A stretch of DNA of 46,862 bases, taken from Gammaproteobacteria bacterium (GTDB lineage Bacteria; Pseudomonadota; Gammaproteobacteria; GCA-002705445; GCA-002716945). The position numbers and the translations under genes were made by a program. The stretch lies in NCBI GenBank assembly GCA_965660795.1, contig CBFIBF010000005.1:1-46862 (forward strand), written 5' to 3'. Positions 1 to 46,862 of this stretch are shown here, piece by piece. The notes under the pieces are model-generated. The model saw nothing but the letters and a program-made list of their open reading frames with translations. It ran no database searches and was not told where the DNA came from. The number at the start of each line of letters is the position of its first letter. Within the stretch, counting starts at the first letter, position 1.

Positions 1-1785
1 ATAAATCAAAGACCTCTTGTGAAGCCGGGGGACAAAGTTGTAGCTGGTGACGCTATAGCTGATGGACCATCTACAGATTTAGGCGAGCTCGCACTAGGTC
101 AGAATTTACTAATTGCCTTCATGCCTTGGAATGGCTATAACTATGAGGATTCTATATTAGTATCAGAAAGAGTAGTTAGAGAGGATAGATTCACGTCTAT
201 TCACATTGAAGAATTAGAGTGTGTAGCAAGAGATACAAAATTAGGCTCTGAAGAAATTACATCCGATATCCCTAATGTGAGTGAAAACTTACTAAATAAA
301 CTGGATGAATCAGGTATCGTATATGTTGGCGCTGAGGTGAAATCAGGCGATATACTTGTCGGAAAAGTAACGCCAAAAGGCGAAACCCAACTTACACCTG
401 AAGAAAAATTATTAAGAGCTATTTTTGGTGAAAAAGCTTCTGACGTTAAAGATTCTTCATTGAAAGTACCATCAGGAATGGATGGGACAATCATAGATGT
501 AAGAGTATTTACTAGGGAAGGTATTGATAAGGACAAAAGGGCAATTGAAATTGAGGAAACTCAAATAGAACAGGTTAAGAAGAATTTAATTGATGAGTTA
601 AGAATTAATCAAGATACTGTTTTCGTAAGAGCTAAAAATCTCTTGTTAAATAAAACTGTCTCAAAACCAATATTGGATCTAAAGGCTGGTTCCAAATTAT
701 CATCTTCGGTACTTGAAACAATCAACAATGAGGATTTATTTAAAATCCAAACAAAAGTTGAAAAAACTAATATTGCTCTTGCAAACCTATCCAATAACAT
801 CGATGAACTACAGAGTAAATTTAACCAAGATGTCGAAGAGGTAACAAAAAAAATTACTATGCCTGATGACCTTGGCCCTGGTGTACAGAAAAAGATTAAA
901 GTGTATCTTGCTGTAAAAAGAACTTTGCAGCCAGGTGATAAAATGGCTGGTAGACATGGAAATAAAGGTGTTATTTCTCAGATCATCCCAGTTGAAGATA
1001 TGCCTCATCGTGAAGATGGGACGCCTGTTGATATCGTATTAAACCCACTAGGTGTTCCATCAAGAATGAACGTTGGGCAGGTTCTAGAAACTCATCTTGG
1101 TTGGGCTGCACGCGGTATCGGTGACAAAATCAATCAGATGCTTAAGGATCAACAAGAAGTCAAAAAACTAAAGCAGTTTATTACTAAAGTCTATAAAGAG
1201 TGTCCTGGCTTTACAAAATATACACTTGATAACTTCACTGATGATGAAATTATTACGTTGGCAGAAAATCTTAAGAATGGTTTGCCGATGGCTACCCCAG
1301 TATTTGATGGAGCTTCTGAAGAAGAGATTAAGAAAATGCTTGAACTTGCTGATTTGCCAGTTACTGGACAGTCTATTTTGTTCGATGGAAGAACAGGAGA
1401 GCAATTTGAGCGTCCTGTAACCATTGGATACATGTATATCATTAAATTAAATCATCTTGTTGATGATAAAATGCATGCTCGCTCCACTGGTCCATATAGT
1501 CTTGTTACTCAACAACCTTTAGGGGGTAAAGCACAATTTGGTGGGCAAAGATTTGGAGAAATGGAAGTTTGGGCTCTACAAGCATATGGAGCTACAAATG
1601 TACTTCAAGAAGTACTTACAGTTAAGTCTGATGACATAGCTGGACGAAATAAAGTTTACAAAAATATAGTTGATGGTGAATACACCACTGATGCTCATAT
1701 ACCCGAGTCATTTAATGTGTTGCTTAAAGAGATAAAATCACTAGCTATCAATATTGATTTAGATTCTGAAAATAAACCAAGTTAG
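1..1785 (+). CDS. rpoB: DNA-directed RNA polymerase beta subunit, C-terminal ~594 aa (5' end lies outside the window)
   Basis: Frame 1 is open from nt 1 ([11 protein letters not shown]...). Universal beta motifs are present: [55 protein letters not shown]. rpoC follows 8 nt later. Confidence 0.98.
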
Positions 1786-1793
1786 GATAAGTT

Positions 1794-4700
1794 ATGCAAG
1801 AAATATTAAATATGTTCAAAAAAAATAATAATGATAAGAAATTTGATCACATAAAAATTTCACTCGCATCTGCTGATTTGATGAGATCCTGGTCTTATGG
1901 TGAAGTAAAGAAACCTGAGACGATTAATTACAGAACTTTTAAACCTGAGAGGGACGGACTGTTTTGCGCTAAAATTTTTGGACCAGTAAAAGATTATGAA
2001 TGCTTATGCGGTAAATATAAAAGACTCAAGCATAGAGGCGTAGTATGTGAAAAATGCGGAGTTGAAGTTACATTATCAAAAGTAAGAAGAGAGAGAATGG
2101 GGCATATTGAACTTGCAGCACCTGTTGCTCATATATGGTTTTTAAGATCGCTACCATCAAGAATTGGATTGATGATGGATATGACGCTCAGACAAATTGA
2201 AAAAGTCTTGTATTTTGAAGCTTTTATAGTCATAGATGGAGGACTAACTCCTTATGAAACTGGAAGCCTTCTCAATGAAGAAATGTACACTCATGCTATT
2301 GAAGAATATGGCAATGAAATTAAAGTTGGGATGGGCGCAGAAGCAATAAAAGAATTACTAATGAAAATTGATTTAAAAAAATCATATGAAGACCTTGCTG
2401 AAGAGATAAAAGTTACAAAGTCTCAAGCAAAAAATAAAAGAAATATTAAAAGACTAAAATTGCTCGAATCTTTTATAAAATCTGGCAATAAACCAGAATG
2501 GATGATTCTTGATGTGCTACCAATTTTACCTCCTGATCTAAGACCATTAGTACCACTGGAGGGAGGACGCTTTGCTACATCAGATCTTAATGATTTATAT
2601 CGTAGAGTAATAAACAGGAATAACAGGCTTAAAAGATTACTAGAGTTAAAAGCGCCTGATATTATCGTTAGAAATGAAAAAAGAATGCTGCAAGAATCCG
2701 TAGATGCTCTTTTAGACAATGGTAGAAGAGGAAGAGCAATAACAGGTACCAACAAAAGGCCACTTAAATCACTTGCTGATATGATTAAAGGCAAGGGCGG
2801 AAGATTCAGACAAAACCTATTAGGTAAAAGGGTAGACTATTCAGGAAGGTCGGTTATTGTTGTTGGTCCTACACTGAAACTTCACCAATGTGGTATACCT
2901 AAGAAAATGGCTTTAGAGTTATTCAAGCCACACATTTTCGGAAAACTTCAATTAAGAGGCATAACCACAACAATTAAATCTGCTAAAAAAGTAGTAGAAA
3001 AAGAGGGAGAAGAGGTTTGGGATATTTTAGAGCAAATAACAAAAGAGTACCCGGTTTTATTAAACAGAGCACCGACATTACATAGGCTTGGTATTCAAGC
3101 ATTTGAGCCTGTATTAATCGAAGGTAAAGCTATTCAATTACATCCTCTAGTGTGTGCCGCGTTTAATGCAGATTTTGACGGGGACCAGATGGCTGTACAT
3201 GTTCCTTTATCCGTTGAAGCACAAACAGAAGCACGTGTGCTTATGATGGCCACGAACAATATTTTATCACCCTCAAATGGGAGCCCAATTATAGTACCTT
3301 CACAAGATATGGTTTTGGGAATTTATTACATGTCAAGAGAAAAACCTGGCTGTAAAGGTGAAGGCATGATTTTCGCGGATGTCGACGAAGTATCTAGAGC
3401 ATACCAATCAAAGATAATAGACATGCACGCAAAAATAAAAGTCATGATGAATGTCACTGAGTATAATGATGATGCGCTAACTCAAAAAAATAAGATAGTA
3501 GAAACAACTACGGGCAGAGCACTCATATCACAAATATTGCCGAAAAATATTCCTTACTCTTACATTGACCAAGACTTAAATAAAAAAGCAATATCAAAAT
3601 TATTTGACGTCTCTTATCGTCTAGCTGGGCTAAAAGAGACAGTTCTTTTTGCTGACAACATTAAAAACATGGGATTTAAATACTCTACTCTTGCAGGTGT
3701 CTCAATTGGCGTTGATGATATGGTAATTCCAAAAGAGAAGGTAACGATTACAGCAAAAGCAGAAAAAGAAGTTAAAGAAATAGAGAAACAGTATAACTCT
3801 GGATTGCTTACAGCTGGAGAGCGATATAATAAAGTTGTAGATATTTGGTCACATACTAACGATAAAGTTTCTCAAGCAATGATGAAGCAGCTGGGAACAG
3901 AAACAACTAAAGTTTCTGGTGGTAAAAAAGTTGAGCATAAATCATTCAACTCGATTTATATGATGGCTGACTCTGGAGCTAGAGGGTCTGCTGCACAAAT
4001 AAGGCAATTATCCGGAATGAGAGGATTAATGGCTAAACCCGATGGATCAATTATCGAAACACCAATTACTGCAAACTTTAGAGAGGGACTGGATGTAATG
4101 CAGTATTTTATTTCAACACATGGCGCTCGAAAAGGTCTTGCTGATACTGCTCTTAAAACTGCAAACTCTGGTTACCTAACCAGAAGATTAGTGGATGTTT
4201 CTCAAGATTTAGTTGTGACAGAAGATGATTGCGGTACGGATAATGGCATACTAATGAAGCCTTTGATTGAAGGTGGTGATATTGTTGAACCACTTAATGA
4301 GAGAGTGCTCGGCAGAACATTGCTTCGTGATTTAGTGAATCCAAAAACCAATGAACTTATATTAGCTAAAGATACTCTACTAGATGAAAATAACGTATCT
4401 TTGTTAGAACAAAATGCTATTGATGAGGTTTGGGTAAGATCTGTAATTACATGCGATATTAGACATGGCGTTTGCGCTAAGTGTTATGGAAGAGATCTTG
4501 CTAAAGGAAGACAAGTTAGCATTGGAGAAGCAGTTGGAGTAGTTGCCGCGCAATCTATTGGTGAACCTGGCACTCAGCTTACAATGAGAACATTCCATAT
4601 TGGCGGAGCAGCATCCAGAGCCGTCGCAGCTAACAGCATAGAGGTAAAAAATTCTGGGGTAATCAGATATCATAATCTCAAGACAGTTGTAAATACTCAA

Positions 4701-6002
4701 AAAGAAATTGTGACTGTTTCAAGATCTGGTGAACTAGGCGTTTTAGATGACAGTGGTAGAGAAAAGGAAAGATATAAAATTCCTTATGGAGCAATTATCA
4801 AGGCAAACGATGGAGATAAAGTAGAAATAGGACAAAACATTGTAACATGGGACCCTCACACAACACCTATCATTACTGAGACAGCCGGTATAATAGAATT
4901 TGAAGATTTTGAGGATGGTATAAGCGTAGAAAATATTGTCGATGAGCTAACTGGTATAACATCCATAAAAATAAAAGATATTACCAGTAGGTCTTTTGAC
5001 AAAAATAGAAAACCAATGATTAAATTAGTGGACTCAAAAGGGAAGGATTTAACACTTTCGAACTCTAACCTTCCAGCTCATTATCATCTGCCTTCAAATT
5101 CAACTGTTAACCTTACAGCGGGTAGCAAGGTTGGCATTGGTGATGTTATTGCGCGCACACCACGTGAGACATCAGGTACTAGAGATATTACGGGCGGATT
5201 GCCTAGAGTTGCAGACTTATTTGAAGCTAGAGAGCCAAAAGATAAAGCTGAACTTGCTGTGCAAACTGGTGTTGTATCATTTGGTAAGGAAACAAAAGGT
5301 AAGCGTCGACTAATAATTACTGATGACCAAGGCAATGAGCATGTACAGATGCTCGCTAAAACTAAATTACTTAACGTCTTCGAAGGCGCGAGTGTCACCC
5401 AAGGAGAAATCATCTCAGATGGTGAGCTAGATCCACATGATATTCTAGCTTACAGAGGAGTTACTGATCTTGCGGAGCATCTAGTGAAAGAAGTTCAAGA
5501 CGTATATAGATTACAAGGTGTTGGCATAAATGATAAGCATATAGAAGTCATTTTAAGACAAATGCTAAGAAAAGTAGAAATAATATCATCTGGCGACACT
5601 ACATTAATGCCTGGCGAACAAATGGAGAAAAACCAGGTGCTTGAGATTATAGATTCACTTAAAGCTGAGAACCCAGACTCTGTATTACCAACATATAAAC
5701 TATTGCTACTTGGTATTACGAAAGCATCACTGGTAACTGAATCATTTATCTCTGCTGCATCATTCCAAGAAACAACACGTGTTCTTACTGATGCTGCAGT
5801 AAATGGCAGGAAAGATAAACTCAGAGGCTTAAAAGAAAATGTTGTTGTTGGAAGATTACTTCCTTGTGGAACAGGACTCTCTCAAAAGGATGATGATAAT
5901 GAATCATTTGAGGATATGTTAGAAAAAGAGATAGCAAGTGAAATCAATATACTTCCTGAAAAATCACCTAAAACTTCTGCTGAAGATCTATTTAATGATT
6001 AG
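1794..6002 (+). CDS. rpoC: DNA-directed RNA polymerase beta' subunit
   Basis: 1402 aa. Zn-binding [20 protein letters not shown] and catalytic [12 protein letters not shown] are present. Collinear with E. coli beta' along its whole length. Confidence 0.98.
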
Positions 6003-6036
6003 CCAGATGTTTTTTATCAATATCTTTAATCATTTC

Positions 6037-6065
6037 TTGACACTAACTTGCACTACCAATAGAAT
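6037..6065 (+). promoter_or_regulatory. Sigma70-type promoter for the str/r-protein operon (TTGACA-17 nt-TAGAAT)
   Basis: TTGACA at 6037-6042, exact 17-nt spacer, TAGAAT at 6060-6065. It lies in the 86-nt rpoC-rpsL gap, 24 nt upstream of the rpsL ATG. Confidence 0.6.
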
Positions 6066-6088
6066 TTCGCATACTTATTAGGAAATAT

Positions 6089-6463
6089 ATGGCTACTATT
6101 AATCAACTTGTAAGAAAACCAAGAAAAACAAAGGTTGCAAAATCCGATGTACCTGCACTTGAGGCTTGCCCTCAACGCAGAGGAGTTTGTACTCGCGTCT
6201 ACACAACAACACCTAAGAAGCCAAATTCTGCACTTAGGAAAGTTGCAAGAGTGAGGTTGACTAATGGACAGGAAGTCACTTCATACATTGGTGGTGAAGG
6301 GCATAATTTGCAAGAACATTCTGTAGTCGTAATAAGAGGTGGTAGAGTGAAGGATTTACCTGGCGTCAGATATCATATTGTTCGCGGAAGTCTCGATACA
6401 CAAGGAGTCGAGAATCGTAAGCAAGGCAGATCAAAATATGGTGCTAAGAAACCAAAGAGTTAA
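6089..6463 (+). CDS. rpsL: 30S ribosomal protein S12
   Basis: 124 aa. [13 protein letters not shown]..., [11 protein letters not shown]. First gene of the str cluster. Confidence 0.98.
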
Positions 6464-6465
6464 AA

Positions 6466-6936
6466 ATGCCAAGAAAAAGAGATATACCTAAAAAAAAGAT
6501 TTTGCCTGATCCAATTTATAAAAGTACTAATGTTACTCGCCTTACTAACATGATTATGCAAGATGGTAAGAAGAGAACGGCAGAAAAAATAGTTTATGAC
6601 GCTCTATCAATTTCTTCAAAAAAAACAAAAGAGGAACCGTTAATAGCTCTTGATAAAGCACTTCAAAATGTAGGCCCAAGTGTCGAGGTAAAATCAAGAA
6701 GAGTAGGTGGTTCAAATTATCAAGTTCCTATTGAAGTGAATTCGAAAAGAAAAATCTCTCTAGCAATGAAATGGATTATAGAAGCTGCCAGCAAAAGAAA
6801 TGAGAAATCTATGCGCGAAAAGCTTGCGTCTGAAATAAGTGACGCAATCGATAATAAAGGTTCAGCGGTTAAAAAGCGTGAGGATACACATAAAATGGCT
6901 GAGGCAAATAAAGCGTTTGCTCATTACAGGTGGTAA
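6466..6936 (+). CDS. rpsG: 30S ribosomal protein S7
   Basis: 156 aa. MPRKRDIP... and C-terminal AHYRW. Starts 2 nt after rpsL. Confidence 0.98.
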
Positions 6937-6939
6937 GAA

Positions 6940-9039
6940 ATGGCTAGAACAACAGAATTAACTCATTATCGCAACATTGGAATAATGGCACATATAGATG
7001 CAGGTAAAACAACTACAACAGAAAGAATACTCTATTACACTGGTGTTTCACATAAAATAGGTGAAGTACATGATGGAGCTGCAACTATGGACTGGATGGA
7101 GCAAGAGCAAGAGAGAGGTATCACAATTACTTCTGCAGCTACGACCTGTTTTTGGGAGGGCAGCACCGGTCAATATGATCAACATAGAATAAATATTATA
7201 GATACACCGGGACACGTTGATTTCACAATTGAAGTTGAGAGATCATTGAGAGTCCTTGATGGTGCTGTAGCAGTTTTCTGCGCTGTTGGTGGAGTTGAAC
7301 CACAATCTGAGACTGTCTGGAGACAAGCTAATAAATATAGTGTTCCTAGAATGGCATTTGTAAACAAGATGGACCGAGCGGGAGCAGATTTCTTTAGAGT
7401 CGTCGACCAGATCAAAACTAGACTAGGGTCTAAACCAGTTCCACTTCAAGTACCTATTGGGTCTGAAGATAACTTCAAGGGAGTTGTAGATCTAATTAGT
7501 ATGAAAGCTATTATTTGGGATGAAGAATCAAAAGGCATGAAATTTGACACCGTAGATATACCAGATGATCTTAAGGTTAAATCTGATGAGTTACATGAGC
7601 AGCTGGTTGAAACAGCAGCTGAAGCAAATGAAGAGCTAATGGATGAATATTTAAATAATGGAGAATTATCAAAAGAAAAAATAATTGAAGGATTGAGGTT
7701 ACAAACTCTTGCTAATGAAATAGTACTTGTAACCTGCGGTACAGCTTTCAAAAATAAAGGAGTACAGGCAATGCTTGATGCTGTGATTGAATTTATGCCT
7801 TCTCCTTTAGATGTTCCTGCGATTAAAGGTATAAACGATGATTCTGAAGGCTCTGAAGGTGTTAGAAATTCCTCTGATGATGAGCCATTTGCATCTCTTG
7901 CATTTAAGATTGCAACAGATCCTTTTGTGGGTACACTCGCATTTTTTAGAGTATATTCAGGCGTCTTAAAAGCAGGTGATACTGTATATAATGCTGTCAC
8001 ACAGAAAAAAGAGAGAATTGGCAGAATTTTACAAATGCACTCAAACTCTAGAGAGGAAATAAAAGAAGTTAGAGCAGGAGATATTGCTGCTGCAGTTGGA
8101 TTGAAAACAGTCACTACAGGTGATACTCTTTGCGATCCATCTTCTGTAATTACGTTAGAAAGAATGGAGTTTCCTGAGCCAGTTATTTCTATTGCAGTAG
8201 AACCTAAAACAAAAGATGACCAAGAGAAAATGGGATTAGCTCTTGGAAAACTTGCTCAAGAAGATCCTTCATTTCGAGTATCCACAGATGAAGAATCTAA
8301 CCAAACTATTATTTCTGGTATGGGAGAGTTACATTTGGATATCATTGTAGATAGAATGAAAAGAGAGTTTAATGTTGAAGCAACAATAGGTAAACCTCAA
8401 GTTGCTTATAGAGAAACCATCAGAAAACCTATCGAACAGGAAGCTAAATACGTCAAACAAAGTGGTGGTAAAGGTCAATATGGACATGTTTGGCTTAAAA
8501 TAGAGCCGCAAGAGCCTGGTAAAGGATATGAATTTGTAAACGAAATTGTTGGTGGCGCAATACCAAAAGAATTTATTGGACCTGTAGATAAAGGTGTAAT
8601 CGAACAAATGGAAAATGGGGTCATAGGCGGATATCCTGTTGTAGATGTGAAAGTGACATTATTTGATGGTTCATTTCATGATGTAGATTCCAGTGAAGTC
8701 GCCTTCAAAGTTGCTGGATCACAAGCTTTTAAAGAAGGAGCAAAAAAAGCGAATCCAGTATTGTTGGAACCCGTCATGAAAGTAGAAGCTGTAACTCCAG
8801 GAGATTATCTTGGTGATGTTACTGGAGACTTAAATAGAAGACGAGGAATAATCCAAGGTATGGAGGAAACAGTTGTAGGTAATATCATAAAAGCTGAAGT
8901 ACCTCTGTCTGAAATGTTTGGTTATGCTACTGATCTAAGATCCATGACTCAAGGAAGAGCAACATATACTATGGAATTTGAGAAGTATGCAGAAATTCCA
9001 TCAAACATAGCTGAAGGATTAATAGAGAAGGCTTCATAA
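6940..9039 (+). CDS. fusA: Elongation factor G
   Basis: 699 aa. GTPase motifs [21 protein letters not shown]. Full-length EF-G architecture. Confidence 0.98.
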
Positions 9040-9368
9040 TGGCAACAAAGAAAGCAAAAAATACGCAAAACATTAGGATTCGTCTTAAAACTTTTGATCA
9101 TAAACTCATTGATGCATCTTCGAAAGAGATAGTTGAGACAGCAAAAAGAACGGGTGCAAGGGTAATAGGACCCATACCTCTACCTACCAAAAAAGAGAGA
9201 TACACAATACTCGTTTCACCACATGTAGACAAAGATGCACGAGATCAGTATGAAATAAGAACACACAAAAGACTCATGGATATCTTAGAGCCTACAGACA
9301 AGACGGTTGATGCTCTCATGAAACTTGATCTTGCAGCAGGCGTCGATGTTCAGATAGAACTTAGCTGA
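9039..9368 (+). CDS. rpsJ: 30S ribosomal protein S10
   Basis: 109 aa. [14 protein letters not shown]...[14 protein letters not shown]. Its ATG shares one nt with the fusA TAA (TAATG). Confidence 0.97.
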
Positions 9369-9415
9369 ATTGTATAAATAAACCCCTACTTTAAACCCAA
9401 AAAACTCTAAAAAAG

Positions 9416-9444
9416 TGTAACAATTATGAATTTTATGTTAAGAT
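9416..9444 (+). promoter_or_regulatory. Possible internal promoter upstream of rplC (TGTAAC-17 nt-TGtTAAGAT extended -10)
   Basis: TGTAAC at 9416-9421, 17-nt spacer ending in TGT, TAAGAT at 9439-9444. It lies in the only sizeable gap (131 nt) of the S10 cluster. Hexamer matches are weak. Confidence 0.3.
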
Positions 9445-9499
9445 TCAGCACCTTAAATAGTACGAATTAACTAACTTTTTTCATTTTGAGGATAAGAAA

Positions 9500-10309
9500 A
9501 TGAGCGTAGGCCTTATTGGTATCAAGACTGGCATGACTAGAGTATTCGATGAATCTGGTGTATCTATCCCTGTCACTGTCATAAATGTTGATTCAAATAG
9601 AATATCCCAAATCAAAACAACAGAAAAAGACGGCTACAATGCTATTCAAGTTGCTTATGGCAAACAAAAGGAAAGTAGACTAAATAAAGCATTACTAGGA
9701 CATTATAAAAAATCCAACCTTGAGCCTGCGAGAGGACAAATTGAATTTCGAGTCTCTAACATTGAAGATGAAATGAAGGTTGGGTCTGATATAAAAGTTG
9801 ACTCATTTAAAGCAGGAGAGCACGTTGATATTACAGGGAAAACGTTAGGAAAGGGATTTCAAGGCGGAGTTAAACGTCACCATTTTAAAACACAAGATGC
9901 CACACATGGTAACTCAATATCACATAGAGCTCTTGGATCTACAGGACAATGTCAAGATCCTGGCAGAGTGTTTAAAGGTAAAAAAATGCCTGGACACTTA
10001 GGAAGTGTCAGCAGGACTATTCAAAATTTAACAATTGTAAAAGTAATGTCTGAAGAAAATATTATGCTTGTTAAAGGTTCAATACCTGGTCATAACGGTA
10101 GTTATGTTGTAATTAAACCTACAGAGAAAAAGTACACTCCAAAGGAAATATACAGTGAAAAAGATTTCTCACAAGAAGCAAAACCAGATGTTGAATCAGT
10201 AGAACCTAATGATGCAGCAGCTCAAGAAACCAACCTAAACAATGATTCACAATTGAATGCTGAAGAATCTTCATCTTCAGAAAATGTTGACAAAAAAACG
10301 GAAGAATAA
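9500..10309 (+). CDS. rplC: 50S ribosomal protein L3 with an acidic C-terminal extension
   Basis: 269 aa. Residues 1-211 are collinear with E. coli L3 (GMTRVFDE, QDATHGNS, GSTGQCQDPGRVFKGKKMPG). Residues 212-269 are a D/E/S/N-rich tail. SD GAGGA lies 8 nt upstream. Confidence 0.97.
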   Translation: MSVGLIGIKTGMTRVFDESGVSIPVTVINVDSNRISQIKTTEKDGYNAIQVAYGKQKESRLNKALLGHYKKSNLEPARGQIEFRVSNIEDEMKVGSDIKVDSFKAGEHVDITGKTLGKGFQGGVKRHHFKTQDATHGNSISHRALGSTGQCQDPGRVFKGKKMPGHLGSVSRTIQNLTIVKVMSEENIMLVKGSIPGHNGSYVVIKPTEKKYTPKEIYSEKDFSQEAKPDVESVEPNDAAAQETNLNNDSQLNAEESSSSENVDKKTEE

Positions 10310-10888
10310 ATGACTGCTGAACTAACAAAAATTTTCACCAAAGAATTTAATCAATCACTTGTTCATCAAGTCACAACTGACTTTATGTCTAACCTTAGAA
10401 GTGGTACTAAAGCTCAGAAAAATCGATCTGCAGTAAGCGGTGGAGGAGCAAAACCTAGACCACAGAAAGGTTCTGGTAGAGCTCGAGCTGGAACAACTAG
10501 AAGCCCAATTTGGAGAACTGGTGGGGTAACTTTTGCTGCACAGCCTAAAACATATAATAAAAAAATTAATAAAAAAATGTATAAGGGAGCTTTAAATTGT
10601 ATCTTTAATGAGTTGTTAAAAAGAGAGAGATTATTTTTATCGGATCAGCTTAATTTTACTGATAAAAAAACTAAAGCAGGAAAAGCTTTTCTCGAGAATC
10701 TTAAAATTTCTAATGCTCTCATAATTACATCATTAGATAACGTCAACGCCTTTTTTTCTCTCAGAAACATAAAAAATATATCAATCATTGATCATAAAGA
10801 GATTAATCCATACATTCTTATGAAACATGATAATGTTGTTATCGATAATAATGTACTTGATTATATTAAGAAGGCGACAACACTATGA
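10310..10888 (+). CDS. rplD: 50S ribosomal protein L4
   Basis: 192 aa. PQKGSGRARAG...SPIWRTGGVTF. The ATG directly abuts the rplC TAA. Confidence 0.97.
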   Translation: MTAELTKIFTKEFNQSLVHQVTTDFMSNLRSGTKAQKNRSAVSGGGAKPRPQKGSGRARAGTTRSPIWRTGGVTFAAQPKTYNKKINKKMYKGALNCIFNELLKRERLFLSDQLNFTDKKTKAGKAFLENLKISNALIITSLDNVNAFFSLRNIKNISIIDHKEINPYILMKHDNVVIDNNVLDYIKKATTL

Positions 10889-11190
10889 ATGCACAAAGAT
10901 TAGCTAATGTTATTGTAAGCCCACGTGTTTCTGAAAAAGCTGCGACTCGGGCAGATCTTGAAAATCAACACGTTTTTTCAGTACTCAAAGATGCAACTAA
11001 ACCTGAAATTAAAAAAGCCGTAGAACTAATGTTTGATGTCAAAGTTAAAAGCGTAAGAATTATGAACGTACAAGGTAAACTCACCCGTATTGGTCGGACC
11101 TTTGGTAAACGTAAAGATTGGAAGAAAGCTTACGTGCGTTTAGAGGATGGATTCGATATTAATTATGGCGAAGAAGAGGTGGTTAAATGA
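10885..11190 (+). CDS. rplW: 50S ribosomal protein L23
   Basis: 101 aa. L23-like (VSEKA...[22 protein letters not shown]) at the conserved position. 4-nt overlap with rplD. Confidence 0.96.
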
Positions 11191-12023
11191 CAATCGTAAA
11201 ATCAAGACCTACTTCTCCTGGTAGACGTTTTAGAGTAAAGATATCCAATAAAGATATCTATAAAGGACAACCTCACGAACCATTGTTGGTTAAACTAAGC
11301 AAATCAGGTGGTCGCAACAACCAAGGCAGGATAACCACAAGGCATATCGGCGGAGGCCACAAAAGACGATATAGGTTAATCGACTTTAAAAGAAACAAAG
11401 ACAATATCCCTGCAACTGTTGAGAGGTTAGAGTATGACCCTAACAGAAATGCAAATATTGCTCTTCTATTGTATGCAGATGGCGAAAGGAGATACATAAT
11501 AGCGCCCAAGAACCTTAAATCTGGAGACCAGTTGATGTCTGGAGAGAAATCATCTATTAGCGTAGGAAACTCTCTTCCTTTATTAAACATACCTGTGGGA
11601 ACACAAGTACATTGTGTTGAGATGAAACCTGGTAAAGGAGCACAAATAGCAAGAAGTGCAGGAACCGTTGCTCAAATCGTTGCTATGGAAGGTGATTATG
11701 TGACTTTGAAACTTAAATCTGGAGAGACTAGAAAAATATTTAAAACTTGCCGAGCTACAATTGGTGAAGTCGGTAATAGTGAATATAATCTCCAAAAACA
11801 TGGTAAAGCTGGTGCAAAAAGATGGCTCGGTATAAGACCTACTGTGCGTGGTGTAGCAATGAACCCAATTGATCATCCACATGGTGGAGGCGAAGGTAAA
11901 ACATCTGGAGGGAGAGACCCTGTTTCACCGTGGGGAACTCCAACCAAAGGTTATAAAACAAGATCAAATAAAAGAACTGATAAGTTAATAGTCAGAAGAA
12001 GAACAAATAAACGTAGGAAGTAA
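11187..12023 (+). CDS. rplB: 50S ribosomal protein L2
   Basis: 278 aa. [24 protein letters not shown]. Confidence 0.98.
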
Positions 12024-12027
12024 CGAA

Positions 12028-12303
12028 GTGGCAAGATCATTAAAAAAAGGACCATTTATCGACGATCATCTCCAAGCAAAAATTGATAAAGCTTTGAAAG
12101 ATAATGATAAAAAACCCATCAAAACATGGTCTAGGAGATCAGTAATATCCCCTGATATGATTGGTCTTACTATTGCTGTTCATAATGGAAAACAGCATGT
12201 GCCAGTGTATGTTACAGAAAATATGATTGGCCATAAGCTTGGCGAATTCTCTCCTACAAGAGTTTTCAAAGGTCATTCAGGCGATAGGAAAGCAAAAGGA
12301 TAA
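12028..12303 (+). CDS. rpsS: 30S ribosomal protein S19 (GTG start)
   Basis: 91 aa. [11 protein letters not shown]...[21 protein letters not shown]. The codon at 12028 is GTG. Confidence 0.97.
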
Positions 12304-12306
12304 ACA

Positions 12307-12648
12307 ATGAATACACAAGCCGTTCTAAAATATCAGAAAATTTCTGCTCAAAAATGTAGACTTGTCGCTAATGAAGTTAGAGGTTTACCTGTGAATAAAG
12401 CTTTTGAATTTTTAAATTACAGTAATAAAAAAGCATCGCAATTAATCTTAAAAGTTTTGGAATCTGCTGTAGCTAATGCAGAACACAATAACTCAAGCGA
12501 CTTAGATGAGCTTATTGTTAAAAATGTTTTAGTTGATGAAGGTCCATATGGTAAAAGACATAGACCGCGAGCTAGAGGAAGAGTAAACCAAATTCTTAAG
12601 AGAACAAGCCACATTACTATAGTGGTCAGCGATAAAGAGGAGAGCTAA
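12307..12648 (+). CDS. rplV: 50S ribosomal protein L22
   Basis: 113 aa. [15 protein letters not shown]...[14 protein letters not shown]. Confidence 0.97.
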
Positions 12649-13319
12649 TGGGACAAAAAGTACATCCAACAGGTTTTAGACTAGGTATATCTACAGACTA
12701 TTCTTCTAAGTGGTACGCAAGCAGCAAGGACTACTCAAGTTATCTGCTCGAGGACTACAGAATACGCCAGTATCTAAAAAAAGAACTAGAAAGTGCATCT
12801 GTGAGTAAAATTGTAATTGAAAGACCTACTAAAGAAGTAGTGATCAATATCTATACCTCACGTCCAGGTATTGTTATTGGTAAGAAAGGCGAAGATATTG
12901 AAAAGTTTAGAAATAAAATAGCATCAATCCTTAAGACTGATAAAAATACAATCAAAATTAACGTAAAGGAGATAAAAAAGCCTGAACTTGATGCACAGTT
13001 AGTGGCTGAGGGAATCACTCAACAACTTGAGAGAAGAATTATGTATAGAAGAGCAATGAAGCGTGCAGTAACAAATACAATGAGGCTTGGCGCGCAAGGA
13101 ATAAAAGTTAATGTTGCTGGCAGATTAAACGGCGCCGAAATCGCCCGCAGTGAGTGGTATAGAGAAGGCAGAGTTCCTCTTCATACTCTTGATGCTGCAA
13201 TTGACTATGGTTTTGCAGAAGCTTTAACGACATATGGAATAATTGGCGTCAAAGTATGGATTTATTCTCAAGATGAGATATCAAGTGATAACAAAAGAAG
13301 TGCCACAAAGAGTAAATAA
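12648..13319 (+). CDS. rpsC: 30S ribosomal protein S3
   Basis: 223 aa. [15 protein letters not shown] domain, [23 protein letters not shown]. Confidence 0.98.
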
Positions 13320-13732
13320 TGTTACAACCAAAAAAAACAAAATATAGAAAGCAACAAAAAGGAAGACTTCGAGGTTTTGCTACATCCGGAGCCAAGGTAA
13401 GTTTTGGAGAATTTGGTTTAAAAGCAACAACTCGCGGAAGAGTGACTGCAAGACAAATTGAGGCTGCAAGAAGAGCCATGACGCGTTATATTAAGCGCGG
13501 TGGAAAAGTATGGATTAGAATATTTCCTGATGTACCGATTACTAAAAAACCTATTGAAGTCAGAATGGGTAAAGGAAAAGGTAATGTCGAATATTGGGTA
13601 TCTAAGATTCAACCAGGCAAAGTATTATATGAAATGGAAGGTGTATCTGAGGAAGTAGCAAGAGAAGCATTTAGACTTGCTGCTGCGAAATTGCCCATAC
13701 TAACAACCTTCGTAACAAGAACGGCTTTATGA
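13319..13732 (+). CDS. rplP: 50S ribosomal protein L16
   Basis: 137 aa. [16 protein letters not shown]...RMGKGKGN. Confidence 0.98.
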
Positions 13733-13926
13733 TGAAGATTGAAGAATTAAGAAAAAAAAGCGAATTAGAATTGAAGCAAACATTAGATGAGCTTGCAAAG
13801 GAGAGATTTTCTCTTAGAATCAAACGTGGTTCTGGACTTAATCCTAAGCCGAATTTGTTTAGAGAAAATAAAATTAGCATAGCAAGAGTGAAAACAATTT
13901 TAAATGAGATAAAAAATGGAAAGTAG
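13729..13926 (+). CDS. rpmC: 50S ribosomal protein L29
   Basis: 65 aa. [22 protein letters not shown]. Conserved position. Confidence 0.95.
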
Positions 13927-14152
13927 AACTAAAATCTTAAAGGCTAAAGTCTTGAAAACCGCTATGGATAAATCAGCGGTAGTAAGTGTAGAAAGACTTG
14001 TTAAACATCCTGTTAATGGTAAATATATTAAGAGATCTACCAAGTACCACATTCATGATGAGAATAACAAGTGCACAGTGGGAGAACAAGTAAGAATTAA
14101 ACAATGTAGACCACTATCAAAGTTAAAAACTTGGATATTAGTTGAGGAGTAA
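13916..14152 (+). CDS. rpsQ: 30S ribosomal protein S17
   Basis: 78 aa. [27 protein letters not shown]...CRPLSK.K.W. 11-nt overlap with rpmC. Confidence 0.96.
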
Positions 14153-14163
14153 AGGCAAGAGCT

Positions 14164-14532
14164 ATGATTCAAATGCAAACAATATTAAAGTCTGCTGATA
14201 ATAGCGGAGCTAGAAAGGTAATGTGTATCAAAGTTCTTGGTGGCTCTCATAGACGATTTGCTTCTGTTGGAGATGTTATCAAAGTTGCTGTCAAAGATGC
14301 GTTGCCAAAATCAAAAATTAAAAAAGGAGAAGTGTACAACGCTGTTATAGTTAGAACAAAAAAAGGAGTTAGAAGACCAGATGGGTCATTAATCAGATTT
14401 GATAGTAATGCTGTTGTTCTTTTAGATAACAAATTAGAGCCCATTGGAACAAGAATTTTTGGACCAGTAACACGCGAGCTAAGAGATTTAACATTTATGA
14501 AAATTATATCATTAGCGCCGGAGGTCCTATAA
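14164..14532 (+). CDS. rplN: 50S ribosomal protein L14
   Basis: 122 aa. [25 protein letters not shown]...ISLAPEVL. Confidence 0.98.
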
Positions 14533-14534
14533 AG

Positions 14535-14852
14535 ATGAACAAGATTAAAAAAGGTGACTCTGTAATTGTGATATCAGGTAAAGACAAAGGCAAAAAAGGA
14601 GAAGTGATTAGGTTACTAGAACATAACAAGTGCCTGGTCTCAGCCATTAACATGTCAAAGAAGCATACAAAGCCAAACCCAAACGCTGGTATCGAGGGCG
14701 GAATCATAGAAAAAGAAATGCCCATAGATTTATCAAACATAATGTTATTTAATCCAGTTACAAAAAAAGGAGACAGAGTCGGATTCAAAAAATTGGAATC
14801 TGGTAAAAAAGTTAGAATATATAAATCCAATAGGGAGGTCATAGATATTTAA
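14535..14852 (+). CDS. rplX: 50S ribosomal protein L24
   Basis: 105 aa. [22 protein letters not shown] (KOW motif). Confidence 0.97.
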
Positions 14853-15388
14853 TGAATACCTATAAAGAATATTATAAAGAGAATATTGTCCCTGCATTGA
14901 TGGAAAGATTTAAATTCAAATCAAATATGGAGGCTCCTCGTTTAATTAAGATAACCCTGAATATGGGTCTCGGATCAGCTATAGCTGATAAAAAAATTCT
15001 TGAAAAAGCACAAGAAGAATTAACTCAAATAGCCGGACAAAAAGCAGTGCTAACATATGCGAAAAAATCAATTGCGAACTTTAAATTAAGAGAAGGCATG
15101 CCTATAGGCTGTAAAGTGACACTAAGAGGTCAAATGATGTATGATTTTTTTGAAAAACTTATAAAAATATCACTACCAAGAACAAGAGACTTTCGAGGTT
15201 ACAGTAACAAATCTTTTGATGGTCGAGGCAACTATACGTTAGGAATAAAAGAGCATATTATTTTTCCTGAAATTGATTTCGATAAAATCGATAAGATAAA
15301 AGGATTAGATATCTGTATAACAACAAGCGCAAAAAATAATGAGGAGGCTATGGAATTGTTTAAGCAGTTTAACTTTCCATTTAAGTAA
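14852..15388 (+). CDS. rplE: 50S ribosomal protein L5
   Basis: 178 aa. [13 protein letters not shown]...[28 protein letters not shown]. Confidence 0.98.
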
Positions 15389-15389
15389 T

Positions 15390-15695
15390 ATGGCTAAATT
15401 ATCAATGATAGAAAGAGAGAAGAAAAGAGAAAGACTTAATAACAAGTATCAGTCAAAAATTAAAATGATTAAGGAAAAGCTTAAAGATACAAAAACTTCT
15501 GACGAAGAAATAATAGAGTTAAGAAAGAAATTACAAAAGATACCTCTAAATGCTTTGGCGGTTAGAAAAAGAAACAGGTGTGCTTTGACCGGTAGACCAA
15601 GAGGAGTATATAGAAAGTTTACACTTGGAAGAACCAAGTTGAGAGAAATGGCAATGTCAGGTTTGATTCCTGGTTTAACTAAAGCGAGCTGGTAA
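15390..15695 (+). CDS. rpsN: 30S ribosomal protein S14 (long, non-zinc form)
   Basis: 101 aa from the ATG at 15390 ([13 protein letters not shown]...GLTKASW). The track ORF start at 15339 would overlap rplE by 50 nt and add a non-homologous N-terminus. Confidence 0.95.
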
Positions 15696-15699
15696 AACT

Positions 15700-16092
15700 A
15701 TGAGTATGAACGATACAATATCCGATTTACTTACAAGAATTAGGAATGGACAGATGTCTAACAAAAAAGAAGTGTCTATTCCATTTTCTAAAATGAAAGA
15801 AGCTATCTGCAAAGTATTGCATGACGAGGGATACATAACCAGTTTTAGAATTGAAGACAGCAAAATTAAAAATATAATTGTCGAATTAAAATATTTTGAG
15901 GGCAAACCGGTTATTGACTTTATAAAAAGAATAAGCCGACCTGGTTTAAGAATATACAAGTCCTGTAATGAAATACCGCTTGTTAAAAACGGTTTAGGCA
16001 TATGCATTGTGTCGACATCTCAAGGTCTTATGACTGGTAAAACAGCAAAAGAAAAGAATTGTGGAGGGGAGATAATCTGTTACGTCTCTTAG
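15700..16092 (+). CDS. rpsH: 30S ribosomal protein S8
   Basis: 130 aa. MSMNDTISDLLTRIRNGQ. Confidence 0.98.
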   Translation: MSMNDTISDLLTRIRNGQMSNKKEVSIPFSKMKEAICKVLHDEGYITSFRIEDSKIKNIIVELKYFEGKPVIDFIKRISRPGLRIYKSCNEIPLVKNGLGICIVSTSQGLMTGKTAKEKNCGGEIICYVS

Positions 16093-16096
16093 TAAT

Positions 16097-16621
16097 ATGT
16101 CAAAGATAGCAAGTAAACCAATAGAGCTCTCATCTGATATTAAGTTTAACATTGTAGATAATCTTGTCTCAGTTGAAGGGCCTAGAGGTAAATTAGAGTT
16201 CATTAAAACTCCAGATGTCAATATTGAGCAAACTGACAACATGATTAAAGTTAGTACAAATTCAAGCTCAACTGCAATGAGCGGAACAACTAGAGCACTA
16301 CTTTTCAATATGATCAATGGAGTATCTAAAGGCTGGGAGAAAAAATTAAATTTAGTTGGAGTTGGTTATAGGGCTAAAGCTGATAAAAATAAAGTTGAAT
16401 TGATTGTTGGCTTCTCTCACCCAGTTAATTTCGTTATTCCAGAGGGAATTACAATTGAGACTCCAAGTCAAACAGAAATAGTAATATCTGGAGTAGATAA
16501 ACAAAAAGTTGGGCAAGTTGCAGCAGATATAAGATCAGTTAGACCGCCCGAGCCGTATAAAGGAAAGGGTATTAAATATTCTGATGAACACATAGTCAAA
16601 AAAGAGGCTAAGAAAAAATAA
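16097..16621 (+). CDS. rplF: 50S ribosomal protein L6
   Basis: 174 aa. L6 repeats, RPPEPYKGKGIKY. Confidence 0.97.
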   Translation: MSKIASKPIELSSDIKFNIVDNLVSVEGPRGKLEFIKTPDVNIEQTDNMIKVSTNSSSTAMSGTTRALLFNMINGVSKGWEKKLNLVGVGYRAKADKNKVELIVGFSHPVNFVIPEGITIETPSQTEIVISGVDKQKVGQVAADIRSVRPPEPYKGKGIKYSDEHIVKKEAKKK

Positions 16622-16980
16622 TGAAACTTAATATAAAAAATAAAAATAATCCTAGATTAAGACGAGCTAGTAAAACAAGATCAAAAATCGCTGACTCTAA
16701 TAACCATAGAATATCTGTCCATAGATCTGTTCAACATTTATACTTGCAGTTGATTTCACCTACTGGTGACAAAGTGTTAACTACTATTTCAACTAACCAA
16801 AAAGGAAATAAATCAAAAAACAATAATATAGAGAGCGCAAAAGGCATCGGTATGAAAATGGCTGAATTTATTAAAAAAGCCAAGATAACTAATGTAGCAT
16901 TTGATCGTTCAGGCTACAAATACCACGGAAAAGTTAAAGCAGCTGCTGAAGCACTCAGAGAAAATGGAGTAAATATATAA
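16621..16980 (+). CDS. rplR: 50S ribosomal protein L18
   Basis: 119 aa. RLRRASKTR...ISVHRS.QH.Y.QLISP...[22 protein letters not shown]. Confidence 0.97.
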
Positions 16981-17471
16981 TGGCATCAGAAGAGAGAAAT
17001 TCAGACTATATTGAAAAATTAGTTGCTATAAATCGAGTTGCCAAAGTCGTTAAAGGCGGTAGACAGTTTGGTTTTACAGCATTGACTGTAGTAGGTGACG
17101 GTCATGGGAGAGTTGGATATGGATATGGTAAGGCTAAAGAAGTGCCAATAGCAATTCAAAAGGCAATGGAAAAAGCAAAAAAAAGTATGGTTTCTGTTTC
17201 ACTTAAAAATGGAACACTCCATCATGAAGTTACTTTTGAACATGGTTCAGCTAAAATTTTCATGAAACCAGCGGGCGAAGGTACAGGTGTAATAGCAGGC
17301 GGGGCAATGCGTGCTGTATTTGAAGCAACAGGTGTACATAACGTCTTAGCTAAAAGCATAGGTTCAACAAATCCTATAAATGTGGTGAAAGCAACTGTGA
17401 AAGGACTTGAGTCAATGTACTATCCTGCACAGGTTGCTTTGAAACGAGGGAAAAAAACCAGCGAATTATAG
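16980..17471 (+). CDS. rpsE: 30S ribosomal protein S5
   Basis: 163 aa. [39 protein letters not shown]. Confidence 0.98.
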
Positions 17472-17482
17472 ACGGTAGAGAT

Positions 17483-17668
17483 ATGAGTAAAATTAGAATT
17501 TCACAAAAATTGAGTCTTATAGGGAAAACTAAAAAACAGATTGCCTGCGTGAAAGGTTTAGGTTTAAGAAAAATTAGAGACACAAGGGTTATTGAAAATA
17601 CACCAGAAAATCTTGGAATGATAAACGTAGTAAGACACATGATTAACGTTGAAAATATTGATGAGTAG
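17483..17668 (+). CDS. rpmD: 50S ribosomal protein L30
   Basis: 61 aa. L30-like (K..QI...KGLGLRKI) at the conserved position between rpsE and rplO. Confidence 0.93.
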
Positions 17669-17672
17669 AATA

Positions 17673-18080
17673 ATGCTTAATGAAATTAGATTAAATAAAG
17701 AGTCAAAACATAGTAAAAAACGAGTAGGCCGAGGCATTGCATCTGGCACCGGCAAAACATGTGGTCGTGGTCACAAAGGTCAAAAATCTAGAACAGGAGG
17801 AAAAGTCCAGGTTGGTTTCGAGGGTGGACAAATGCCTTTACAAAGAAGATTACCTAAAGTCGGTTTTACATCCAAAAAAAATACTAACACTGCAGAATTA
17901 AAGTACGATTATCTAGATAAAATAAAGGAATCTGAAATTACTCTTGAATTATTAAAGAAATATAAACTTGTTAATAATAAAATTACCAAAGTTAAGATAA
18001 TTGGTCCTGTATCTGTGAAAACAAAAAAGAAACTAATTGATGTTGTTGCAACAAAATCAGTTATGGAGTTTATTAAATAA
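17673..18080 (+). CDS. rplO: 50S ribosomal protein L15
   Basis: 135 aa from the ATG at 17673 ([40 protein letters not shown]). This start matches the E. coli L15 N-terminal length. The track start (TTG 17649) overlaps rpmD. Confidence 0.94.
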
Positions 18081-19429
18081 TGTCAAGAACAGCACCAAAC
18101 ATGCCGTCAAATTTTGGAGGTCTAACAAAATCCTCTGAACTTAGACAAAGAATTTTCTTTGTTATTTTCGCCCTGGTAGTTTTTAGATTAGGAAGCTTCA
18201 TTACTCTTCCTGGGATAGACCCAGCAGTTATGAGCTTTCTTTTTGAACAACAAAGAGGCAGCATTCTTGACATGTTTAATATGTTTTCTGGTGGCTCTCT
18301 ATCTAGAATGTCTATCTTTGCTCTTGGTGTTATGCCATATATTTCTGCATCAATCATCATACAAATGATGACACATATCTATGCCCCTTTAATACAGCTA
18401 AGAAAAGAGGGAGAGAGAGGTAGGAAAACAATAACAAAATATACAAGATACTTTACCCTTATACTGGCTTTACTACAGTCGATGGGCGTGATGAATGCTT
18501 TAATGAATCAAAATACCTCAACTACAACACTCGTTCTTGATCCAGGTGTTGGATTTTTTATCACCGGTGTTGTTACACTCGTGACAGGTACCATGTTCCT
18601 GATTTGGCTGGGTGAGCAAATTACTGAACGAGGTGTAGGAAACGGTATCTCAATAATAATTTTCGCAGGTATTGTAGCAGGTTTACCATCTGCGATTGGA
18701 GGTACAATTGAACTTGCAAGAAATGGAGAAATCCAAAACTTTAGCGTGATTTTGATTTTCCTATTAGCAATTATAATTACCGCATTTGTAGTCTACGTTG
18801 AAAGAGGTCAAAGAAAAATTCCTATAAACTACGCAAGAAAAATGCAAGGTAGAAAAATGTATGCTGCGCAAAGTAGTTTTCTACCCCTAAAGCTAAATAT
18901 GGCAGGTGTGATACCACCTATTTTCGCCTCTGCAATAATTTTATTTCCAGCTACAATCGCAAGCTGGTCAAGTTCAGGTTCACCCGATAGCATCGTGCAA
19001 AAAATTGCTATGACATTGTCACCCGGACAACCACCATATATTATGTTATATGCACTAGCTATTATATTTTTCTGTTTTTTTTATACTGCATTAGTCTTTA
19101 ATCCAAAAGAAACAGCTGACAACCTAAAAAAATCTGGTGCATTCATACCTGGAATTAGACCGGGAGATCAGACTGCAAAATATATTGATGGTATTACTAC
19201 CAAGCTAACAACAGTTGGCGCTATGTACATAACTGCAGTTTGTTTGCTTCCTGAATTCTTAATCTTATATTTTAACGTTCCATTTTATTTTGGAGGAACA
19301 TCTTTATTGATTGTGGTGGTTGTCGTGATGGATTTAATGGCCCAAGTTCAATCACACTTGTTATCACAACAGTATGAGGGAATGATGAAAAAAGCAAACC
19401 TAAGAGGAATTGGCGGAGGAATGCGATGA
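18080..19429 (+). CDS. secY: Preprotein translocase subunit SecY
   Basis: 449 aa, polytopic. [30 protein letters not shown], close to E. coli SecY. Confidence 0.98.
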
Positions 19430-19539
19430 AAGTAAGAGCTTCAGTGAAAAAATTATGCAGAAACTGTAGAATTATTAGAAGAAATCGAGTGGTTAGAGTT
19501 ATTTGTAAGGACCCCAGACACAAACAAAGACAAGGATAA
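19426..19539 (+). CDS. rpmJ: 50S ribosomal protein L36 (not in the ORF track, below its size cut-off)
   Basis: My own translation gives [37 protein letters not shown] (37 aa) with CxxC...C...H zinc ligands. The ATG overlaps the secY TGA (ATGA). Canonical position after secY. Confidence 0.93.
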
Positions 19540-19547
19540 GATAACGG

Positions 19548-19576
19548 TTGTATTAAGGATAAATGATATATAGAAT
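19548..19576 (+). promoter_or_regulatory. Putative promoter of the alpha cluster (TTGTAT-17 nt-TAGAAT)
   Basis: TTGTAT at 19548-19553, 17-nt spacer, TAGAAT at 19571-19576, in the 55-nt rpmJ-rpsM gap. It uses the same -10 hexamer as the str and rubrerythrin promoters. Confidence 0.45.
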
Positions 19577-19594
19577 CTACGAGCAAGGATACAT

Positions 19595-19954
19595 ATGGCA
19601 AGAATAGCAGGAATAAATCTACCAAATAACAAACATATATGGATAGCTCTTACTTCCGTATATGGAATTGGTGATACTAGAGCAAAATATATATGCGAGA
19701 AAGTAGGGATACTGGCAACTAAGAAAGTTAAAGATTTAGAAGAAAAAGACCTTGAAAGTATTAGAAAGTTTATTGATGAATATCAACTAGAGGGGGATTT
19801 AAGGCGAGAAAATTCAATGAATATAAAACGCCTTATGGACATTGGTTCTTTCAGAGGCATAAGACATAGAAAAGGTCTTCCTTTAAGAGGCCAAAAAACA
19901 AAGAACAATAGCAGGACGCGTAAAGGTCCAAGAAAATTACTTAAAGCTAAATAA
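19595..19954 (+). CDS. rpsM: 30S ribosomal protein S13
   Basis: 119 aa. [22 protein letters not shown]. Confidence 0.98.
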
Positions 19955-20337
19955 TGGTAGATAAATCTAAAAAGAAAAAGACTAAAAAAATTGTAACAGA
20001 TGGTGTTGCTCATATAAATGCATCTTTCAACAATACGATAGTTACTATAACTGATAAGCAAGGCAATACACTCGCTTGGGCAACCTCAGGAGGCTCTGGA
20101 TTTAGAGGTTCCAGAAAAAGCACACCATTTGCGGCTCAAATTGCTGCTGAGAAAGCTGGTCAGAAAGCTACTGTATTTGGATTAAAAAACTTAGAGGTTC
20201 TTGTAAAAGGACCAGGTCCAGGAAGAGACTCTGCTGTGAGAGCTTTAAATAATGCTGGATATAAAATCACTAATATCAAAGACATTACTCCATTGCCTCA
20301 CAATGGTTGCAGACCACCTAAGAAAAGGAGAGTTTGA
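19954..20337 (+). CDS. rpsK: 30S ribosomal protein S11
   Basis: 127 aa. [21 protein letters not shown]...[13 protein letters not shown]. Confidence 0.98.
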
Positions 20338-20957
20338 TGGCTAAATACACTGGATCAAAATGTAAGCTAATGAGGAGAGAAGGTACAGATCTATTTCTTA
20401 AATCAGGATCTAGAGCACTTGATACAAAATGTAATATAGACAGAAAACCTGGAATTGTTGGTGAAAGAAGAGAAAAACTATCAGACTATGCCCTTCAATT
20501 AAGAGAGAAGCAAAAAGTTAAAAGATTATACGGAGTATTAGAAAAACAATTCAGAAACTATTATAAAAAATCTGCAAGTAAAAAAGGATCAACTGGTGAG
20601 AATTTACTAACTTTTTTAGAATCAAGATTAGATAATGTTGTATATAGATCTGGATTTGGATCAACAAGAGCAGAATCAAGACAATTAGTAAATCATAAGA
20701 ATATTGAAGTAAATGGAAACATAATAAACATTCCTTCATATCAAGTTCAAGCAACAGATAAGATATCTGTCAGAGATAAATCAAAACAACAATCTCGAAT
20801 ACAGTTTGCTATGTCTGTAGCAGAAACTAGAAACACAAGTGATTGGATAGATGTAGATGCAAAGAATCTTACAGCCACATACTTAAGGACCCCAGAGAGA
20901 TCAGAACTTCCAAAAGAAATTAATGAATCATTAATCGTAGAATTATACTCAAAATAG
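20337..20957 (+). CDS. rpsD: 30S ribosomal protein S4
   Basis: 206 aa from the ATG at 20337 ([24 protein letters not shown]...LIVELYSK). That ATG shares one nt with the rpsK TGA. The track start (TTG 20334) is one codon upstream. Confidence 0.97.
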
Positions 20958-20967
20958 CAGGTAACAC

Positions 20968-21951
20968 ATGAACGAAATAATATTTTTAAAGCCAAACTTA
21001 GTTGATATAGAGATGATTTCCGAATCAAAATCTAAGATTGTAATCCAACCCTTAGAAAGAGGTTTTGGACACACGCTGGGCAATGCTCTTAGAAGAGTTT
21101 TATTATCATCTATGCCTGGGAGCGCTGTTACTGAAGTATCAATAAATAATATACTCCATGAATATAGCACTATCGATGGTGTTCAAGAAGATGTACTAGA
21201 AATAATCTTAAATATCAAAAAACTTGCACTGGTTTTGTATGAAAAAGATACAATTGAAGTTGTGCTTAGAAAAAAAGGCAAAGGACCAGTTCTTGCTTCT
21301 GATATAGAAACTCATCCAAATCTAGAGATTAAGAATCCAGATTTTTGTATTGCAAATATAACTAATGATAATATCGAGTTAGCAGTTAGCTTAACTATCT
21401 CTAGAGGTAAAGGTTACCAACCAGCTATCAAGAGAAAATTCAACGAATTAGAAGATTTGGGCATAGGTAAAATGCAAGTAGATGCGTCCTTTACACCTGT
21501 AAATAAAGTTTCCTATTCTGTAGATAATGCCAGAGTGAAGCAAAAAGCAGATTTAGATAAATTAATAATCGAGCTTGAAACTAATGGAACAATTGAACCG
21601 GAGGATGCAATTAGAACAGCAGGTAAAATTTTAAGAGAACAAATGGAAGTGTTTAGTCATTTAGAAGTTAAGAATGATACACAAGATATAGTTGATGAGA
21701 ATCATATAGACCCTGTACTACTAAGACCTGTAGATGATTTAGAATTAACAGTGAGGTCAGCAAACTGTCTTAAAGCTGAAAATATTCACTATATTGGTGA
21801 CTTAGTCCAAAGAAGTGAAAATGAATTGCTTAAGACACCCAACCTTGGGAAGAAATCATTAACTGAAATAAAAGATGTACTTTCTACACATAGTTTGTCT
21901 CTGGGACAAGTTATTGAGGATTGGCCACCAAAGAGCATTGAAAAAAGATAA
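20968..21951 (+). CDS. rpoA: DNA-directed RNA polymerase alpha subunit
   Basis: 327 aa. [25 protein letters not shown]-terminal domain: [23 protein letters not shown]. Confidence 0.98.
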
Positions 21952-22304
21952 TGAGACATAAGAAATCAGGCAGACAATTAAATAGAAATTCATCACATAG
22001 AAAAGCTATGTTTAGAAATATGGCTATATCACTATTTGAGCATGAGCATATTGAAACTTCACTAGCAAAAGCAAAAGAACTAAGAAGAACAGCAGAACCT
22101 CTAATAACGCTTGCTAAAAATGATACTTTAATGAGACGTAGATTGGCATACTCCAGATTAGGAAATAAGAATGCTGTAAAAAAACTTTTTGAAGTACTCG
22201 GCCCTAGATTTAAAAGTAGACCTGGCGGCTATATGAGAATTCTAAAAAAAGGCCATAAATTGGGTGATGCTTCACCTATAGCATATGTTCTTTTAACTGA
22301 GTAA
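21951..22304 (+). CDS. rplQ: 50S ribosomal protein L17
   Basis: 117 aa. [24 protein letters not shown]. Confidence 0.98.
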
Positions 22305-22307
22305 ATA

Positions 22308-25157
22308 CTAGAGTTTTTCTTTTAAATACTTTCCAGTATAAGACTTTTTATTTGAAGCTAATTTTTCAGGAGTTCCAAATCCAATAACCTTTCCACCTCC
22401 GTTACCACCCTCAGGACCGAGATCAACTATCCAATCAGCAGTTTTTATGACGTCTAGATTATGCTCTATTATAATTAATGTATTCCCCTTTTGTTTGAGT
22501 TTGCTTAATACTTGTAAAAGATTTTTAACATCATAATTATGCAAGCCAGTTGTTGGTTCGTCTAACACATACAGTGTGTGTCCGGTGTCTGGTCGTATTA
22601 ATTCTTTAGCTAGTTTAATGCGTTGAGCTTCGCCCCCGGATAACGTTATCGCGCTTTGACCTAATTTTATGTAACCGAGTCCAACTTCCATTAATATTGA
22701 TAATTTTTTAGAAATTTTTGGATAATTTTCAAAAAAACTTAATGCTTCCTGAACAGTCATATTTAAAACATCACTTATATTTTTATTGTTTAATTTAATT
22801 TCTAGAGTTTCATCATTATATCTTTTACCATTACATTTCTCACATTGAACATAGACGTCTGACAAGAAATGCATTTCAACTTTTATCTGTCCTTGTCCAT
22901 CACAATGTGGACATACACCATTATTTTTTCCTTTTACATTGAAGCTAAACCTCCCAGGAGTGTAACCTCTTGATTTAGATTCAGGTTTTTTTGCAAATTC
23001 TTCTCTTATTAAGGAGAAAATCCCGGTATAAGTGATTGGGTTTGATCTAGGAGTTCTACCAATTGGACTTTGGTCTATATCAATTATTTTATCAATATAA
23101 TTAATCCCAGTAATTTTTTCACAGTCAACAAGACCCTCATTATTATCAAGAAGTTTATTCACAATTGAGGTGTATAAAACATTATTGATTAACGATGATT
23201 TGCCTGACCCTGATACTCCAGTAACGCATGTTAATAGGCCTAAAGGGATCTTAACATCTATTTCATTAAGATTATTTGCGCGTGCTTTTGAAATAGATAT
23301 CCATTTTTTACTTGGTCGTAGGCGTTCTTTTGGTATTTCTATAATGTTTCTTCCAGAAATAAAATCTGATGTATGAGATGACGCAGATTTGAGCAAAGAG
23401 GGTTTACCCGAGAAAACAACTTCGCCACCATGTACTCCAGCATCAGGGCCTATATCTACAATATAGTCAGATGATAATATTGTATCTTCATCGTGTTCAA
23501 CAACGATTACAGTATTCCCTAAATCACGAAGATTTTTTAATGTATTGAGTAATCTGTCATTATCTCTTTGATGTAAGCCAATAGAGGGTTCGTCAAGAAC
23601 ATACATCACACCTGTCAATCCTGAACCAATCTGACTTGCTAATCTTATTCTTTGAGATTCTCCACCTGACAATGTTTCTGCACTACGAGATAGCGTTAAA
23701 TATTTTAGTCCAACATTATTTAGGAATTTAAGCCGTGATGATATTTCGAAAATTATCTTCTCAGAGATTTTTTTTCTCATACTATCTAATTCGAGATGAT
23801 TAAAAAACTTTATTGCTTCTTCAACATTCATATCTGTTATCTCGCTAATCGACTTCTTTCCTACAAAAATATTTCTAGAAGGAATGTTTAGTCTTGTACC
23901 ATCACACTCTCTACATATGCTCTCCGTCAGAAATTTTTCGTAGTACCGTTTTACACTAAATCTAAATGCATTATTATAATTTCGTTCAAAAATATTACAT
24001 ATACCTTCCCATGATCTAACTTCAGAACTATTGATGAATTTTTTTGTTTTTTTGTTGAGCTTAACAAGCTTAAACTCAATATTTTCGTCTGTTCCATAAA
24101 ATAAAATATTTCTGAAATGTTGAGGCAGCTTATAATAGCTTTGATTTATATCAATCGAAAAATGAGCAGCAAGCGAATCAAGCATTGAAAAATATAAATA
24201 ATTTTTCTCATCCCAGCCAGCAATAGCTCCATTTCTAAGGCTTAATTCTGGATTTTCAATAATTTTATTTTCATCAAAAAATTCATCTATGCCTAAACCA
24301 TCGCATCTCTGGCATGCTCCTGCAGGTGAATTAAATGAGAATAATTTTGGTTCGAGTTTACTTATGGAATATCCGCAGTGAGGACATGCATGCTTAGTAG
24401 AGAAAATATGCTCATTACCGTTATTGACCTCATTTATATAAATTATTCCCTCTGATATTTCAGATGCTGAATTAAATGATTCAATTATTCTTAATTTGTT
24501 TACATTACTTATTTCAACTCTGTCGACTATTATTTCAATATTATTTTTCTTTTTAGAATCTATGATGTGCCCAATCATATGTTTTGAAATTTCACTGATT
24601 TTATGAATTTCACCATTGACGCGTATCCTACTAAACCCTTGCTTAGAGTAGCTCTCAATGACTTTAATGTGCTCACCTTTCTGTCCTCTGACAATGGGTG
24701 CCATTATTAAAACAATCTGTTTTTCGGAAACTTTAATTAATTTCTGATACATATCTCCGGGAGACATTGCATCCAAGGATACATGATGCTCTGGACATCT
24801 TGGCTCGCCAATCCTTGCATATAATAATCTTAAATAGTCATATATTTCAGTAACAGTACCAACTGTCGACCTAGGATTATGTGATGTTGATTTCTGTTCT
24901 ATAGATATTGCTGGAGATAGACCTTCTATTTTATCTACATCAGGTTTATCAACCATAGAAAGAAATTGTCTAGCATAAGCAGAGAGTGATTCAACATAAC
25001 GTCTTTGGCCTTCTGCAAAAATTGTATCAAAAGCCAGTGAAGATTTCCCTGAACCAGATAAACCCGTAATGGTAATTAAATTATTTTTGGGAAGATTTAG
25101 ATTAATATTTTTTAAGTTGTGCGTCCTAGCGCCCTTAATTTTAATTTCTTTGTCCAT
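22308..25157 (-). CDS. uvrA: Excinuclease ABC subunit A
   Basis: 949 aa. Two ABC modules (GLSGSGKSS, GVSGSGKSS; two LSGGE signatures). CxxC zinc modules (CPHCGYS..CQRCDG; CPHCDGQG..CEKCNG). Confidence 0.98.
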   Translation of the reverse strand: MDKEIKIKGARTHNLKNINLNLPKNNLITITGLSGSGKSSLAFDTIFAEGQRRYVESLSAYARQFLSMVDKPDVDKIEGLSPAISIEQKSTSHNPRSTVGTVTEIYDYLRLLYARIGEPRCPEHHVSLDAMSPGDMYQKLIKVSEKQIVLIMAPIVRGQKGEHIKVIESYSKQGFSRIRVNGEIHKISEISKHMIGHIIDSKKKNNIEIIVDRVEISNVNKLRIIESFNSASEISEGIIYINEVNNGNEHIFSTKHACPHCGYSISKLEPKLFSFNSPAGACQRCDGLGIDEFFDENKIIENPELSLRNGAIAGWDEKNYLYFSMLDSLAAHFSIDINQSYYKLPQHFRNILFYGTDENIEFKLVKLNKKTKKFINSSEVRSWEGICNIFERNYNNAFRFSVKRYYEKFLTESICRECDGTRLNIPSRNIFVGKKSISEITDMNVEEAIKFFNHLELDSMRKKISEKIIFEISSRLKFLNNVGLKYLTLSRSAETLSGGESQRIRLASQIGSGLTGVMYVLDEPSIGLHQRDNDRLLNTLKNLRDLGNTVIVVEHDEDTILSSDYIVDIGPDAGVHGGEVVFSGKPSLLKSASSHTSDFISGRNIIEIPKERLRPSKKWISISKARANNLNEIDVKIPLGLLTCVTGVSGSGKSSLINNVLYTSIVNKLLDNNEGLVDCEKITGINYIDKIIDIDQSPIGRTPRSNPITYTGIFSLIREEFAKKPESKSRGYTPGRFSFNVKGKNNGVCPHCDGQGQIKVEMHFLSDVYVQCEKCNGKRYNDETLEIKLNNKNISDVLNMTVQEALSFFENYPKISKKLSILMEVGLGYIKLGQSAITLSGGEAQRIKLAKELIRPDTGHTLYVLDEPTTGLHNYDVKNLLQVLSKLKQKGNTLIIIEHNLDVIKTADWIVDLGPEGGNGGGKVIGFGTPEKLASNKKSYTGKYLKEKL

Positions 25158-25205
25158 CAGACAATATTAACATTCTTTATTGTTATAAAACCAATAGTTT
25201 ACATG

Positions 25206-25214
25206 TGATATAAT
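25206..25214 (+). promoter_or_regulatory. Extended -10 element (TGaTATAAT) upstream of the MFS-ssb genes
   Basis: TGATATAAT at 25206-25214 in the 153-nt divergent uvrA/MFS gap. There is no good -35 at 16-18 nt spacing. Confidence 0.35.
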
Positions 25215-25310
25215 ATAGTTGATTTATGAGATTGTAGCTCAAAAAGAATTTCAGCTACATTTACCAATTTAAGAATAATCTCAAACATATAAATTAACCT
25301 GACAAAAAAT

Positions 25311-26477
25311 ATGTTTTCAAAAGTTGAAAAAAAATCTATTTCTCTTATCACTCTAATTTATTTCTTCAGGATGTTAGGCGCATTTATGATTTTTCCTATT
25401 TTATCTGTTTTTGCTGATTCTTATTCATTATCTACACCTTTTTTGATTGGAGTTACACTTGGTATCTATGGCTTAACGAATGCAATAATGCAAATTCCTT
25501 TTGGGATATTATCTGATCGATATGGTAGAAAAAAAATTATTTTACTAGGTCTTTGGATTTTTTTACTTGGGTCTGTAATATGCGCTATCACAGATAATAT
25601 TTATTTTCTTATTTTAGGCAGAGCCTTACAAGGTGCGGGAGCAATATCAGGTGCACTGATGGCGCTTTTATCTGACAGCACCACTGATAGTAACAGAACC
25701 CTCTCTATGGCAATTGTTGGAGTAGCAATAGGGATAGCATTTTTTAGTGCATTTATTATAGGACCATTGATATCAAAATATTTTAATTTATCAGGTGTTT
25801 TTATTATGATTGTTTTGCTCACTATCTTAAGCATTTCATTAATGTCAATTTATAAGATAAAAAGCAACTTCGTTAATAAGCAGTTTAGATTTAGTTTAAA
25901 AGAATTAATTTTTAATAAAACTTTATATCCATTTTTTATTGATATCCTGGTATTACACACCATTTTGACGTCAATATTTATAGCAGTCCCGGTAATGATG
26001 ACAGAAAAATATTTGATAGACATAGCTGACTTTCCTCAGCTCTACTCTTCATTATTTATATTATCATTGATTATCACTCTTCCACTTTTAGGATTTGAGA
26101 GAAAGCAACCAATTAGAGTTAGAGATCTGTCGACTGCTATACTAGCAATATCATTAGTTGTTTCTTATTTGTTTTTTGAAAAAAGCTTGCTTATCATTAT
26201 GACTGCTCTAATTTGCTATATCGGAACTTTCAGCGTTTTAGAAGCTAGCATACCGTCAGCGTTATCTAAAAATACAGATTCTGATAGCAGGGGATTAACA
26301 ATGAGTATTTATACATCTTTTCAATTTTTTGGAACTTTCTTGGGCGGCTTTATTGGTGGTTATTTGTATGACACAAATGGATTGAGTGGCATTTTTCTCT
26401 TTAGTGCTATAATATCAGTAACATGGACATTTTATAGTCTAATTAGAGAAAATAAAGGAGCAACTATTGTCAGTTAA
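25311..26477 (+). CDS. MFS transporter (conserved neighbour of uvrA/ssb)
   Basis: 388 aa, about 12 hydrophobic segments. MFS loop motif GILSDRYGRKK. Pseudomonas has the same uvrA / MFS-ssb arrangement. Confidence 0.85.
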   Translation: MFSKVEKKSISLITLIYFFRMLGAFMIFPILSVFADSYSLSTPFLIGVTLGIYGLTNAIMQIPFGILSDRYGRKKIILLGLWIFLLGSVICAITDNIYFLILGRALQGAGAISGALMALLSDSTTDSNRTLSMAIVGVAIGIAFFSAFIIGPLISKYFNLSGVFIMIVLLTILSISLMSIYKIKSNFVNKQFRFSLKELIFNKTLYPFFIDILVLHTILTSIFIAVPVMMTEKYLIDIADFPQLYSSLFILSLIITLPLLGFERKQPIRVRDLSTAILAISLVVSYLFFEKSLLIIMTALICYIGTFSVLEASIPSALSKNTDSDSRGLTMSIYTSFQFFGTFLGGFIGGYLYDTNGLSGIFLFSAIISVTWTFYSLIRENKGATIVS

Positions 26478-26889
26478 TAAGGTCATCCTGCTTGGAAGAG
26501 TCGGTAACGAACCTGAGGTAAAATTTATGCCAAGCGGTAATGCTGTCGTTAATTTATCTATTGCCACCAACAGAAAGTTTAAGAATCAAGACTCTGGCTC
26601 TTATGAGGACAAAACAGAATGGCATAGAGTTGTTTTTTTTAATAAACCTGCTGAGACAATAGGGCAATATGTGAGAAAAGGACAACAGTTATATGTCGAG
26701 GGAAGATTACAAACTAGAAAATGGCAAGATAAAGATGGAGTAGAGAAATATTCAACTGATATAATTTCTGATAACTTTACATTTGTAGGAAGTAAATCTG
26801 ACACATCCGGAGATTTCGCTCCTAAGCCTCAAGAAAATACTGATTTTCAAAATCAGGATATCATTAAGGATGAAGATATTCCCTTCTAG
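26467..26889 (+). CDS. ssb: Single-stranded DNA-binding protein (TTG start)
   Basis: 140 aa. OB-fold N-terminus NKVILLGRVGNEPEVKFMPSG and the canonical acidic tail DEDIPF. TTG at 26467 lies 6 nt after AAGGAG (26455-26460). 11-nt overlap with the MFS gene. Confidence 0.96.
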   Translation: MSVNKVILLGRVGNEPEVKFMPSGNAVVNLSIATNRKFKNQDSGSYEDKTEWHRVVFFNKPAETIGQYVRKGQQLYVEGRLQTRKWQDKDGVEKYSTDIISDNFTFVGSKSDTSGDFAPKPQENTDFQNQDIIKDEDIPF

Positions 26890-26892
26890 TAG

Positions 26893-28218
26893 ATGATAAA
26901 TAACAAAAAGTATTTTATCAAAACACAAGGATGTCAAATGAACGTCTACGACTCTGAAAAGATATCAGACTTACTTGTGTATCATTTTGACATGACATCT
27001 GCTGATAATCCAATAACAGCGGATATTCTTATATTAAATACTTGTTCAATTAGGGAAAAAGCACAGGAAAAAGTATTCTCTGAATTAGGGCGTTGGAAAA
27101 AGATTAAAAAAACTAAACCAGGAACTATAATTGCTGTTGGAGGATGCGTAGCATCTCAAGAAGGAAAGCAACTTAAACAACGTGCGCCTTATGTTGATAT
27201 AGTGTTTGGACCTCAGACGCTTCATCGACTCCCAAAAATGATTGATGAGGTTAATCTAAAATCCATAAAACCAATTGATGTTTCTTTTCCTTTGATTGAA
27301 AAATTTGATTTCTTGCCTCAATCACAACCATCCAAAGTATCTGCCTACGTTTCAATCATGGAAGGTTGTAGTAAATATTGCACCTTCTGTGTTGTACCTT
27401 ATACGCGCGGCGAGGAAGTTAGTCGGCCACTCGATGAAATTGTATATGAGATATCAAACCTAGCTGCAAATGGCGTTAAGGAAATTATTTTGCTTGGTCA
27501 AAATGTAAATGCCTATAAAGGAATAAGAAACAAAGATAAAAAATGTGTTAATTTTTCAGAATTGATACGTTACATTTCAATGATAGAAGGAATAGATAGA
27601 ATTCGTCACACAACATCTCACCCCATTGATTTTACAGATGATTTAATTGAAGAGTATAAAAACAAGAAATTATGCAGTAATCTTCATTTACCGGTACAGT
27701 CTGGTTCCGACTTTATTCTATCTAAAATGAAAAGAAAGCATACTGCTTTGGAGTATAAAAATATAATTAAGCAAGTGAGAAATATTAGGCCTGACATCAG
27801 TATAACATCAGATTTCATCATTGGTTATCCAGGTGAGTCCGAGGATTGTTTTCAAGAAACGCTTAATCTAATAGAACAAGTTGGATTCGATGATGGTTAC
27901 AGTTTCATTTATAGCAAGAGACCAGGCACTCCAGCTTCATATGATCCTGACAACATAACTATAGAAGAAAAGAAAAATAGATTAATGAAAGTTCAGGGTC
28001 TTTTAAGATCTAATTCAGAGAAGTATCTTTCTAGGCTTGTGGATACAACACAAGAAATCCTAGTTGAGGGTCTATCTAAGTCAGACAATAAGAAAGTTTT
28101 TGGAAGGACGCAAACAAATAAATTGGTAAATTTTTTGGGTTCAAAGGAATTAATAGGAAAGACTGTCCAAGTGCATATTAAAAATGCAAACAGGACCTCA
28201 TTAGATGGGGTTCTATAA
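26893..28218 (+). CDS. miaB: tRNA-2-methylthio-N6-dimethylallyladenosine synthase
   Basis: 441 aa. N-terminal MTTase cysteines (GCQMN..), radical-SAM CSKYCTFCVVPYTRG, C-terminal TRAM-like region. Confidence 0.96.
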   Translation: MINNKKYFIKTQGCQMNVYDSEKISDLLVYHFDMTSADNPITADILILNTCSIREKAQEKVFSELGRWKKIKKTKPGTIIAVGGCVASQEGKQLKQRAPYVDIVFGPQTLHRLPKMIDEVNLKSIKPIDVSFPLIEKFDFLPQSQPSKVSAYVSIMEGCSKYCTFCVVPYTRGEEVSRPLDEIVYEISNLAANGVKEIILLGQNVNAYKGIRNKDKKCVNFSELIRYISMIEGIDRIRHTTSHPIDFTDDLIEEYKNKKLCSNLHLPVQSGSDFILSKMKRKHTALEYKNIIKQVRNIRPDISITSDFIIGYPGESEDCFQETLNLIEQVGFDDGYSFIYSKRPGTPASYDPDNITIEEKKNRLMKVQGLLRSNSEKYLSRLVDTTQEILVEGLSKSDNKKVFGRTQTNKLVNFLGSKELIGKTVQVHIKNANRTSLDGVL

Positions 28219-28220
28219 TT

Positions 28221-29189
28221 ATGAAATCTGTTCTGAATAAAATTGATCAACATGTCAAACTAGAACCCTTAGACAATGATAGATTAATAAAACTTTGTGG
28301 TTTATTAGATAAAAACATAAGACAAATTGAGAAATATTTTGACGTTGAGATCTCAAACCGAGGTAATTCTTTTAAAATTTCTGGAGAAAACCAGAATGTA
28401 GCAGACACCTCTAGTTTTATTGAGAAAATATATACATTATCTGAACATGAGGAAATTACACCTAAACAAATTCATCTATATCTCAACAACTCAAAGGATT
28501 TATCTTTAGAAACTTGTGAAGATAAATATAAAATTATTTTAAAAAAACAGACTATTAAGCCGAAATCATCTAATCAAAATAAATTCATAGATGCTATTAA
28601 TAATAATACTATTACTTTTGGAATTGGTGCAGCTGGAACGGGCAAAACCTTTCTAGCAGTTGCATGCGCTGTTAAAGCACTTGAAAGCGGCAATATAAAA
28701 AAAATCATCCTTGTAAGACCTGCCATAGAAGCTGGAGAAAAACTTGGATTCCTTCCTGGTGATCTTGCTGAAAAAGTTGACCCTTATTTGCAGCCACTCT
28801 ATGATTCTTTATATGAATGCCTTGGATTTGACAATGTCAATAAGCTCCTTGAGAAGAAAACTATAGAGATTGCACCACTCGCTTACATGAGAGGGAGAAC
28901 ATTGAATGATGCATTTATAATTTTAGATGAAGCACAGAACACTACAATATCTCAAATGCAAATGTTTCTTACAAGAATAGGTTTTGGCTCAATTACTGTT
29001 GTGACGGGCGATGTTAGTCAAATAGATCTCCCCAACAGCGTCCAATCAGGCTTAAAAGATTGTTTAGAATTCGTTCTAGATATTAAAGACATTGATGTTG
29101 TCAGATTTCAACCTAAAGATGTTATGAGGCATAAAATTGTATCATCTATAATTAGTGAATATGATAAAAGAAAAAAAAATAGAAATTAA
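28221..29189 (+). CDS. ybeZ: PhoH-like ATPase
   Basis: 322 aa. Walker A GAAGTGKTF, ILDEAQN. Conserved miaB-ybeZ-ybeY order. Confidence 0.93.
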   Translation: MKSVLNKIDQHVKLEPLDNDRLIKLCGLLDKNIRQIEKYFDVEISNRGNSFKISGENQNVADTSSFIEKIYTLSEHEEITPKQIHLYLNNSKDLSLETCEDKYKIILKKQTIKPKSSNQNKFIDAINNNTITFGIGAAGTGKTFLAVACAVKALESGNIKKIILVRPAIEAGEKLGFLPGDLAEKVDPYLQPLYDSLYECLGFDNVNKLLEKKTIEIAPLAYMRGRTLNDAFIILDEAQNTTISQMQMFLTRIGFGSITVVTGDVSQIDLPNSVQSGLKDCLEFVLDIKDIDVVRFQPKDVMRHKIVSSIISEYDKRKKNRN

Positions 29190-29613
29190 TTGTATTAGAT
29201 ATATCCACAAACATCCTATGCCAAGAAACAAAGATATCAAGAATTGGATCAATTTCAGTTTAGTTAAAAATCTAGTATCTCATGTAAATTTAATTTTCGT
29301 TGGTGAGAAAAGAATGAAAACTTTAAACTTCAAGTATCTAAAAAAAGATAGATCTACCAATGTATTAACTTTTCCATACACTGAAGGCAACTATATTCAT
29401 GGTGATATAATATTGTGTGCTCAGGTTATTAACAGAGAAGCTAAGGAGTTTGGATTCTCTCTAAATTTCAGGTGGGCGCATATGATTGTTCATTCTATGC
29501 TTCATTTGCAAGGTTTTAGCCATGACACCAAAAACAAACAAAATCATATGGAGAAAGTTGAGACTAAAATTCTGAATAAAATGAACTTTGGAAACCCTTA
29601 TGTCAGAGCTTAA
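29155..29613 (+). CDS. ybeY: rRNA maturation endoribonuclease YbeY
   Basis: 152 aa. Metal motif HMIVHSMLHLQGFSH. The start is uncertain (29155 or 29161); either one overlaps ybeZ. Confidence 0.92.
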   Translation: MNMIKEKKIEINCIRYIHKHPMPRNKDIKNWINFSLVKNLVSHVNLIFVGEKRMKTLNFKYLKKDRSTNVLTFPYTEGNYIHGDIILCAQVINREAKEFGFSLNFRWAHMIVHSMLHLQGFSHDTKNKQNHMEKVETKILNKMNFGNPYVRA

Positions 29614-30430
29614 AGATAATAACTGGATTGATAGAATTAAGGATTTACTTGGCGATACTCCTAAGAGTAAGGATGATCTTATTATTCTTTTAGAAACAGC
29701 CTTCAAAAATCAACTTCTCTCACATGATACTTATCAAATGATTCTGGGTGTGTTTAGCGTATCTGAAATTCCAGTTAGAGAAATCATGATTCCACGACCT
29801 CATATGATCACAATTAATGTAAATGAGGACCTACAAACAGTCATAAATAAAGTCATCAATTCTGGACATTCACGATTCCCTGTTGTCAATGACAAGCTTG
29901 ATGAAATACTTGGCATACTCCATGCTAAAGATTTACTCAAATATCAAATTTTAACTACCAATGATTTTGATTTGCATGATTATATTAGGCCAGCAAAATT
30001 TATACCGGAGAGTAAAAGATTAAACATACTTTTAAATGAATTTAAAGCGAGCAGAAATCATATTGCCATGGTGATTGATGAGCATAGTAATATTTCAGGT
30101 CTGATAACTTTAGAGGATTTGATCGAAGAAATTATTGGAGACATTGATGATGAGCATGATGTCTCAAGCAAGGAACTGATTATTCAACAATCTGCTAATA
30201 AGTATATACTTGATGCACTTTTAGACCTTGAGGATTTTAATGAAAAGTTTAATTCAAAGCTTTGCGATGACGGAGTAGAGACACTTGGAGGATTTCTAAT
30301 TAACAAATTTGAGAAAGTACCAAAAAAACAAGAATCATATCAAGTGAATAATTTTTTATTCACAGTTTTGTCTGCTGATTCAAAAAAAATCAACCGGATT
30401 CAGCTGATCATAAAAAATAAAGAAAGTTGA
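29588..30430 (+). CDS. corC: CBS-pair / CorC_HlyC magnesium-cobalt efflux-associated protein
   Basis: 280 aa. VREIMIPR, tandem CBS domains and a C-terminal transporter-associated domain. The start may be the ATG at 29600. Confidence 0.9.
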   Translation: METLMSELKDNNWIDRIKDLLGDTPKSKDDLIILLETAFKNQLLSHDTYQMILGVFSVSEIPVREIMIPRPHMITINVNEDLQTVINKVINSGHSRFPVVNDKLDEILGILHAKDLLKYQILTTNDFDLHDYIRPAKFIPESKRLNILLNEFKASRNHIAMVIDEHSNISGLITLEDLIEEIIGDIDDEHDVSSKELIIQQSANKYILDALLDLEDFNEKFNSKLCDDGVETLGGFLINKFEKVPKKQESYQVNNFLFTVLSADSKKINRIQLIIKNKES

Positions 30431-31887
30431 GTTTTTTTTATCTCTTTTTATCAGGTCTTTCATATTCTCTAGCATTTGCACCATATGATTATAAGTTCTT
30501 AATCATTATAAGTTTTATAATTCTATTCTATGTTTTAGATGGTATATCTACAAAAAAAAATAGAGTCCTTTACCTTTTTTTATTTTCTATTATATTTCAT
30601 TTATTCGGTATTTCTTGGATAAATCATTCTCTGACTACATTCGGCTCTATGACTTATATTTCAAGTTTTGCAGTTACCTTGATAGTAATTATTATTGTGA
30701 GCTTACCATATGCTCTCGTTGGATTATTTTATAAAAAAATCCACAAACACAATTTTATTAATCTAATGTTTATCACTGCTATTTTCATAGTTGCAGAATA
30801 TATTAAATCATTTATTTTTGGAGGCTTTCCATGGCTTTTAGTCGGCTATAGTCAAAATGAAAGTATATTCAATTTTATTTATCCGATTTTTGGAAATTAT
30901 GCAGTTAGTTATTTGATCATTCTTTTTTCTGGATTTATCTATAAAGCGATAATAAATAAAAACATTTCTTATTTAACAATTTCATTTTCTTTTCTTTTTA
31001 TATATTTTTTTATTCAACCTGCTAATCTGAATGAGGATAATATTAATCAATCAAATAGTATTACTATTACCATATATCAACCAAACATATATCCTCATGA
31101 GGCATATGAAAAAATCAATCACTCAAAAATAATTACTAAATATAATCAAATACTTCAGGATAATAGGTCGAGTAACTTAGTAATATTTCCTGAGACAATA
31201 TTGCCGATAGTATTTGATAAAAAAAATTCACTATTTGATGAATTCCAATCATTAACAAGTAATAGTAATTCACTTGTAACAGGACTTTTTACAAAGGACA
31301 GTGAACATTATCACAACAGTATGGTCTTATTTTCAAACAGTATTGATTATTATGATAAGAGAAAACTAGTACCATTTGGTGAATATACGCCATGGTATGA
31401 TTTACTGATAGGGTTATCAAATGTTTTAGAGATACCTTTGTCTAATTTATATCATGGTAAAGATAATAAAAAAGAATTATCAATCGGCAATCTAAATATT
31501 TTGCCTATGATATGCTTTGAAAGCGCATTTCCTCATTTGATTAAGTCTAGATCTGAAAACGAGATAATTATTAATATTAGTAATGATTCCTGGTTTGGAA
31601 AAACTTTAGCTCCTCATCAGCATCTTCAAATTAATCAGATTAGAGCTTTAGAATTTAACAGGTATATATTGAGAGCAACTAATACTGGCATAAGTGCTGT
31701 GATAGATAACAAAGGTCGCTTAATAGATCATATTGAAAATGACACCGTTGGTACTATTAATGCACAGATACCAACAGCTATGAGCCTATCTTTTTATTCT
31801 CAATATGGTGATATCTTCATTTTGATGTTAATATTTTTGTCACTAACGCTTAGAGGTTTTAATCGAATATCAGACCATTATGAATAA
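30427..31887 (+). CDS. lnt: Apolipoprotein N-acyltransferase (TTG start)
   Basis: 486 aa. Polytopic N-terminus (LAFAPYD) plus a nitrilase-like domain with E (VIFPET), K (YDKRKLVPFGEY) and C (PMICFES). TTG at 30427 overlaps the corC TGA. Confidence 0.92.
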   Translation: MSFFYLFLSGLSYSLAFAPYDYKFLIIISFIILFYVLDGISTKKNRVLYLFLFSIIFHLFGISWINHSLTTFGSMTYISSFAVTLIVIIIVSLPYALVGLFYKKIHKHNFINLMFITAIFIVAEYIKSFIFGGFPWLLVGYSQNESIFNFIYPIFGNYAVSYLIILFSGFIYKAIINKNISYLTISFSFLFIYFFIQPANLNEDNINQSNSITITIYQPNIYPHEAYEKINHSKIITKYNQILQDNRSSNLVIFPETILPIVFDKKNSLFDEFQSLTSNSNSLVTGLFTKDSEHYHNSMVLFSNSIDYYDKRKLVPFGEYTPWYDLLIGLSNVLEIPLSNLYHGKDNKKELSIGNLNILPMICFESAFPHLIKSRSENEIIINISNDSWFGKTLAPHQHLQINQIRALEFNRYILRATNTGISAVIDNKGRLIDHIENDTVGTINAQIPTAMSLSFYSQYGDIFILMLIFLSLTLRGFNRISDHYE

Positions 31888-34291
31888 GGTTTATCATCCA
31901 CAGGATATAGAAAAAATTGCTCAGAAAGAATGGCTGCGTAATCAAAATAATAACAATAAACTTCTAGATTCTAAAAATAAATATTACGTATTGAGCATGT
32001 TCCCTTATCCAAGTGGAAAACTTCACATGGGCCATGTAAGAAATTATACCATTGGTGACGTAATAACTAGGTCGCATAAGATGATTGGAAAGAATGTTTT
32101 CCAACCCATGGGTTGGGATGCCTTCGGTTTGCCTGCTGAGAATGCAGCCATTAAAAACAAAGTTCATCCTGAAGAATGGACTAAGAAAAATATTCTCCAT
32201 ATGAAATCTCAACTTGAAAACATTGGCATTCTATACGATTGGGACAATGAGATATCTACTGCAGACCCAGGTTATTTCAAGTGGGAGCAATGGTTTTTTC
32301 TACAATTACTAAAAAAAGGTTTGGTTTACAGGAAATTATCTGAAGTAAACTGGGACCCAGTTGATAAAACTGTTTTAGCAAATGAGCAAGTCATTGATGG
32401 AAAAGGCTGGAGATCTGGCGCAATTGTCGAGAGAAAAAAAATTCCTCAATGGTTCTTAAAGATTACCTCTTTTGCTGAACAATTATTAAACGATATTGAT
32501 AAGTTAAAAGGTTGGCCAGAATCTGTTAAAGTAATGCAAAAAAATTGGATTGGAAAGTCCAAAGGGCTGAATATTCATTTCGGGTCAGATAACTATGGAA
32601 CATTCACGGCATTCACAACCAGGCCTGACACACTCTTTGGTGTGACATATGTTGCAATCAGCATCAATCATAATCTTTCTCTTGATTTAGCTGAAAAAAA
32701 TCAAAATATTAAAAACTTCATCACAAAGTATCAAAAGCTTAAGCTCTCTGAAGAGTCCTCAGCAAAGCTCGAAAAGGATGGAATATATACTGGTATAAAC
32801 TGCATTCATCCTATAACTAAAAAAAATATACCAATATGGATTGCAAACTATGTCTTAGATAGTTATGGAACGGGTGTTGTTATGGGTGTTCCCGCACATG
32901 ATTCAAGAGATTTTGAGTTTGCAGAAAAGTTTAAATTGGAGATTATTCAAGTTATTGATGATGAAGAAGGTAAAAAACTACCTTATTTAGGTGATGGCAA
33001 ATTAATCAATTCACATGAGTTTGATAAGATTCATTCTCAAGAAGCTAAAATGCAAATATCAAAATACTGTACTGAGCAACATATTGGAGAAGAACTAATC
33101 ACCTATCGTCTTAGAGATTGGGGTATATCAAGACAGAGATATTGGGGAACCCCAATACCTGTTTTTTATCTTGATGATGGATCTGTCCATCCCATTCCGG
33201 AGGATCAGCTTCCTGTTGAATTACCAAAAGATATAGATTTAAATGGGGAAGGTAATCCTCTCGATAAATGTGAATCTTGGAAGAATATAACTTGCCCTTA
33301 TACTGGACAAAAAGCGACTAGAGAAACAGATACTTTTGATACTTTCTTTGAATCGTCCTGGTATTATTTAAGATTTCTAGATCCTAAAAATAACACTAAA
33401 ATGATGGATGACAAATATAAATCATGGTTACCTGTAGATCAGTATGTTGGCGGAATTGAACATGCGATTCTCCATCTCTTGTATGCTAGATTTTTCAACA
33501 AACTCTTAAAAGACGATGGTTTGATTGATAATGATGAACCCTTTATGTCATTGTTGTCTCAAGGCATGGTTCTTAAAGATGGATCAAAAATGTCAAAATC
33601 AAAAGGCAATACAATTGATCCTGATGAAATTATCGGAAAATATGGTGCAGATACTATTCGACTATTTATCTTATTCGCAGCGCCACCAGAACAAAACCTA
33701 GAGTGGTCAGACTCTGGAATTGAGGGGGGTTTTAAATTTTTGAAAAGGTTGTGGAATTTGACCCACCTTATCCACACATCATATGATCAAAATAATGATA
33801 AAGACATGCTCATACAATTAAAACATAACGAGGTAATAGACAAAGTAACAAATGATATTTTCAAAAGAAAATCTTATAACACTGCAATAGCAACAATTAT
33901 GGAATTTTATAACAGTCTAGCTAAAGCAATAGATAATAAAACAATTTCGGATAAAACAGCTAAAAAATGTATTAGCACTATTGCTAAACTACTTTATCCA
34001 ATTACACCTCATATATGCTATTCAATTTTATCAGTGATAGAATTTAATCAAGCTTTAAATCCCAGTTGGCCAGATAAAATTGAAGACATTGACTGCGACC
34101 AAGAAGTGCAAATAATTATTCAAATCAATGGTAAACTGAGAAGTAAAGTAATGGCACCAAAAGGAAGCAATGAGGATGTTATTATGAAAATAGCATCAAG
34201 TGACAAAAAAACTATAGAATATTTAACGAATGCAAATGTCATTAAAACAATATATATACCGAATAAACTTATCAACTATGTAATTAAATGA
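31880..34291 (+). CDS. leuS: Leucine--tRNA ligase
   Basis: 803 aa. HIGH-type motif (PSGKLHMGH) and KMSKS. Collinear with bacterial LeuRS. Confidence 0.98.
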   Translation: MNKVYHPQDIEKIAQKEWLRNQNNNNKLLDSKNKYYVLSMFPYPSGKLHMGHVRNYTIGDVITRSHKMIGKNVFQPMGWDAFGLPAENAAIKNKVHPEEWTKKNILHMKSQLENIGILYDWDNEISTADPGYFKWEQWFFLQLLKKGLVYRKLSEVNWDPVDKTVLANEQVIDGKGWRSGAIVERKKIPQWFLKITSFAEQLLNDIDKLKGWPESVKVMQKNWIGKSKGLNIHFGSDNYGTFTAFTTRPDTLFGVTYVAISINHNLSLDLAEKNQNIKNFITKYQKLKLSEESSAKLEKDGIYTGINCIHPITKKNIPIWIANYVLDSYGTGVVMGVPAHDSRDFEFAEKFKLEIIQVIDDEEGKKLPYLGDGKLINSHEFDKIHSQEAKMQISKYCTEQHIGEELITYRLRDWGISRQRYWGTPIPVFYLDDGSVHPIPEDQLPVELPKDIDLNGEGNPLDKCESWKNITCPYTGQKATRETDTFDTFFESSWYYLRFLDPKNNTKMMDDKYKSWLPVDQYVGGIEHAILHLLYARFFNKLLKDDGLIDNDEPFMSLLSQGMVLKDGSKMSKSKGNTIDPDEIIGKYGADTIRLFILFAAPPEQNLEWSDSGIEGGFKFLKRLWNLTHLIHTSYDQNNDKDMLIQLKHNEVIDKVTNDIFKRKSYNTAIATIMEFYNSLAKAIDNKTISDKTAKKCISTIAKLLYPITPHICYSILSVIEFNQALNPSWPDKIEDIDCDQEVQIIIQINGKLRSKVMAPKGSNEDVIMKIASSDKKTIEYLTNANVIKTIYIPNKLINYVIK

Positions 34292-34785
34292 GAAAACTTA
34301 CTCAAATCTTCATCTTATTATCAACGACCATAATCATGTCATCATGTGGTTACCAGTTAAGAGATAGTATAAATACAGATGGACTAAATCACGTTTTAAT
34401 TGCTGGTAGTTCGGAAAATGAAATTGTCAGGTTACTCCAACAAAAATTACCGGGTTCGAAATTAATTAGAAATGTAAGTGAAGAAAAATACCCTATTATA
34501 AAAATAATAAATATTAAAACTTCAAAAAGACAGTTATCAGTGAATTCATCTGGGAGAGCTGATGAATATGAGATAAGCAAAACCCTAGAGTATCAATTAA
34601 TATTACGCGATGGTGTCAAACAAACTGGTAACCTTTCTGCAAACGCATCATATGATTTCGATGAGTCACAAATGCAGGGAACCAAAGAGAAAGAAATCAT
34701 TGCTAACGATTCAATCACTAGAGCTTTAACAAGAAAGTTGGTTTTAAGACTTAAGTCAGCATTGAAAGCATCTAGCAATCAATAA
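34288..34785 (+). CDS. lptE: LPS-assembly lipoprotein LptE
   Basis: 165 aa. Signal peptide with lipobox IMSS|CGYQLR. Canonical position directly after leuS (ATGA overlap). Confidence 0.88.
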   Translation: MRKLTQIFILLSTTIIMSSCGYQLRDSINTDGLNHVLIAGSSENEIVRLLQQKLPGSKLIRNVSEEKYPIIKIINIKTSKRQLSVNSSGRADEYEISKTLEYQLILRDGVKQTGNLSANASYDFDESQMQGTKEKEIIANDSITRALTRKLVLRLKSALKASSNQ

Positions 34786-35467
34786 TAGGGGCGTATGGTT
34801 CAATTCTTGTTTTATCATGTTCGTGCATTCTATATTGCGTAAAATCTTTTAGGTTATTAAAATTAAAAAATGGATTACCTTGAATTTCTTCTTTAAGGGT
34901 TGAATTTCTTTTTATTGAATAATTATGCCCAGGCATAATGACAGTCTCTTTAGAGAGATTTTCTTTTAAATGCTTAAGTGATTTATACATCTCTTCTGGA
35001 CTACCTCCATGAAGGTCGCATCTGCCACATCCAAATACGAATAATGTATCACCCGCAATAAGATTACCATCAAATGAATAGCAGCATGAGCCGGGAGTAT
35101 GGCCAGGTGTATGTAGAGAGGAAATTTCTGTTGATCCTAATATTATTTTGTCATTTGAATTTGTTGTCAGTAAATTATCATACTCTTTAGACCAAAAGTC
35201 TGCTTCAAGTTTATTTATATGTATTGGAATATCATATTTCTTAAGTATTATATCAATCGAATTTACATGATCATGATGACTATGAGTGAGTAAAATTTTA
35301 CGTAACCTAAGCTTCTTTCTGTCTATGAAATTTAGCACTTCCGTTAAGTCCCATGCAGGATCAACTATTGCGGTTTCCCTAGTTTTATTGTCCCATATTA
35401 GATAAACAATATTTAACATAGGACCAACATCAAATGTTTTAACAGACAATGTATTTATAGCTTGCAT
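34772..35467 (-). CDS. MBL-fold metallo-hydrolase (glyoxalase II / YcbL-like)
   Basis: 231 aa. THSHHDH (HxHxDH), downstream TPGHTPG, GDTLF and GHNY metal/substrate motifs. Its 3' end overlaps the lptE 3' end by 14 nt. Confidence 0.85.
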   Translation of the reverse strand: MQAINTLSVKTFDVGPMLNIVYLIWDNKTRETAIVDPAWDLTEVLNFIDRKKLRLRKILLTHSHHDHVNSIDIILKKYDIPIHINKLEADFWSKEYDNLLTTNSNDKIILGSTEISSLHTPGHTPGSCCYSFDGNLIAGDTLFVFGCGRCDLHGGSPEEMYKSLKHLKENLSKETVIMPGHNYSIKRNSTLKEEIQGNPFFNFNNLKDFTQYRMHEHDKTRIEPYAPIIDC

Positions 35468-35502
35468 ACATTATCATTATAATATAACTTGATTGAATAT
35501 TT

Positions 35503-35793
35503 ATGACTGAAATAGTACTAAAACCAGAGTTACTAAAAAACCTTCAAAAAGTTCTTGTAGATTATGAACCAAAAAATGAGGATCCTATTTTAGCATCCCA
35601 ATATTTATCTGCCGTGGTAGGATCAATTGTCGCAACAGCTGAAATACCCAAGAAAGATAGAGATGATATTCTTAAACAGTTAATTGATTTTACACAATAT
35701 GTCTATGATCAACAGACGGAAACTCTTTCAGAAGAAAGCAAAGATTCGACATCATCAACAGATGAAGCCTATGGCGTCTGGAAACCAGAATAA
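35503..35793 (+). CDS. Hypothetical small acidic protein
   Basis: 96-aa ORF with no family I recognise and a Ser/Asp/Glu-rich C-terminal third. Codon usage looks like its neighbours. There is no obvious SD. Confidence 0.5.
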   Translation: MTEIVLKPELLKNLQKVLVDYEPKNEDPILASQYLSAVVGSIVATAEIPKKDRDDILKQLIDFTQYVYDQQTETLSEESKDSTSSTDEAYGVWKPE

Positions 35794-35796
35794 CCA

Positions 35797-36810
35797 CTAA
35801 TATTTTAAAATATCTTTTATAACAGCAGGACCTTTATAGACAAGCCCAGTATAAAGCTGTATTAAATCAGCTCCATTTTTAAATTTTTCATTAGCAGACT
35901 CCCATGAGTCTATTCCACCTACACCGATAATAGTTTTATCCTTACTAATTTTATTATTAACTTGTTTAAGTATCTCATTGGATTTATTTAGTAGAGGCTT
36001 ACCACTCAGCCCACCTTGTATGTTATTAAATTTTTCTGAAATTTCTGATTTGTCTATAGTAGTATTCGTACAAATAACCCCATCAACTTCATATTTATCT
36101 ATAAGCATTGATAATTCAGAGATAGTATCATTGGAAATATCAGGAGCGATTTTTATAACTAAAGGAGTATATTTTTTATATACCTTTCTTAGATTATTAT
36201 GAAGCTTCTTTATTGAGCACAATAATTCCTCCATGTTTTCACCTTTCTGTAAATCTCTTAAGTTTTTAGTATTCGGCGAAGAAACATTTAAGGTTATATA
36301 ATCAGCTACAGCATATGCTTTTCTTAAACAGTACTCGTAATCATGAAAAGCATCTTGAATTCTTGTAGTTGCATTTTTACCAATATTAATTCCAATTGGA
36401 ATTTTTTTACTAAATTTTTTTATTTGATCAATTGCATAATCTATACCTTTATTATTAAAACCCAAATGGTTAATTATCGCTTCATCATCAACTATCCTAA
36501 ATACCCTTGGCTTAGGATTACCAAGTTGTGGTTTGGGAGTAAGAGTACCAACTTCGATAAAACCAAAACCTATATTTGAAATAAAATTCAGATAGTCCGC
36601 ATTTTTGTCAAATCCAGCAGCAAGTCCAACTGGATTATCAAAAACAATATCAAATTGTTTAGTTTTATTTTTTATGATCTTTTTATGCAAAAGTTTACCG
36701 ATATAGCTTCGGTATATTAGATCCAAACTTGCAAGAGATATATCATGAGCTTTTTCTGGGTCTAGTTTAAATGCAATATTTTTAAAAAGCTGAAAAATTA
36801 ATTTATTCAA
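35797..36810 (-). CDS. pyrD: Dihydroorotate dehydrogenase (quinone), class 2 (TTG start)
   Basis: 337 aa. The N-terminus (FKLDPEKAHD) aligns with E. coli PyrD (FQLDPERAHE). GLAAGFDKN, GFIEVGT, NVSSPNT. The only in-frame start near the N-terminus is TTG at 36810. Confidence 0.94.
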   Translation of the reverse strand: MNKLIFQLFKNIAFKLDPEKAHDISLASLDLIYRSYIGKLLHKKIIKNKTKQFDIVFDNPVGLAAGFDKNADYLNFISNIGFGFIEVGTLTPKPQLGNPKPRVFRIVDDEAIINHLGFNNKGIDYAIDQIKKFSKKIPIGINIGKNATTRIQDAFHDYEYCLRKAYAVADYITLNVSSPNTKNLRDLQKGENMEELLCSIKKLHNNLRKVYKKYTPLVIKIAPDISNDTISELSMLIDKYEVDGVICTNTTIDKSEISEKFNNIQGGLSGKPLLNKSNEILKQVNNKISKDKTIIGVGGIDSWESANEKFKNGADLIQLYTGLVYKGPAVIKDILKY

Positions 36811-36824
36811 AACATATACTCAAA

Positions 36825-36843
36825 GATAACAAGAATCATTATC
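36825..36843. promoter_or_regulatory. Fur box (16/19 match to GATAATGATAATCATTATC)
   Basis: GATAACAAGAATCATTATC. The right half-site is a perfect 9/9, the centre matches, and the left half is 6/9. It lies 15-33 nt upstream of the pyrD start codon, in the pyrD/rubrerythrin divergent region. Confidence 0.6.
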
Positions 36844-36869
36844 ATCTTATCTATAATAGCAGAAAATAT

Positions 36870-36907
36870 TTGACATATATATTTTATAAATTTAGAATCA
36901 TTCTAAA
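36870..36907 (+). promoter_or_regulatory. Rubrerythrin-operon promoter (TTGACA-17-TAGAAT) overlapped by the perfect palindrome TTTAGAATCATTCTAAA (Irr ICE-like / Fur-family 7-1-7 operator)
   Basis: -35 at 36870-36875, -10 at 36893-36898, palindrome at 36891-36907. SD AGGAG at 36917-36921 and ATG at 36928. Confidence 0.65.
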
Positions 36908-36927
36908 TAATAATTTAGGAGAATATT

Positions 36928-37347
36928 ATGAGCTTAAAAGGTTCAAAAACAGAACAAAACCTAAAAGATGCATTTGCTGGTGAGTCACAAGCGAATAGAC
37001 GTTATCTTTACTTTGCGGCAAAAGCTGATGTAGAAGGACAAAACGACATAGCTACCGTATTTCGTTCAACAGCTGAAGGAGAAACTGGGCATGCTCATGG
37101 TCACCTTGAGTATCTTGAAAAAGAATGTGGTGACCCAGCAACAGGTGAACCTATCGGTGATAGCGTATCTAACTTGAAAGCAGCTATAGCTGGAGAAACT
37201 CATGAGTATACAGATATGTATCCTGGAATGGCAAAGACAGCTAGAGATGAAGGCCATGATGAAATAGCTGACTGGTTTGAAACTCTTGCTAAAGCTGAAA
37301 GATCTCATGCTAATCGTTTTACAAAAGCATTGGAATCAATCTCATAA
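36928..37347 (+). CDS. Rubrerythrin-family diiron protein without a rubredoxin domain (erythrin-type)
   Basis: 139 aa. [26 protein letters not shown]. Two E...ExxH ligand sets (ETGH, ERSH). No CxxC pairs. Confidence 0.9.
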
Positions 37348-37353
37348 CTTTAA

Positions 37354-37386
37354 GTTCTAGTGAGCGACTATATCGCTCACTAGAGC
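37354..37386 (+). other. GC-rich stem-loop between the rubrerythrin and Fe-S genes (possible attenuator or processing/stability element)
   Basis: CTAGTGAGCGA (37357-37367), 5-nt loop, TCGCTCACTAG (37373-37383). Extendable to 14 bp with one G-U pair. Only a short TTTT lies 8 nt downstream, so it is not a canonical intrinsic terminator. Confidence 0.4.
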
Positions 37387-37405
37387 AGAGAATTTTGGAA
37401 ATAGA

Positions 37406-38728
37406 ATGGACGTAACTAATAAAAACACAACCACAGAAGGCGGATTAGAAAAACCAACCAGGCATATAATTGATTGGAAAAATCCTGACTTTTTAAATGA
37501 AGAAAAGTATGAGCAAGAGCTTAGAAGGGTTGCTGACGCATGTCACGGATGTAGACGTTGTGTTAGCTTATGTAACTCATTTCCAAGCCTGTTTGATTTG
37601 ATAGATAATTCTGAGACTTTTGAAGTTGATGGTGTAGCTTACGAACAGTTTAGTTCTGTAGTTGATCATTGCTATCTTTGTGATTTATGCTTTATGACGA
37701 AGTGCCCTTATGTACCACCACATGAATGGGAAATAGATTTTCCTCATCTTATGTTGAGGGGTAAAGCTATAAAGGATTCAAAAAAGAAAACAACATTAAG
37801 AGACAAAATCCTTTCATCTACAGACTTGCTCGGTAGATTATTTTCAAGACCACTAATTTCGAGTTTTGTTAACTTTTTTAATGGTTTGAAACTTTTCAGA
37901 AAGTTACTAACCTTATTTGGTATTCATCAAAACGCTAAACTACCTAAATTTGTGTCTAAGACTGCTAAAAATTTAGAGCTCATGAACCATGTTGATAATG
38001 CATCACACAAAGTTGCTATATATACAACTTGTTATCATAATTATAACGAACCTGGTGTAATTAAAGATTTCTATGACATTTTAAAACATAACAATGTGAC
38101 TGTAGATATAATCTCTCAAGACAACTGTTGTGGTATGCCTAAGCTTGAACTGGGAAATATTACTAAAGTGGAAGAGATGATGAAAAATAATCTCCCGCAG
38201 TTTAAAAAATATGTAGATGATGGTTATCTAATAATAGCACCCATACCTTCTTGCGTATTAATGTATAAACAGGAGTTGCCATTACTATTTCCCGACAACC
38301 AAGATCTTATTAATGTATCACAATCATTTAGAGACCCATTTGAATTTTTGAATATGCTAAATGATAAAGGAACATTAAAAAAAGATTTCAAAGCAAAACT
38401 TGGTAATATTTCTTATCAGGTCGCATGTCACCAAAGGGTACAAAACTTTGGGATGTTGACAAAAAAAATTCTCGAATTAATACCAGGAACAAAAGTTGAT
38501 GCATTAGAACGTTGTTCTGGACATGATGGTACGTATGGCGTCAAGTTAGAAACACATGATATTGCAATCAAAATTGCCAAACCCATAACTAAAGCATTCA
38601 AAGATGCAAATTTTGATAGCTTTACGAGCGATTGTTCGTTAGCTGCTCATCATATTGAAAATTCATTGGGTAACATGCAGGCGCCTGAACATCCAATTAG
38701 TCTAATTAAAAAAGCATACGGAATATAA
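37406..38728 (+). CDS. HdrD/GlpC-like iron-sulfur oxidoreductase (2x[4Fe-4S] ferredoxin motifs plus two CCG domains)
   Basis: 440 aa. CHGCRRCVSLC and CYLCDLCFMTKCP. Cysteine-rich CCG-type segments (TTCYH..NCCGMP..PSCV and VACHQ..RCSGHDG..SDCS). Confidence 0.85.
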   Translation: MDVTNKNTTTEGGLEKPTRHIIDWKNPDFLNEEKYEQELRRVADACHGCRRCVSLCNSFPSLFDLIDNSETFEVDGVAYEQFSSVVDHCYLCDLCFMTKCPYVPPHEWEIDFPHLMLRGKAIKDSKKKTTLRDKILSSTDLLGRLFSRPLISSFVNFFNGLKLFRKLLTLFGIHQNAKLPKFVSKTAKNLELMNHVDNASHKVAIYTTCYHNYNEPGVIKDFYDILKHNNVTVDIISQDNCCGMPKLELGNITKVEEMMKNNLPQFKKYVDDGYLIIAPIPSCVLMYKQELPLLFPDNQDLINVSQSFRDPFEFLNMLNDKGTLKKDFKAKLGNISYQVACHQRVQNFGMLTKKILELIPGTKVDALERCSGHDGTYGVKLETHDIAIKIAKPITKAFKDANFDSFTSDCSLAAHHIENSLGNMQAPEHPISLIKKAYGI

Positions 38729-38730
38729 AA

Positions 38731-39312
38731 ATGAAATTAGAAATATCAAACTTACTATCGCTTGAAGAGTATGATTCTGAAAGAGAAAATTTAAAAAAAG
38801 ATGTTATCAATCATAAAAAAAATAGGACTGTAAGTATAGGAGACAACATTGTTCTTATATTTGAGGACTTCAAAACAATTAAATATCAAGTACAAGAGAT
38901 GCTTCGTATTGAGAAAATATTTAAAAAAGATGAAATACAAGAAGAAATTGATGCCTACAATCCTCTTATACCAGATGGTACGAATCTGAAAGCGACTATG
39001 TTAATAATGTATCCTGATGTAGAAGTAAGGAGACAAATGCTTCTTAAACTTCATGACATTGAAAACAATATTTGGATATCTGTTGGTCAAAAAAAGGTTA
39101 TTGCTTTTGCAGACGAAGATTTAGATAGAAGCACTGATGAAAAAACATCCGCCGTACACTTTTTAAGGTTTCAGTTCACTCATGACGAGGTAACTGAATT
39201 TCTATCCAGCGATAAAATAGTAGTCGGGGTTAACCACAAAGAGTATGATAAAGAAATAATTCTTGATAAGGCTGTTAAAGAAAGTCTTGAAAAAGATTTT
39301 AAGTCTAGTTAA
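38731..39312 (+). CDS. DUF3501-family protein (function unknown)
   Basis: 193 aa. The pattern EMLRIEKIF...EIDAYNPLIPDGTNLKATMLI...EKTSAVHFLRFQF matches my recollection of DUF3501 proteins that accompany rubrerythrin / Fe-S gene pairs. Starts 2 nt after the upstream gene. Confidence 0.7.
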   Translation: MKLEISNLLSLEEYDSERENLKKDVINHKKNRTVSIGDNIVLIFEDFKTIKYQVQEMLRIEKIFKKDEIQEEIDAYNPLIPDGTNLKATMLIMYPDVEVRRQMLLKLHDIENNIWISVGQKKVIAFADEDLDRSTDEKTSAVHFLRFQFTHDEVTEFLSSDKIVVGVNHKEYDKEIILDKAVKESLEKDFKSS

Positions 39313-39315
39313 TTT

Positions 39316-39714
39316 TTACTTATTTCTAACTTTAATAAGTACTTCTGTGCTTTCAATTTGCAAGTTTTTAGGCAATTCAGGAAAATCTGAAAATACTACT
39401 TGGTCATGATCTACATCAGTTAGTGTACTCATAGTCGTGTTGTATAAATGATGATGGTTATCTAAATTTGTATCATAAAATTTTAAATCATTTTCAATGT
39501 TGATAGTTTTTAGCATTCCTTTTGACTCCAATAAAGATAAAGTATTGTAAATAGTTGCCATGGAAATGTTTAAGCGCTTCTTGTCTGCTACAGAGATAAG
39601 GTCAGCAGCTGTAAAATGTTGTTTTTTAGAAAAAATTAACTTAGCTAAATCAACCCTCTGTTTTGTAGGGGTAACATTCAGTTTTCTGTATATTGTTTCG
39701 TACTTATTTTCCAT
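39316..39714 (-). CDS. Fur-family transcriptional regulator, cysteine-free Irr-like subtype
   Basis: 132 aa. Winged-helix segment (TPTKQRVDLAKLIF...ISMATIYNTL..LE.KGML), then FYDTNLDNHHHLY and C-terminal FPELPKNLQIESTEVLIKVRNK. No Cys at all, so no CxxC zinc site. Collinear with rhizobial Irr as I recall it. Confidence 0.8.
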   Translation of the reverse strand: MENKYETIYRKLNVTPTKQRVDLAKLIFSKKQHFTAADLISVADKKRLNISMATIYNTLSLLESKGMLKTINIENDLKFYDTNLDNHHHLYNTTMSTLTDVDHDQVVFSDFPELPKNLQIESTEVLIKVRNK

Positions 39715-39754
39715 ATACGAGAATTATAATATATTAATATACAAATCTTAATAT

Positions 39755-40642
39755 CTAATTATGTAATTTTTCTAATATTTTATGTATGGCTGATGAATCT
39801 AAATCTGATAAATTTTCTTGTTCTGCTAATTTCATTAATTTCTTTACATGATTTAAACCTTTTAAATTAATTTCCAATTGCTTTGTAAGGTTTTTGGCTA
39901 TCTTTAAATCCTTATGATGGAGAGACAGTTTAAATCCGGGGTTAAAGTCTGAATTAATCATTCTCAAGCCATGGATATCGAGTATTTTGCTATTAGCATA
40001 TCCTGCTAGGAGCGCCTCTCTAATTAGTCTAGGGTCAATATTTGATTTTTTCGCAATATTTATGATTTCACTTATTGATTGAATAGTTTGTGCAACTAAT
40101 ATTTGATTGCACGCCTTGCATACCTGACCTGAGCCACTATCACCGATATATGTAATTTTTTTGCCAACAGCGGCAAGAACATATTTGATTTTTTGATATA
40201 TCTTTTTGTCACCACCAACCATAATTGATAAAGCGCCAGATATCGCACCAGCCTCTCCACCAGATACAGGCGCATCTATGAAATATGAATTCTTTGCACT
40301 TAAGCTAGCATTTATCTCTCTAGCGCCTTGAGGTGAGATAGTGCTCATATCTATAACAATATATCCTTCTCTTATATTATTTATCAAGCCTCTCTTACCT
40401 GTTACTATTTGTTTTACATCTTTGGTATTTGGAAGATTGGTTATAGATAATGATGTGTAGTTAGGAATTTCTTCGATAGCAGAAATAAAAATTCCTCCTG
40501 CAGTTACAACCTCATCAATTATATTTTTTTTTCTAGCAAAGAAGTAAACCTCAAAATTATTTTTGATAAGATTTAAAACCATGGGTTTACCCATGATACC
40601 TAAGCCAATGAAACCAACTTTATATTTTTTACCACTTTTCAT
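39755..40642 (-). CDS. NAD(P)-dependent beta-hydroxyacid dehydrogenase (3-hydroxyisobutyrate / tartronate-semialdehyde reductase family)
   Basis: 295 aa. Rossmann motif VGFIGLGIMG, DAPVSGG, and the catalytic-Lys region GSGQVCKACNQ. Confidence 0.88.
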   Translation of the reverse strand: MKSGKKYKVGFIGLGIMGKPMVLNLIKNNFEVYFFARKKNIIDEVVTAGGIFISAIEEIPNYTSLSITNLPNTKDVKQIVTGKRGLINNIREGYIVIDMSTISPQGAREINASLSAKNSYFIDAPVSGGEAGAISGALSIMVGGDKKIYQKIKYVLAAVGKKITYIGDSGSGQVCKACNQILVAQTIQSISEIINIAKKSNIDPRLIREALLAGYANSKILDIHGLRMINSDFNPGFKLSLHHKDLKIAKNLTKQLEINLKGLNHVKKLMKLAEQENLSDLDSSAIHKILEKLHN

Positions 40643-40644
40643 TA

Positions 40645-41622
40645 ATGATCTATAGTATAATTGAGTATATGATATTTGATTACGTTAAATTCAAAAAATC
40701 TCAACTTTCTACTGAATCACCACTATACTTCATTCACGGAAATCCGAGAAATATAAGTAATGAAATTGAGCATGATATTTTAAATTTCTTTCAAAAATTG
40801 GGCTACAAATCGATGAACTATGTTATTGATGATGATTCCCAAATACAAAAACTTGAGAGTTTATTCAATGAACAATCATTGTTTAATGAGAACAAAATTA
40901 TTATATTGAATATACTATCGAACTCTATTTCTATTAAAATGAAAAGATTTATAGAGACAAGGGTTGAAATATGCACTGATGACAAAATTATCTTAAAATT
41001 AGACCGACAAGCATCATCATTCAAAAAAACTAATTTTTATAAGAAGGTTAGTCAATATGCTTGTGTAATTGAAATATTTGAATTAAAAAACGAAGTTCTC
41101 AAACAATGGTCTCTCAACAAATGTAAAGTTAATAAGGTAGATATAAGCGACTCTGATCTCGAGGAACTTATGAATTCTAATTTTAATAACAGTTTATCAA
41201 TTGCTCAGAATATATACATTCAAAGTCTAATGAATAGCAATCAGCTGTTTCATGGACAAGAGGGGTCTAAGTATTCTGAATATGATTTAGTGGACATGTT
41301 TTTAAGCAGGAATACTCTCGAGTTCATTCGAGCTAGCAACTACCTCAGATCAAATGATACGTCTTTGTCATATATAATATTTCTTTTAAATTCTGAATTA
41401 GAAAAACTTTACTCATTAATTAAACCAGTGAAATATAGACCATATATTCCATCATTCCTATTAAATAAATATTTACAAATCTCTAAAAAATTCTCTCCGG
41501 AAAAAATATTATCTGCAATAAATAATATTGCTACACTTGATGCAAATTCAAAGTACAATCTTAAAAAGTCTAATCCATGGGAGTCTTTTAACTCTATGTT
41601 TTTAGATTTAATGAAAAGTTAG
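40645..41622 (+). CDS. holA: DNA polymerase III delta subunit
   Basis: 325 aa (317 aa if it starts at the ATG at 40669). Divergent, but collinear with E. coli HolA (N-terminal ..LYFIHGN..; length; the position that normally follows lptE). The start is uncertain. Confidence 0.75.
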   Translation: MIYSIIEYMIFDYVKFKKSQLSTESPLYFIHGNPRNISNEIEHDILNFFQKLGYKSMNYVIDDDSQIQKLESLFNEQSLFNENKIIILNILSNSISIKMKRFIETRVEICTDDKIILKLDRQASSFKKTNFYKKVSQYACVIEIFELKNEVLKQWSLNKCKVNKVDISDSDLEELMNSNFNNSLSIAQNIYIQSLMNSNQLFHGQEGSKYSEYDLVDMFLSRNTLEFIRASNYLRSNDTSLSYIIFLLNSELEKLYSLIKPVKYRPYIPSFLLNKYLQISKKFSPEKILSAINNIATLDANSKYNLKKSNPWESFNSMFLDLMKS

Positions 41623-41624
41623 TC

Positions 41625-42890
41625 ATGGATAAATTACAAATCAAGAAATATGTAAATCTGGTTTGCATCAATTCATATAAGGCAAGCAAATTTGCCAGAA
41701 TATTATCTAATACCCATAGAAATATGGTTTTATCTACAATTATTTCAGGGCTTAAAGACAACAAAACTCAAATCTTTAAAAAAAACGCCCTAGATATTAT
41801 AAATGCTAAAAATAATAAAATGTCTGATGCTCTCATTGATAGGCTGCTGATTAATAATAAAAGAATCTTATCAATGGTTGATGGCCTACGAAAAATTAAA
41901 TCTATACCCGATACACTATTTAAAACATCCAACAAGATCAAACAACCTAGCGGCATTACAGTTGAACAAATGAGAGTCCCACTTGGAGTAATAGGAATGA
42001 TTTATGAATCAAGACCTAATGTTACTATTGATTCAGCAGGTTTATCCATTAAATCCGGAAACTGTATTATATTGAGAGGAGGTAGCGAAGCCATTAACTC
42101 TAATTTAATACTCTCAAAGATAATTATGGATTCTCTCAAAAAATGCAATTTACCAAAAGATATGGTTCAGTTGATAAAAACTACTGATAGAGCTGCTGTT
42201 ACTGAGTTACTATCACAAGATCAATATATTGATGTAATAATACCTAGAGGAGGCAAGAGTCTTATTAAAAAAATTTCTAATGAGTCTAAAATTCCTGTAA
42301 TAAAGCATTTAGATGGTAATTGTCATGTATATATTGATGTTGATGCTGAATTCAAAACTGCGATGGATTGTACTATTAATTCAAAAACACAAAGATATGG
42401 GGTGTGCAATGCAGCTGAGTCTTTAATCATACATAAGAAATTTCCTAAATCTCAAACTACAAAAATATTAAATGCTTTGAGCGAACAAGGTGTGGAAATA
42501 AGAGGCTGCAAAGCGACTAAAAGTATTTTTAAAAAAGCGGTTTTAGCAAATGAGGCAGATTGGTACGAGGAATATCTGAAGCCGATTATCTCTGTAAAAA
42601 TTGTTGATAATATCGATGAGGCCATAAATCATATTGAAAAATATGGTAGTAAACACACTGATTCAATAATCACAAAAAATAAATTATCCCAAAGAAAATT
42701 CTTAAGAGAGGTTGACTCAAGTTCAGTTATGATAAACACATCCACACGATTTGCAGATGGCTTCGAATATGGAATGGGAGCAGAGATTGGAATCAGTACA
42801 GATAAAATCCATGCAAGAGGACCAGTTGGTCTTGACGGTCTCACAAATTTAAAATTTGTTGTCACTAGTAAAGGAGTGATTAGAAATTAA
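41625..42890 (+). CDS. proA: Gamma-glutamyl phosphate reductase
   Basis: 421 aa. RVPLGVIGMIYESRPNVT, catalytic Cys in YGVCNAAESL, HTDSIIT. Confidence 0.96.
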   Translation: MDKLQIKKYVNLVCINSYKASKFARILSNTHRNMVLSTIISGLKDNKTQIFKKNALDIINAKNNKMSDALIDRLLINNKRILSMVDGLRKIKSIPDTLFKTSNKIKQPSGITVEQMRVPLGVIGMIYESRPNVTIDSAGLSIKSGNCIILRGGSEAINSNLILSKIIMDSLKKCNLPKDMVQLIKTTDRAAVTELLSQDQYIDVIIPRGGKSLIKKISNESKIPVIKHLDGNCHVYIDVDAEFKTAMDCTINSKTQRYGVCNAAESLIIHKKFPKSQTTKILNALSEQGVEIRGCKATKSIFKKAVLANEADWYEEYLKPIISVKIVDNIDEAINHIEKYGSKHTDSIITKNKLSQRKFLREVDSSSVMINTSTRFADGFEYGMGAEIGISTDKIHARGPVGLDGLTNLKFVVTSKGVIRN

Positions 42891-43515
42891 AAAAAATAAC
42901 ATAGGAATATATCTTGGCTCTTTTGATCCAGTGCACACAGCGCACATTAATATTCCTCTTCAACTCAAAGATGATTATAGTCTCGAGAAAATAATATTTG
43001 TCCCAACTGGTACATCACCTGTAGGTAAAACCTTTAAAGCAACTTGCAGCGATAGGGTTGCAATGTTAATAAATGCAACCAAGAGGTATAGTTTTTTTGA
43101 TGTTAGTGAGTATGAAATAAATTCATCAGGACCTTCTTTTTCAATAGATACGGTACAGCATTTTAAAAAAAAATATTGTAATTCACGCATTAGATTACTG
43201 ATAGGAGAAGATAATTTTACTGGTTTCAATAACTGGTTTAAGTATGAGCAGATATTACTTATTACTAATATAATTGTTCTGGCTAGAAACGATGTCCCTA
43301 AATATGGTAGCATAGAGGCATTGAACAGATGCGTCGAAAAGGATATTGACTCGTTTAACAGAGCTGAAGCAAATAAAATACACTTCTCTGCTAAGTATAA
43401 AATTGATATTTCATCTACCATGATAAGAAAAAATCTTCTTGAAAATAAATCGATACAAGAATCTGTCTGTAATGAAGTCTATGAATATATTAGAAAGAAA
43501 GGTTTATACAAATGA
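42886..43515 (+). CDS. nadD: Nicotinate-nucleotide adenylyltransferase, probable ATT start
   Basis: The track ORF starts at GTG 42931, inside the conserved nucleotidyltransferase motif. The same frame is open from 42880 and encodes IGIYLGSFDPVHTAH. The only plausible initiator is ATT at 42886, 9 nt after AAGGAG (42871-42876). That gives 209 aa against 213 in E. coli. Confidence 0.8.
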   Translation: MKKNNIGIYLGSFDPVHTAHINIPLQLKDDYSLEKIIFVPTGTSPVGKTFKATCSDRVAMLINATKRYSFFDVSEYEINSSGPSFSIDTVQHFKKKYCNSRIRLLIGEDNFTGFNNWFKYEQILLITNIIVLARNDVPKYGSIEALNRCVEKDIDSFNRAEANKIHFSAKYKIDISSTMIRKNLLENKSIQESVCNEVYEYIRKKGLYK

Positions 43516-43847
43516 TACTTAATGACGAAATAAGCCTTCTACTTGAAGAGTACAAAGCAGAAAATGTAATTAAACTAGATGTCAAAGATAAGTCTTCCAT
43601 AACTGATACAATGATAATTGCTTCTGGTAGATCAACTAGGCATGTAAAATCTATTGCTGATAATATTATCAAGAAACTTAAGAAGATAAAAGTCAAGCCT
43701 CTTGGTATTGAGGGTTATGCTAAATCTGAGTGGGTGCTCATAGATTTTGGTGACGTGCTAGTTCACGTAATGCATCCAGATGCAAGAGAATTTTACTCTC
43801 TCGAAAAATTATGGGACGAAAGTATAAATAACGAACAAATGGTTTGA
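43512..43847 (+). CDS. rsfS: Ribosomal silencing factor RsfS
   Basis: 111 aa. DTMIIASGRSTRHVKSIAD...WVLIDFGDVLVHVM..DAREFYSLEKLW. Follows nadD, as in most proteobacteria. Confidence 0.94.
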   Translation: MILNDEISLLLEEYKAENVIKLDVKDKSSITDTMIIASGRSTRHVKSIADNIIKKLKKIKVKPLGIEGYAKSEWVLIDFGDVLVHVMHPDAREFYSLEKLWDESINNEQMV

Positions 43848-43849
43848 GA

Positions 43850-46831
43850 ATGCCAAAGATAATTAGAGCTTTCACGAATTTAATTCTAATTATTCTTTTA
43901 CTTTTCTCTGTAGTTAAAATATATACAGAACGTTCGTTTTCTCTCAGTGAAAAGCTCACTAATATTATATTATCTAATATAGAAACTGTTTTTGAGGTTG
44001 ATGCTAATATTGAATCAACCAATATTCAATGGCGAGGATTTACTCCCGTCATATATATCCAAAATATTTCATTGCGAGATAGTCAAAAAAACATCACCTT
44101 GTTTATTCCCAGCAGTGAAATTGAATTAAATACACTTAAAACACTAAAAACTCAAAAAATAATTTTCAATCAAGTCACTCTAAACAAAACAAAGATAGAT
44201 TTAAAGCATAGTAAAAAAAATATAATTATTAATAATAAAGTTATAAATAAAAGTACCGCTGATTTAGAAAATGATTTTTTACCTGAAATTATACTAAATG
44301 ACTCATCTGTAAATTTTACAAACATTGAAACAATGCAGTCTGCTTCATTTGAAATCAAAAATCTTAGGCTAACTTATTCACAAAAAGATATTAATATTTC
44401 ATCAATATTTTATCATTCATCGAGTTCAAACCCGATTACTCTTCGTTATAGAGGAGATTACGATAATAACTCTCTTGAAAGTAAATTATATCTTAGTGCT
44501 AATTCTGTAAGTATTCCGTATTCATTATTACCTGCCTATTTCCCAAAAATTGAATCGGATAATGTGACCATGCGTGTATGGCTAACATTATTGAATGATA
44601 AAATTACTAGAGCTACAGGTAATATTTCTACTGACCGACTCAATATTGAAATAAATAACTCGAAAGTCGATCTGAGTAATATTAATAGCGATGTTCTCTA
44701 TATAAATGATAGTGATTCAGAAACTCTTAGTTTGATGCGAACGAATTATATAATCAATAATAAGGAAACTAAAAATAATAAGCTAGTGATTAATAAGGAT
44801 GACAAAGACAATATTAAATTATTTATTGGAAAGGCTGATAGAGAAATCATTCGAGAGGTATATCAGATACTTGATTTAGAAAAACTTAATATTGACAAAG
44901 GACTGCTGGCTAGCAATATCAACAATGTACAGGTTCACAAAAACAATATGAATAGCTTAGATTATTTCAGTTTATCTATTGAGAATCTAAACATGAAATT
45001 AGAAGATGATTATACTTTAGAAAAAGTCAAAGCAGATATCCATGGAAATCTAAGTAAAGCATTTTTGAGGATAAAAGATTCATCTTTGAATAGCCATGGC
45101 TCTGTTTTACTAAACGGTATTTCTGGCGATGTTTCATTTATGACTAAAGGAAAGTCAATTTATTTTAGTAGTTCTGATATCAAAAATCATCAGGGGCACA
45201 CTTTATCTTTTAGTGGTAGGAAAGTTTCTAAATCCTTATCTCTAAAATTGAGTCTGACGTCATCTCTAGAAAATATTATGCCTTTATGGGATCCAATTAA
45301 AGAAATGAATGAAGTTGAGTTTTCAGGAGATATTAATAGCAAGATATTTTTTCATGGAGAAAAATTATTCTCTAGTAATTATATAACGAATATTTATTTT
45401 AATAACACAGACGACATCTATATTTCTTCACCAAGCCTAAATTTATTTACCTCATCAAATTTAATTTTTTCTAATGATTTTCAAATTTCTGTAAATGATA
45501 ATATATTCAATTCCAAGATACTTACAAATAATAATAAAGAATCAAATAAACTGATTATTTCATCACTTGGTATTGTAGATGCAGATTTCCTCAGAAAGTC
45601 ATTCAATATAGATGATATTATTGAAGGTAAGACTAAAATAAAATCTATAGTAACTTACAATCATACCAAGAATAAACTGTCGTCATTTGTGACAAGTGAT
45701 TTAGAGGGTTTAAATATAAATCTTATTGAACCGTTCAATAAACAAAAAGAACAAAAATCTAACTTTTCACTGAGATATCAGCACTCTCCAAAACCTGATT
45801 ACCCAGTAACTTTAACTTTAGATCAACATTCATTTAGAATAAAAAAAGATAAAAAATATATAACCGCCAATATACGCTCGCCACTTGCAAGAGGTTTCTT
45901 TAAATATCCGATTAACAAAAACAACAACGATTCAATAATTGGCTCATTTGAATATATTGATACTAAATACATGAGTAGTGCTGGTTCAGGTAAATCATTT
46001 CCAGCTCTTAATATTAAATCTAAGTATGTTAAAACTGTGGATGTTGTTTTAGACAATGTTCATTTGATACTAAACCCAAAGGAAGATTTTATTTCTATTG
46101 ATAAATTTAGCTTTAAGAACTTAAATCTAGAGATGAACTCTTCAGGTAAATGGTTTAGATCAAATGAAGAGGTTACCGAGATATCTGCTGATATTAAAAG
46201 TGAAAACTTTGGTCAGGCTCTTGCTGGTCTTGGTTATCCTAAAACACTTAAAGGTGGAACTCTAGCAGCTAAACTAGTTGGAAGATGGAGCGGTTCATTA
46301 GAAGATTTTAGTTTTTCAGCAACTAATGGTGATCTTGATTTTAAAATTATTAATGGTCAAATAAATGAATTAGATAAAGGCACTCAAGCCCTAGGACAAG
46401 TATTAGGACTATTCAGCATCTCATCAATACCTAAGAGACTATCATTAGATTTCTCGGATTTTTTTTCTAGAGGATTGAAATTCGATAATCTAAATTCAAA
46501 AGTATTACTCAATAATGGAATAGCAGATACAAAGAAAATGGTAATTATTGGCAGCTTTGGAGAAATGAGATTATCTGGTAAGTCTGACTTACTAAAAAAA
46601 ACTCATGATCAGACATTAGTTTTCATACCTGATCTATCATCTACGAGTTTAGTCACTGGAGCAGTAATAGGTGGTCCAATTGGTGCTGCAGCATCAATAT
46701 TTTATGATAGACTCCTTAAAGAGTTTGGATTAGACACTAATAAGCTTGCAGGAATTGAGTATTCCATCAAAGGACCATGGGAAAAACCTGAAATTAAAGT
46801 AACCCAATCATTTAAACCTATCCTCAATTAA
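43850..46831 (+). CDS. YhdP/AsmA-like large envelope protein (DUF3971 / AsmA_2 type)
   Basis: 993 aa from the ATG at 43850 (track TTG at 43844). N-terminal TM anchor (IIRAFTNLILIILLLFSVV), long beta-rich N/S/K-rich body, and a C-terminus ...GGPIGAAASIFYDRLLK...YSIKGPWEKPEI typical of YhdP-family proteins. Confidence 0.7.
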   Translation: MPKIIRAFTNLILIILLLFSVVKIYTERSFSLSEKLTNIILSNIETVFEVDANIESTNIQWRGFTPVIYIQNISLRDSQKNITLFIPSSEIELNTLKTLKTQKIIFNQVTLNKTKIDLKHSKKNIIINNKVINKSTADLENDFLPEIILNDSSVNFTNIETMQSASFEIKNLRLTYSQKDINISSIFYHSSSSNPITLRYRGDYDNNSLESKLYLSANSVSIPYSLLPAYFPKIESDNVTMRVWLTLLNDKITRATGNISTDRLNIEINNSKVDLSNINSDVLYINDSDSETLSLMRTNYIINNKETKNNKLVINKDDKDNIKLFIGKADREIIREVYQILDLEKLNIDKGLLASNINNVQVHKNNMNSLDYFSLSIENLNMKLEDDYTLEKVKADIHGNLSKAFLRIKDSSLNSHGSVLLNGISGDVSFMTKGKSIYFSSSDIKNHQGHTLSFSGRKVSKSLSLKLSLTSSLENIMPLWDPIKEMNEVEFSGDINSKIFFHGEKLFSSNYITNIYFNNTDDIYISSPSLNLFTSSNLIFSNDFQISVNDNIFNSKILTNNNKESNKLIISSLGIVDADFLRKSFNIDDIIEGKTKIKSIVTYNHTKNKLSSFVTSDLEGLNINLIEPFNKQKEQKSNFSLRYQHSPKPDYPVTLTLDQHSFRIKKDKKYITANIRSPLARGFFKYPINKNNNDSIIGSFEYIDTKYMSSAGSGKSFPALNIKSKYVKTVDVVLDNVHLILNPKEDFISIDKFSFKNLNLEMNSSGKWFRSNEEVTEISADIKSENFGQALAGLGYPKTLKGGTLAAKLVGRWSGSLEDFSFSATNGDLDFKIINGQINELDKGTQALGQVLGLFSISSIPKRLSLDFSDFFSRGLKFDNLNSKVLLNNGIADTKKMVIIGSFGEMRLSGKSDLLKKTHDQTLVFIPDLSSTSLVTGAVIGGPIGAAASIFYDRLLKEFGLDTNKLAGIEYSIKGPWEKPEIKVTQSFKPILN

Positions 46832-46862
46832 TATATTCTAAATGGATGCCTAAAGTATCTGC

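Follow-up and report, generated by a model that had tools for sequence, protein, structure and literature searches.

Which protein would act on a perfect inverted repeat that overlaps the core promoter of a rubrerythrin operon, and what would cause that protein to let go of it? The question is raised by a 46,862-nt stretch of DNA, the whole of which we analyzed and hereinafter call the window. Having considered the motif, its position and conservation, and the family features and genomic linkage of a nearby regulator gene, we regard it as probable (roughly 0.7) that the repeat is the operator of a cysteine-free repressor of the Irr/PerR type, which is encoded convergently to the operon at 39316–39714 and would hold this peroxide-scavenging operon off.

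An exact match to the iron control element within the core promoter

The promoter of the rubrerythrin operon comprises a -35 hexamer, TTGACA (36870–36875, plus strand), a 17-nt spacer, and a -10 hexamer, TAGAAT (36893–36898, plus strand), and is followed by a Shine-Dalgarno sequence, AGGAG (36917–36921, plus strand), 6 nt before the ATG at 36928; all these elements were found where the preliminary description had placed them. With 11 of 12 positions matched, TTGACA-17-TAGAAT was the top sigma-70 match that a promoter scan returned between 36500 and 40000, a segment in which promoter-like matches as such occur at chance level (16 seen versus 17.9 expected). The 17-mer TTTAGAATCATTCTAAA (36891–36907; roughly -15 to +3) is a palindrome whose left half-site contains the -10 hexamer, as had been claimed, and the symmetry extends further to a perfect 9-1-9 repeat at 36890–36908 (ATTTAGAAT-C-ATTCTAAAT).

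The standard form of the Per box is TTATAATnATTATAA, from which the window site (TTAGAATcATTCTAA) deviates at symmetric positions 4 and 12, with G/C in place of T/A; the difference of just one symmetric position asserted earlier holds on inspection against this form. One source prints the Per box as TTATAATAnTTATAA, with the 'n' shifted by one position. The 17-mer agrees at every specified position with the iron control element (ICE, or Irr box), the consensus of which is 5′-TTTAGAA-N3-TTCTAAA-3′ and, in Bradyrhizobiaceae, TTTRGAAYNRTTCYAAA (Rodionov 2006, PMC1698941). This consensus had been correctly given in the preliminary description, as had the control by Irr of bfr and mbfA, which is documented together with that of blr7895 (Peuser 2012, PMC3413700). 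Further, the predicted operator lies in the promoter of an iron/oxidative-stress gene and co-occurs with an irr-type gene.

Palindromy by itself is not significant here, because perfect palindromes with 9-nt arms occur in the window at chance frequency (two seen versus 2.15 expected in Markov simulations). The significance rests on the exact match to a predefined motif, for which 0.01 matches are expected per window (TTTAGAANNNTTCTAAA), on the promoter position, and on conservation. When up to two mismatches to the ICE are allowed, the window has one match, the 17-mer itself, against 1.72 expected; since no second ICE was found in it at this tolerance, the window does not define a regulon. The other perfect 9-1-9 palindrome (TTATTGAACCGTTCAATAA, 45723–45741), probably a chance occurrence, is found inside a 995-aa ORF (43844–46831) that occupies the place of a YhdP-domain gene in related loci. 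No Rfam families were found in the window.

The rubrerythrin-RFO-DUF3501 operon

The first gene of the operon codes for a 139-aa aerobic-type rubrerythrin without a rubredoxin domain (36928–37347, plus strand; PF02915, 5.4e-29), the second for a CCG-domain Fe-S oxidoreductase (37406–38728, plus strand; PF02754), which was named RFO by Cardenas 2016 and on which the GlpC models score below their cut-offs, and the third for a DUF3501 protein (38731–39312, plus strand; PF12007, 2.1e-64). The co-localization of these same three genes in the usual order, with a rubrerythrin that lacks the rubredoxin domain, identifies the operon as the 'aerobic-type' RBR-RFO-DUF3501 cluster, which is regarded as a peroxide-scavenging system (Cardenas 2016). 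No regulator of the cluster is discussed in that study, whereas here and in many other lineages the cluster occurs together with an ICE and a regulator of the Irr type.

The rubrerythrin is 79–85% identical to those of eight other loci that span a GC content of 0.31–0.69 (L050, L051, L068, L069, L088, L090, L091, and L092), with which the RFO, DUF3501, and regulator proteins are only 30–42% identical; the identical rubrerythrin protein is present on at least 1000 contigs. To judge from these comparisons, constraint on this small protein appears to be unusually strong.

The gene pyrD is divergent to the operon and begins 81 nt from the 17-mer on the other strand. At the opposite end, the stop codons of the operon and of the convergent regulator gene are just 3 nt apart (39312–39316), and no terminator-like site was found there; given this arrangement, read-through from the operon would be antisense to irr. 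Further along, an mmsB-like gene on the minus strand and holA on the plus strand have divergent start codons separated by 2 nt (40642–40645), such that the promoters of both must lie within neighboring coding sequence.

The convergent gene codes for a cysteine-free regulator of the Irr/PerR branch

The gene at 39316–39714 (minus strand) encodes a 132-aa protein of the Fur family (PF01475, 1.7e-17). Among the NCBIfam models, it is matched best by IrrA (107.7 bits) and Irr (107.5 bits), followed by PerRA (77.6 bits) and PerRB (64.6 bits), with Fur at no more than 37 bits. These scores miss the curated cut-offs of the Irr/IrrA models (~107 bits versus 150 and 170), and those of the PerR models (50–78 bits) compare with cut-offs of 180–250. 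The Irr models came first in all ten relatives that we sampled, two of which pass the Irr cut-offs. The regulator shares only about 35–40% identity with sequences scoring above the Irr cut-offs, and it has no relatives above about 40% identity outside its own group; profile and word searches with it as query returned mostly its own clade. The closest solved structure by sequence is that of Leptospira PerRA (5nl9), a protein that also lacks the structural zinc site.

The regulator has no cysteines at all, i.e., neither a CxxC motif nor the Cys4 structural zinc site, and it lacks the N-terminal heme regulatory motif (Cys-Pro). What it does possess are the residues H33, N57, D81, H87-H88-H89, and D100, of which H33, D81, H87, H89, and D100 are invariant across 28 diverse homologs and N57 is present in at least 90% of them; inside the gammaproteobacterial group all three histidines of the H87-H88-H89 triplet are invariant. 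The five invariant residues make up a 3-His/2-Asp regulatory site and presumably map onto H37/D85/H91/H93/D104 of Bacillus subtilis PerR. In Irr, the HHH motif has a role in heme binding. The metal site of PerR is composed of three His and two Asp, and the presence of this site does not discriminate between the two families because Irr shares the feature. According to published comparisons, the Asp, the Asn, and the absence of CxxC are common to Irr and PerR, and the Leptospira PerRA and PerRB proteins likewise lack the Cys4 site. The heme regulatory motif is confined to the Irr of Bradyrhizobiaceae, most Irr proteins being without it (Rodionov 2006, PMC1698941), and is hence not required for membership in Irr. 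Because its features are common to both, the regulator belongs to the Irr/PerR branch but cannot be assigned to one or the other. The pairing of the 17-mer with this particular protein, as first proposed from the letters of the stretch, is supported by the top rank of the Irr/IrrA models, by the linkage to the operon in many lineages, and by the joint retention of operator and regulator described below.

The promoter scan returned a promoter-like site for the regulator gene itself (TTAAGA-17-TATAAT; 39723–39751, minus strand), and no ICE was found at it. The ATG of irr follows only 8 nt after this TATAAT; given this distance, its mRNA may be leaderless. The name 'iron response regulator' is already in use for these proteins at JGI and in at least one NCBI MAG record, most NCBI records having 'transcriptional repressor' instead.

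Host assignment

The same locus is found in five genome records, all of them labeled Gammaproteobacteria, and the names of the homologs in NCBI agree, with both MAG and SAG records among those so labeled. The RpoC of the window scores 2021–2104 bits against gammaproteobacterial RNA polymerases, including that of Escherichia coli, and 1748 bits against 7ye1; we take the other high-scoring entries to be from Pseudomonas and Xanthomonas, and 7ye1 to be the Caulobacter RNA polymerase. Judged from RpoC and the MAG labels, the host is a gammaproteobacterium and not a rhizobial relative, which places it outside the stated alphaproteobacterial distribution of Irr. Related contigs have sizes of 0.9–1.2 Mb at about 31% GC, and these values point to a streamlined marine genome.

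Two other origins were considered. The low GC and the Pelagibacter precedent had raised the suspicion of a SAR11 (alphaproteobacterial) source, which we rejected in view of the Gammaproteobacteria labels and RpoC. Nor is there support for the cassette having been acquired recently from an alphaproteobacterium: the regulator has no relatives above about 40% identity outside its own group, and RFO and DUF3501 are 30–42% identical to those of the alpha-type loci.

The operator and regulator are kept while the peroxidase gene is exchanged

Related contigs were compared over 8–12 kb each. The regulator family constitutes a large radiation among marine gammaproteobacterial MAGs. In nine close relatives, with regulators 81–95% identical to that of the window, the exact 17-mer and the promoter are kept while bases of the spacer and leader vary. 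The preliminary description had made its proposal depend on the palindrome being present upstream of orthologous operons in related genomes, and this is what we observed.

Four deeper lineages (L101/L102, L103/L104, L105/L106, and L107/L108) share the synteny leuS-lptE-MBL-x-pyrD, followed by a segment X, followed by irr-mmsB-holA-proA-nadD-rsfS. X is the rubrerythrin (rbr) operon, preceded by an exact ICE, in L101/L102 (regulator 60% identical) and L107/L108 (58%). It is instead katG, which codes for a 733-aa catalase-peroxidase, in L103/L104 (regulator 51% identical; katG at 6424–8625), where the ICE is exact, and in L105/L106 (53%; 4427–6628), where the ICE has one outer mismatch. The layout TTGAC(A/T)-17-TAGAAT recurs in L101, L103, L105, and L107, and TTGAC is invariant in all aligned lineages. 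Thus, in two to three lineages the same promoter and operator are followed by katG instead of the rbr operon; this gene is convergent to the regulator gene in L018 (4684–6657) and L015 (468–551) too. An alignment of the spacers between pyrD and X showed only three conserved blocks, namely a Fur-box-like element centered on AATCATT, the -35 hexamer, and AATTTAGAAT(C/G)ATTCTAAATA, with the leader (5′ UTR) changing from 22 nt to about 62 and about 85 nt in the deeper lineages. At regulator identities of 51–60%, the right and left half-sites of the ICE show the same degree of invariance. What has changed, then, is the peroxidase gene, with the operator and regulator retained.

Several cluster genes are broken into fragments in three long-read contigs (L011, L012, and L013) that are otherwise 95–99% identical; leftover frameshift errors, and not pseudogenes, are the most likely cause.

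Irr boxes next to rubrerythrin clusters outside the group

Scanning metagenomes for Irr-like genes with a 7-sequence alignment yielded 80 loci. The rbr-cluster genes adjoin the regulator gene in at least 12 of the 80, and among unrelated loci with a GC content of 0.31–0.69, eight of the ten visible irr-rbr spacers contain an ICE with at most two mismatches; in a shuffle test of these ICE-bearing spacers, at most 1 of 500 shuffles matched for each. In other lineages irr is mostly upstream of, and on the same strand as, the rbr cluster. An ICE between the -35 and the start was seen only in two AT-rich, streamlined marine types, the group of the window and locus L069, in both of which it is 20–22 nt from the ATG. 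Cluster names place several such rubrerythrins in Rhodospirillaceae, Novosphingobium, and other alphaproteobacteria. For some Irr-like genes of the next-nearest subgroup (P0127, P0148, P0149, and P0152), the contexts retrieved were short or unrelated and contained no rbr operon and no ICE.

Several of these loci show features of their own. In L050, L051, L068, L074, L080, L088, L090, and L091 a TTGAC -35 mostly follows 3–7 nt after the end of the ICE, and the leader measures 90–140 nt. Locus L031 (1149–2738; GC 50%) has irr convergent with DUF3501-RFO, as in the window, on a contig that ends before rbr; its RFO (53% identical) and DUF3501 (50%) are the closest outside the group. Sites that are half Per box and half ICE (e.g., TTTATAATAATTCTAAA and TTTAGAATCATTATAAA) occur just upstream of irr-like genes elsewhere (L037, 736–752; L061, 5932–5948; L064, 5925–5941; L067, 5916–5932; L069, 598–614 and 1137–1153). 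As sequences, such hybrids suggest autoregulation and a continuum between the Per box and the ICE; the irr gene of the window, unlike those of the five loci named, lacks a site of this kind.

A candidate Fur site upstream of the promoter

The Fur-box-like 19-mer GATAACAAGAATCATTATC (36825–36843; about -80 to -62) shares 16 of 19 positions with the E. coli Fur consensus GATAATGATAATCATTATC, a level of agreement that nothing else in the window reaches (0.12 matches expected). It lies 27 nt upstream of the -35 hexamer and 47 nt upstream of the palindrome, is invariant among the close relatives, and has as its core the AATCATT that is one of the only three blocks conserved across lineages. In its left half it is as close to an ICE half-site as to one of Fur, and it is a candidate second operator, either for Fur or, as a weak second site, for Irr. 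The element is seen in the spacers of L101, L103, and L107 too, and in the unrelated marine locus L088 a perfect GATAATGATAATCATTATC (about 1897–1915) stands directly upstream of the ICE. The occurrence of a Fur-box-like site beside the ICE suggests a dual input from Fur and Irr, in which the former may bring a separate iron signal.

Proposed mechanism, signal, and competing explanations

From the above we infer that the regulator would bind as a dimer, with its two winged helices each contacting one TTAGAAT heptad of the 7-1-7 repeat; the Asn57 of the regulator, in the place of the Arg of Fur, agrees with a heptad that is not of the Fur type. Since both the -10 hexamer and the predicted start lie within the palindrome, the bound dimer, over about -15 to +3, would exclude RNA polymerase, and the rubrerythrin-RFO-DUF3501 operon would stay off until the affinity of the regulator for DNA drops. 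A transcription start inside the Irr box is regarded as the arrangement of a repressor, as in mbfA of R. sphaeroides and in bfr and the rubrerythrin-like blr7895 of Bradyrhizobium japonicum (Peuser 2012, PMC3413700). Several observations count against this reading: the regulator scores below the Irr cut-offs, palindromes of this size are at chance level, the window has no second ICE, some Irr-like genes are without rbr or ICE, Irr can act as an activator as well, rbr of Pelagibacter ubique responds to iron limitation in the opposite sense, and in most other lineages the ICE is upstream of the -35, which means that the position of the operator, and perhaps the direction of control, varies.

As to the signal, we see about an even chance that release is tied to oxidative/peroxide status. 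Such a release could proceed in the manner of PerR, via the conserved 3-His/2-Asp metal site, or alternatively by a heme- and ROS-dependent route as in Bradyrhizobium Irr. In favor of peroxide, the target is always an H2O2 scavenger, the minimal alphaproteobacterial regulons included, and the targets detoxify peroxide as in PerR regulons, being the rubrerythrin operon here and katG in the sister lineages. Together, the katG swap in those lineages and published expression data lean toward peroxide defense: rbr of Pelagibacter ubique rises 1.57-fold on iron limitation, which is opposite to what simple repression by Irr at low iron predicts, and mbfA of Rhodobacter sphaeroides responds about 9-fold to H2O2 and about 1.5-fold to iron (Peuser 2012, PMC3413700).

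The same expression data weigh on the most serious competing explanation, a canonical Irr, active when iron or heme is scarce, that would repress the iron-costly Rbr, RFO, and KatG and be released by heme at the HHH motif. This was the main proposal of the preliminary description, in which a response to peroxide figured only as an alternative. The explanation, which we hold possible though doubtful, draws on the Irr models outranking the PerR models, the exact ICE, the conserved HHH, and the fact that the alternative targets are all iron or heme proteins (di-iron Rbr, Fe-S RFO, and heme KatG), as well as on the repression by Irr under iron depletion in the species studied (Peuser 2012, PMC3413700). 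However, rbr of P. ubique goes up and not down on iron limitation, the response of R. sphaeroides mbfA to iron is small next to that to H2O2, iron could already be sensed through the separate Fur-box-like site, and the cysteine-free regulator has no heme regulatory motif, even if most Irr proteins lack it as well.

Very unlikely to be correct is the notion that the ordinary Fe-Fur of the genome, and not the adjacent Irr-like protein, binds the palindrome. The 7-1-7 layout is that of the Fur family and the Fur-box-like element stands upstream, but the invariant G/C pair is the signature of the ICE, the Asn instead of Arg in the recognition helix is of the PerR/Irr type, and the ICE accompanies the irr-like gene across lineages. 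The heptad of Fur, moreover, is TGATAAT, from which each heptad of the window differs at two positions.

Slightly less probable still is that Irr activates from this site, or that the site controls the divergent pyrD, whose start is near at hand on the other strand. Irr can indeed also activate from ICEs (Rodionov 2006, PMC1698941). However, a regulator sitting across the -10 and +1 could not activate this promoter, no promoter match on the minus strand turned up when the spacer was scanned, and in L088, L068, and similar loci an ICE precedes rbr with no divergent pyrD present. Finally, the least credible alternative is that of no operator role, the repeat being an AT-rich chance palindrome or mere -10 context, for although both 9-nt-arm palindromes and promoter-like matches are at chance level, the exact predefined motif is expected only 0.01 times, the right half-site is equally invariant despite having no promoter function, and the motif recurs beside irr-like genes in GC-rich genomes, which is highly improbable by chance.

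Relationship to known systems and significance

The repressor and operator that we favor closely recall the systems of B. japonicum blr7895/bfr and R. sphaeroides mbfA, with which they share the operator consensus, the CxxC-less type of Fur-family regulator, the placement of the operator across the start and -10, and an erythrin-type di-iron target; in R. sphaeroides, Irr binds ICE sites in the mbfA and ccpA promoters (Peuser 2012, PMC3413700). They differ in the gammaproteobacterial host, in a regulator that scores below the Irr cut-offs, in a target that, unlike MbfA/Bfr, is the soluble Rbr-RFO-DUF3501 cluster, and in a regulon that appears to be minimal. Minimal Irr regulons have been predicted in Pelagibacter ubique, with rubrerythrin only, and in Rhodospirillum and Magnetospirillum, with cytochrome c peroxidase (Rodionov 2006, PMC1698941). 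These have one or two ICEs per genome and a peroxide-scavenging iron protein as the sole target, and P. ubique resembles the present host in being streamlined and marine; in contrast to them, irr is here convergent and downstream, has no preceding ICE, and the operator has a Fur-box-like partner site. B. subtilis PerR and Leptospira PerRA (5nl9) are alike in the 3-His/2-Asp site, the Asn of the recognition helix, and the 7-1-7 AT-rich operator, and PerR systems also have catalase/peroxidase targets, whereas the regulator of the window differs from classical PerR in lacking the Cys4 site.

Earlier work had described the ICE motif and the regulator family, as well as the RBR-RFO-DUF3501 cluster and the idea of a minimal Irr regulon, and to that extent the gain is incremental. 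An irr gene was also annotated in Acidithiobacillus in 2007. What is new is the gammaproteobacterial setting, the location of the operator inside the core promoter, the exchange of rbr and katG, and the recurring Fur-box partner. Irr and the ICE were not found outside alphaproteobacteria in the earlier survey (Rodionov 2006, PMC1698941), a view that contrasts with the exact ICE and Irr-type regulator found here across a radiation of marine gammaproteobacteria; a known alphaproteobacterial circuit is found intact in an abundant marine gammaproteobacterium. The finding bears on the question, raised for Leptospira, of whether Irr and PerR are truly distinct functional classes, and the promoter offers a simple marker of iron/oxidative stress for ocean metatranscriptomes. 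The exchange of rbr and katG behind an unchanged operator amounts to a natural experiment, which indicates that the circuit was selected for control of peroxide scavenging, whichever enzyme performs it. We therefore put forward, tentatively and at slightly less than even odds, that Irr/ICE control extends beyond alphaproteobacteria, that its minimal and perhaps ancestral job may have been a PerR-like control of the main H2O2 scavenger of the cell, and that an abundant family of streamlined marine gammaproteobacteria would have kept the regulator, operator, and promoter at one site while exchanging the rbr operon and katG, with a Fur-type site adding an input from iron.

Follow-up and report, generated by a model that had tools for sequence, protein, structure and literature searches.

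An aerobic-type rubrerythrin, RFO and DUF3501 gene trio with an Irr-type operator in a probable marine gammaproteobacterium

Results

Three adjacent genes and their surroundings

The window (the whole stretch of DNA analysed, 46,862 nt of contig CBFIBF010000005.1) contains three same-strand genes, referred to here as RBR, RFO and DUF3501, which are listed with their neighbouring features in Table 1. Their operon-like arrangement is supported, and the original prediction, made from the letters alone, had placed the three genes, the hairpin-containing gap of 58 nt between RBR and RFO (positions 37348–37405) and the 2-nt gap between RFO and DUF3501 at exactly the right coordinates. Profile-HMM searches likewise returned the three families that had been named, including a full-length DUF3501 match for gene 3.

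Table 1. Coordinates of the trio and adjacent features in the window
Feature	Positions	Strand	Description
Fur-box-like element GATAACAAGAATCATTATC	36825–36843		16/19 match to the classical Fur box
Sigma-70-type promoter: TTGACA (36870–36875), 17-nt spacer, TAGAAT (36893–36898)	36870–36898	+	11/12 consensus positions
Iron Control Element (ICE, Irr box) TTTAGAA-TCA-TTCTAAA = TTTAGAATCATTCTAAA	36891–36907		0 mismatches to the published ICE consensus
RBR (gene 1), rubredoxin-less 'aerobic-type' rubrerythrin	36928–37347	+	139 aa; Pfam Rubrerythrin 5e-29
Intercistronic hairpin, 14-bp perfect stem and 5-nt loop	37354–37386	+	inside the RBR–RFO gap
RFO (gene 2), GlpC/HdrD-like Fe-S protein	37406–38728	+	440 aa; Pfam CCG 1.7e-13
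DUF3501 protein (gene 3)	38731–39312	+	193 aa; PF12007 2.1e-64, full length
Irr-like Fur-family regulator	39316–39714	-	132 aa; Pfam FUR 1.7e-17

The host is a streamlined, uncultured marine proteobacterium, probably of the class Gammaproteobacteria; its ribosomal protein S12 and EF-G are 85% and 71% identical to their E. coli counterparts. One relative of RFO carries a Pelagibacterales (SAR11) label, but its locus has the same synteny as the window and all other labels read Gammaproteobacteria, and we treated this label as an error.

RBR and the intercistronic hairpin

As had been predicted, RBR carries the motifs E52-T-G-H55 and E124-R-S-H127 and has no rubredoxin domain; it contains a single cysteine. 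The ligand positions E19, E52, H55, E90, E93, E124 and H127 are at least 97% conserved among 73 orthologues, and identity to orthologues is 75–100% for RBR compared with 44–80% for RFO and DUF3501. Matches in the PDB are to Burkholderia pseudomallei Rbr (4di0/9onm, E 1e-72), sulerythrin (1j30, 1e-48) and classical rubrerythrin (1e-28); by these E-values RBR, with its full diiron ligand set, groups with sulerythrin and the B. pseudomallei protein (PDB 4di0/8fuh/9onm), to which it is ~80% identical, and not with classical rubrerythrins. Against the classical-rubrerythrin NCBIfam model NF045767 it scores 132.9 bits (cut-off 200), in a match that spans only profile positions 3–145 of 194, and no CxxC pair is present. 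Classical rubrerythrins are reduced via rubredoxin and an NAD(P)H:rubredoxin oxidoreductase.

Structures have been solved for proteins of the RBR type, and their peroxidase activity has been measured (ferriperoxin, PMC3317640; sulerythrin; B. pseudomallei Rbr structures). When NADPH/FNR stands in as the electron donor, ferriperoxin reduces both H2O2 and organic hydroperoxides (Km ~1–1.6 mM), and a ferriperoxin disruptant does not grow in air (PMC3317640). A peroxidase activity of sulerythrin is also cited in PMC12154734.

The hairpin downstream of RBR begins 7 nt past the stop codon and has a ΔG of -24 kcal/mol (z -5.1 to -5.8), a stability reached by none of 200 shuffled sequences. Since the RBR–RFO gaps are too diverged to be aligned for RNAalifold, each was folded separately: stable hairpins of unrelated sequence occupy the same position in six other loci, and the hairpin is weak in two. 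No canonical U-tract terminator was detected at the hairpin, and a scan of the window for Rfam RNA families returned none. The hairpin probably raises the abundance of RBR over that of RFO and DUF3501.

RFO

RFO has two ferredoxin-type motifs (CHGCRRCVSLC at residues 46–56 and CYLCDLCFMTKCP at residues 89–101). Of the two CCG domains that had been predicted to follow them, the first is a full CCG domain (Pfam match over residues 203–286) with four cysteines at C209, C241-C242 and C283. The second did not hold in that form: it is degenerate and family-specific (C341-H342 ... C370-S371-G372-H373 ... D409-C410), with three cysteines instead of four, and the Pfam CCG profile gives no match over residues 341–410. 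This C-H/C-S-G-H/D-C pattern is invariant in 69 RFO orthologues, as are 15 cysteines, 8 in the ferredoxin motifs and 4 + 3 in the CCG domains.

The best NCBIfam match of RFO is GlpC (NF008369, 203 bits, 5e-60), which lies below the cut-off of 278, and a second GlpC model (TIGR03379) gives 148 bits against a cut-off of 280. RFO and E. coli GlpC share 28% identity, and RFO is extended at its N terminus and has insertions specific to its family. Sequence and profile searches against the PDB gave no match, and no transmembrane segment was found. In the predicted structure the CCG half (pLDDT 80–94) shows the double CCG fold of HdrD/HdrB; the ferredoxin half is of low confidence (pLDDT < 50, shallow alignment). 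Foldseek searches with this model returned LutA (7e-7), EtfD (7e-6) and HdrB (8rwn_B, 4e-4; 5odc_B, 2e-3; 7bkb_B, 6e-3). HdrB carries five cysteines per C-Xn-CC-Xn-C-X2-C motif, 5 + 5 in total. Instead of two complete five-Cys motifs, RFO has four cysteines, then three together with H342 and H373, and no Hdr partner gene (HdrE, HdrA or HdrC) was found near it at the locus.

DUF3501

The DUF3501 protein contains no cysteines and matches PDB entry 3fjv (E 2e-43), to which its AF2 model (pLDDT 94.9) aligns with a TM score of 0.93. In a fold search of the PDB nothing besides 3fjv, a member of its own family, passed E 0.01, and the fold therefore gives no clue to function; a literature search on blr7896/7897 or 3FJV also returned nothing. 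Residues R18, E45, Q53 and E56 are invariant. Given the 2-nt gap, DUF3501 is probably translationally coupled to RFO; the two genes overlap at one other locus, and the median gap across loci is 23 nt. RFO–DUF3501 fusions are known in Nitrosomonas (PMC5114695). Two candidate fusions among our loci (ORFs of 622 and 594 aa) were rejected, since these ORFs start out of the RFO frame (offsets 65 and 185 nt) and are therefore open-frame artefacts of GC-rich DNA. At two orphan DUF3501 loci no alternative partner gene was found.

Distribution of the trio

The trio had been put forward as uncharacterised, but it was described, named 'aerobic-type RBR / RFO / DUF3501' and surveyed by Cardenas et al. in 2016, who found all three genes in 185 of 4461 genomes (PMC5114695), and Gray et al. 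(2020) reported it, co-inherited, in protist mitochondria (PMC7050145). The original prediction that no activity has been demonstrated for the trio stands: our literature search found no assay of the complete trio and none of RFO or DUF3501 from any organism, only of RBR-type components.

A gene-neighbourhood survey showed that the three families co-localise in the order RBR, RFO, DUF3501 in 63 of 67 loci, each from a different GTDB species. At two loci, as in the Thermoproteales, RBR and DUF3501 occur without an adjacent RFO. Across the 14-kb loci surveyed, no gene for a ferredoxin, FNR, thioredoxin, flavoprotein or dehydrogenase is a recurrent neighbour of the trio. Since the window holds a rubredoxin-less RBR together with a co-localised PF12007 protein and a co-localised COG0247-type CCG protein, its trio is, by sequence, an aerobic-type rubrerythrin three-component system of the kind already described.

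The promoter and its candidate regulators

The promoter in Table 1 is the best sigma-70-type site in the region, and its -35 hexamer is invariant in seven members of the lineage whose proteins have diverged to 54–65% identity. [quoted passage not shown] It is the sole ICE match in the window, compared with 0.01 expected by chance, so that the predicted iron-type operator is real; the link between Irr and such a gene is not new, as a 2006 study had already predicted it in Pelagibacter ubique (PMC1698941).

The Fur-box-like element, located ~27 nt upstream of the -35 hexamer, is the only match with at most 3 mismatches in the window (0.12 expected), and an alignment shows a related GAnAAnGAnAATCAnTnTTAT kept at this position in diverged lineage members. 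Its candidate target is either the trio or the divergent pyrD gene.

The Irr-like gene is convergent with the operon, its stop codon lying 3 nt from that of DUF3501, and all members of the window's lineage have it at this place. IrrA/Irr are the top NCBIfam profiles for its product (108 bits, full length), below their cut-offs of 150/170, compared with 78 bits for PerR and 17 bits for E. coli-type Fur; a homologue at another locus reaches 137 bits. The protein has no cysteine and carries an HHH motif at residues 86–88.

In other gamma- and betaproteobacterial lineages the trio comes with an ICE-type palindrome or with an OxyR-like gene next to it, and no lineage combines the two. The OxyR-like gene adjoins the trio in 12 loci, divergently from RBR in seven of them, which argues for a peroxide context. 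A relaxed search for Fur/Irr genes near the other ICE-type loci found none. Experimental binding of Irr to an ICE is on record for Bradyrhizobium japonicum blr7895, which we considered as proof of Irr control of the trio and rejected: it is an MbfA-type gene outside the trio, Bradyrhizobium is absent from Table S2 of Cardenas et al., and its 'rubrerythrins' are 323-aa MbfA-type (erythrin-VIT1) proteins.

Discussion

We put at roughly 60% the probability that the trio is a self-contained peroxide reductase under Irr-type iron control, in which RBR is the catalytic component, RFO its reductase and DUF3501 an adaptor. The reduced diiron centre of RBR would convert H2O2 to water and probably also organic hydroperoxides to alcohol. 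In classical rubrerythrins the rubredoxin domain re-reduces this centre; since RBR has no such domain, RFO most likely does so in its place: the CCG-type cluster site would take electrons from a common cellular reductant, likeliest a low-molecular-weight thiol or a quinol, and the two [4Fe-4S] clusters would pass them on to RBR. DUF3501, made in step with RFO, would most likely have a structural part, joining RFO to the RBR dimer as an adaptor or assembly subunit. Transcription would start from the strong promoter, and since the -10 box lies within the Irr-type operator, the neighbouring Irr-like repressor would keep the operon off at low iron or haem and let it be transcribed at other times. 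The system would cost 2 Fe per RBR and at least 12 Fe per RFO.

The original prediction had electrons flowing from a thiol/disulfide or hydroxy-acid donor through the Fe-S/CCG protein to the diiron protein. The second leg agrees with the literature proposal (PMC5114695, PMC12154734); the hydroxy-acid donor finds no support in the gene context, as no flavoprotein or dehydrogenase partner recurs beside the trio, and the lack of any recurrent redox partner gene makes the system look self-contained. FNR by itself sustained ferriperoxin in vitro, so that turnover does not strictly depend on RFO, and the occurrence of RBR and DUF3501 without an adjacent RFO means that DUF3501 cannot be solely an RFO adaptor.

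In the literature Irr/ICE is confined to Alphaproteobacteria, and our search found nothing on it outside this class. We consider it doubtful that Irr/ICE travels with the trio across Gamma- and Betaproteobacteria and that the trio is the core iron-status effector of ferritin-less, streamlined marine bacteria. If true, peroxide removal might for instance be coupled to the protection of iron or Fe-S centres, and ICE-type and OxyR-type control would be interchangeable wirings of one module.

Two other explanations, both improbable and about equally so, have to be weighed against a peroxide reductase. The trio might be an iron-handling device, with RBR as a ferroxidase or iron buffer and RFO and DUF3501 reducing, mobilising or delivering iron for Fe-S/haem synthesis or repair of iron centres, a stand-in for ferritin in streamlined marine genomes. 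The Irr-type operator beside a conserved Fur-box-like site is consistent with this, as are the Glu, Gln, His and Tyr residues of a metal-binding kind that DUF3501 conserves and the promiscuous binding of Fe, Mn and Co by B. pseudomallei Rbr. P. ubique reportedly has no ferritin in its genome, and its only predicted Irr target is the rubrerythrin gene. Under iron limitation rbr mRNA rises 1.57-fold there and the SAR11_0401 protein, DUF3501 only by locus-tag adjacency, 2.2-fold, whereas simple Irr repression would lower both when iron is short. However, the SAR11 paper annotated the ferroxidase role and did not measure it, peroxidase activity has been measured for RBR homologues, which form dimers, loss of ferriperoxin causes an aerobic-growth defect, and an OxyR-like regulator adjoins the trio in twelve other lineages.

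Alternatively, RFO and DUF3501 could be maturation or repair factors, and not a source of catalytic electrons, that load RBR or re-reduce an over-oxidised or demetallated diiron site, with turnover driven by general reductases, FNR or ferredoxin for instance. The turnover of ferriperoxin on NADPH/FNR alone, the presence of DUF3501 with RBR even where RFO is missing, the far stronger conservation of RBR and the excess RBR production suggested by the hairpin would all fit such a role. A maturation factor of 440 residues and three or more invariant Fe-S sites would, however, be costly, the architecture of RFO is that of the electron conduits GlpC, EtfD, HdrB and LutA, and the millimolar Km of ferriperoxin with its surrogate donor suggests a better native partner. 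That gene 2 is a GlpC or GlcF/LutA-type hydroxy-acid oxidase subunit, with its dehydrogenase encoded elsewhere and its position incidental, is close to refuted: GlpC is its best NCBIfam match, LutA its top Foldseek match and relatives carry the JGI annotation 'glycerol-3-phosphate dehydrogenase subunit C', but RFO falls short of both GlpC cut-offs with low identity, insertions of its own and C-S-G-H in place of the second CCG, no glpA/glpB, glcD/E or lutB/C genes lie nearby, and it sits between RBR and DUF3501 in nearly all species surveyed.

The trio is widespread, occurring in hundreds of aerobic bacteria and archaea, abundant ocean bacteria and the mitochondria of several protist lineages, and yet two of its three proteins, RFO and DUF3501, are without a tested function. 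How aerobes re-reduce a rubredoxin-less rubrerythrin is a real gap in oxidative-stress biochemistry, a question raised already in 2016 and 2025 and not opened by this window. Our analysis adds as handles the invariant RFO residues, including the family-specific C-S-G-H, the absence of a linked donor gene and the conserved hairpin, together with two mutually exclusive control regimes that point to iron/haem status and peroxide as signals. An Irr-like regulator with an ICE in an apparent gammaproteobacterium should come as a mild surprise to researchers on iron regulation.

Compared with known systems, RBR shares the diiron four-helix bundle, ligand set and probably the peroxidase function of classical rubrerythrins (Desulfovibrio vulgaris, Pyrococcus furiosus) but not their C-terminal rubredoxin [Fe(Cys)4] domain. 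Like ferriperoxin (Hydrogenobacter thermophilus) and sulerythrin (Sulfolobus tokodaii) it is a single-domain, rubredoxin-less diiron protein of the same lineage, whereas those proteins were assayed alone or with surrogate NADPH/FNR and the RFO gene of H. thermophilus is unlinked. RFO resembles the GlpC/HdrD/EtfD/LutA-GlcF family in having a double CCG-fold module preceded by two ferredoxin-type [4Fe-4S] motifs, and differs in its 4 + 3 cysteines, with C-S-G-H replacing the second CCG motif, and in having a diiron protein as its operon partner instead of a dehydrogenase, flavoprotein or cytochrome b. As at repressed targets of the alphaproteobacterial Irr/ICE regulon (B. japonicum blr7895 and bfr; predicted P. 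ubique rbr), an exact ICE lies over the promoter and Irr/IrrA are the best profiles of the regulator, but the host is apparently gammaproteobacterial and the regulator does not reach the cut-offs of the Irr models. The window trio agrees with the RBR/RFO/DUF3501 system of 2016 and 2020 in its three families, gene order, rubredoxin-less RBR, COG0247/CCG protein and PF12007 protein; the adjacent Irr-like regulator and perfect ICE, undiscussed in those descriptions, set this copy apart, with nothing different in kind.

An operon of a named family

Three genes on one strand, encoding a rubredoxin-less rubrerythrin (RBR), a GlpC/HdrD-like Fe-S protein with CCG (RFO) and a DUF3501 protein (together, the trio), occupy positions 36928-39312, with gaps of 58 nt between RBR and RFO and 2 nt between RFO and DUF3501. 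Each coordinate of the original prediction was reproduced exactly, both in the list of ORFs and in the sequence itself, and the motifs quoted there (ETGH, ERSH, CHGCRRCVSLC and CYLCDLCFMTKCP) were all found. Profile searches agreed that gene 1 is a rubrerythrin and gene 3 a DUF3501 protein. For RFO, 4Fe-4S dicluster matches were below threshold and the best NCBIfam model, GlpC, scored 203 bits, under its cut-off of 278. No transmembrane segment was predicted in RBR, RFO or DUF3501, and the base composition of the operon is like that of the neighbouring genes.

Features of the trio locus and of related loci
Feature	Position	Strand	Description
RBR, gene 1	36928-37347	+	139 aa; Pfam Rubrerythrin 5e-29
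RFO, gene 2	37406-38728	+	440 aa; Pfam CCG 1.7e-13
DUF3501, gene 3	38731-39312	+	193 aa; PF12007 2.1e-64, full length
Hairpin	37354-37386	+	Perfect 14-bp stem, 5-nt loop, in the RBR-RFO gap
Irr-like Fur-family gene	39316-39714	-	132 aa; convergent with DUF3501, stops 3 nt apart
Fur-box-like element GATAACAAGAATCATTATC	36825-36843		Between pyrD and rbr, ~27 nt upstream of the rbr -35 box; 16/19
RFO ferredoxin-type [4Fe-4S] motifs	C46/49/52/56 and C89/92/95/100		Invariant Cys
RFO complete CCG domain	C209, C241-C242-G243, C283		Invariant Cys
RFO second domain	C341-H342, C370-S371-G372-H373, D409-C410		Invariant Cys
ICE-type palindrome	48-133 nt upstream of RBR start		L025, L034, L039, L048, L055, L058, L060, L065, L066, L070, L072, L078, L082
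OxyR-like gene	Directly upstream of RBR	Divergent	L009, L013, L014, L017, L018, L053, L063
OxyR-like gene beside trio, other			L016, L031, L045, L075, L076

A representative search for DUF3501 returned 2254 clusters at 50% identity (E <= 1e-3), and a scan with a diverse DUF3501 alignment as query, limited to a single genome for each GTDB species, gave 80 loci, chiefly from Gamma- and Betaproteobacteria with a few from Alphaproteobacteria. Gene order was counted where DUF3501 was preceded by 2.3 kb or more of sequence, which left 67 loci. RBR, RFO and DUF3501 follow one another in this order on one strand in 63 of them; two loci (L033 and L054) have RBR and DUF3501 without RFO, and two (L052 and L074) have DUF3501 by itself. 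Median gaps across loci were 69 nt (RBR-RFO) and 23 nt (RFO-DUF3501).

The trio had been presented as unrecognised, which does not hold, since Cardenas, Quatrini and Holmes described and named it in 2016, in defining an 'aerobic-type' lineage among rubrerythrins that lack rubredoxin (PMC5114695). Of the 4461 finished genomes they surveyed, 185 had RBR together with both RFO and DUF3501 and 25 had it with DUF3501 only, and electron supply by RFO in place of the lost rubredoxin domain was proposed in the same study (PMC5114695); the electron flow suggested in the original prediction matches this proposal. Gray et al. (2020) found the trio proteins targeted to the mitochondrion in Andalucia and other protists (PMC7050145). 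As had been supposed, no published activity of the complete trio was found in the literature. The window adds a copy of a named system, and what the locus contributes is the set of invariant RFO sites, the orphan fold of DUF3501, a conserved hairpin and alternative ICE-type or OxyR-type wiring.

We consider it somewhat probable (about 0.6) that the trio is a self-contained peroxide reductase, in which RBR would be the catalyst of peroxide reduction, RFO its dedicated reductase and DUF3501 a cofactor-less adaptor or assembly subunit. Electrons would enter RFO at a CCG-type site and pass through two [4Fe-4S] clusters to the diiron centre of RBR.

Constraint on RBR and the RBR-RFO hairpin

The diiron ligands of RBR (E19, E52, H55, E90, E93, E124 and H127) are each at least 97% conserved among 73 orthologues. 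The window protein is ~80% identical to Burkholderia pseudomallei Rbr (4di0, 8fuh and 9onm; E 1e-72), for which many PDB entries exist; in the PDB search it matched sulerythrin at 1e-48 and classical rubrerythrins at just 1e-28. Across the surveyed loci, identity to the window protein was 75-100% for RBR, 44-80% for RFO and 46-74% for DUF3501, and on these values RBR is much more constrained than its two partners. The RBR protein of locus L005 (5198-5614) is 100% identical to that of the window; the corresponding values are 80% for RFO, 73% for DUF3501 and 83% for the Irr-like protein. Such conservation would mean that the diiron protein is under purifying selection of unusual strength.

The hairpin predicted in the RBR-RFO gap was recovered, with a dG of ~ -24 kcal/mol and z scores of -5.1 and -5.8 in two folds, and 0 shuffles were as stable. 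RBR-RFO spacers could not be aligned across loci. When each spacer was folded singly, a stable GC-rich hairpin (z from -2.3 to -7.0) was found immediately downstream of the stop codon of RBR, both in the window and in L005, L007, L085, L018, L039 and L066, and a weak one in L006 and L022, so that the position of the hairpin is conserved and its sequence is not. Together with the tight coupling of RFO to DUF3501, this suggests that RBR is made in excess of a stoichiometric RFO-DUF3501 pair.

Possible control by Irr-type and OxyR-type regulators

The trio is preceded by a divergent pyrD gene and followed by an Irr-like gene, Irr being a Fur-family iron/haem regulator. The best NCBIfam match of the Irr-like protein is IrrA/Irr (108 bits over the full length, below the cut-offs of 150 and 170), well ahead of PerR with 78 bits and E. 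coli-type Fur with 17; it has an HHH motif and no cysteine. [quoted passage not shown] 2006 (PMC1698941). This match is the sole one in the window, with 0.01 expected by chance. Seven members of the lineage, with proteins as far diverged as 54-65% identity, were compared in an alignment of the spacer between pyrD and rbr: neither the -35 box nor the ICE varies, and the distance between them is constant. The Fur-box-like element, the only window site with three or fewer mismatches (0.12 expected), is conserved among diverged lineage members as well. DUF3501 and the irr-like gene, whose stop codons lie at 39309-39320 in the window, overlap at these codons in locus L085. A scan of 36700-39800 found no terminator-like site, and read-through from the derepressed operon would run antisense over the irr-like gene and could serve as a feedback loop.

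We also searched for TTTAGA-N5-TCTAAA, allowing one mismatch in the 12 specified positions, in the 250 nt upstream of RBR. There were 18 matches among 15,912 positions, in 17 of 70 loci, and 2 among the 849,078 positions that make up the rest of these loci. Beyond the lineage of the window the box is mostly TTTAGAC-N3-GTCTAAA and occurs in Thioalkalivibrio (including a cultured strain, L066), Burkholderiales, Arenicellales and others; no Fur/Irr gene was found within 7 kb of these non-lineage loci. At L035, from a further gammaproteobacterial MAG, an Irr-like gene (1898-2371, minus strand) lies convergent after DUF3501, and its product has IrrA/Irr as top NCBIfam match (IrrA 137 bits), no cysteine and an HHH motif. 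At 12 loci from different species the trio adjoins a LysR-type gene with OxyR as top NCBIfam match (222-338 bits, cut-off 329), which suggests peroxide-responsive control in those lineages. Loci with an ICE-type box and loci with an OxyR-like gene do not overlap, which suggests that the trio is controlled by iron or haem status and by peroxide.

These arrangements bear on an alternative in which the trio is an iron-handling device. Irr/Fur control, the fact that SAR11 lacks ferritin, and induction when iron is limiting speak for this alternative, which we regard as unlikely; the ICE-type and OxyR-type wiring lends independent contextual support to a peroxide-related role. Pelagibacter ubique HTCC1062 has all three genes (Table S2 of PMC5114695), and the minimal Irr regulon predicted for P. 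ubique is its rubrerythrin gene (PMC1698941). Under iron limitation, rbr mRNA of P. ubique rose 1.57-fold and the SAR11_0401 protein, taken as DUF3501 by locus-tag adjacency only, 2.2-fold, contrary to what simple repression by Irr at low iron would give. The B. japonicum gene blr7895, experimentally Irr-bound and called 'rubrerythrin-like', was considered as a trio member and encodes an MbfA-type protein instead.

Host lineage and gene neighbourhood

The extended gene order of the window is found again on contigs of 1.0-1.2 Mb from MAGs of uncultured marine bacteria and reads ybeY-corC-lnt-leuS-lptE-MBL-hyp-pyrD-RBR-RFO-DUF3501-irr, then HIBDH-holA-proA-nadD-rsfS-yhdP. A block at 34288-40645, between lptE and holA in this lineage, holds an MBL-fold hydrolase gene, a 96-aa ORF (35503-35793) conserved in the lineage and with no Pfam match, pyrD, the trio, the irr-like gene and a 3-hydroxyisobutyrate-dehydrogenase-like gene; leuS, lptE, holA and nadD are adjacent on the E. 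coli map. Elsewhere in the window, a 109-aa ORF that we take to be rpsJ starts where the fusA stop codon ends, on that codon's last base (9036-9042), with no tuf between; the common order is rpsL-rpsG-fusA-tuf.

Source labels of the lineage are nearly all Gammaproteobacteria. One RFO record (P0470) is labelled 'Pelagibacterales bacterium', and its contigs (L085-L088) have the exact extended synteny of the window; this public record was probably mis-binned or mislabelled. Ribosomal protein S12 is 85% and EF-G 71% identical to E. coli, and these identities, compared with E. coli only, fit a gammaproteobacterium better than an alphaproteobacterium. Irr and the ICE are confined to Alphaproteobacteria according to the literature (Rodionov et al. 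2006, PMC1698941), and we found no report of an Irr-like regulator or ICE outside that class. If the class assignment is right, an Irr-like regulator and a canonical ICE lie outside Alphaproteobacteria, and this possible occurrence is the newest thread of the locus.

DUF3501, the electron donor and RFO

DUF3501 contains no cysteine. R18, E45, Q53, E56, E61, E72, Y76 and H169 are invariant or nearly so, and an acidic loop (128-141) is conserved yet flexible. The model (pLDDT 94.9) superposes with a TM score of 0.93 on 3fjv, a structural-genomics entry described as a 'novel protein of unknown function', and no other PDB fold matched below E 0.01. DUF3501 is an orphan fold within the PDB, and no clue to function comes from the fold.

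Biochemical data exist for the RBR component: the ferriperoxin of Hydrogenobacter thermophilus, an RBR-type protein, uses NADPH/FNR as a surrogate donor (Km 1-1.6 mM with this donor) to reduce H2O2 as well as organic hydroperoxides, and a disruptant shows no aerobic growth (PMC3317640). That FNR drives this activity, and that RBR-DUF3501 pairs occur without RFO, would fit RFO and DUF3501 being maturation or repair factors while general reductases drive turnover, a reading to which we give little weight. When every ORF located up to 3.5 kb from the trio was clustered across loci, the only recurring neighbours were the housekeeping genes obg, proB, rplU, proS and parE and the OxyR-like gene; no recurring ferredoxin, FNR, thioredoxin, glutaredoxin, flavoprotein or cytochrome b was found in that range. 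Since no donor gene is linked, the trio looks self-contained and would draw on a general cellular reductant. Thiols and quinols would both be thermodynamically reasonable donors for a peroxide reductase of this kind, and both have precedents in the CCG family. The hydroxy-acid donor also put forward originally would require a partner dehydrogenase, for which no linked gene was found within 3.5 kb.

RFO has 15 invariant cysteines across 69 orthologues, and no sequence relative was found in the PDB, profile search included. In its AlphaFold model (pLDDT 72.5) the CCG half is good and the ferredoxin half poor. Structure searches matched the model to that of LutA (E 7e-7), to mycobacterial EtfD over 400 columns (7e-6) and to HdrB from three Hdr complexes (4e-4 to 6e-3). 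That gene 2 encodes a plain GlpC or hydroxy-acid oxidase subunit is essentially excluded: its profile scores are sub-threshold, it has features specific to its family, and its gene context is fixed. Two CCG domains had been predicted in RFO: the first is complete, whereas in the second a family-specific C-S-G-H stands where E. coli GlpC has a normal CCG. RFO is 28% identical to E. coli GlpC, from which it further differs by an N-terminal extension of ~40 residues and by two insertions, YVPPHEW and PLLFPDN.

Follow-up and report, generated by a model that had tools for sequence, protein, structure and literature searches.

Does a regulatory unit regarded as alphaproteobacterial also exist in Gammaproteobacteria, and if so, did it arrive there recently? 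Neither Irr nor its operator, the iron control element (ICE), was found outside Alphaproteobacteria in the 2006 regulon reconstruction (PMC1698941). The window analyzed here, a stretch of 46,862 nucleotides from a gammaproteobacterial contig, encodes a Fur-family protein that an initial annotation, made from the sequence alone, called Irr-like; it proposed that the gene either was acquired horizontally together with a target operon or marks an unrecognized Irr lineage outside Alphaproteobacteria. The host is an abundant, uncultured pelagic (marine) gammaproteobacterium. The cluster-mates (≥90%) of its SecY, L17, UvrA, LeuS, and ProA carry the NCBI label "Gammaproteobacteria bacterium," and we recovered the gamma-type gene order that had been described for it: after secY (18080-19429) come rpmJ (19426-19539), rpsM, rpsK, rpsD, rpoA, and rplQ, with adk absent there.

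A cysteine-free regulator convergent with a rubrerythrin operon

The translated open reading frame matches the earlier description exactly: the product has 132 aa and no cysteine, includes FYDTNLDNHHHLY with its NHHH run, and ends in FPELPKNLQIESTEVLIKVRNK. We take the gene (Table 1) to be real because 382 homologs were recovered, more than 100 of which, among those listed, are 132 aa long and 81 to 100% identical and come from marine metagenomes. An AF2 model (pLDDT 93.9) predicts a winged helix and a dimerization domain, and the top structures recovered with this model by Foldseek are all of the Fur family, the first being the Cys-less 5nl9. In the alignment with Bacillus subtilis PerR, the ligand set H37/D85/H91/H93/D104 corresponds to H33/D81/H87/H89/D100 of the regulator, with Asp where Escherichia coli Fur has E81 and E101; N57 of the recognition helix corresponds to PerR N61 and Fur R57; and N92 and M95 occupy the positions of PerR C96 and C99, the C-terminal CxxC being missing as well. 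The regulator contains the triad H87-H88-H89, to which heme binding had been ascribed, the first and last His being invariant across 26 relatives; however, the triad is not diagnostic of heme binding, because H87 and H89 are equivalent to the PerR ligands H91 and H93, PerR itself having HYH, and Leptospira PerR has HHHH. The −10 element of the promoter-like site upstream of the gene ends 8 nt from the ATG, so that the mRNA may be leaderless. No ICE-like site with ≤3 mismatches was found 5′ of the gene, which leaves autoregulation through an ICE unsupported.

Table 1. Features of the regulator-rubrerythrin locus (positions within the window)
Feature	Position	Strand	Evidence
Fur-box-like element GATAACAAGAATCATTATC	36825..36843		16/19 to consensus; between the pyrD start and the rbr −35
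Sigma-70-type promoter of the rbr operon, TTGACA-17-TAGAAT	36870..36898	+	Best promoter-like site in 36700-39800, 11/12
Predicted operator, perfect ICE TTTAGAATCATTCTAAA	36891..36907		Sole match at ≤1 mismatch in 46.9 kb; expected 0.13
Aerobic-type rubrerythrin, 139 aa, without rubredoxin domain	36928..37347	+	Pfam Rubrerythrin 5.4e-29
RFO, CCG-domain Fe-S oxidoreductase	37406..38728	+	Pfam CCG 1.7e-13; NCBIfam GlpC-like, below cut-off
DUF3501 protein, third operon gene	38731..39312	+	Pfam DUF3501 2.1e-64
Cys-free Irr/PerR-branch Fur-family regulator gene, 132 aa	39316..39714	−	ORF, ATG start; Pfam FUR E = 1.7e-17
Promoter-like site of the regulator gene, TTAAGA-17-TATAAT	39723..39751	−	Consensus scan 10/12, consensus match only

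The stop codon of the regulator gene lies 3 nt from that of the DUF3501 gene. The three genes of the convergent operon are co-localized and Pfam supported, as in the aerobic-type Rbr-RFO-DUF3501 cluster of Cardenas et al. (2016, PMC5114695), from which the name RFO is taken. The rubrerythrin is 79 to 96% identical to the copies adjoining Irr-type genes at alpha- and gammaproteobacterial loci, and its exact sequence occurs on at least 1,000 contigs.

Placement of the regulator within the Fur family

The best NCBIfam matches of the regulator are IrrA (NF045678, 107.7 bits) and Irr (NF045677, 107.5 bits), both under the equivalog cut-offs of 150 and 170 bits; on the same models, five alphaproteobacterial references reached 180 to 232 bits and five gamma-type/Nitrospirae relatives 111 to 134 bits. 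PerRA is the second-best family (77.6 bits), and the other PerR models gave 64.6, 49.7, and 39.5 bits, all under their cut-offs (200 for PerRA, 250 for PerRB, and 180 to 200 for the others). The scores fell to 16.8 to 36.7 bits with the Fur models and 19.0 bits with Zur (cut-offs, 146 to 220), and neither such scores, nor the recognition-helix Arg, nor the CxxC motif of Fur sensu stricto and Zur was found in the regulator. A gamma-type HMM gave 143.0 bits versus 125.7 bits for an HMM of alphaproteobacterial Irr; the alpha-type sequence states are absent, with gamma-type/PerRA states in their place, namely, an F..QH spacing of 4 residues and YNTL followed by xLF/xLL. The annotated plasmid records matched by tblastn with the regulator are all alphaproteobacterial IrrA/Irr.

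In neighbor-joining (NJ) trees of 137 columns, which do not resolve how the alpha, gamma-type, and window lineages branch at depth, a Cys-less superclade stands apart from the Fur, PerR, and Zur references (73/100 bootstraps; 56/60 after recoding), alphaproteobacterial Irr forms a clade (57/100), and PerRA falls inside the gamma-type sequences. The raw NJ tree placed the window lineage beside AT-rich marine alpha-type sequences, a grouping that we rejected as compositional or long-branch attraction, because it was recovered in 29/100 bootstraps and in 1/60 after Dayhoff-6 recoding; moreover, the AT-rich marine sequences score better with the alpha HMM and those of the window lineage with the gamma HMM, and their indel states differ too.

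Together, these comparisons support the assignment of the regulator to the Irr/PerR branch of the Fur family rather than to Fur, Zur, or Mur, and its lineage would belong to a broader, mostly gammaproteobacterial Irr-like group beside, not inside, alphaproteobacterial Irr/IrrA. The description of the protein as Irr-like holds insofar as Irr and IrrA are its best curated matches and it lies in the Cys-less Irr/PerR branch, but not to the extent of reaching their cut-offs (107 against 150 and 170 bits). Branching within Fur or Zur, which the initial annotation had named as grounds for giving up that description, was not seen, and no Fur or Zur model exceeded 37 bits.

A predicted operator in the rubrerythrin promoter

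The initial annotation had guessed at a target operon, and the promoter of the rubrerythrin operon indeed contains a perfect ICE, the Irr site of Bradyrhizobium japonicum (PMC1698941). The −10 hexamer (36893-36898) falls within it. Across the lineage, where regulator identity ranges from 54 to 100%, the ICE and the −35 element stand out as conserved islands: the ICE is kept at six related loci (L001, L084-86, L002, and L003), although the flanking DNA diverges, and TTGACA is identical in 7/7 aligned loci. An Irr-type gene adjoins rbr-RFO-DUF3501 at 18 loci from Alpha- and Gammaproteobacteria. In 17 of these, the 250 bp preceding rbr contain an ICE-like site (≤3 mismatches), versus about 6% of random 250-bp windows. 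The alphaproteobacterial regulators adjoining this operon score above the curated IrrA/Irr cut-offs, bona fide alphaproteobacterial Irr being found at nine loci.

Matched against the Per box TTATAATNATTATAA, the ICE shows two mismatches, one per half-site, and the window contains five matches of this kind, where 2.5 are expected; the half-sites of all seven lineage loci have the ICE form TTAGAAT rather than the Per-box form. The Fur-box-like element farther upstream is the sole match in the window at ≤3 mismatches (expected, 0.12; at least one in 10/100 shuffles). This block is conserved through the lineage and in part also in L002 and L003, and whether it belongs to the regulator-rbr system is uncertain.

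Distribution and residency of the module

A profile search of genome contigs with a 10-sequence alignment of regulators gave at least 600 matches. The best of these come from gammaproteobacterial MAGs, dozens of which are among the matches listed, and this addresses the taxonomic distribution of relatives that had been called for; Cys-free regulators were also found in one Betaproteobacteria MAG and one Nitrospirae MAG. Loci of the window lineage, which was not among the matches listed, were gathered through contigs encoding its proteins and compared over 9 to 12 kb, and their synteny is unchanged (L001-L003 and L084-L088) down to 54 to 59% regulator identity. The RFO and DUF3501 proteins are 49% and 46% identical to those of the Chromatiales locus L012, versus 38 to 41% and 32 to 37% to alphaproteobacterial copies. 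The convergent arrangement is common to the window and L012, whereas the alphaproteobacterial genes are co-directional. The GC content of the module equals that of its flanks, with no anomaly.

The distribution among MAGs, the closer relationship of the operon proteins to Chromatiales, and the stable synteny point to a module that is resident and vertically inherited in a pelagic gammaproteobacterial lineage and not recently transferred from Alphaproteobacteria. Of the two explanations offered initially, acquisition together with the target operon, taken as a recent event, does not fit the Chromatiales-closer operon and the conserved synteny. The other, an unrecognized Irr lineage outside Alphaproteobacteria, stands in respect of taxonomy, given the dozens of gammaproteobacterial MAGs, but the lineage is not wholly unrecognized: in JGI annotation these proteins already carry the name "Fur family iron response transcriptional regulator," and a 2008 study predicted an Irr-type regulator in Acidithiobacillus (see below). 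Apart from that prediction, our literature search, incomplete in coverage and no proof of absence, returned nothing relevant on Irr in Gammaproteobacteria or SAR86.

Neighborhood clustering around gamma-type regulator genes showed a DAO-family FAD oxidoreductase and a minor pilin (GspH/PilW) as recurrent neighbors, checked against Pfam at two loci; the clustering used naive ORF calls, which are unreliable in GC-rich loci, and the neighbors inform on synteny, not function.

A proposed mechanism and its alternatives

We propose, with a probability of about one-half, that the protein is an Irr/PerR-branch local repressor that binds the ICE at rbr-RFO-DUF3501, responds to an Irr-like signal, and is resident in the gammaproteobacterial lineage. 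As a dimeric, Cys-free metalloregulator of the Fur superfamily, it would repress the neighboring peroxide-reductase operon: its DNA-binding form on the ICE would lie over the −10 hexamer as well as the expected start of transcription and exclude RNA polymerase. Sensing would take place at the conserved His/Asp site (H33, D81, H87, H88, H89, and D100). For that signal, the Irr-like reading is the most likely one, whereby the regulator would be bound to DNA under iron or heme scarcity and released from the operator once heme, or iron with an oxidant, engages the HHH triad, so that the iron-costly di-iron/Fe-S peroxidase system would be produced only if iron permits. The repression is our inference, and the nature of the signal even more so. 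Several observations count against the Irr-like reading: the missed Irr cut-offs, the gamma/PerRA states, the lack of a Cys-Pro motif, the PerR-identical ligands, a closest solved structure (PerRA) that is a peroxide sensor with an Irr-box-like operator of its own, and the behavior of Pelagibacter rbr (see below).

Several of these same observations lend themselves to another account, a possible one that we would hold only tentatively, in which the regulator is a PerR-like peroxide sensor with the same operator and repression logic: Fe2+ or Mn2+ would be bound at H33/D81/H87/H89/D100, and H2O2-driven oxidation of a ligand His would inactivate the protein and derepress the rbr operon on oxidative stress, independently of heme. 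All five B. subtilis PerR ligands and the recognition-helix Asn are present, with Asp at position 100, where Fur has Glu; the best PDB match by both sequence and fold is the Cys-less Leptospira PerR 5nl9; and PerRA is the second NCBIfam family, shares the gamma-type states, and branches from within the gamma-type sequences by NJ. The target itself scavenges peroxide, katG with an ICE at one mismatch adjoins a related AT-rich regulator (L083), the ICE is one base per half-site from the Per box, and a separate iron input could come from the Fur-box-like element at the rbr promoter. Moreover, the operator of Leptospira perRA is Irr-box-like (PMC8638967), and low iron does not repress Pelagibacter rbr (PMC2864753). 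On the other hand, the Irr profiles lead PerRA by about 30 bits, and the regulator stays far below the PerRA cut-off of 200; the half-sites have the ICE form at every one of the seven lineage loci; and bona fide alphaproteobacterial Irr genes adjoin the same operon with what is predicted to be the same ICE-type site. A broader reading seems to us rather unlikely: the Cys-free regulators of many Gammaproteobacteria, the one Betaproteobacteria MAG, and the one Nitrospirae MAG, with Leptospira PerRA, would be a distinct uncharacterized class between Irr and PerR with an ICE-type operator, and the regulator-ICE-rbr/RFO/DUF3501 module would be ancient in proteobacteria and cut to a one-operon regulon separately in SAR11 and the window lineage, both streamlined ocean groups but unrelated, the gammaproteobacterial regulator pairing peroxide/heme sensing with a separate Fur input.

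Recent horizontal transfer of the regulator and rbr operon from an alphaproteobacterium, e.g., a co-occurring SAR11, is highly improbable. It could explain why AT-rich marine sequences bearing alpha-type features, L082 among them, join the window lineage in raw NJ, the 80 to 84% identity of alpha- and gammaproteobacterial rubrerythrin copies, and the position of the module within a block that breaks the gamma-typical leuS-lptE...holA-nadD-rsfS run. Yet that grouping nearly vanished on recoding and the HMM preferences are opposed, RFO and DUF3501 are 39% and 34% identical to those of L082 versus the higher values for Chromatiales, the orientation in the window and L012 is not the co-directional one of the alphaproteobacterial loci, synteny persists in relatives at 54 to 59% regulator identity, and the GC content is that of the flanks. 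We give hardly any credence to the idea of an ordinary Fur, Zur, or Mur paralog that became Irr-like only through AT-biased drift and Cys loss. The protein is a Fur-family member and streamlined AT-rich genomes evolve fast, but the Fur and Zur models reach 17 to 37 bits versus 107 for Irr, the recognition helix has Asn and not Arg, the ligands are Asp and not Glu, the Cys-less superclade splits off both before and after recoding, and the adjoining operator is an ICE, with a separate Fur-box-like site present.

The adjacency of the regulator gene to an operon with a perfect ICE in its promoter indicates that the Irr-operator-rubrerythrin module is also present, and long resident, in Gammaproteobacteria. 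Irr and the ICE have been held to be an alphaproteobacterial specialty since 2006, and here a full regulator-operator-target unit is predicted in a gammaproteobacterium. It provides a concrete cis element for the way in which a streamlined ocean heterotroph may tie an iron-expensive peroxide defense to iron, heme, or oxidant status, and it ties the poorly understood DUF3501 and RFO partners of aerobic rubrerythrin to one defined regulator in two classes. Because the protein carries only the shared ligand set, it also offers a minimal one-operator system in which to ask what divides heme-sensing Irr from peroxide-sensing PerR.

Comparison with known systems

An earlier bioinformatic report outside Alphaproteobacteria is the prediction of an Irr-type Fur-family regulator in Acidithiobacillus by Osorio et al. 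(2008, PMC2631029); it is likened to our regulator by description only, and the accessible part of that report describes no link of it to an ICE or rubrerythrin. In "Candidatus Pelagibacter ubique," rubrerythrin is the sole predicted ICE target (Rodionov et al. 2006, PMC1698941). Pelagibacter and the window host are alike in being streamlined and pelagic and in having their sole ICE at rbr (for the window, within 46.9 kb), and the AT-rich alpha-type locus L082 has the order irr-ICE-rbr-RFO-DUF3501; the regulator and its L082 counterpart share about 36% identity, and gene arrangement and host class differ from those of Pelagibacter and L082. Pelagibacter rbr mRNA rises 1.57-fold under iron limitation (PMC2864753), the opposite of simple low-iron repression.

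B. subtilis PerR resembles the regulator in its five regulatory-site ligands and N61, and the Per box and ICE are both 7-1-7 palindromes one base apart per half-site; PerR differs in having a Cys4 zinc site, and it matches the regulator at a low 28.9 bits. Among solved structures, the closest is that of Leptospira interrogans PerRA (5NL9; 56 bits; fold E = 4.4e-9, TM 0.72), an atypical PerR lacking a structural metal site that regulates catalase and peroxidase genes in this spirochete. The two proteins are alike in lacking Cys, in their His clusters (HHHH in PerRA and HHH in the regulator), and in their QH and xLF states, but their Foldseek identity is only 23% and the PerRA model gives 77.6 bits against its cut-off of 200. 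We know of no link of PerRA to rubrerythrin-RFO-DUF3501. The autoregulatory operator of perRA is reported to resemble Irr boxes (PMC8638967).

Alphaproteobacterial Irr is 30 to 39% identical to the regulator; the Irr/IrrA family is exemplified by B. japonicum Irr and Rhizobium leguminosarum IrrA. The regulator differs from them in an F..H spacing shorter by one residue, in QH for RH, SMAT for SLAT, and xLL/xLF for (H/N)QF, and in its convergent gene, alphaproteobacterial irr being upstream of the operon and co-directional. The N-terminal Cys-Pro heme regulatory motif of the Bradyrhizobiaceae subtype is absent, which is no bar to membership in Irr because most Irr proteins lack it (PMC1698941). 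The rhizobial pattern that the initial annotation had given fits the retrieved Rhizobium giardinii sequence, ...TYFDTNVSDHHHFF...LPEPPEGMEIAHVDVVIRLRPK. With these proteins, the regulator shares Fur-family membership, a length of about 130 to 160 aa without the CxxC zinc site, the YxDTN..HHH motif, and the C-terminal LPxxPxG...V.I+V+ pattern, and with alphaproteobacterial Irr the window shares the ICE, TTTAGAA-N3-TTCTAAA, and the rubrerythrin-RFO-DUF3501 target.

A cysteine-free Fur-family regulator with a PerR/Irr-type ligand site

The 132-aa, cysteine-free protein described in the initial annotation is encoded exactly as claimed: the translated ORF has KFYDTNLDNHHHLYNTT within and FPELPKNLQIESTEVLIKVRNK at its C terminus and contains 0 cysteines. 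In a MAFFT alignment, the four Cys of the zinc site of B. subtilis PerR correspond to N92, M95, a gap, and V129. The protein matches the Pfam FUR model (E = 1.7e-17), and a search of 5.8 billion proteins recovered 382 homologs; more than 100 of those listed are also 132 aa long, are 81-100% identical, and come from marine metagenomes including Tara, several being carried on contigs of 0.98-1.2 Mb. Given these numbers, the gene is not a chance ORF. One metagenomic relative of 132 aa (P0162) is Irr-like in its C-terminal two-thirds, has an unrelated N terminus without the PTxQR helix, and may be chimeric or misassembled. A promoter-like TTAAGA-17-TATAAT lies upstream of the regulator (39715-39757, minus strand); 8 nt separate the end of its -10 from the ATG, and there is no Shine-Dalgarno sequence. 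Either a leaderless transcript or cotranscription with the HIBADH-like gene 40 nt upstream is possible, the adjacency of the two genes being kept in the sister genomes (L002 and L003) and in L088.

Features of the regulator locus and its surroundings
Feature	Position	Strand	Remark
rpmJ	19426-19539		follows secY
pyrD start	36810	-
Fur-box-like element	36825-36843
rbr promoter -35 (TTGACA)	36870
ICE	36891-36907		perfect match
rbr promoter -10 (TAGAAT)	36893-36898
Rubrerythrin (rbr)	36928-37347		operon gene 1
GlpC/HdrD-like CCG-domain Fe-S protein (RFO)	37406-38728		operon gene 2
DUF3501	38731-39312		operon gene 3
Regulator ORF, 132 aa	39316..39714	-	ATG start; translated ORF
holA-position ORF	40645-41622		no Pfam match

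The best-scoring NCBIfam models were IrrA (107.7 bits) and Irr (107.5 bits), followed by Leptospira PerRA (77.6 bits) and PerRB (64.6 bits), with Fur and Zur at only 17-37 bits; both top scores fall under the curated cutoffs (150 bits for IrrA, 170 for Irr). We calibrated these models with ten relatives from genomes. Five alphaproteobacterial proteins (a Bradyrhizobium-type Irr with the GCPWHD heme motif, those of Rhizobium giardinii and Ruegeria, and two adjoining rubrerythrin) passed at 180-232 bits, whereas four gammaproteobacterial relatives and one from Nitrospirae failed at 111-134 bits, as does the window protein. The closest solved structure by sequence (56 bits; runner-up, 33 bits) is 5NL9, the atypical PerR of Leptospira interrogans, likewise without the structural zinc site. 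It is also the top Foldseek match (E = 4.4e-9; TM, 0.72), ahead of Fur, Mur, and PerR structures, of a confident AlphaFold2 model built with 26 relatives (mean pLDDT, 93.9; pTM, 0.82).

Residues H33, D81, H87, H89, and D100 are invariant in alignments of the relatives and align exactly with the regulatory-site ligands H37, D85, H91, H93, and D104 of B. subtilis PerR; N57 corresponds to the PerR-type Asn61, where Fur has Arg57 (reference sequences checked against PDB 2fe3, 8j6w, and 4mtd). The same His/Asp residues are common to canonical Irr proteins. The HHH motif previously read as Irr-like is real, but because the Irr and PerR ligand residues coincide, its presence is not diagnostic of heme binding.

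A conserved candidate operator in the promoter of the adjacent rubrerythrin operon

Facing the regulator gene, in convergent orientation, is a three-gene operon of the "aerobic-type rubrerythrin-RFO-DUF3501" type of Cardenas et al. 2016 (PMC5114695). We searched the 46.9-kb window for the iron control element (ICE), the Irr operator, with the consensus TTTAGAA-N3-TTCTAAA (PMC1698941) and recovered one perfect copy, TTTAGAATCATTCTAAA, which precedes the rubrerythrin ATG by 20 nt and is the sole window site with ≤1 mismatch (0.13 expected). The suggested target operon beside the regulator thereby acquires an operator in its promoter. In the best sigma-70-like promoter of the region (17-nt spacer; 11/12 positions), the ICE palindrome encloses the -10 hexamer together with the expected start site, the geometry of a repressor operator. 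When the rbr upstream regions of the window, the window-lineage loci L001 and L084-L086 (regulators 83-95% identical), and sister genomes L002 (59%) and L003 (54%) were aligned, the flanks proved diverged, and TTGACA and TTTAGAAT[C/G]ATTCTAAAT were kept.

A Fur-box-like element, GATAACAAGAATCATTATC (16/19 to the consensus GATAATGATAATCATTATC), is the only window match at ≤3 mismatches (0.12 expected). Located between the pyrD start and the rbr -35, 27 nt upstream of the latter, it is retained across the lineage, with partial conservation in the 54-59% sisters. This is a hint of a second input to the rbr promoter, mediated by Fur; the element may serve rbr and/or pyrD and suggests that a canonical Fur is encoded elsewhere in the genome.

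Recurrence of the regulator-operator-target trio

Across 80 loci encoding relatives among the genome-scan matches listed, together with loci fetched by protein identity, an Irr-type gene adjoins rbr-RFO-DUF3501 in 18. The arrangement is convergent in the window lineage, its sisters, and a Chromatiales MAG (L012), and codirectional, irr then rbr, in nine alphaproteobacterial loci (Kiloniellaceae, Rhodospirillaceae, Rhodobiaceae, Dongiaceae, and others); irr and rbr are codirectional also in L082, an AT-rich locus with an alpha-type Irr homolog. Within the 250 bp preceding rbr, the best ICE-like match shows ≤3/14 mismatches in 17 of the 18 loci; ~6% of 250-bp windows drawn at random from these loci do as well. 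Such recurrence agrees with a study of 2006, in which a rubrerythrin-like or cytochrome c peroxidase gene was predicted to make up the minimal Irr regulon in Pelagibacter, Rhodospirillum, and Magnetospirillum (PMC1698941).

In another AT-rich locus (L083, 872-3511), an alpha-type Irr homolog (P0135) lies directly upstream of katG, which encodes a 710-aa catalase-peroxidase (Pfam peroxidase), with a one-mismatch ICE, ATTAGAATCGTTCTAAA, in the spacer: a further single-target, peroxide-defense pairing. Rubrerythrin itself is unusually conserved, alpha and gamma copies being 80-96% identical (window, L002, L003, L012, L024, L036, and L082), while the cotranscribed RFO (38-67%) and DUF3501 (32-65%) diverge normally in the same loci; the exact window rubrerythrin sequence occurs on at least 1000 contigs. 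One long-read contig from the window lineage (L084, 4939-5488) has DUF3501 split into ORFs of 90 and 65 aa, reflecting either a frameshift/pseudogene or an assembly/polishing error; L085, L086, and the window have an unbroken copy (193 aa).

Probable residence in a gammaproteobacterial lineage

The claimed nonalphaproteobacterial gene order holds: secY is followed by rpmJ, rpsM, rpsK, rpsD, rpoA, and rplQ, with no adk in this run. Cluster-mates (at least 90%) of SecY, L17, UvrA, LeuS, and ProA bear the NCBI name "Gammaproteobacteria bacterium." The GC content is ~0.28-0.38, with no anomaly at the regulator locus relative to the rest of the window. In region 34288-43847, the leuS-lptE...holA-nadD-rsfS run, typical of gammaproteobacteria and ordered as in E. 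coli, is broken between lptE and the holA-position ORF by an ~5.8-kb insert (a metallo-beta-lactamase-fold gene, a 96-aa ORF, pyrD, the rbr operon, the regulator, and the HIBADH-like gene), and proA is placed between the holA-position ORF and nadD; this interrupted arrangement is kept across the lineage (L001 and L084-L086).

Among the genome-scan matches listed, those nearest the window protein all come from Gammaproteobacteria MAGs (top two, 59% and 54%). MAGs labeled Woeseiaceae, Chromatiaceae, Ectothiorhodospiraceae, Thiohalophilus, Thioalkalispiraceae, Thiogranum, Sedimenticolaceae, and Steroidobacteraceae are listed at 43-33%; one Betaproteobacteria MAG is present too, and alphaproteobacterial Irr proteins (29-39%) rank below or interleave with the nonalpha MAGs. 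Two signature types are distinguished: F-x5-H with "RH," S-L-A-T, and YNTL followed by (H/N)QF in alpha Irr, versus F-x4-H with "QH," S-K/R-A-T, and xLF in the gamma-type group and Leptospira PerRA. The window lineage is gamma-type in its spacing, has "QH" and xLL/xLF, and differs from both types in its S-M/Q-A-T. On group HMMs built without this lineage, the window protein scored 143.0 bits with the gamma-type model versus 125.7 with the alpha model, the opposite preference to that of AT-rich marine alpha-type proteins. Neighbor-joining trees of a short alignment (137 columns) united the window lineage with the 54-59% sisters (88/100) and placed it, with alpha Irr, the gamma-type group, and PerRA, in a Cys-less superclade apart from the Fur/PerR/Zur references (73/100; 56/60 after Dayhoff recoding); these trees did not resolve the deeper order within the superclade.

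A recent transfer of the module from an alphaproteobacterium would accord with the raw tree, which drew the window lineage toward AT-rich alpha-type sequences, but that grouping had 29% support and disappeared on recoding (1/60), and we therefore attribute it to composition. Such a transfer is opposed by three independent observations: the window RFO and DUF3501 are closer to the Chromatiales copy (49% and 46% identity) than to alpha copies (38-41% and 32-37%), including that of AT-rich L082; the convergent orientation is common to the window and the Chromatiales locus, not the alphas; and the order lptE, gloB-like, pyrD, rbr operon, irr, HIBADH-like, holA-position ORF, proA, nadD, rsfS recurs across the whole lineage and its sisters. 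Of the two origins initially offered, recent horizontal acquisition thus gives way to an Irr-like lineage that is mainly gammaproteobacterial; the whole module may have passed between classes anciently.

In about 13-15 of 35 nonalpha loci (L004, L006-L008, L011, L013-L015, and others), a DAO-family FAD oxidoreductase gene precedes the gamma-type regulator gene, codirectional and 30-200 nt apart, near type IV minor-pilin genes (GspH/FimT-like and PilW). This conserved position suggests vertical inheritance in Chromatiales/Woeseiaceae-like Gammaproteobacteria.

A repressor model and the sensed signal

Three results point to a repressor acting at the ICE (probability, about 0.8): the protein is Cys-free, has the Fur fold, and carries a full His/Asp site of the PerR/Irr type; the -10 of the adjacent operon is covered by a perfect conserved ICE; and this pairing recurs in 18 loci. 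Bound there, the regulator would occlude RNA polymerase, and a signal read at the His cluster would release it.

As to that signal, we place an Irr-like one modestly ahead, at roughly even odds in its full form: heme or iron status would be sensed at the HHH site, an attractive logic in that a di-iron/Fe-S peroxidase would be made only when iron permits. In B. japonicum Irr, heme bound at His117-119 reduces the affinity for DNA and sets off oxidative degradation (PMC11442138). Consistent with this reading, the Irr profiles score best, the half-sites (TTAGAAT) match the ICE form exactly, and bona fide alpha Irr proteins occur at the same operon. A PerR-like signal, with H2O2 oxidizing a metal-ligand histidine of the regulator, is a possible but less probable account. 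It draws on the closest structure being a Leptospira PerR whose own operator is reported to be Irr-box-like (PMC8638967), the gamma-type sequence states common to the window protein and PerRA, the peroxide-defense target, the relative adjoining katG, the one-base difference per half-site between ICE and Per box, and Pelagibacter rbr mRNA, which went up 1.57-fold, not down, under iron limitation (PMC2864753).

Relationship to known systems

The idea of an unrecognized Irr lineage stands as to its location outside Alphaproteobacteria. The lineage is not wholly unrecognized, since JGI labels these proteins "Fur family iron response transcriptional regulator" and a 2008 paper (PMC2631029) predicts an Irr-type regulator in Acidithiobacillus; we found no experimental study of this assemblage in the searchable literature. 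Our analysis adds a perfect conserved operator, a defined promoter overlap, a cross-class regulator-operator-target module, and evidence of its residency in a very abundant pelagic gammaproteobacterium. The window system would work like Irr-ICE control of rubrerythrin-type genes in Alphaproteobacteria and resembles the minimal Pelagibacter Irr regulon, but by curated thresholds and sequence signatures its regulator is placed outside the alphaproteobacterial Irr/IrrA equivalogs, in a sister assemblage found mainly in Gammaproteobacteria.
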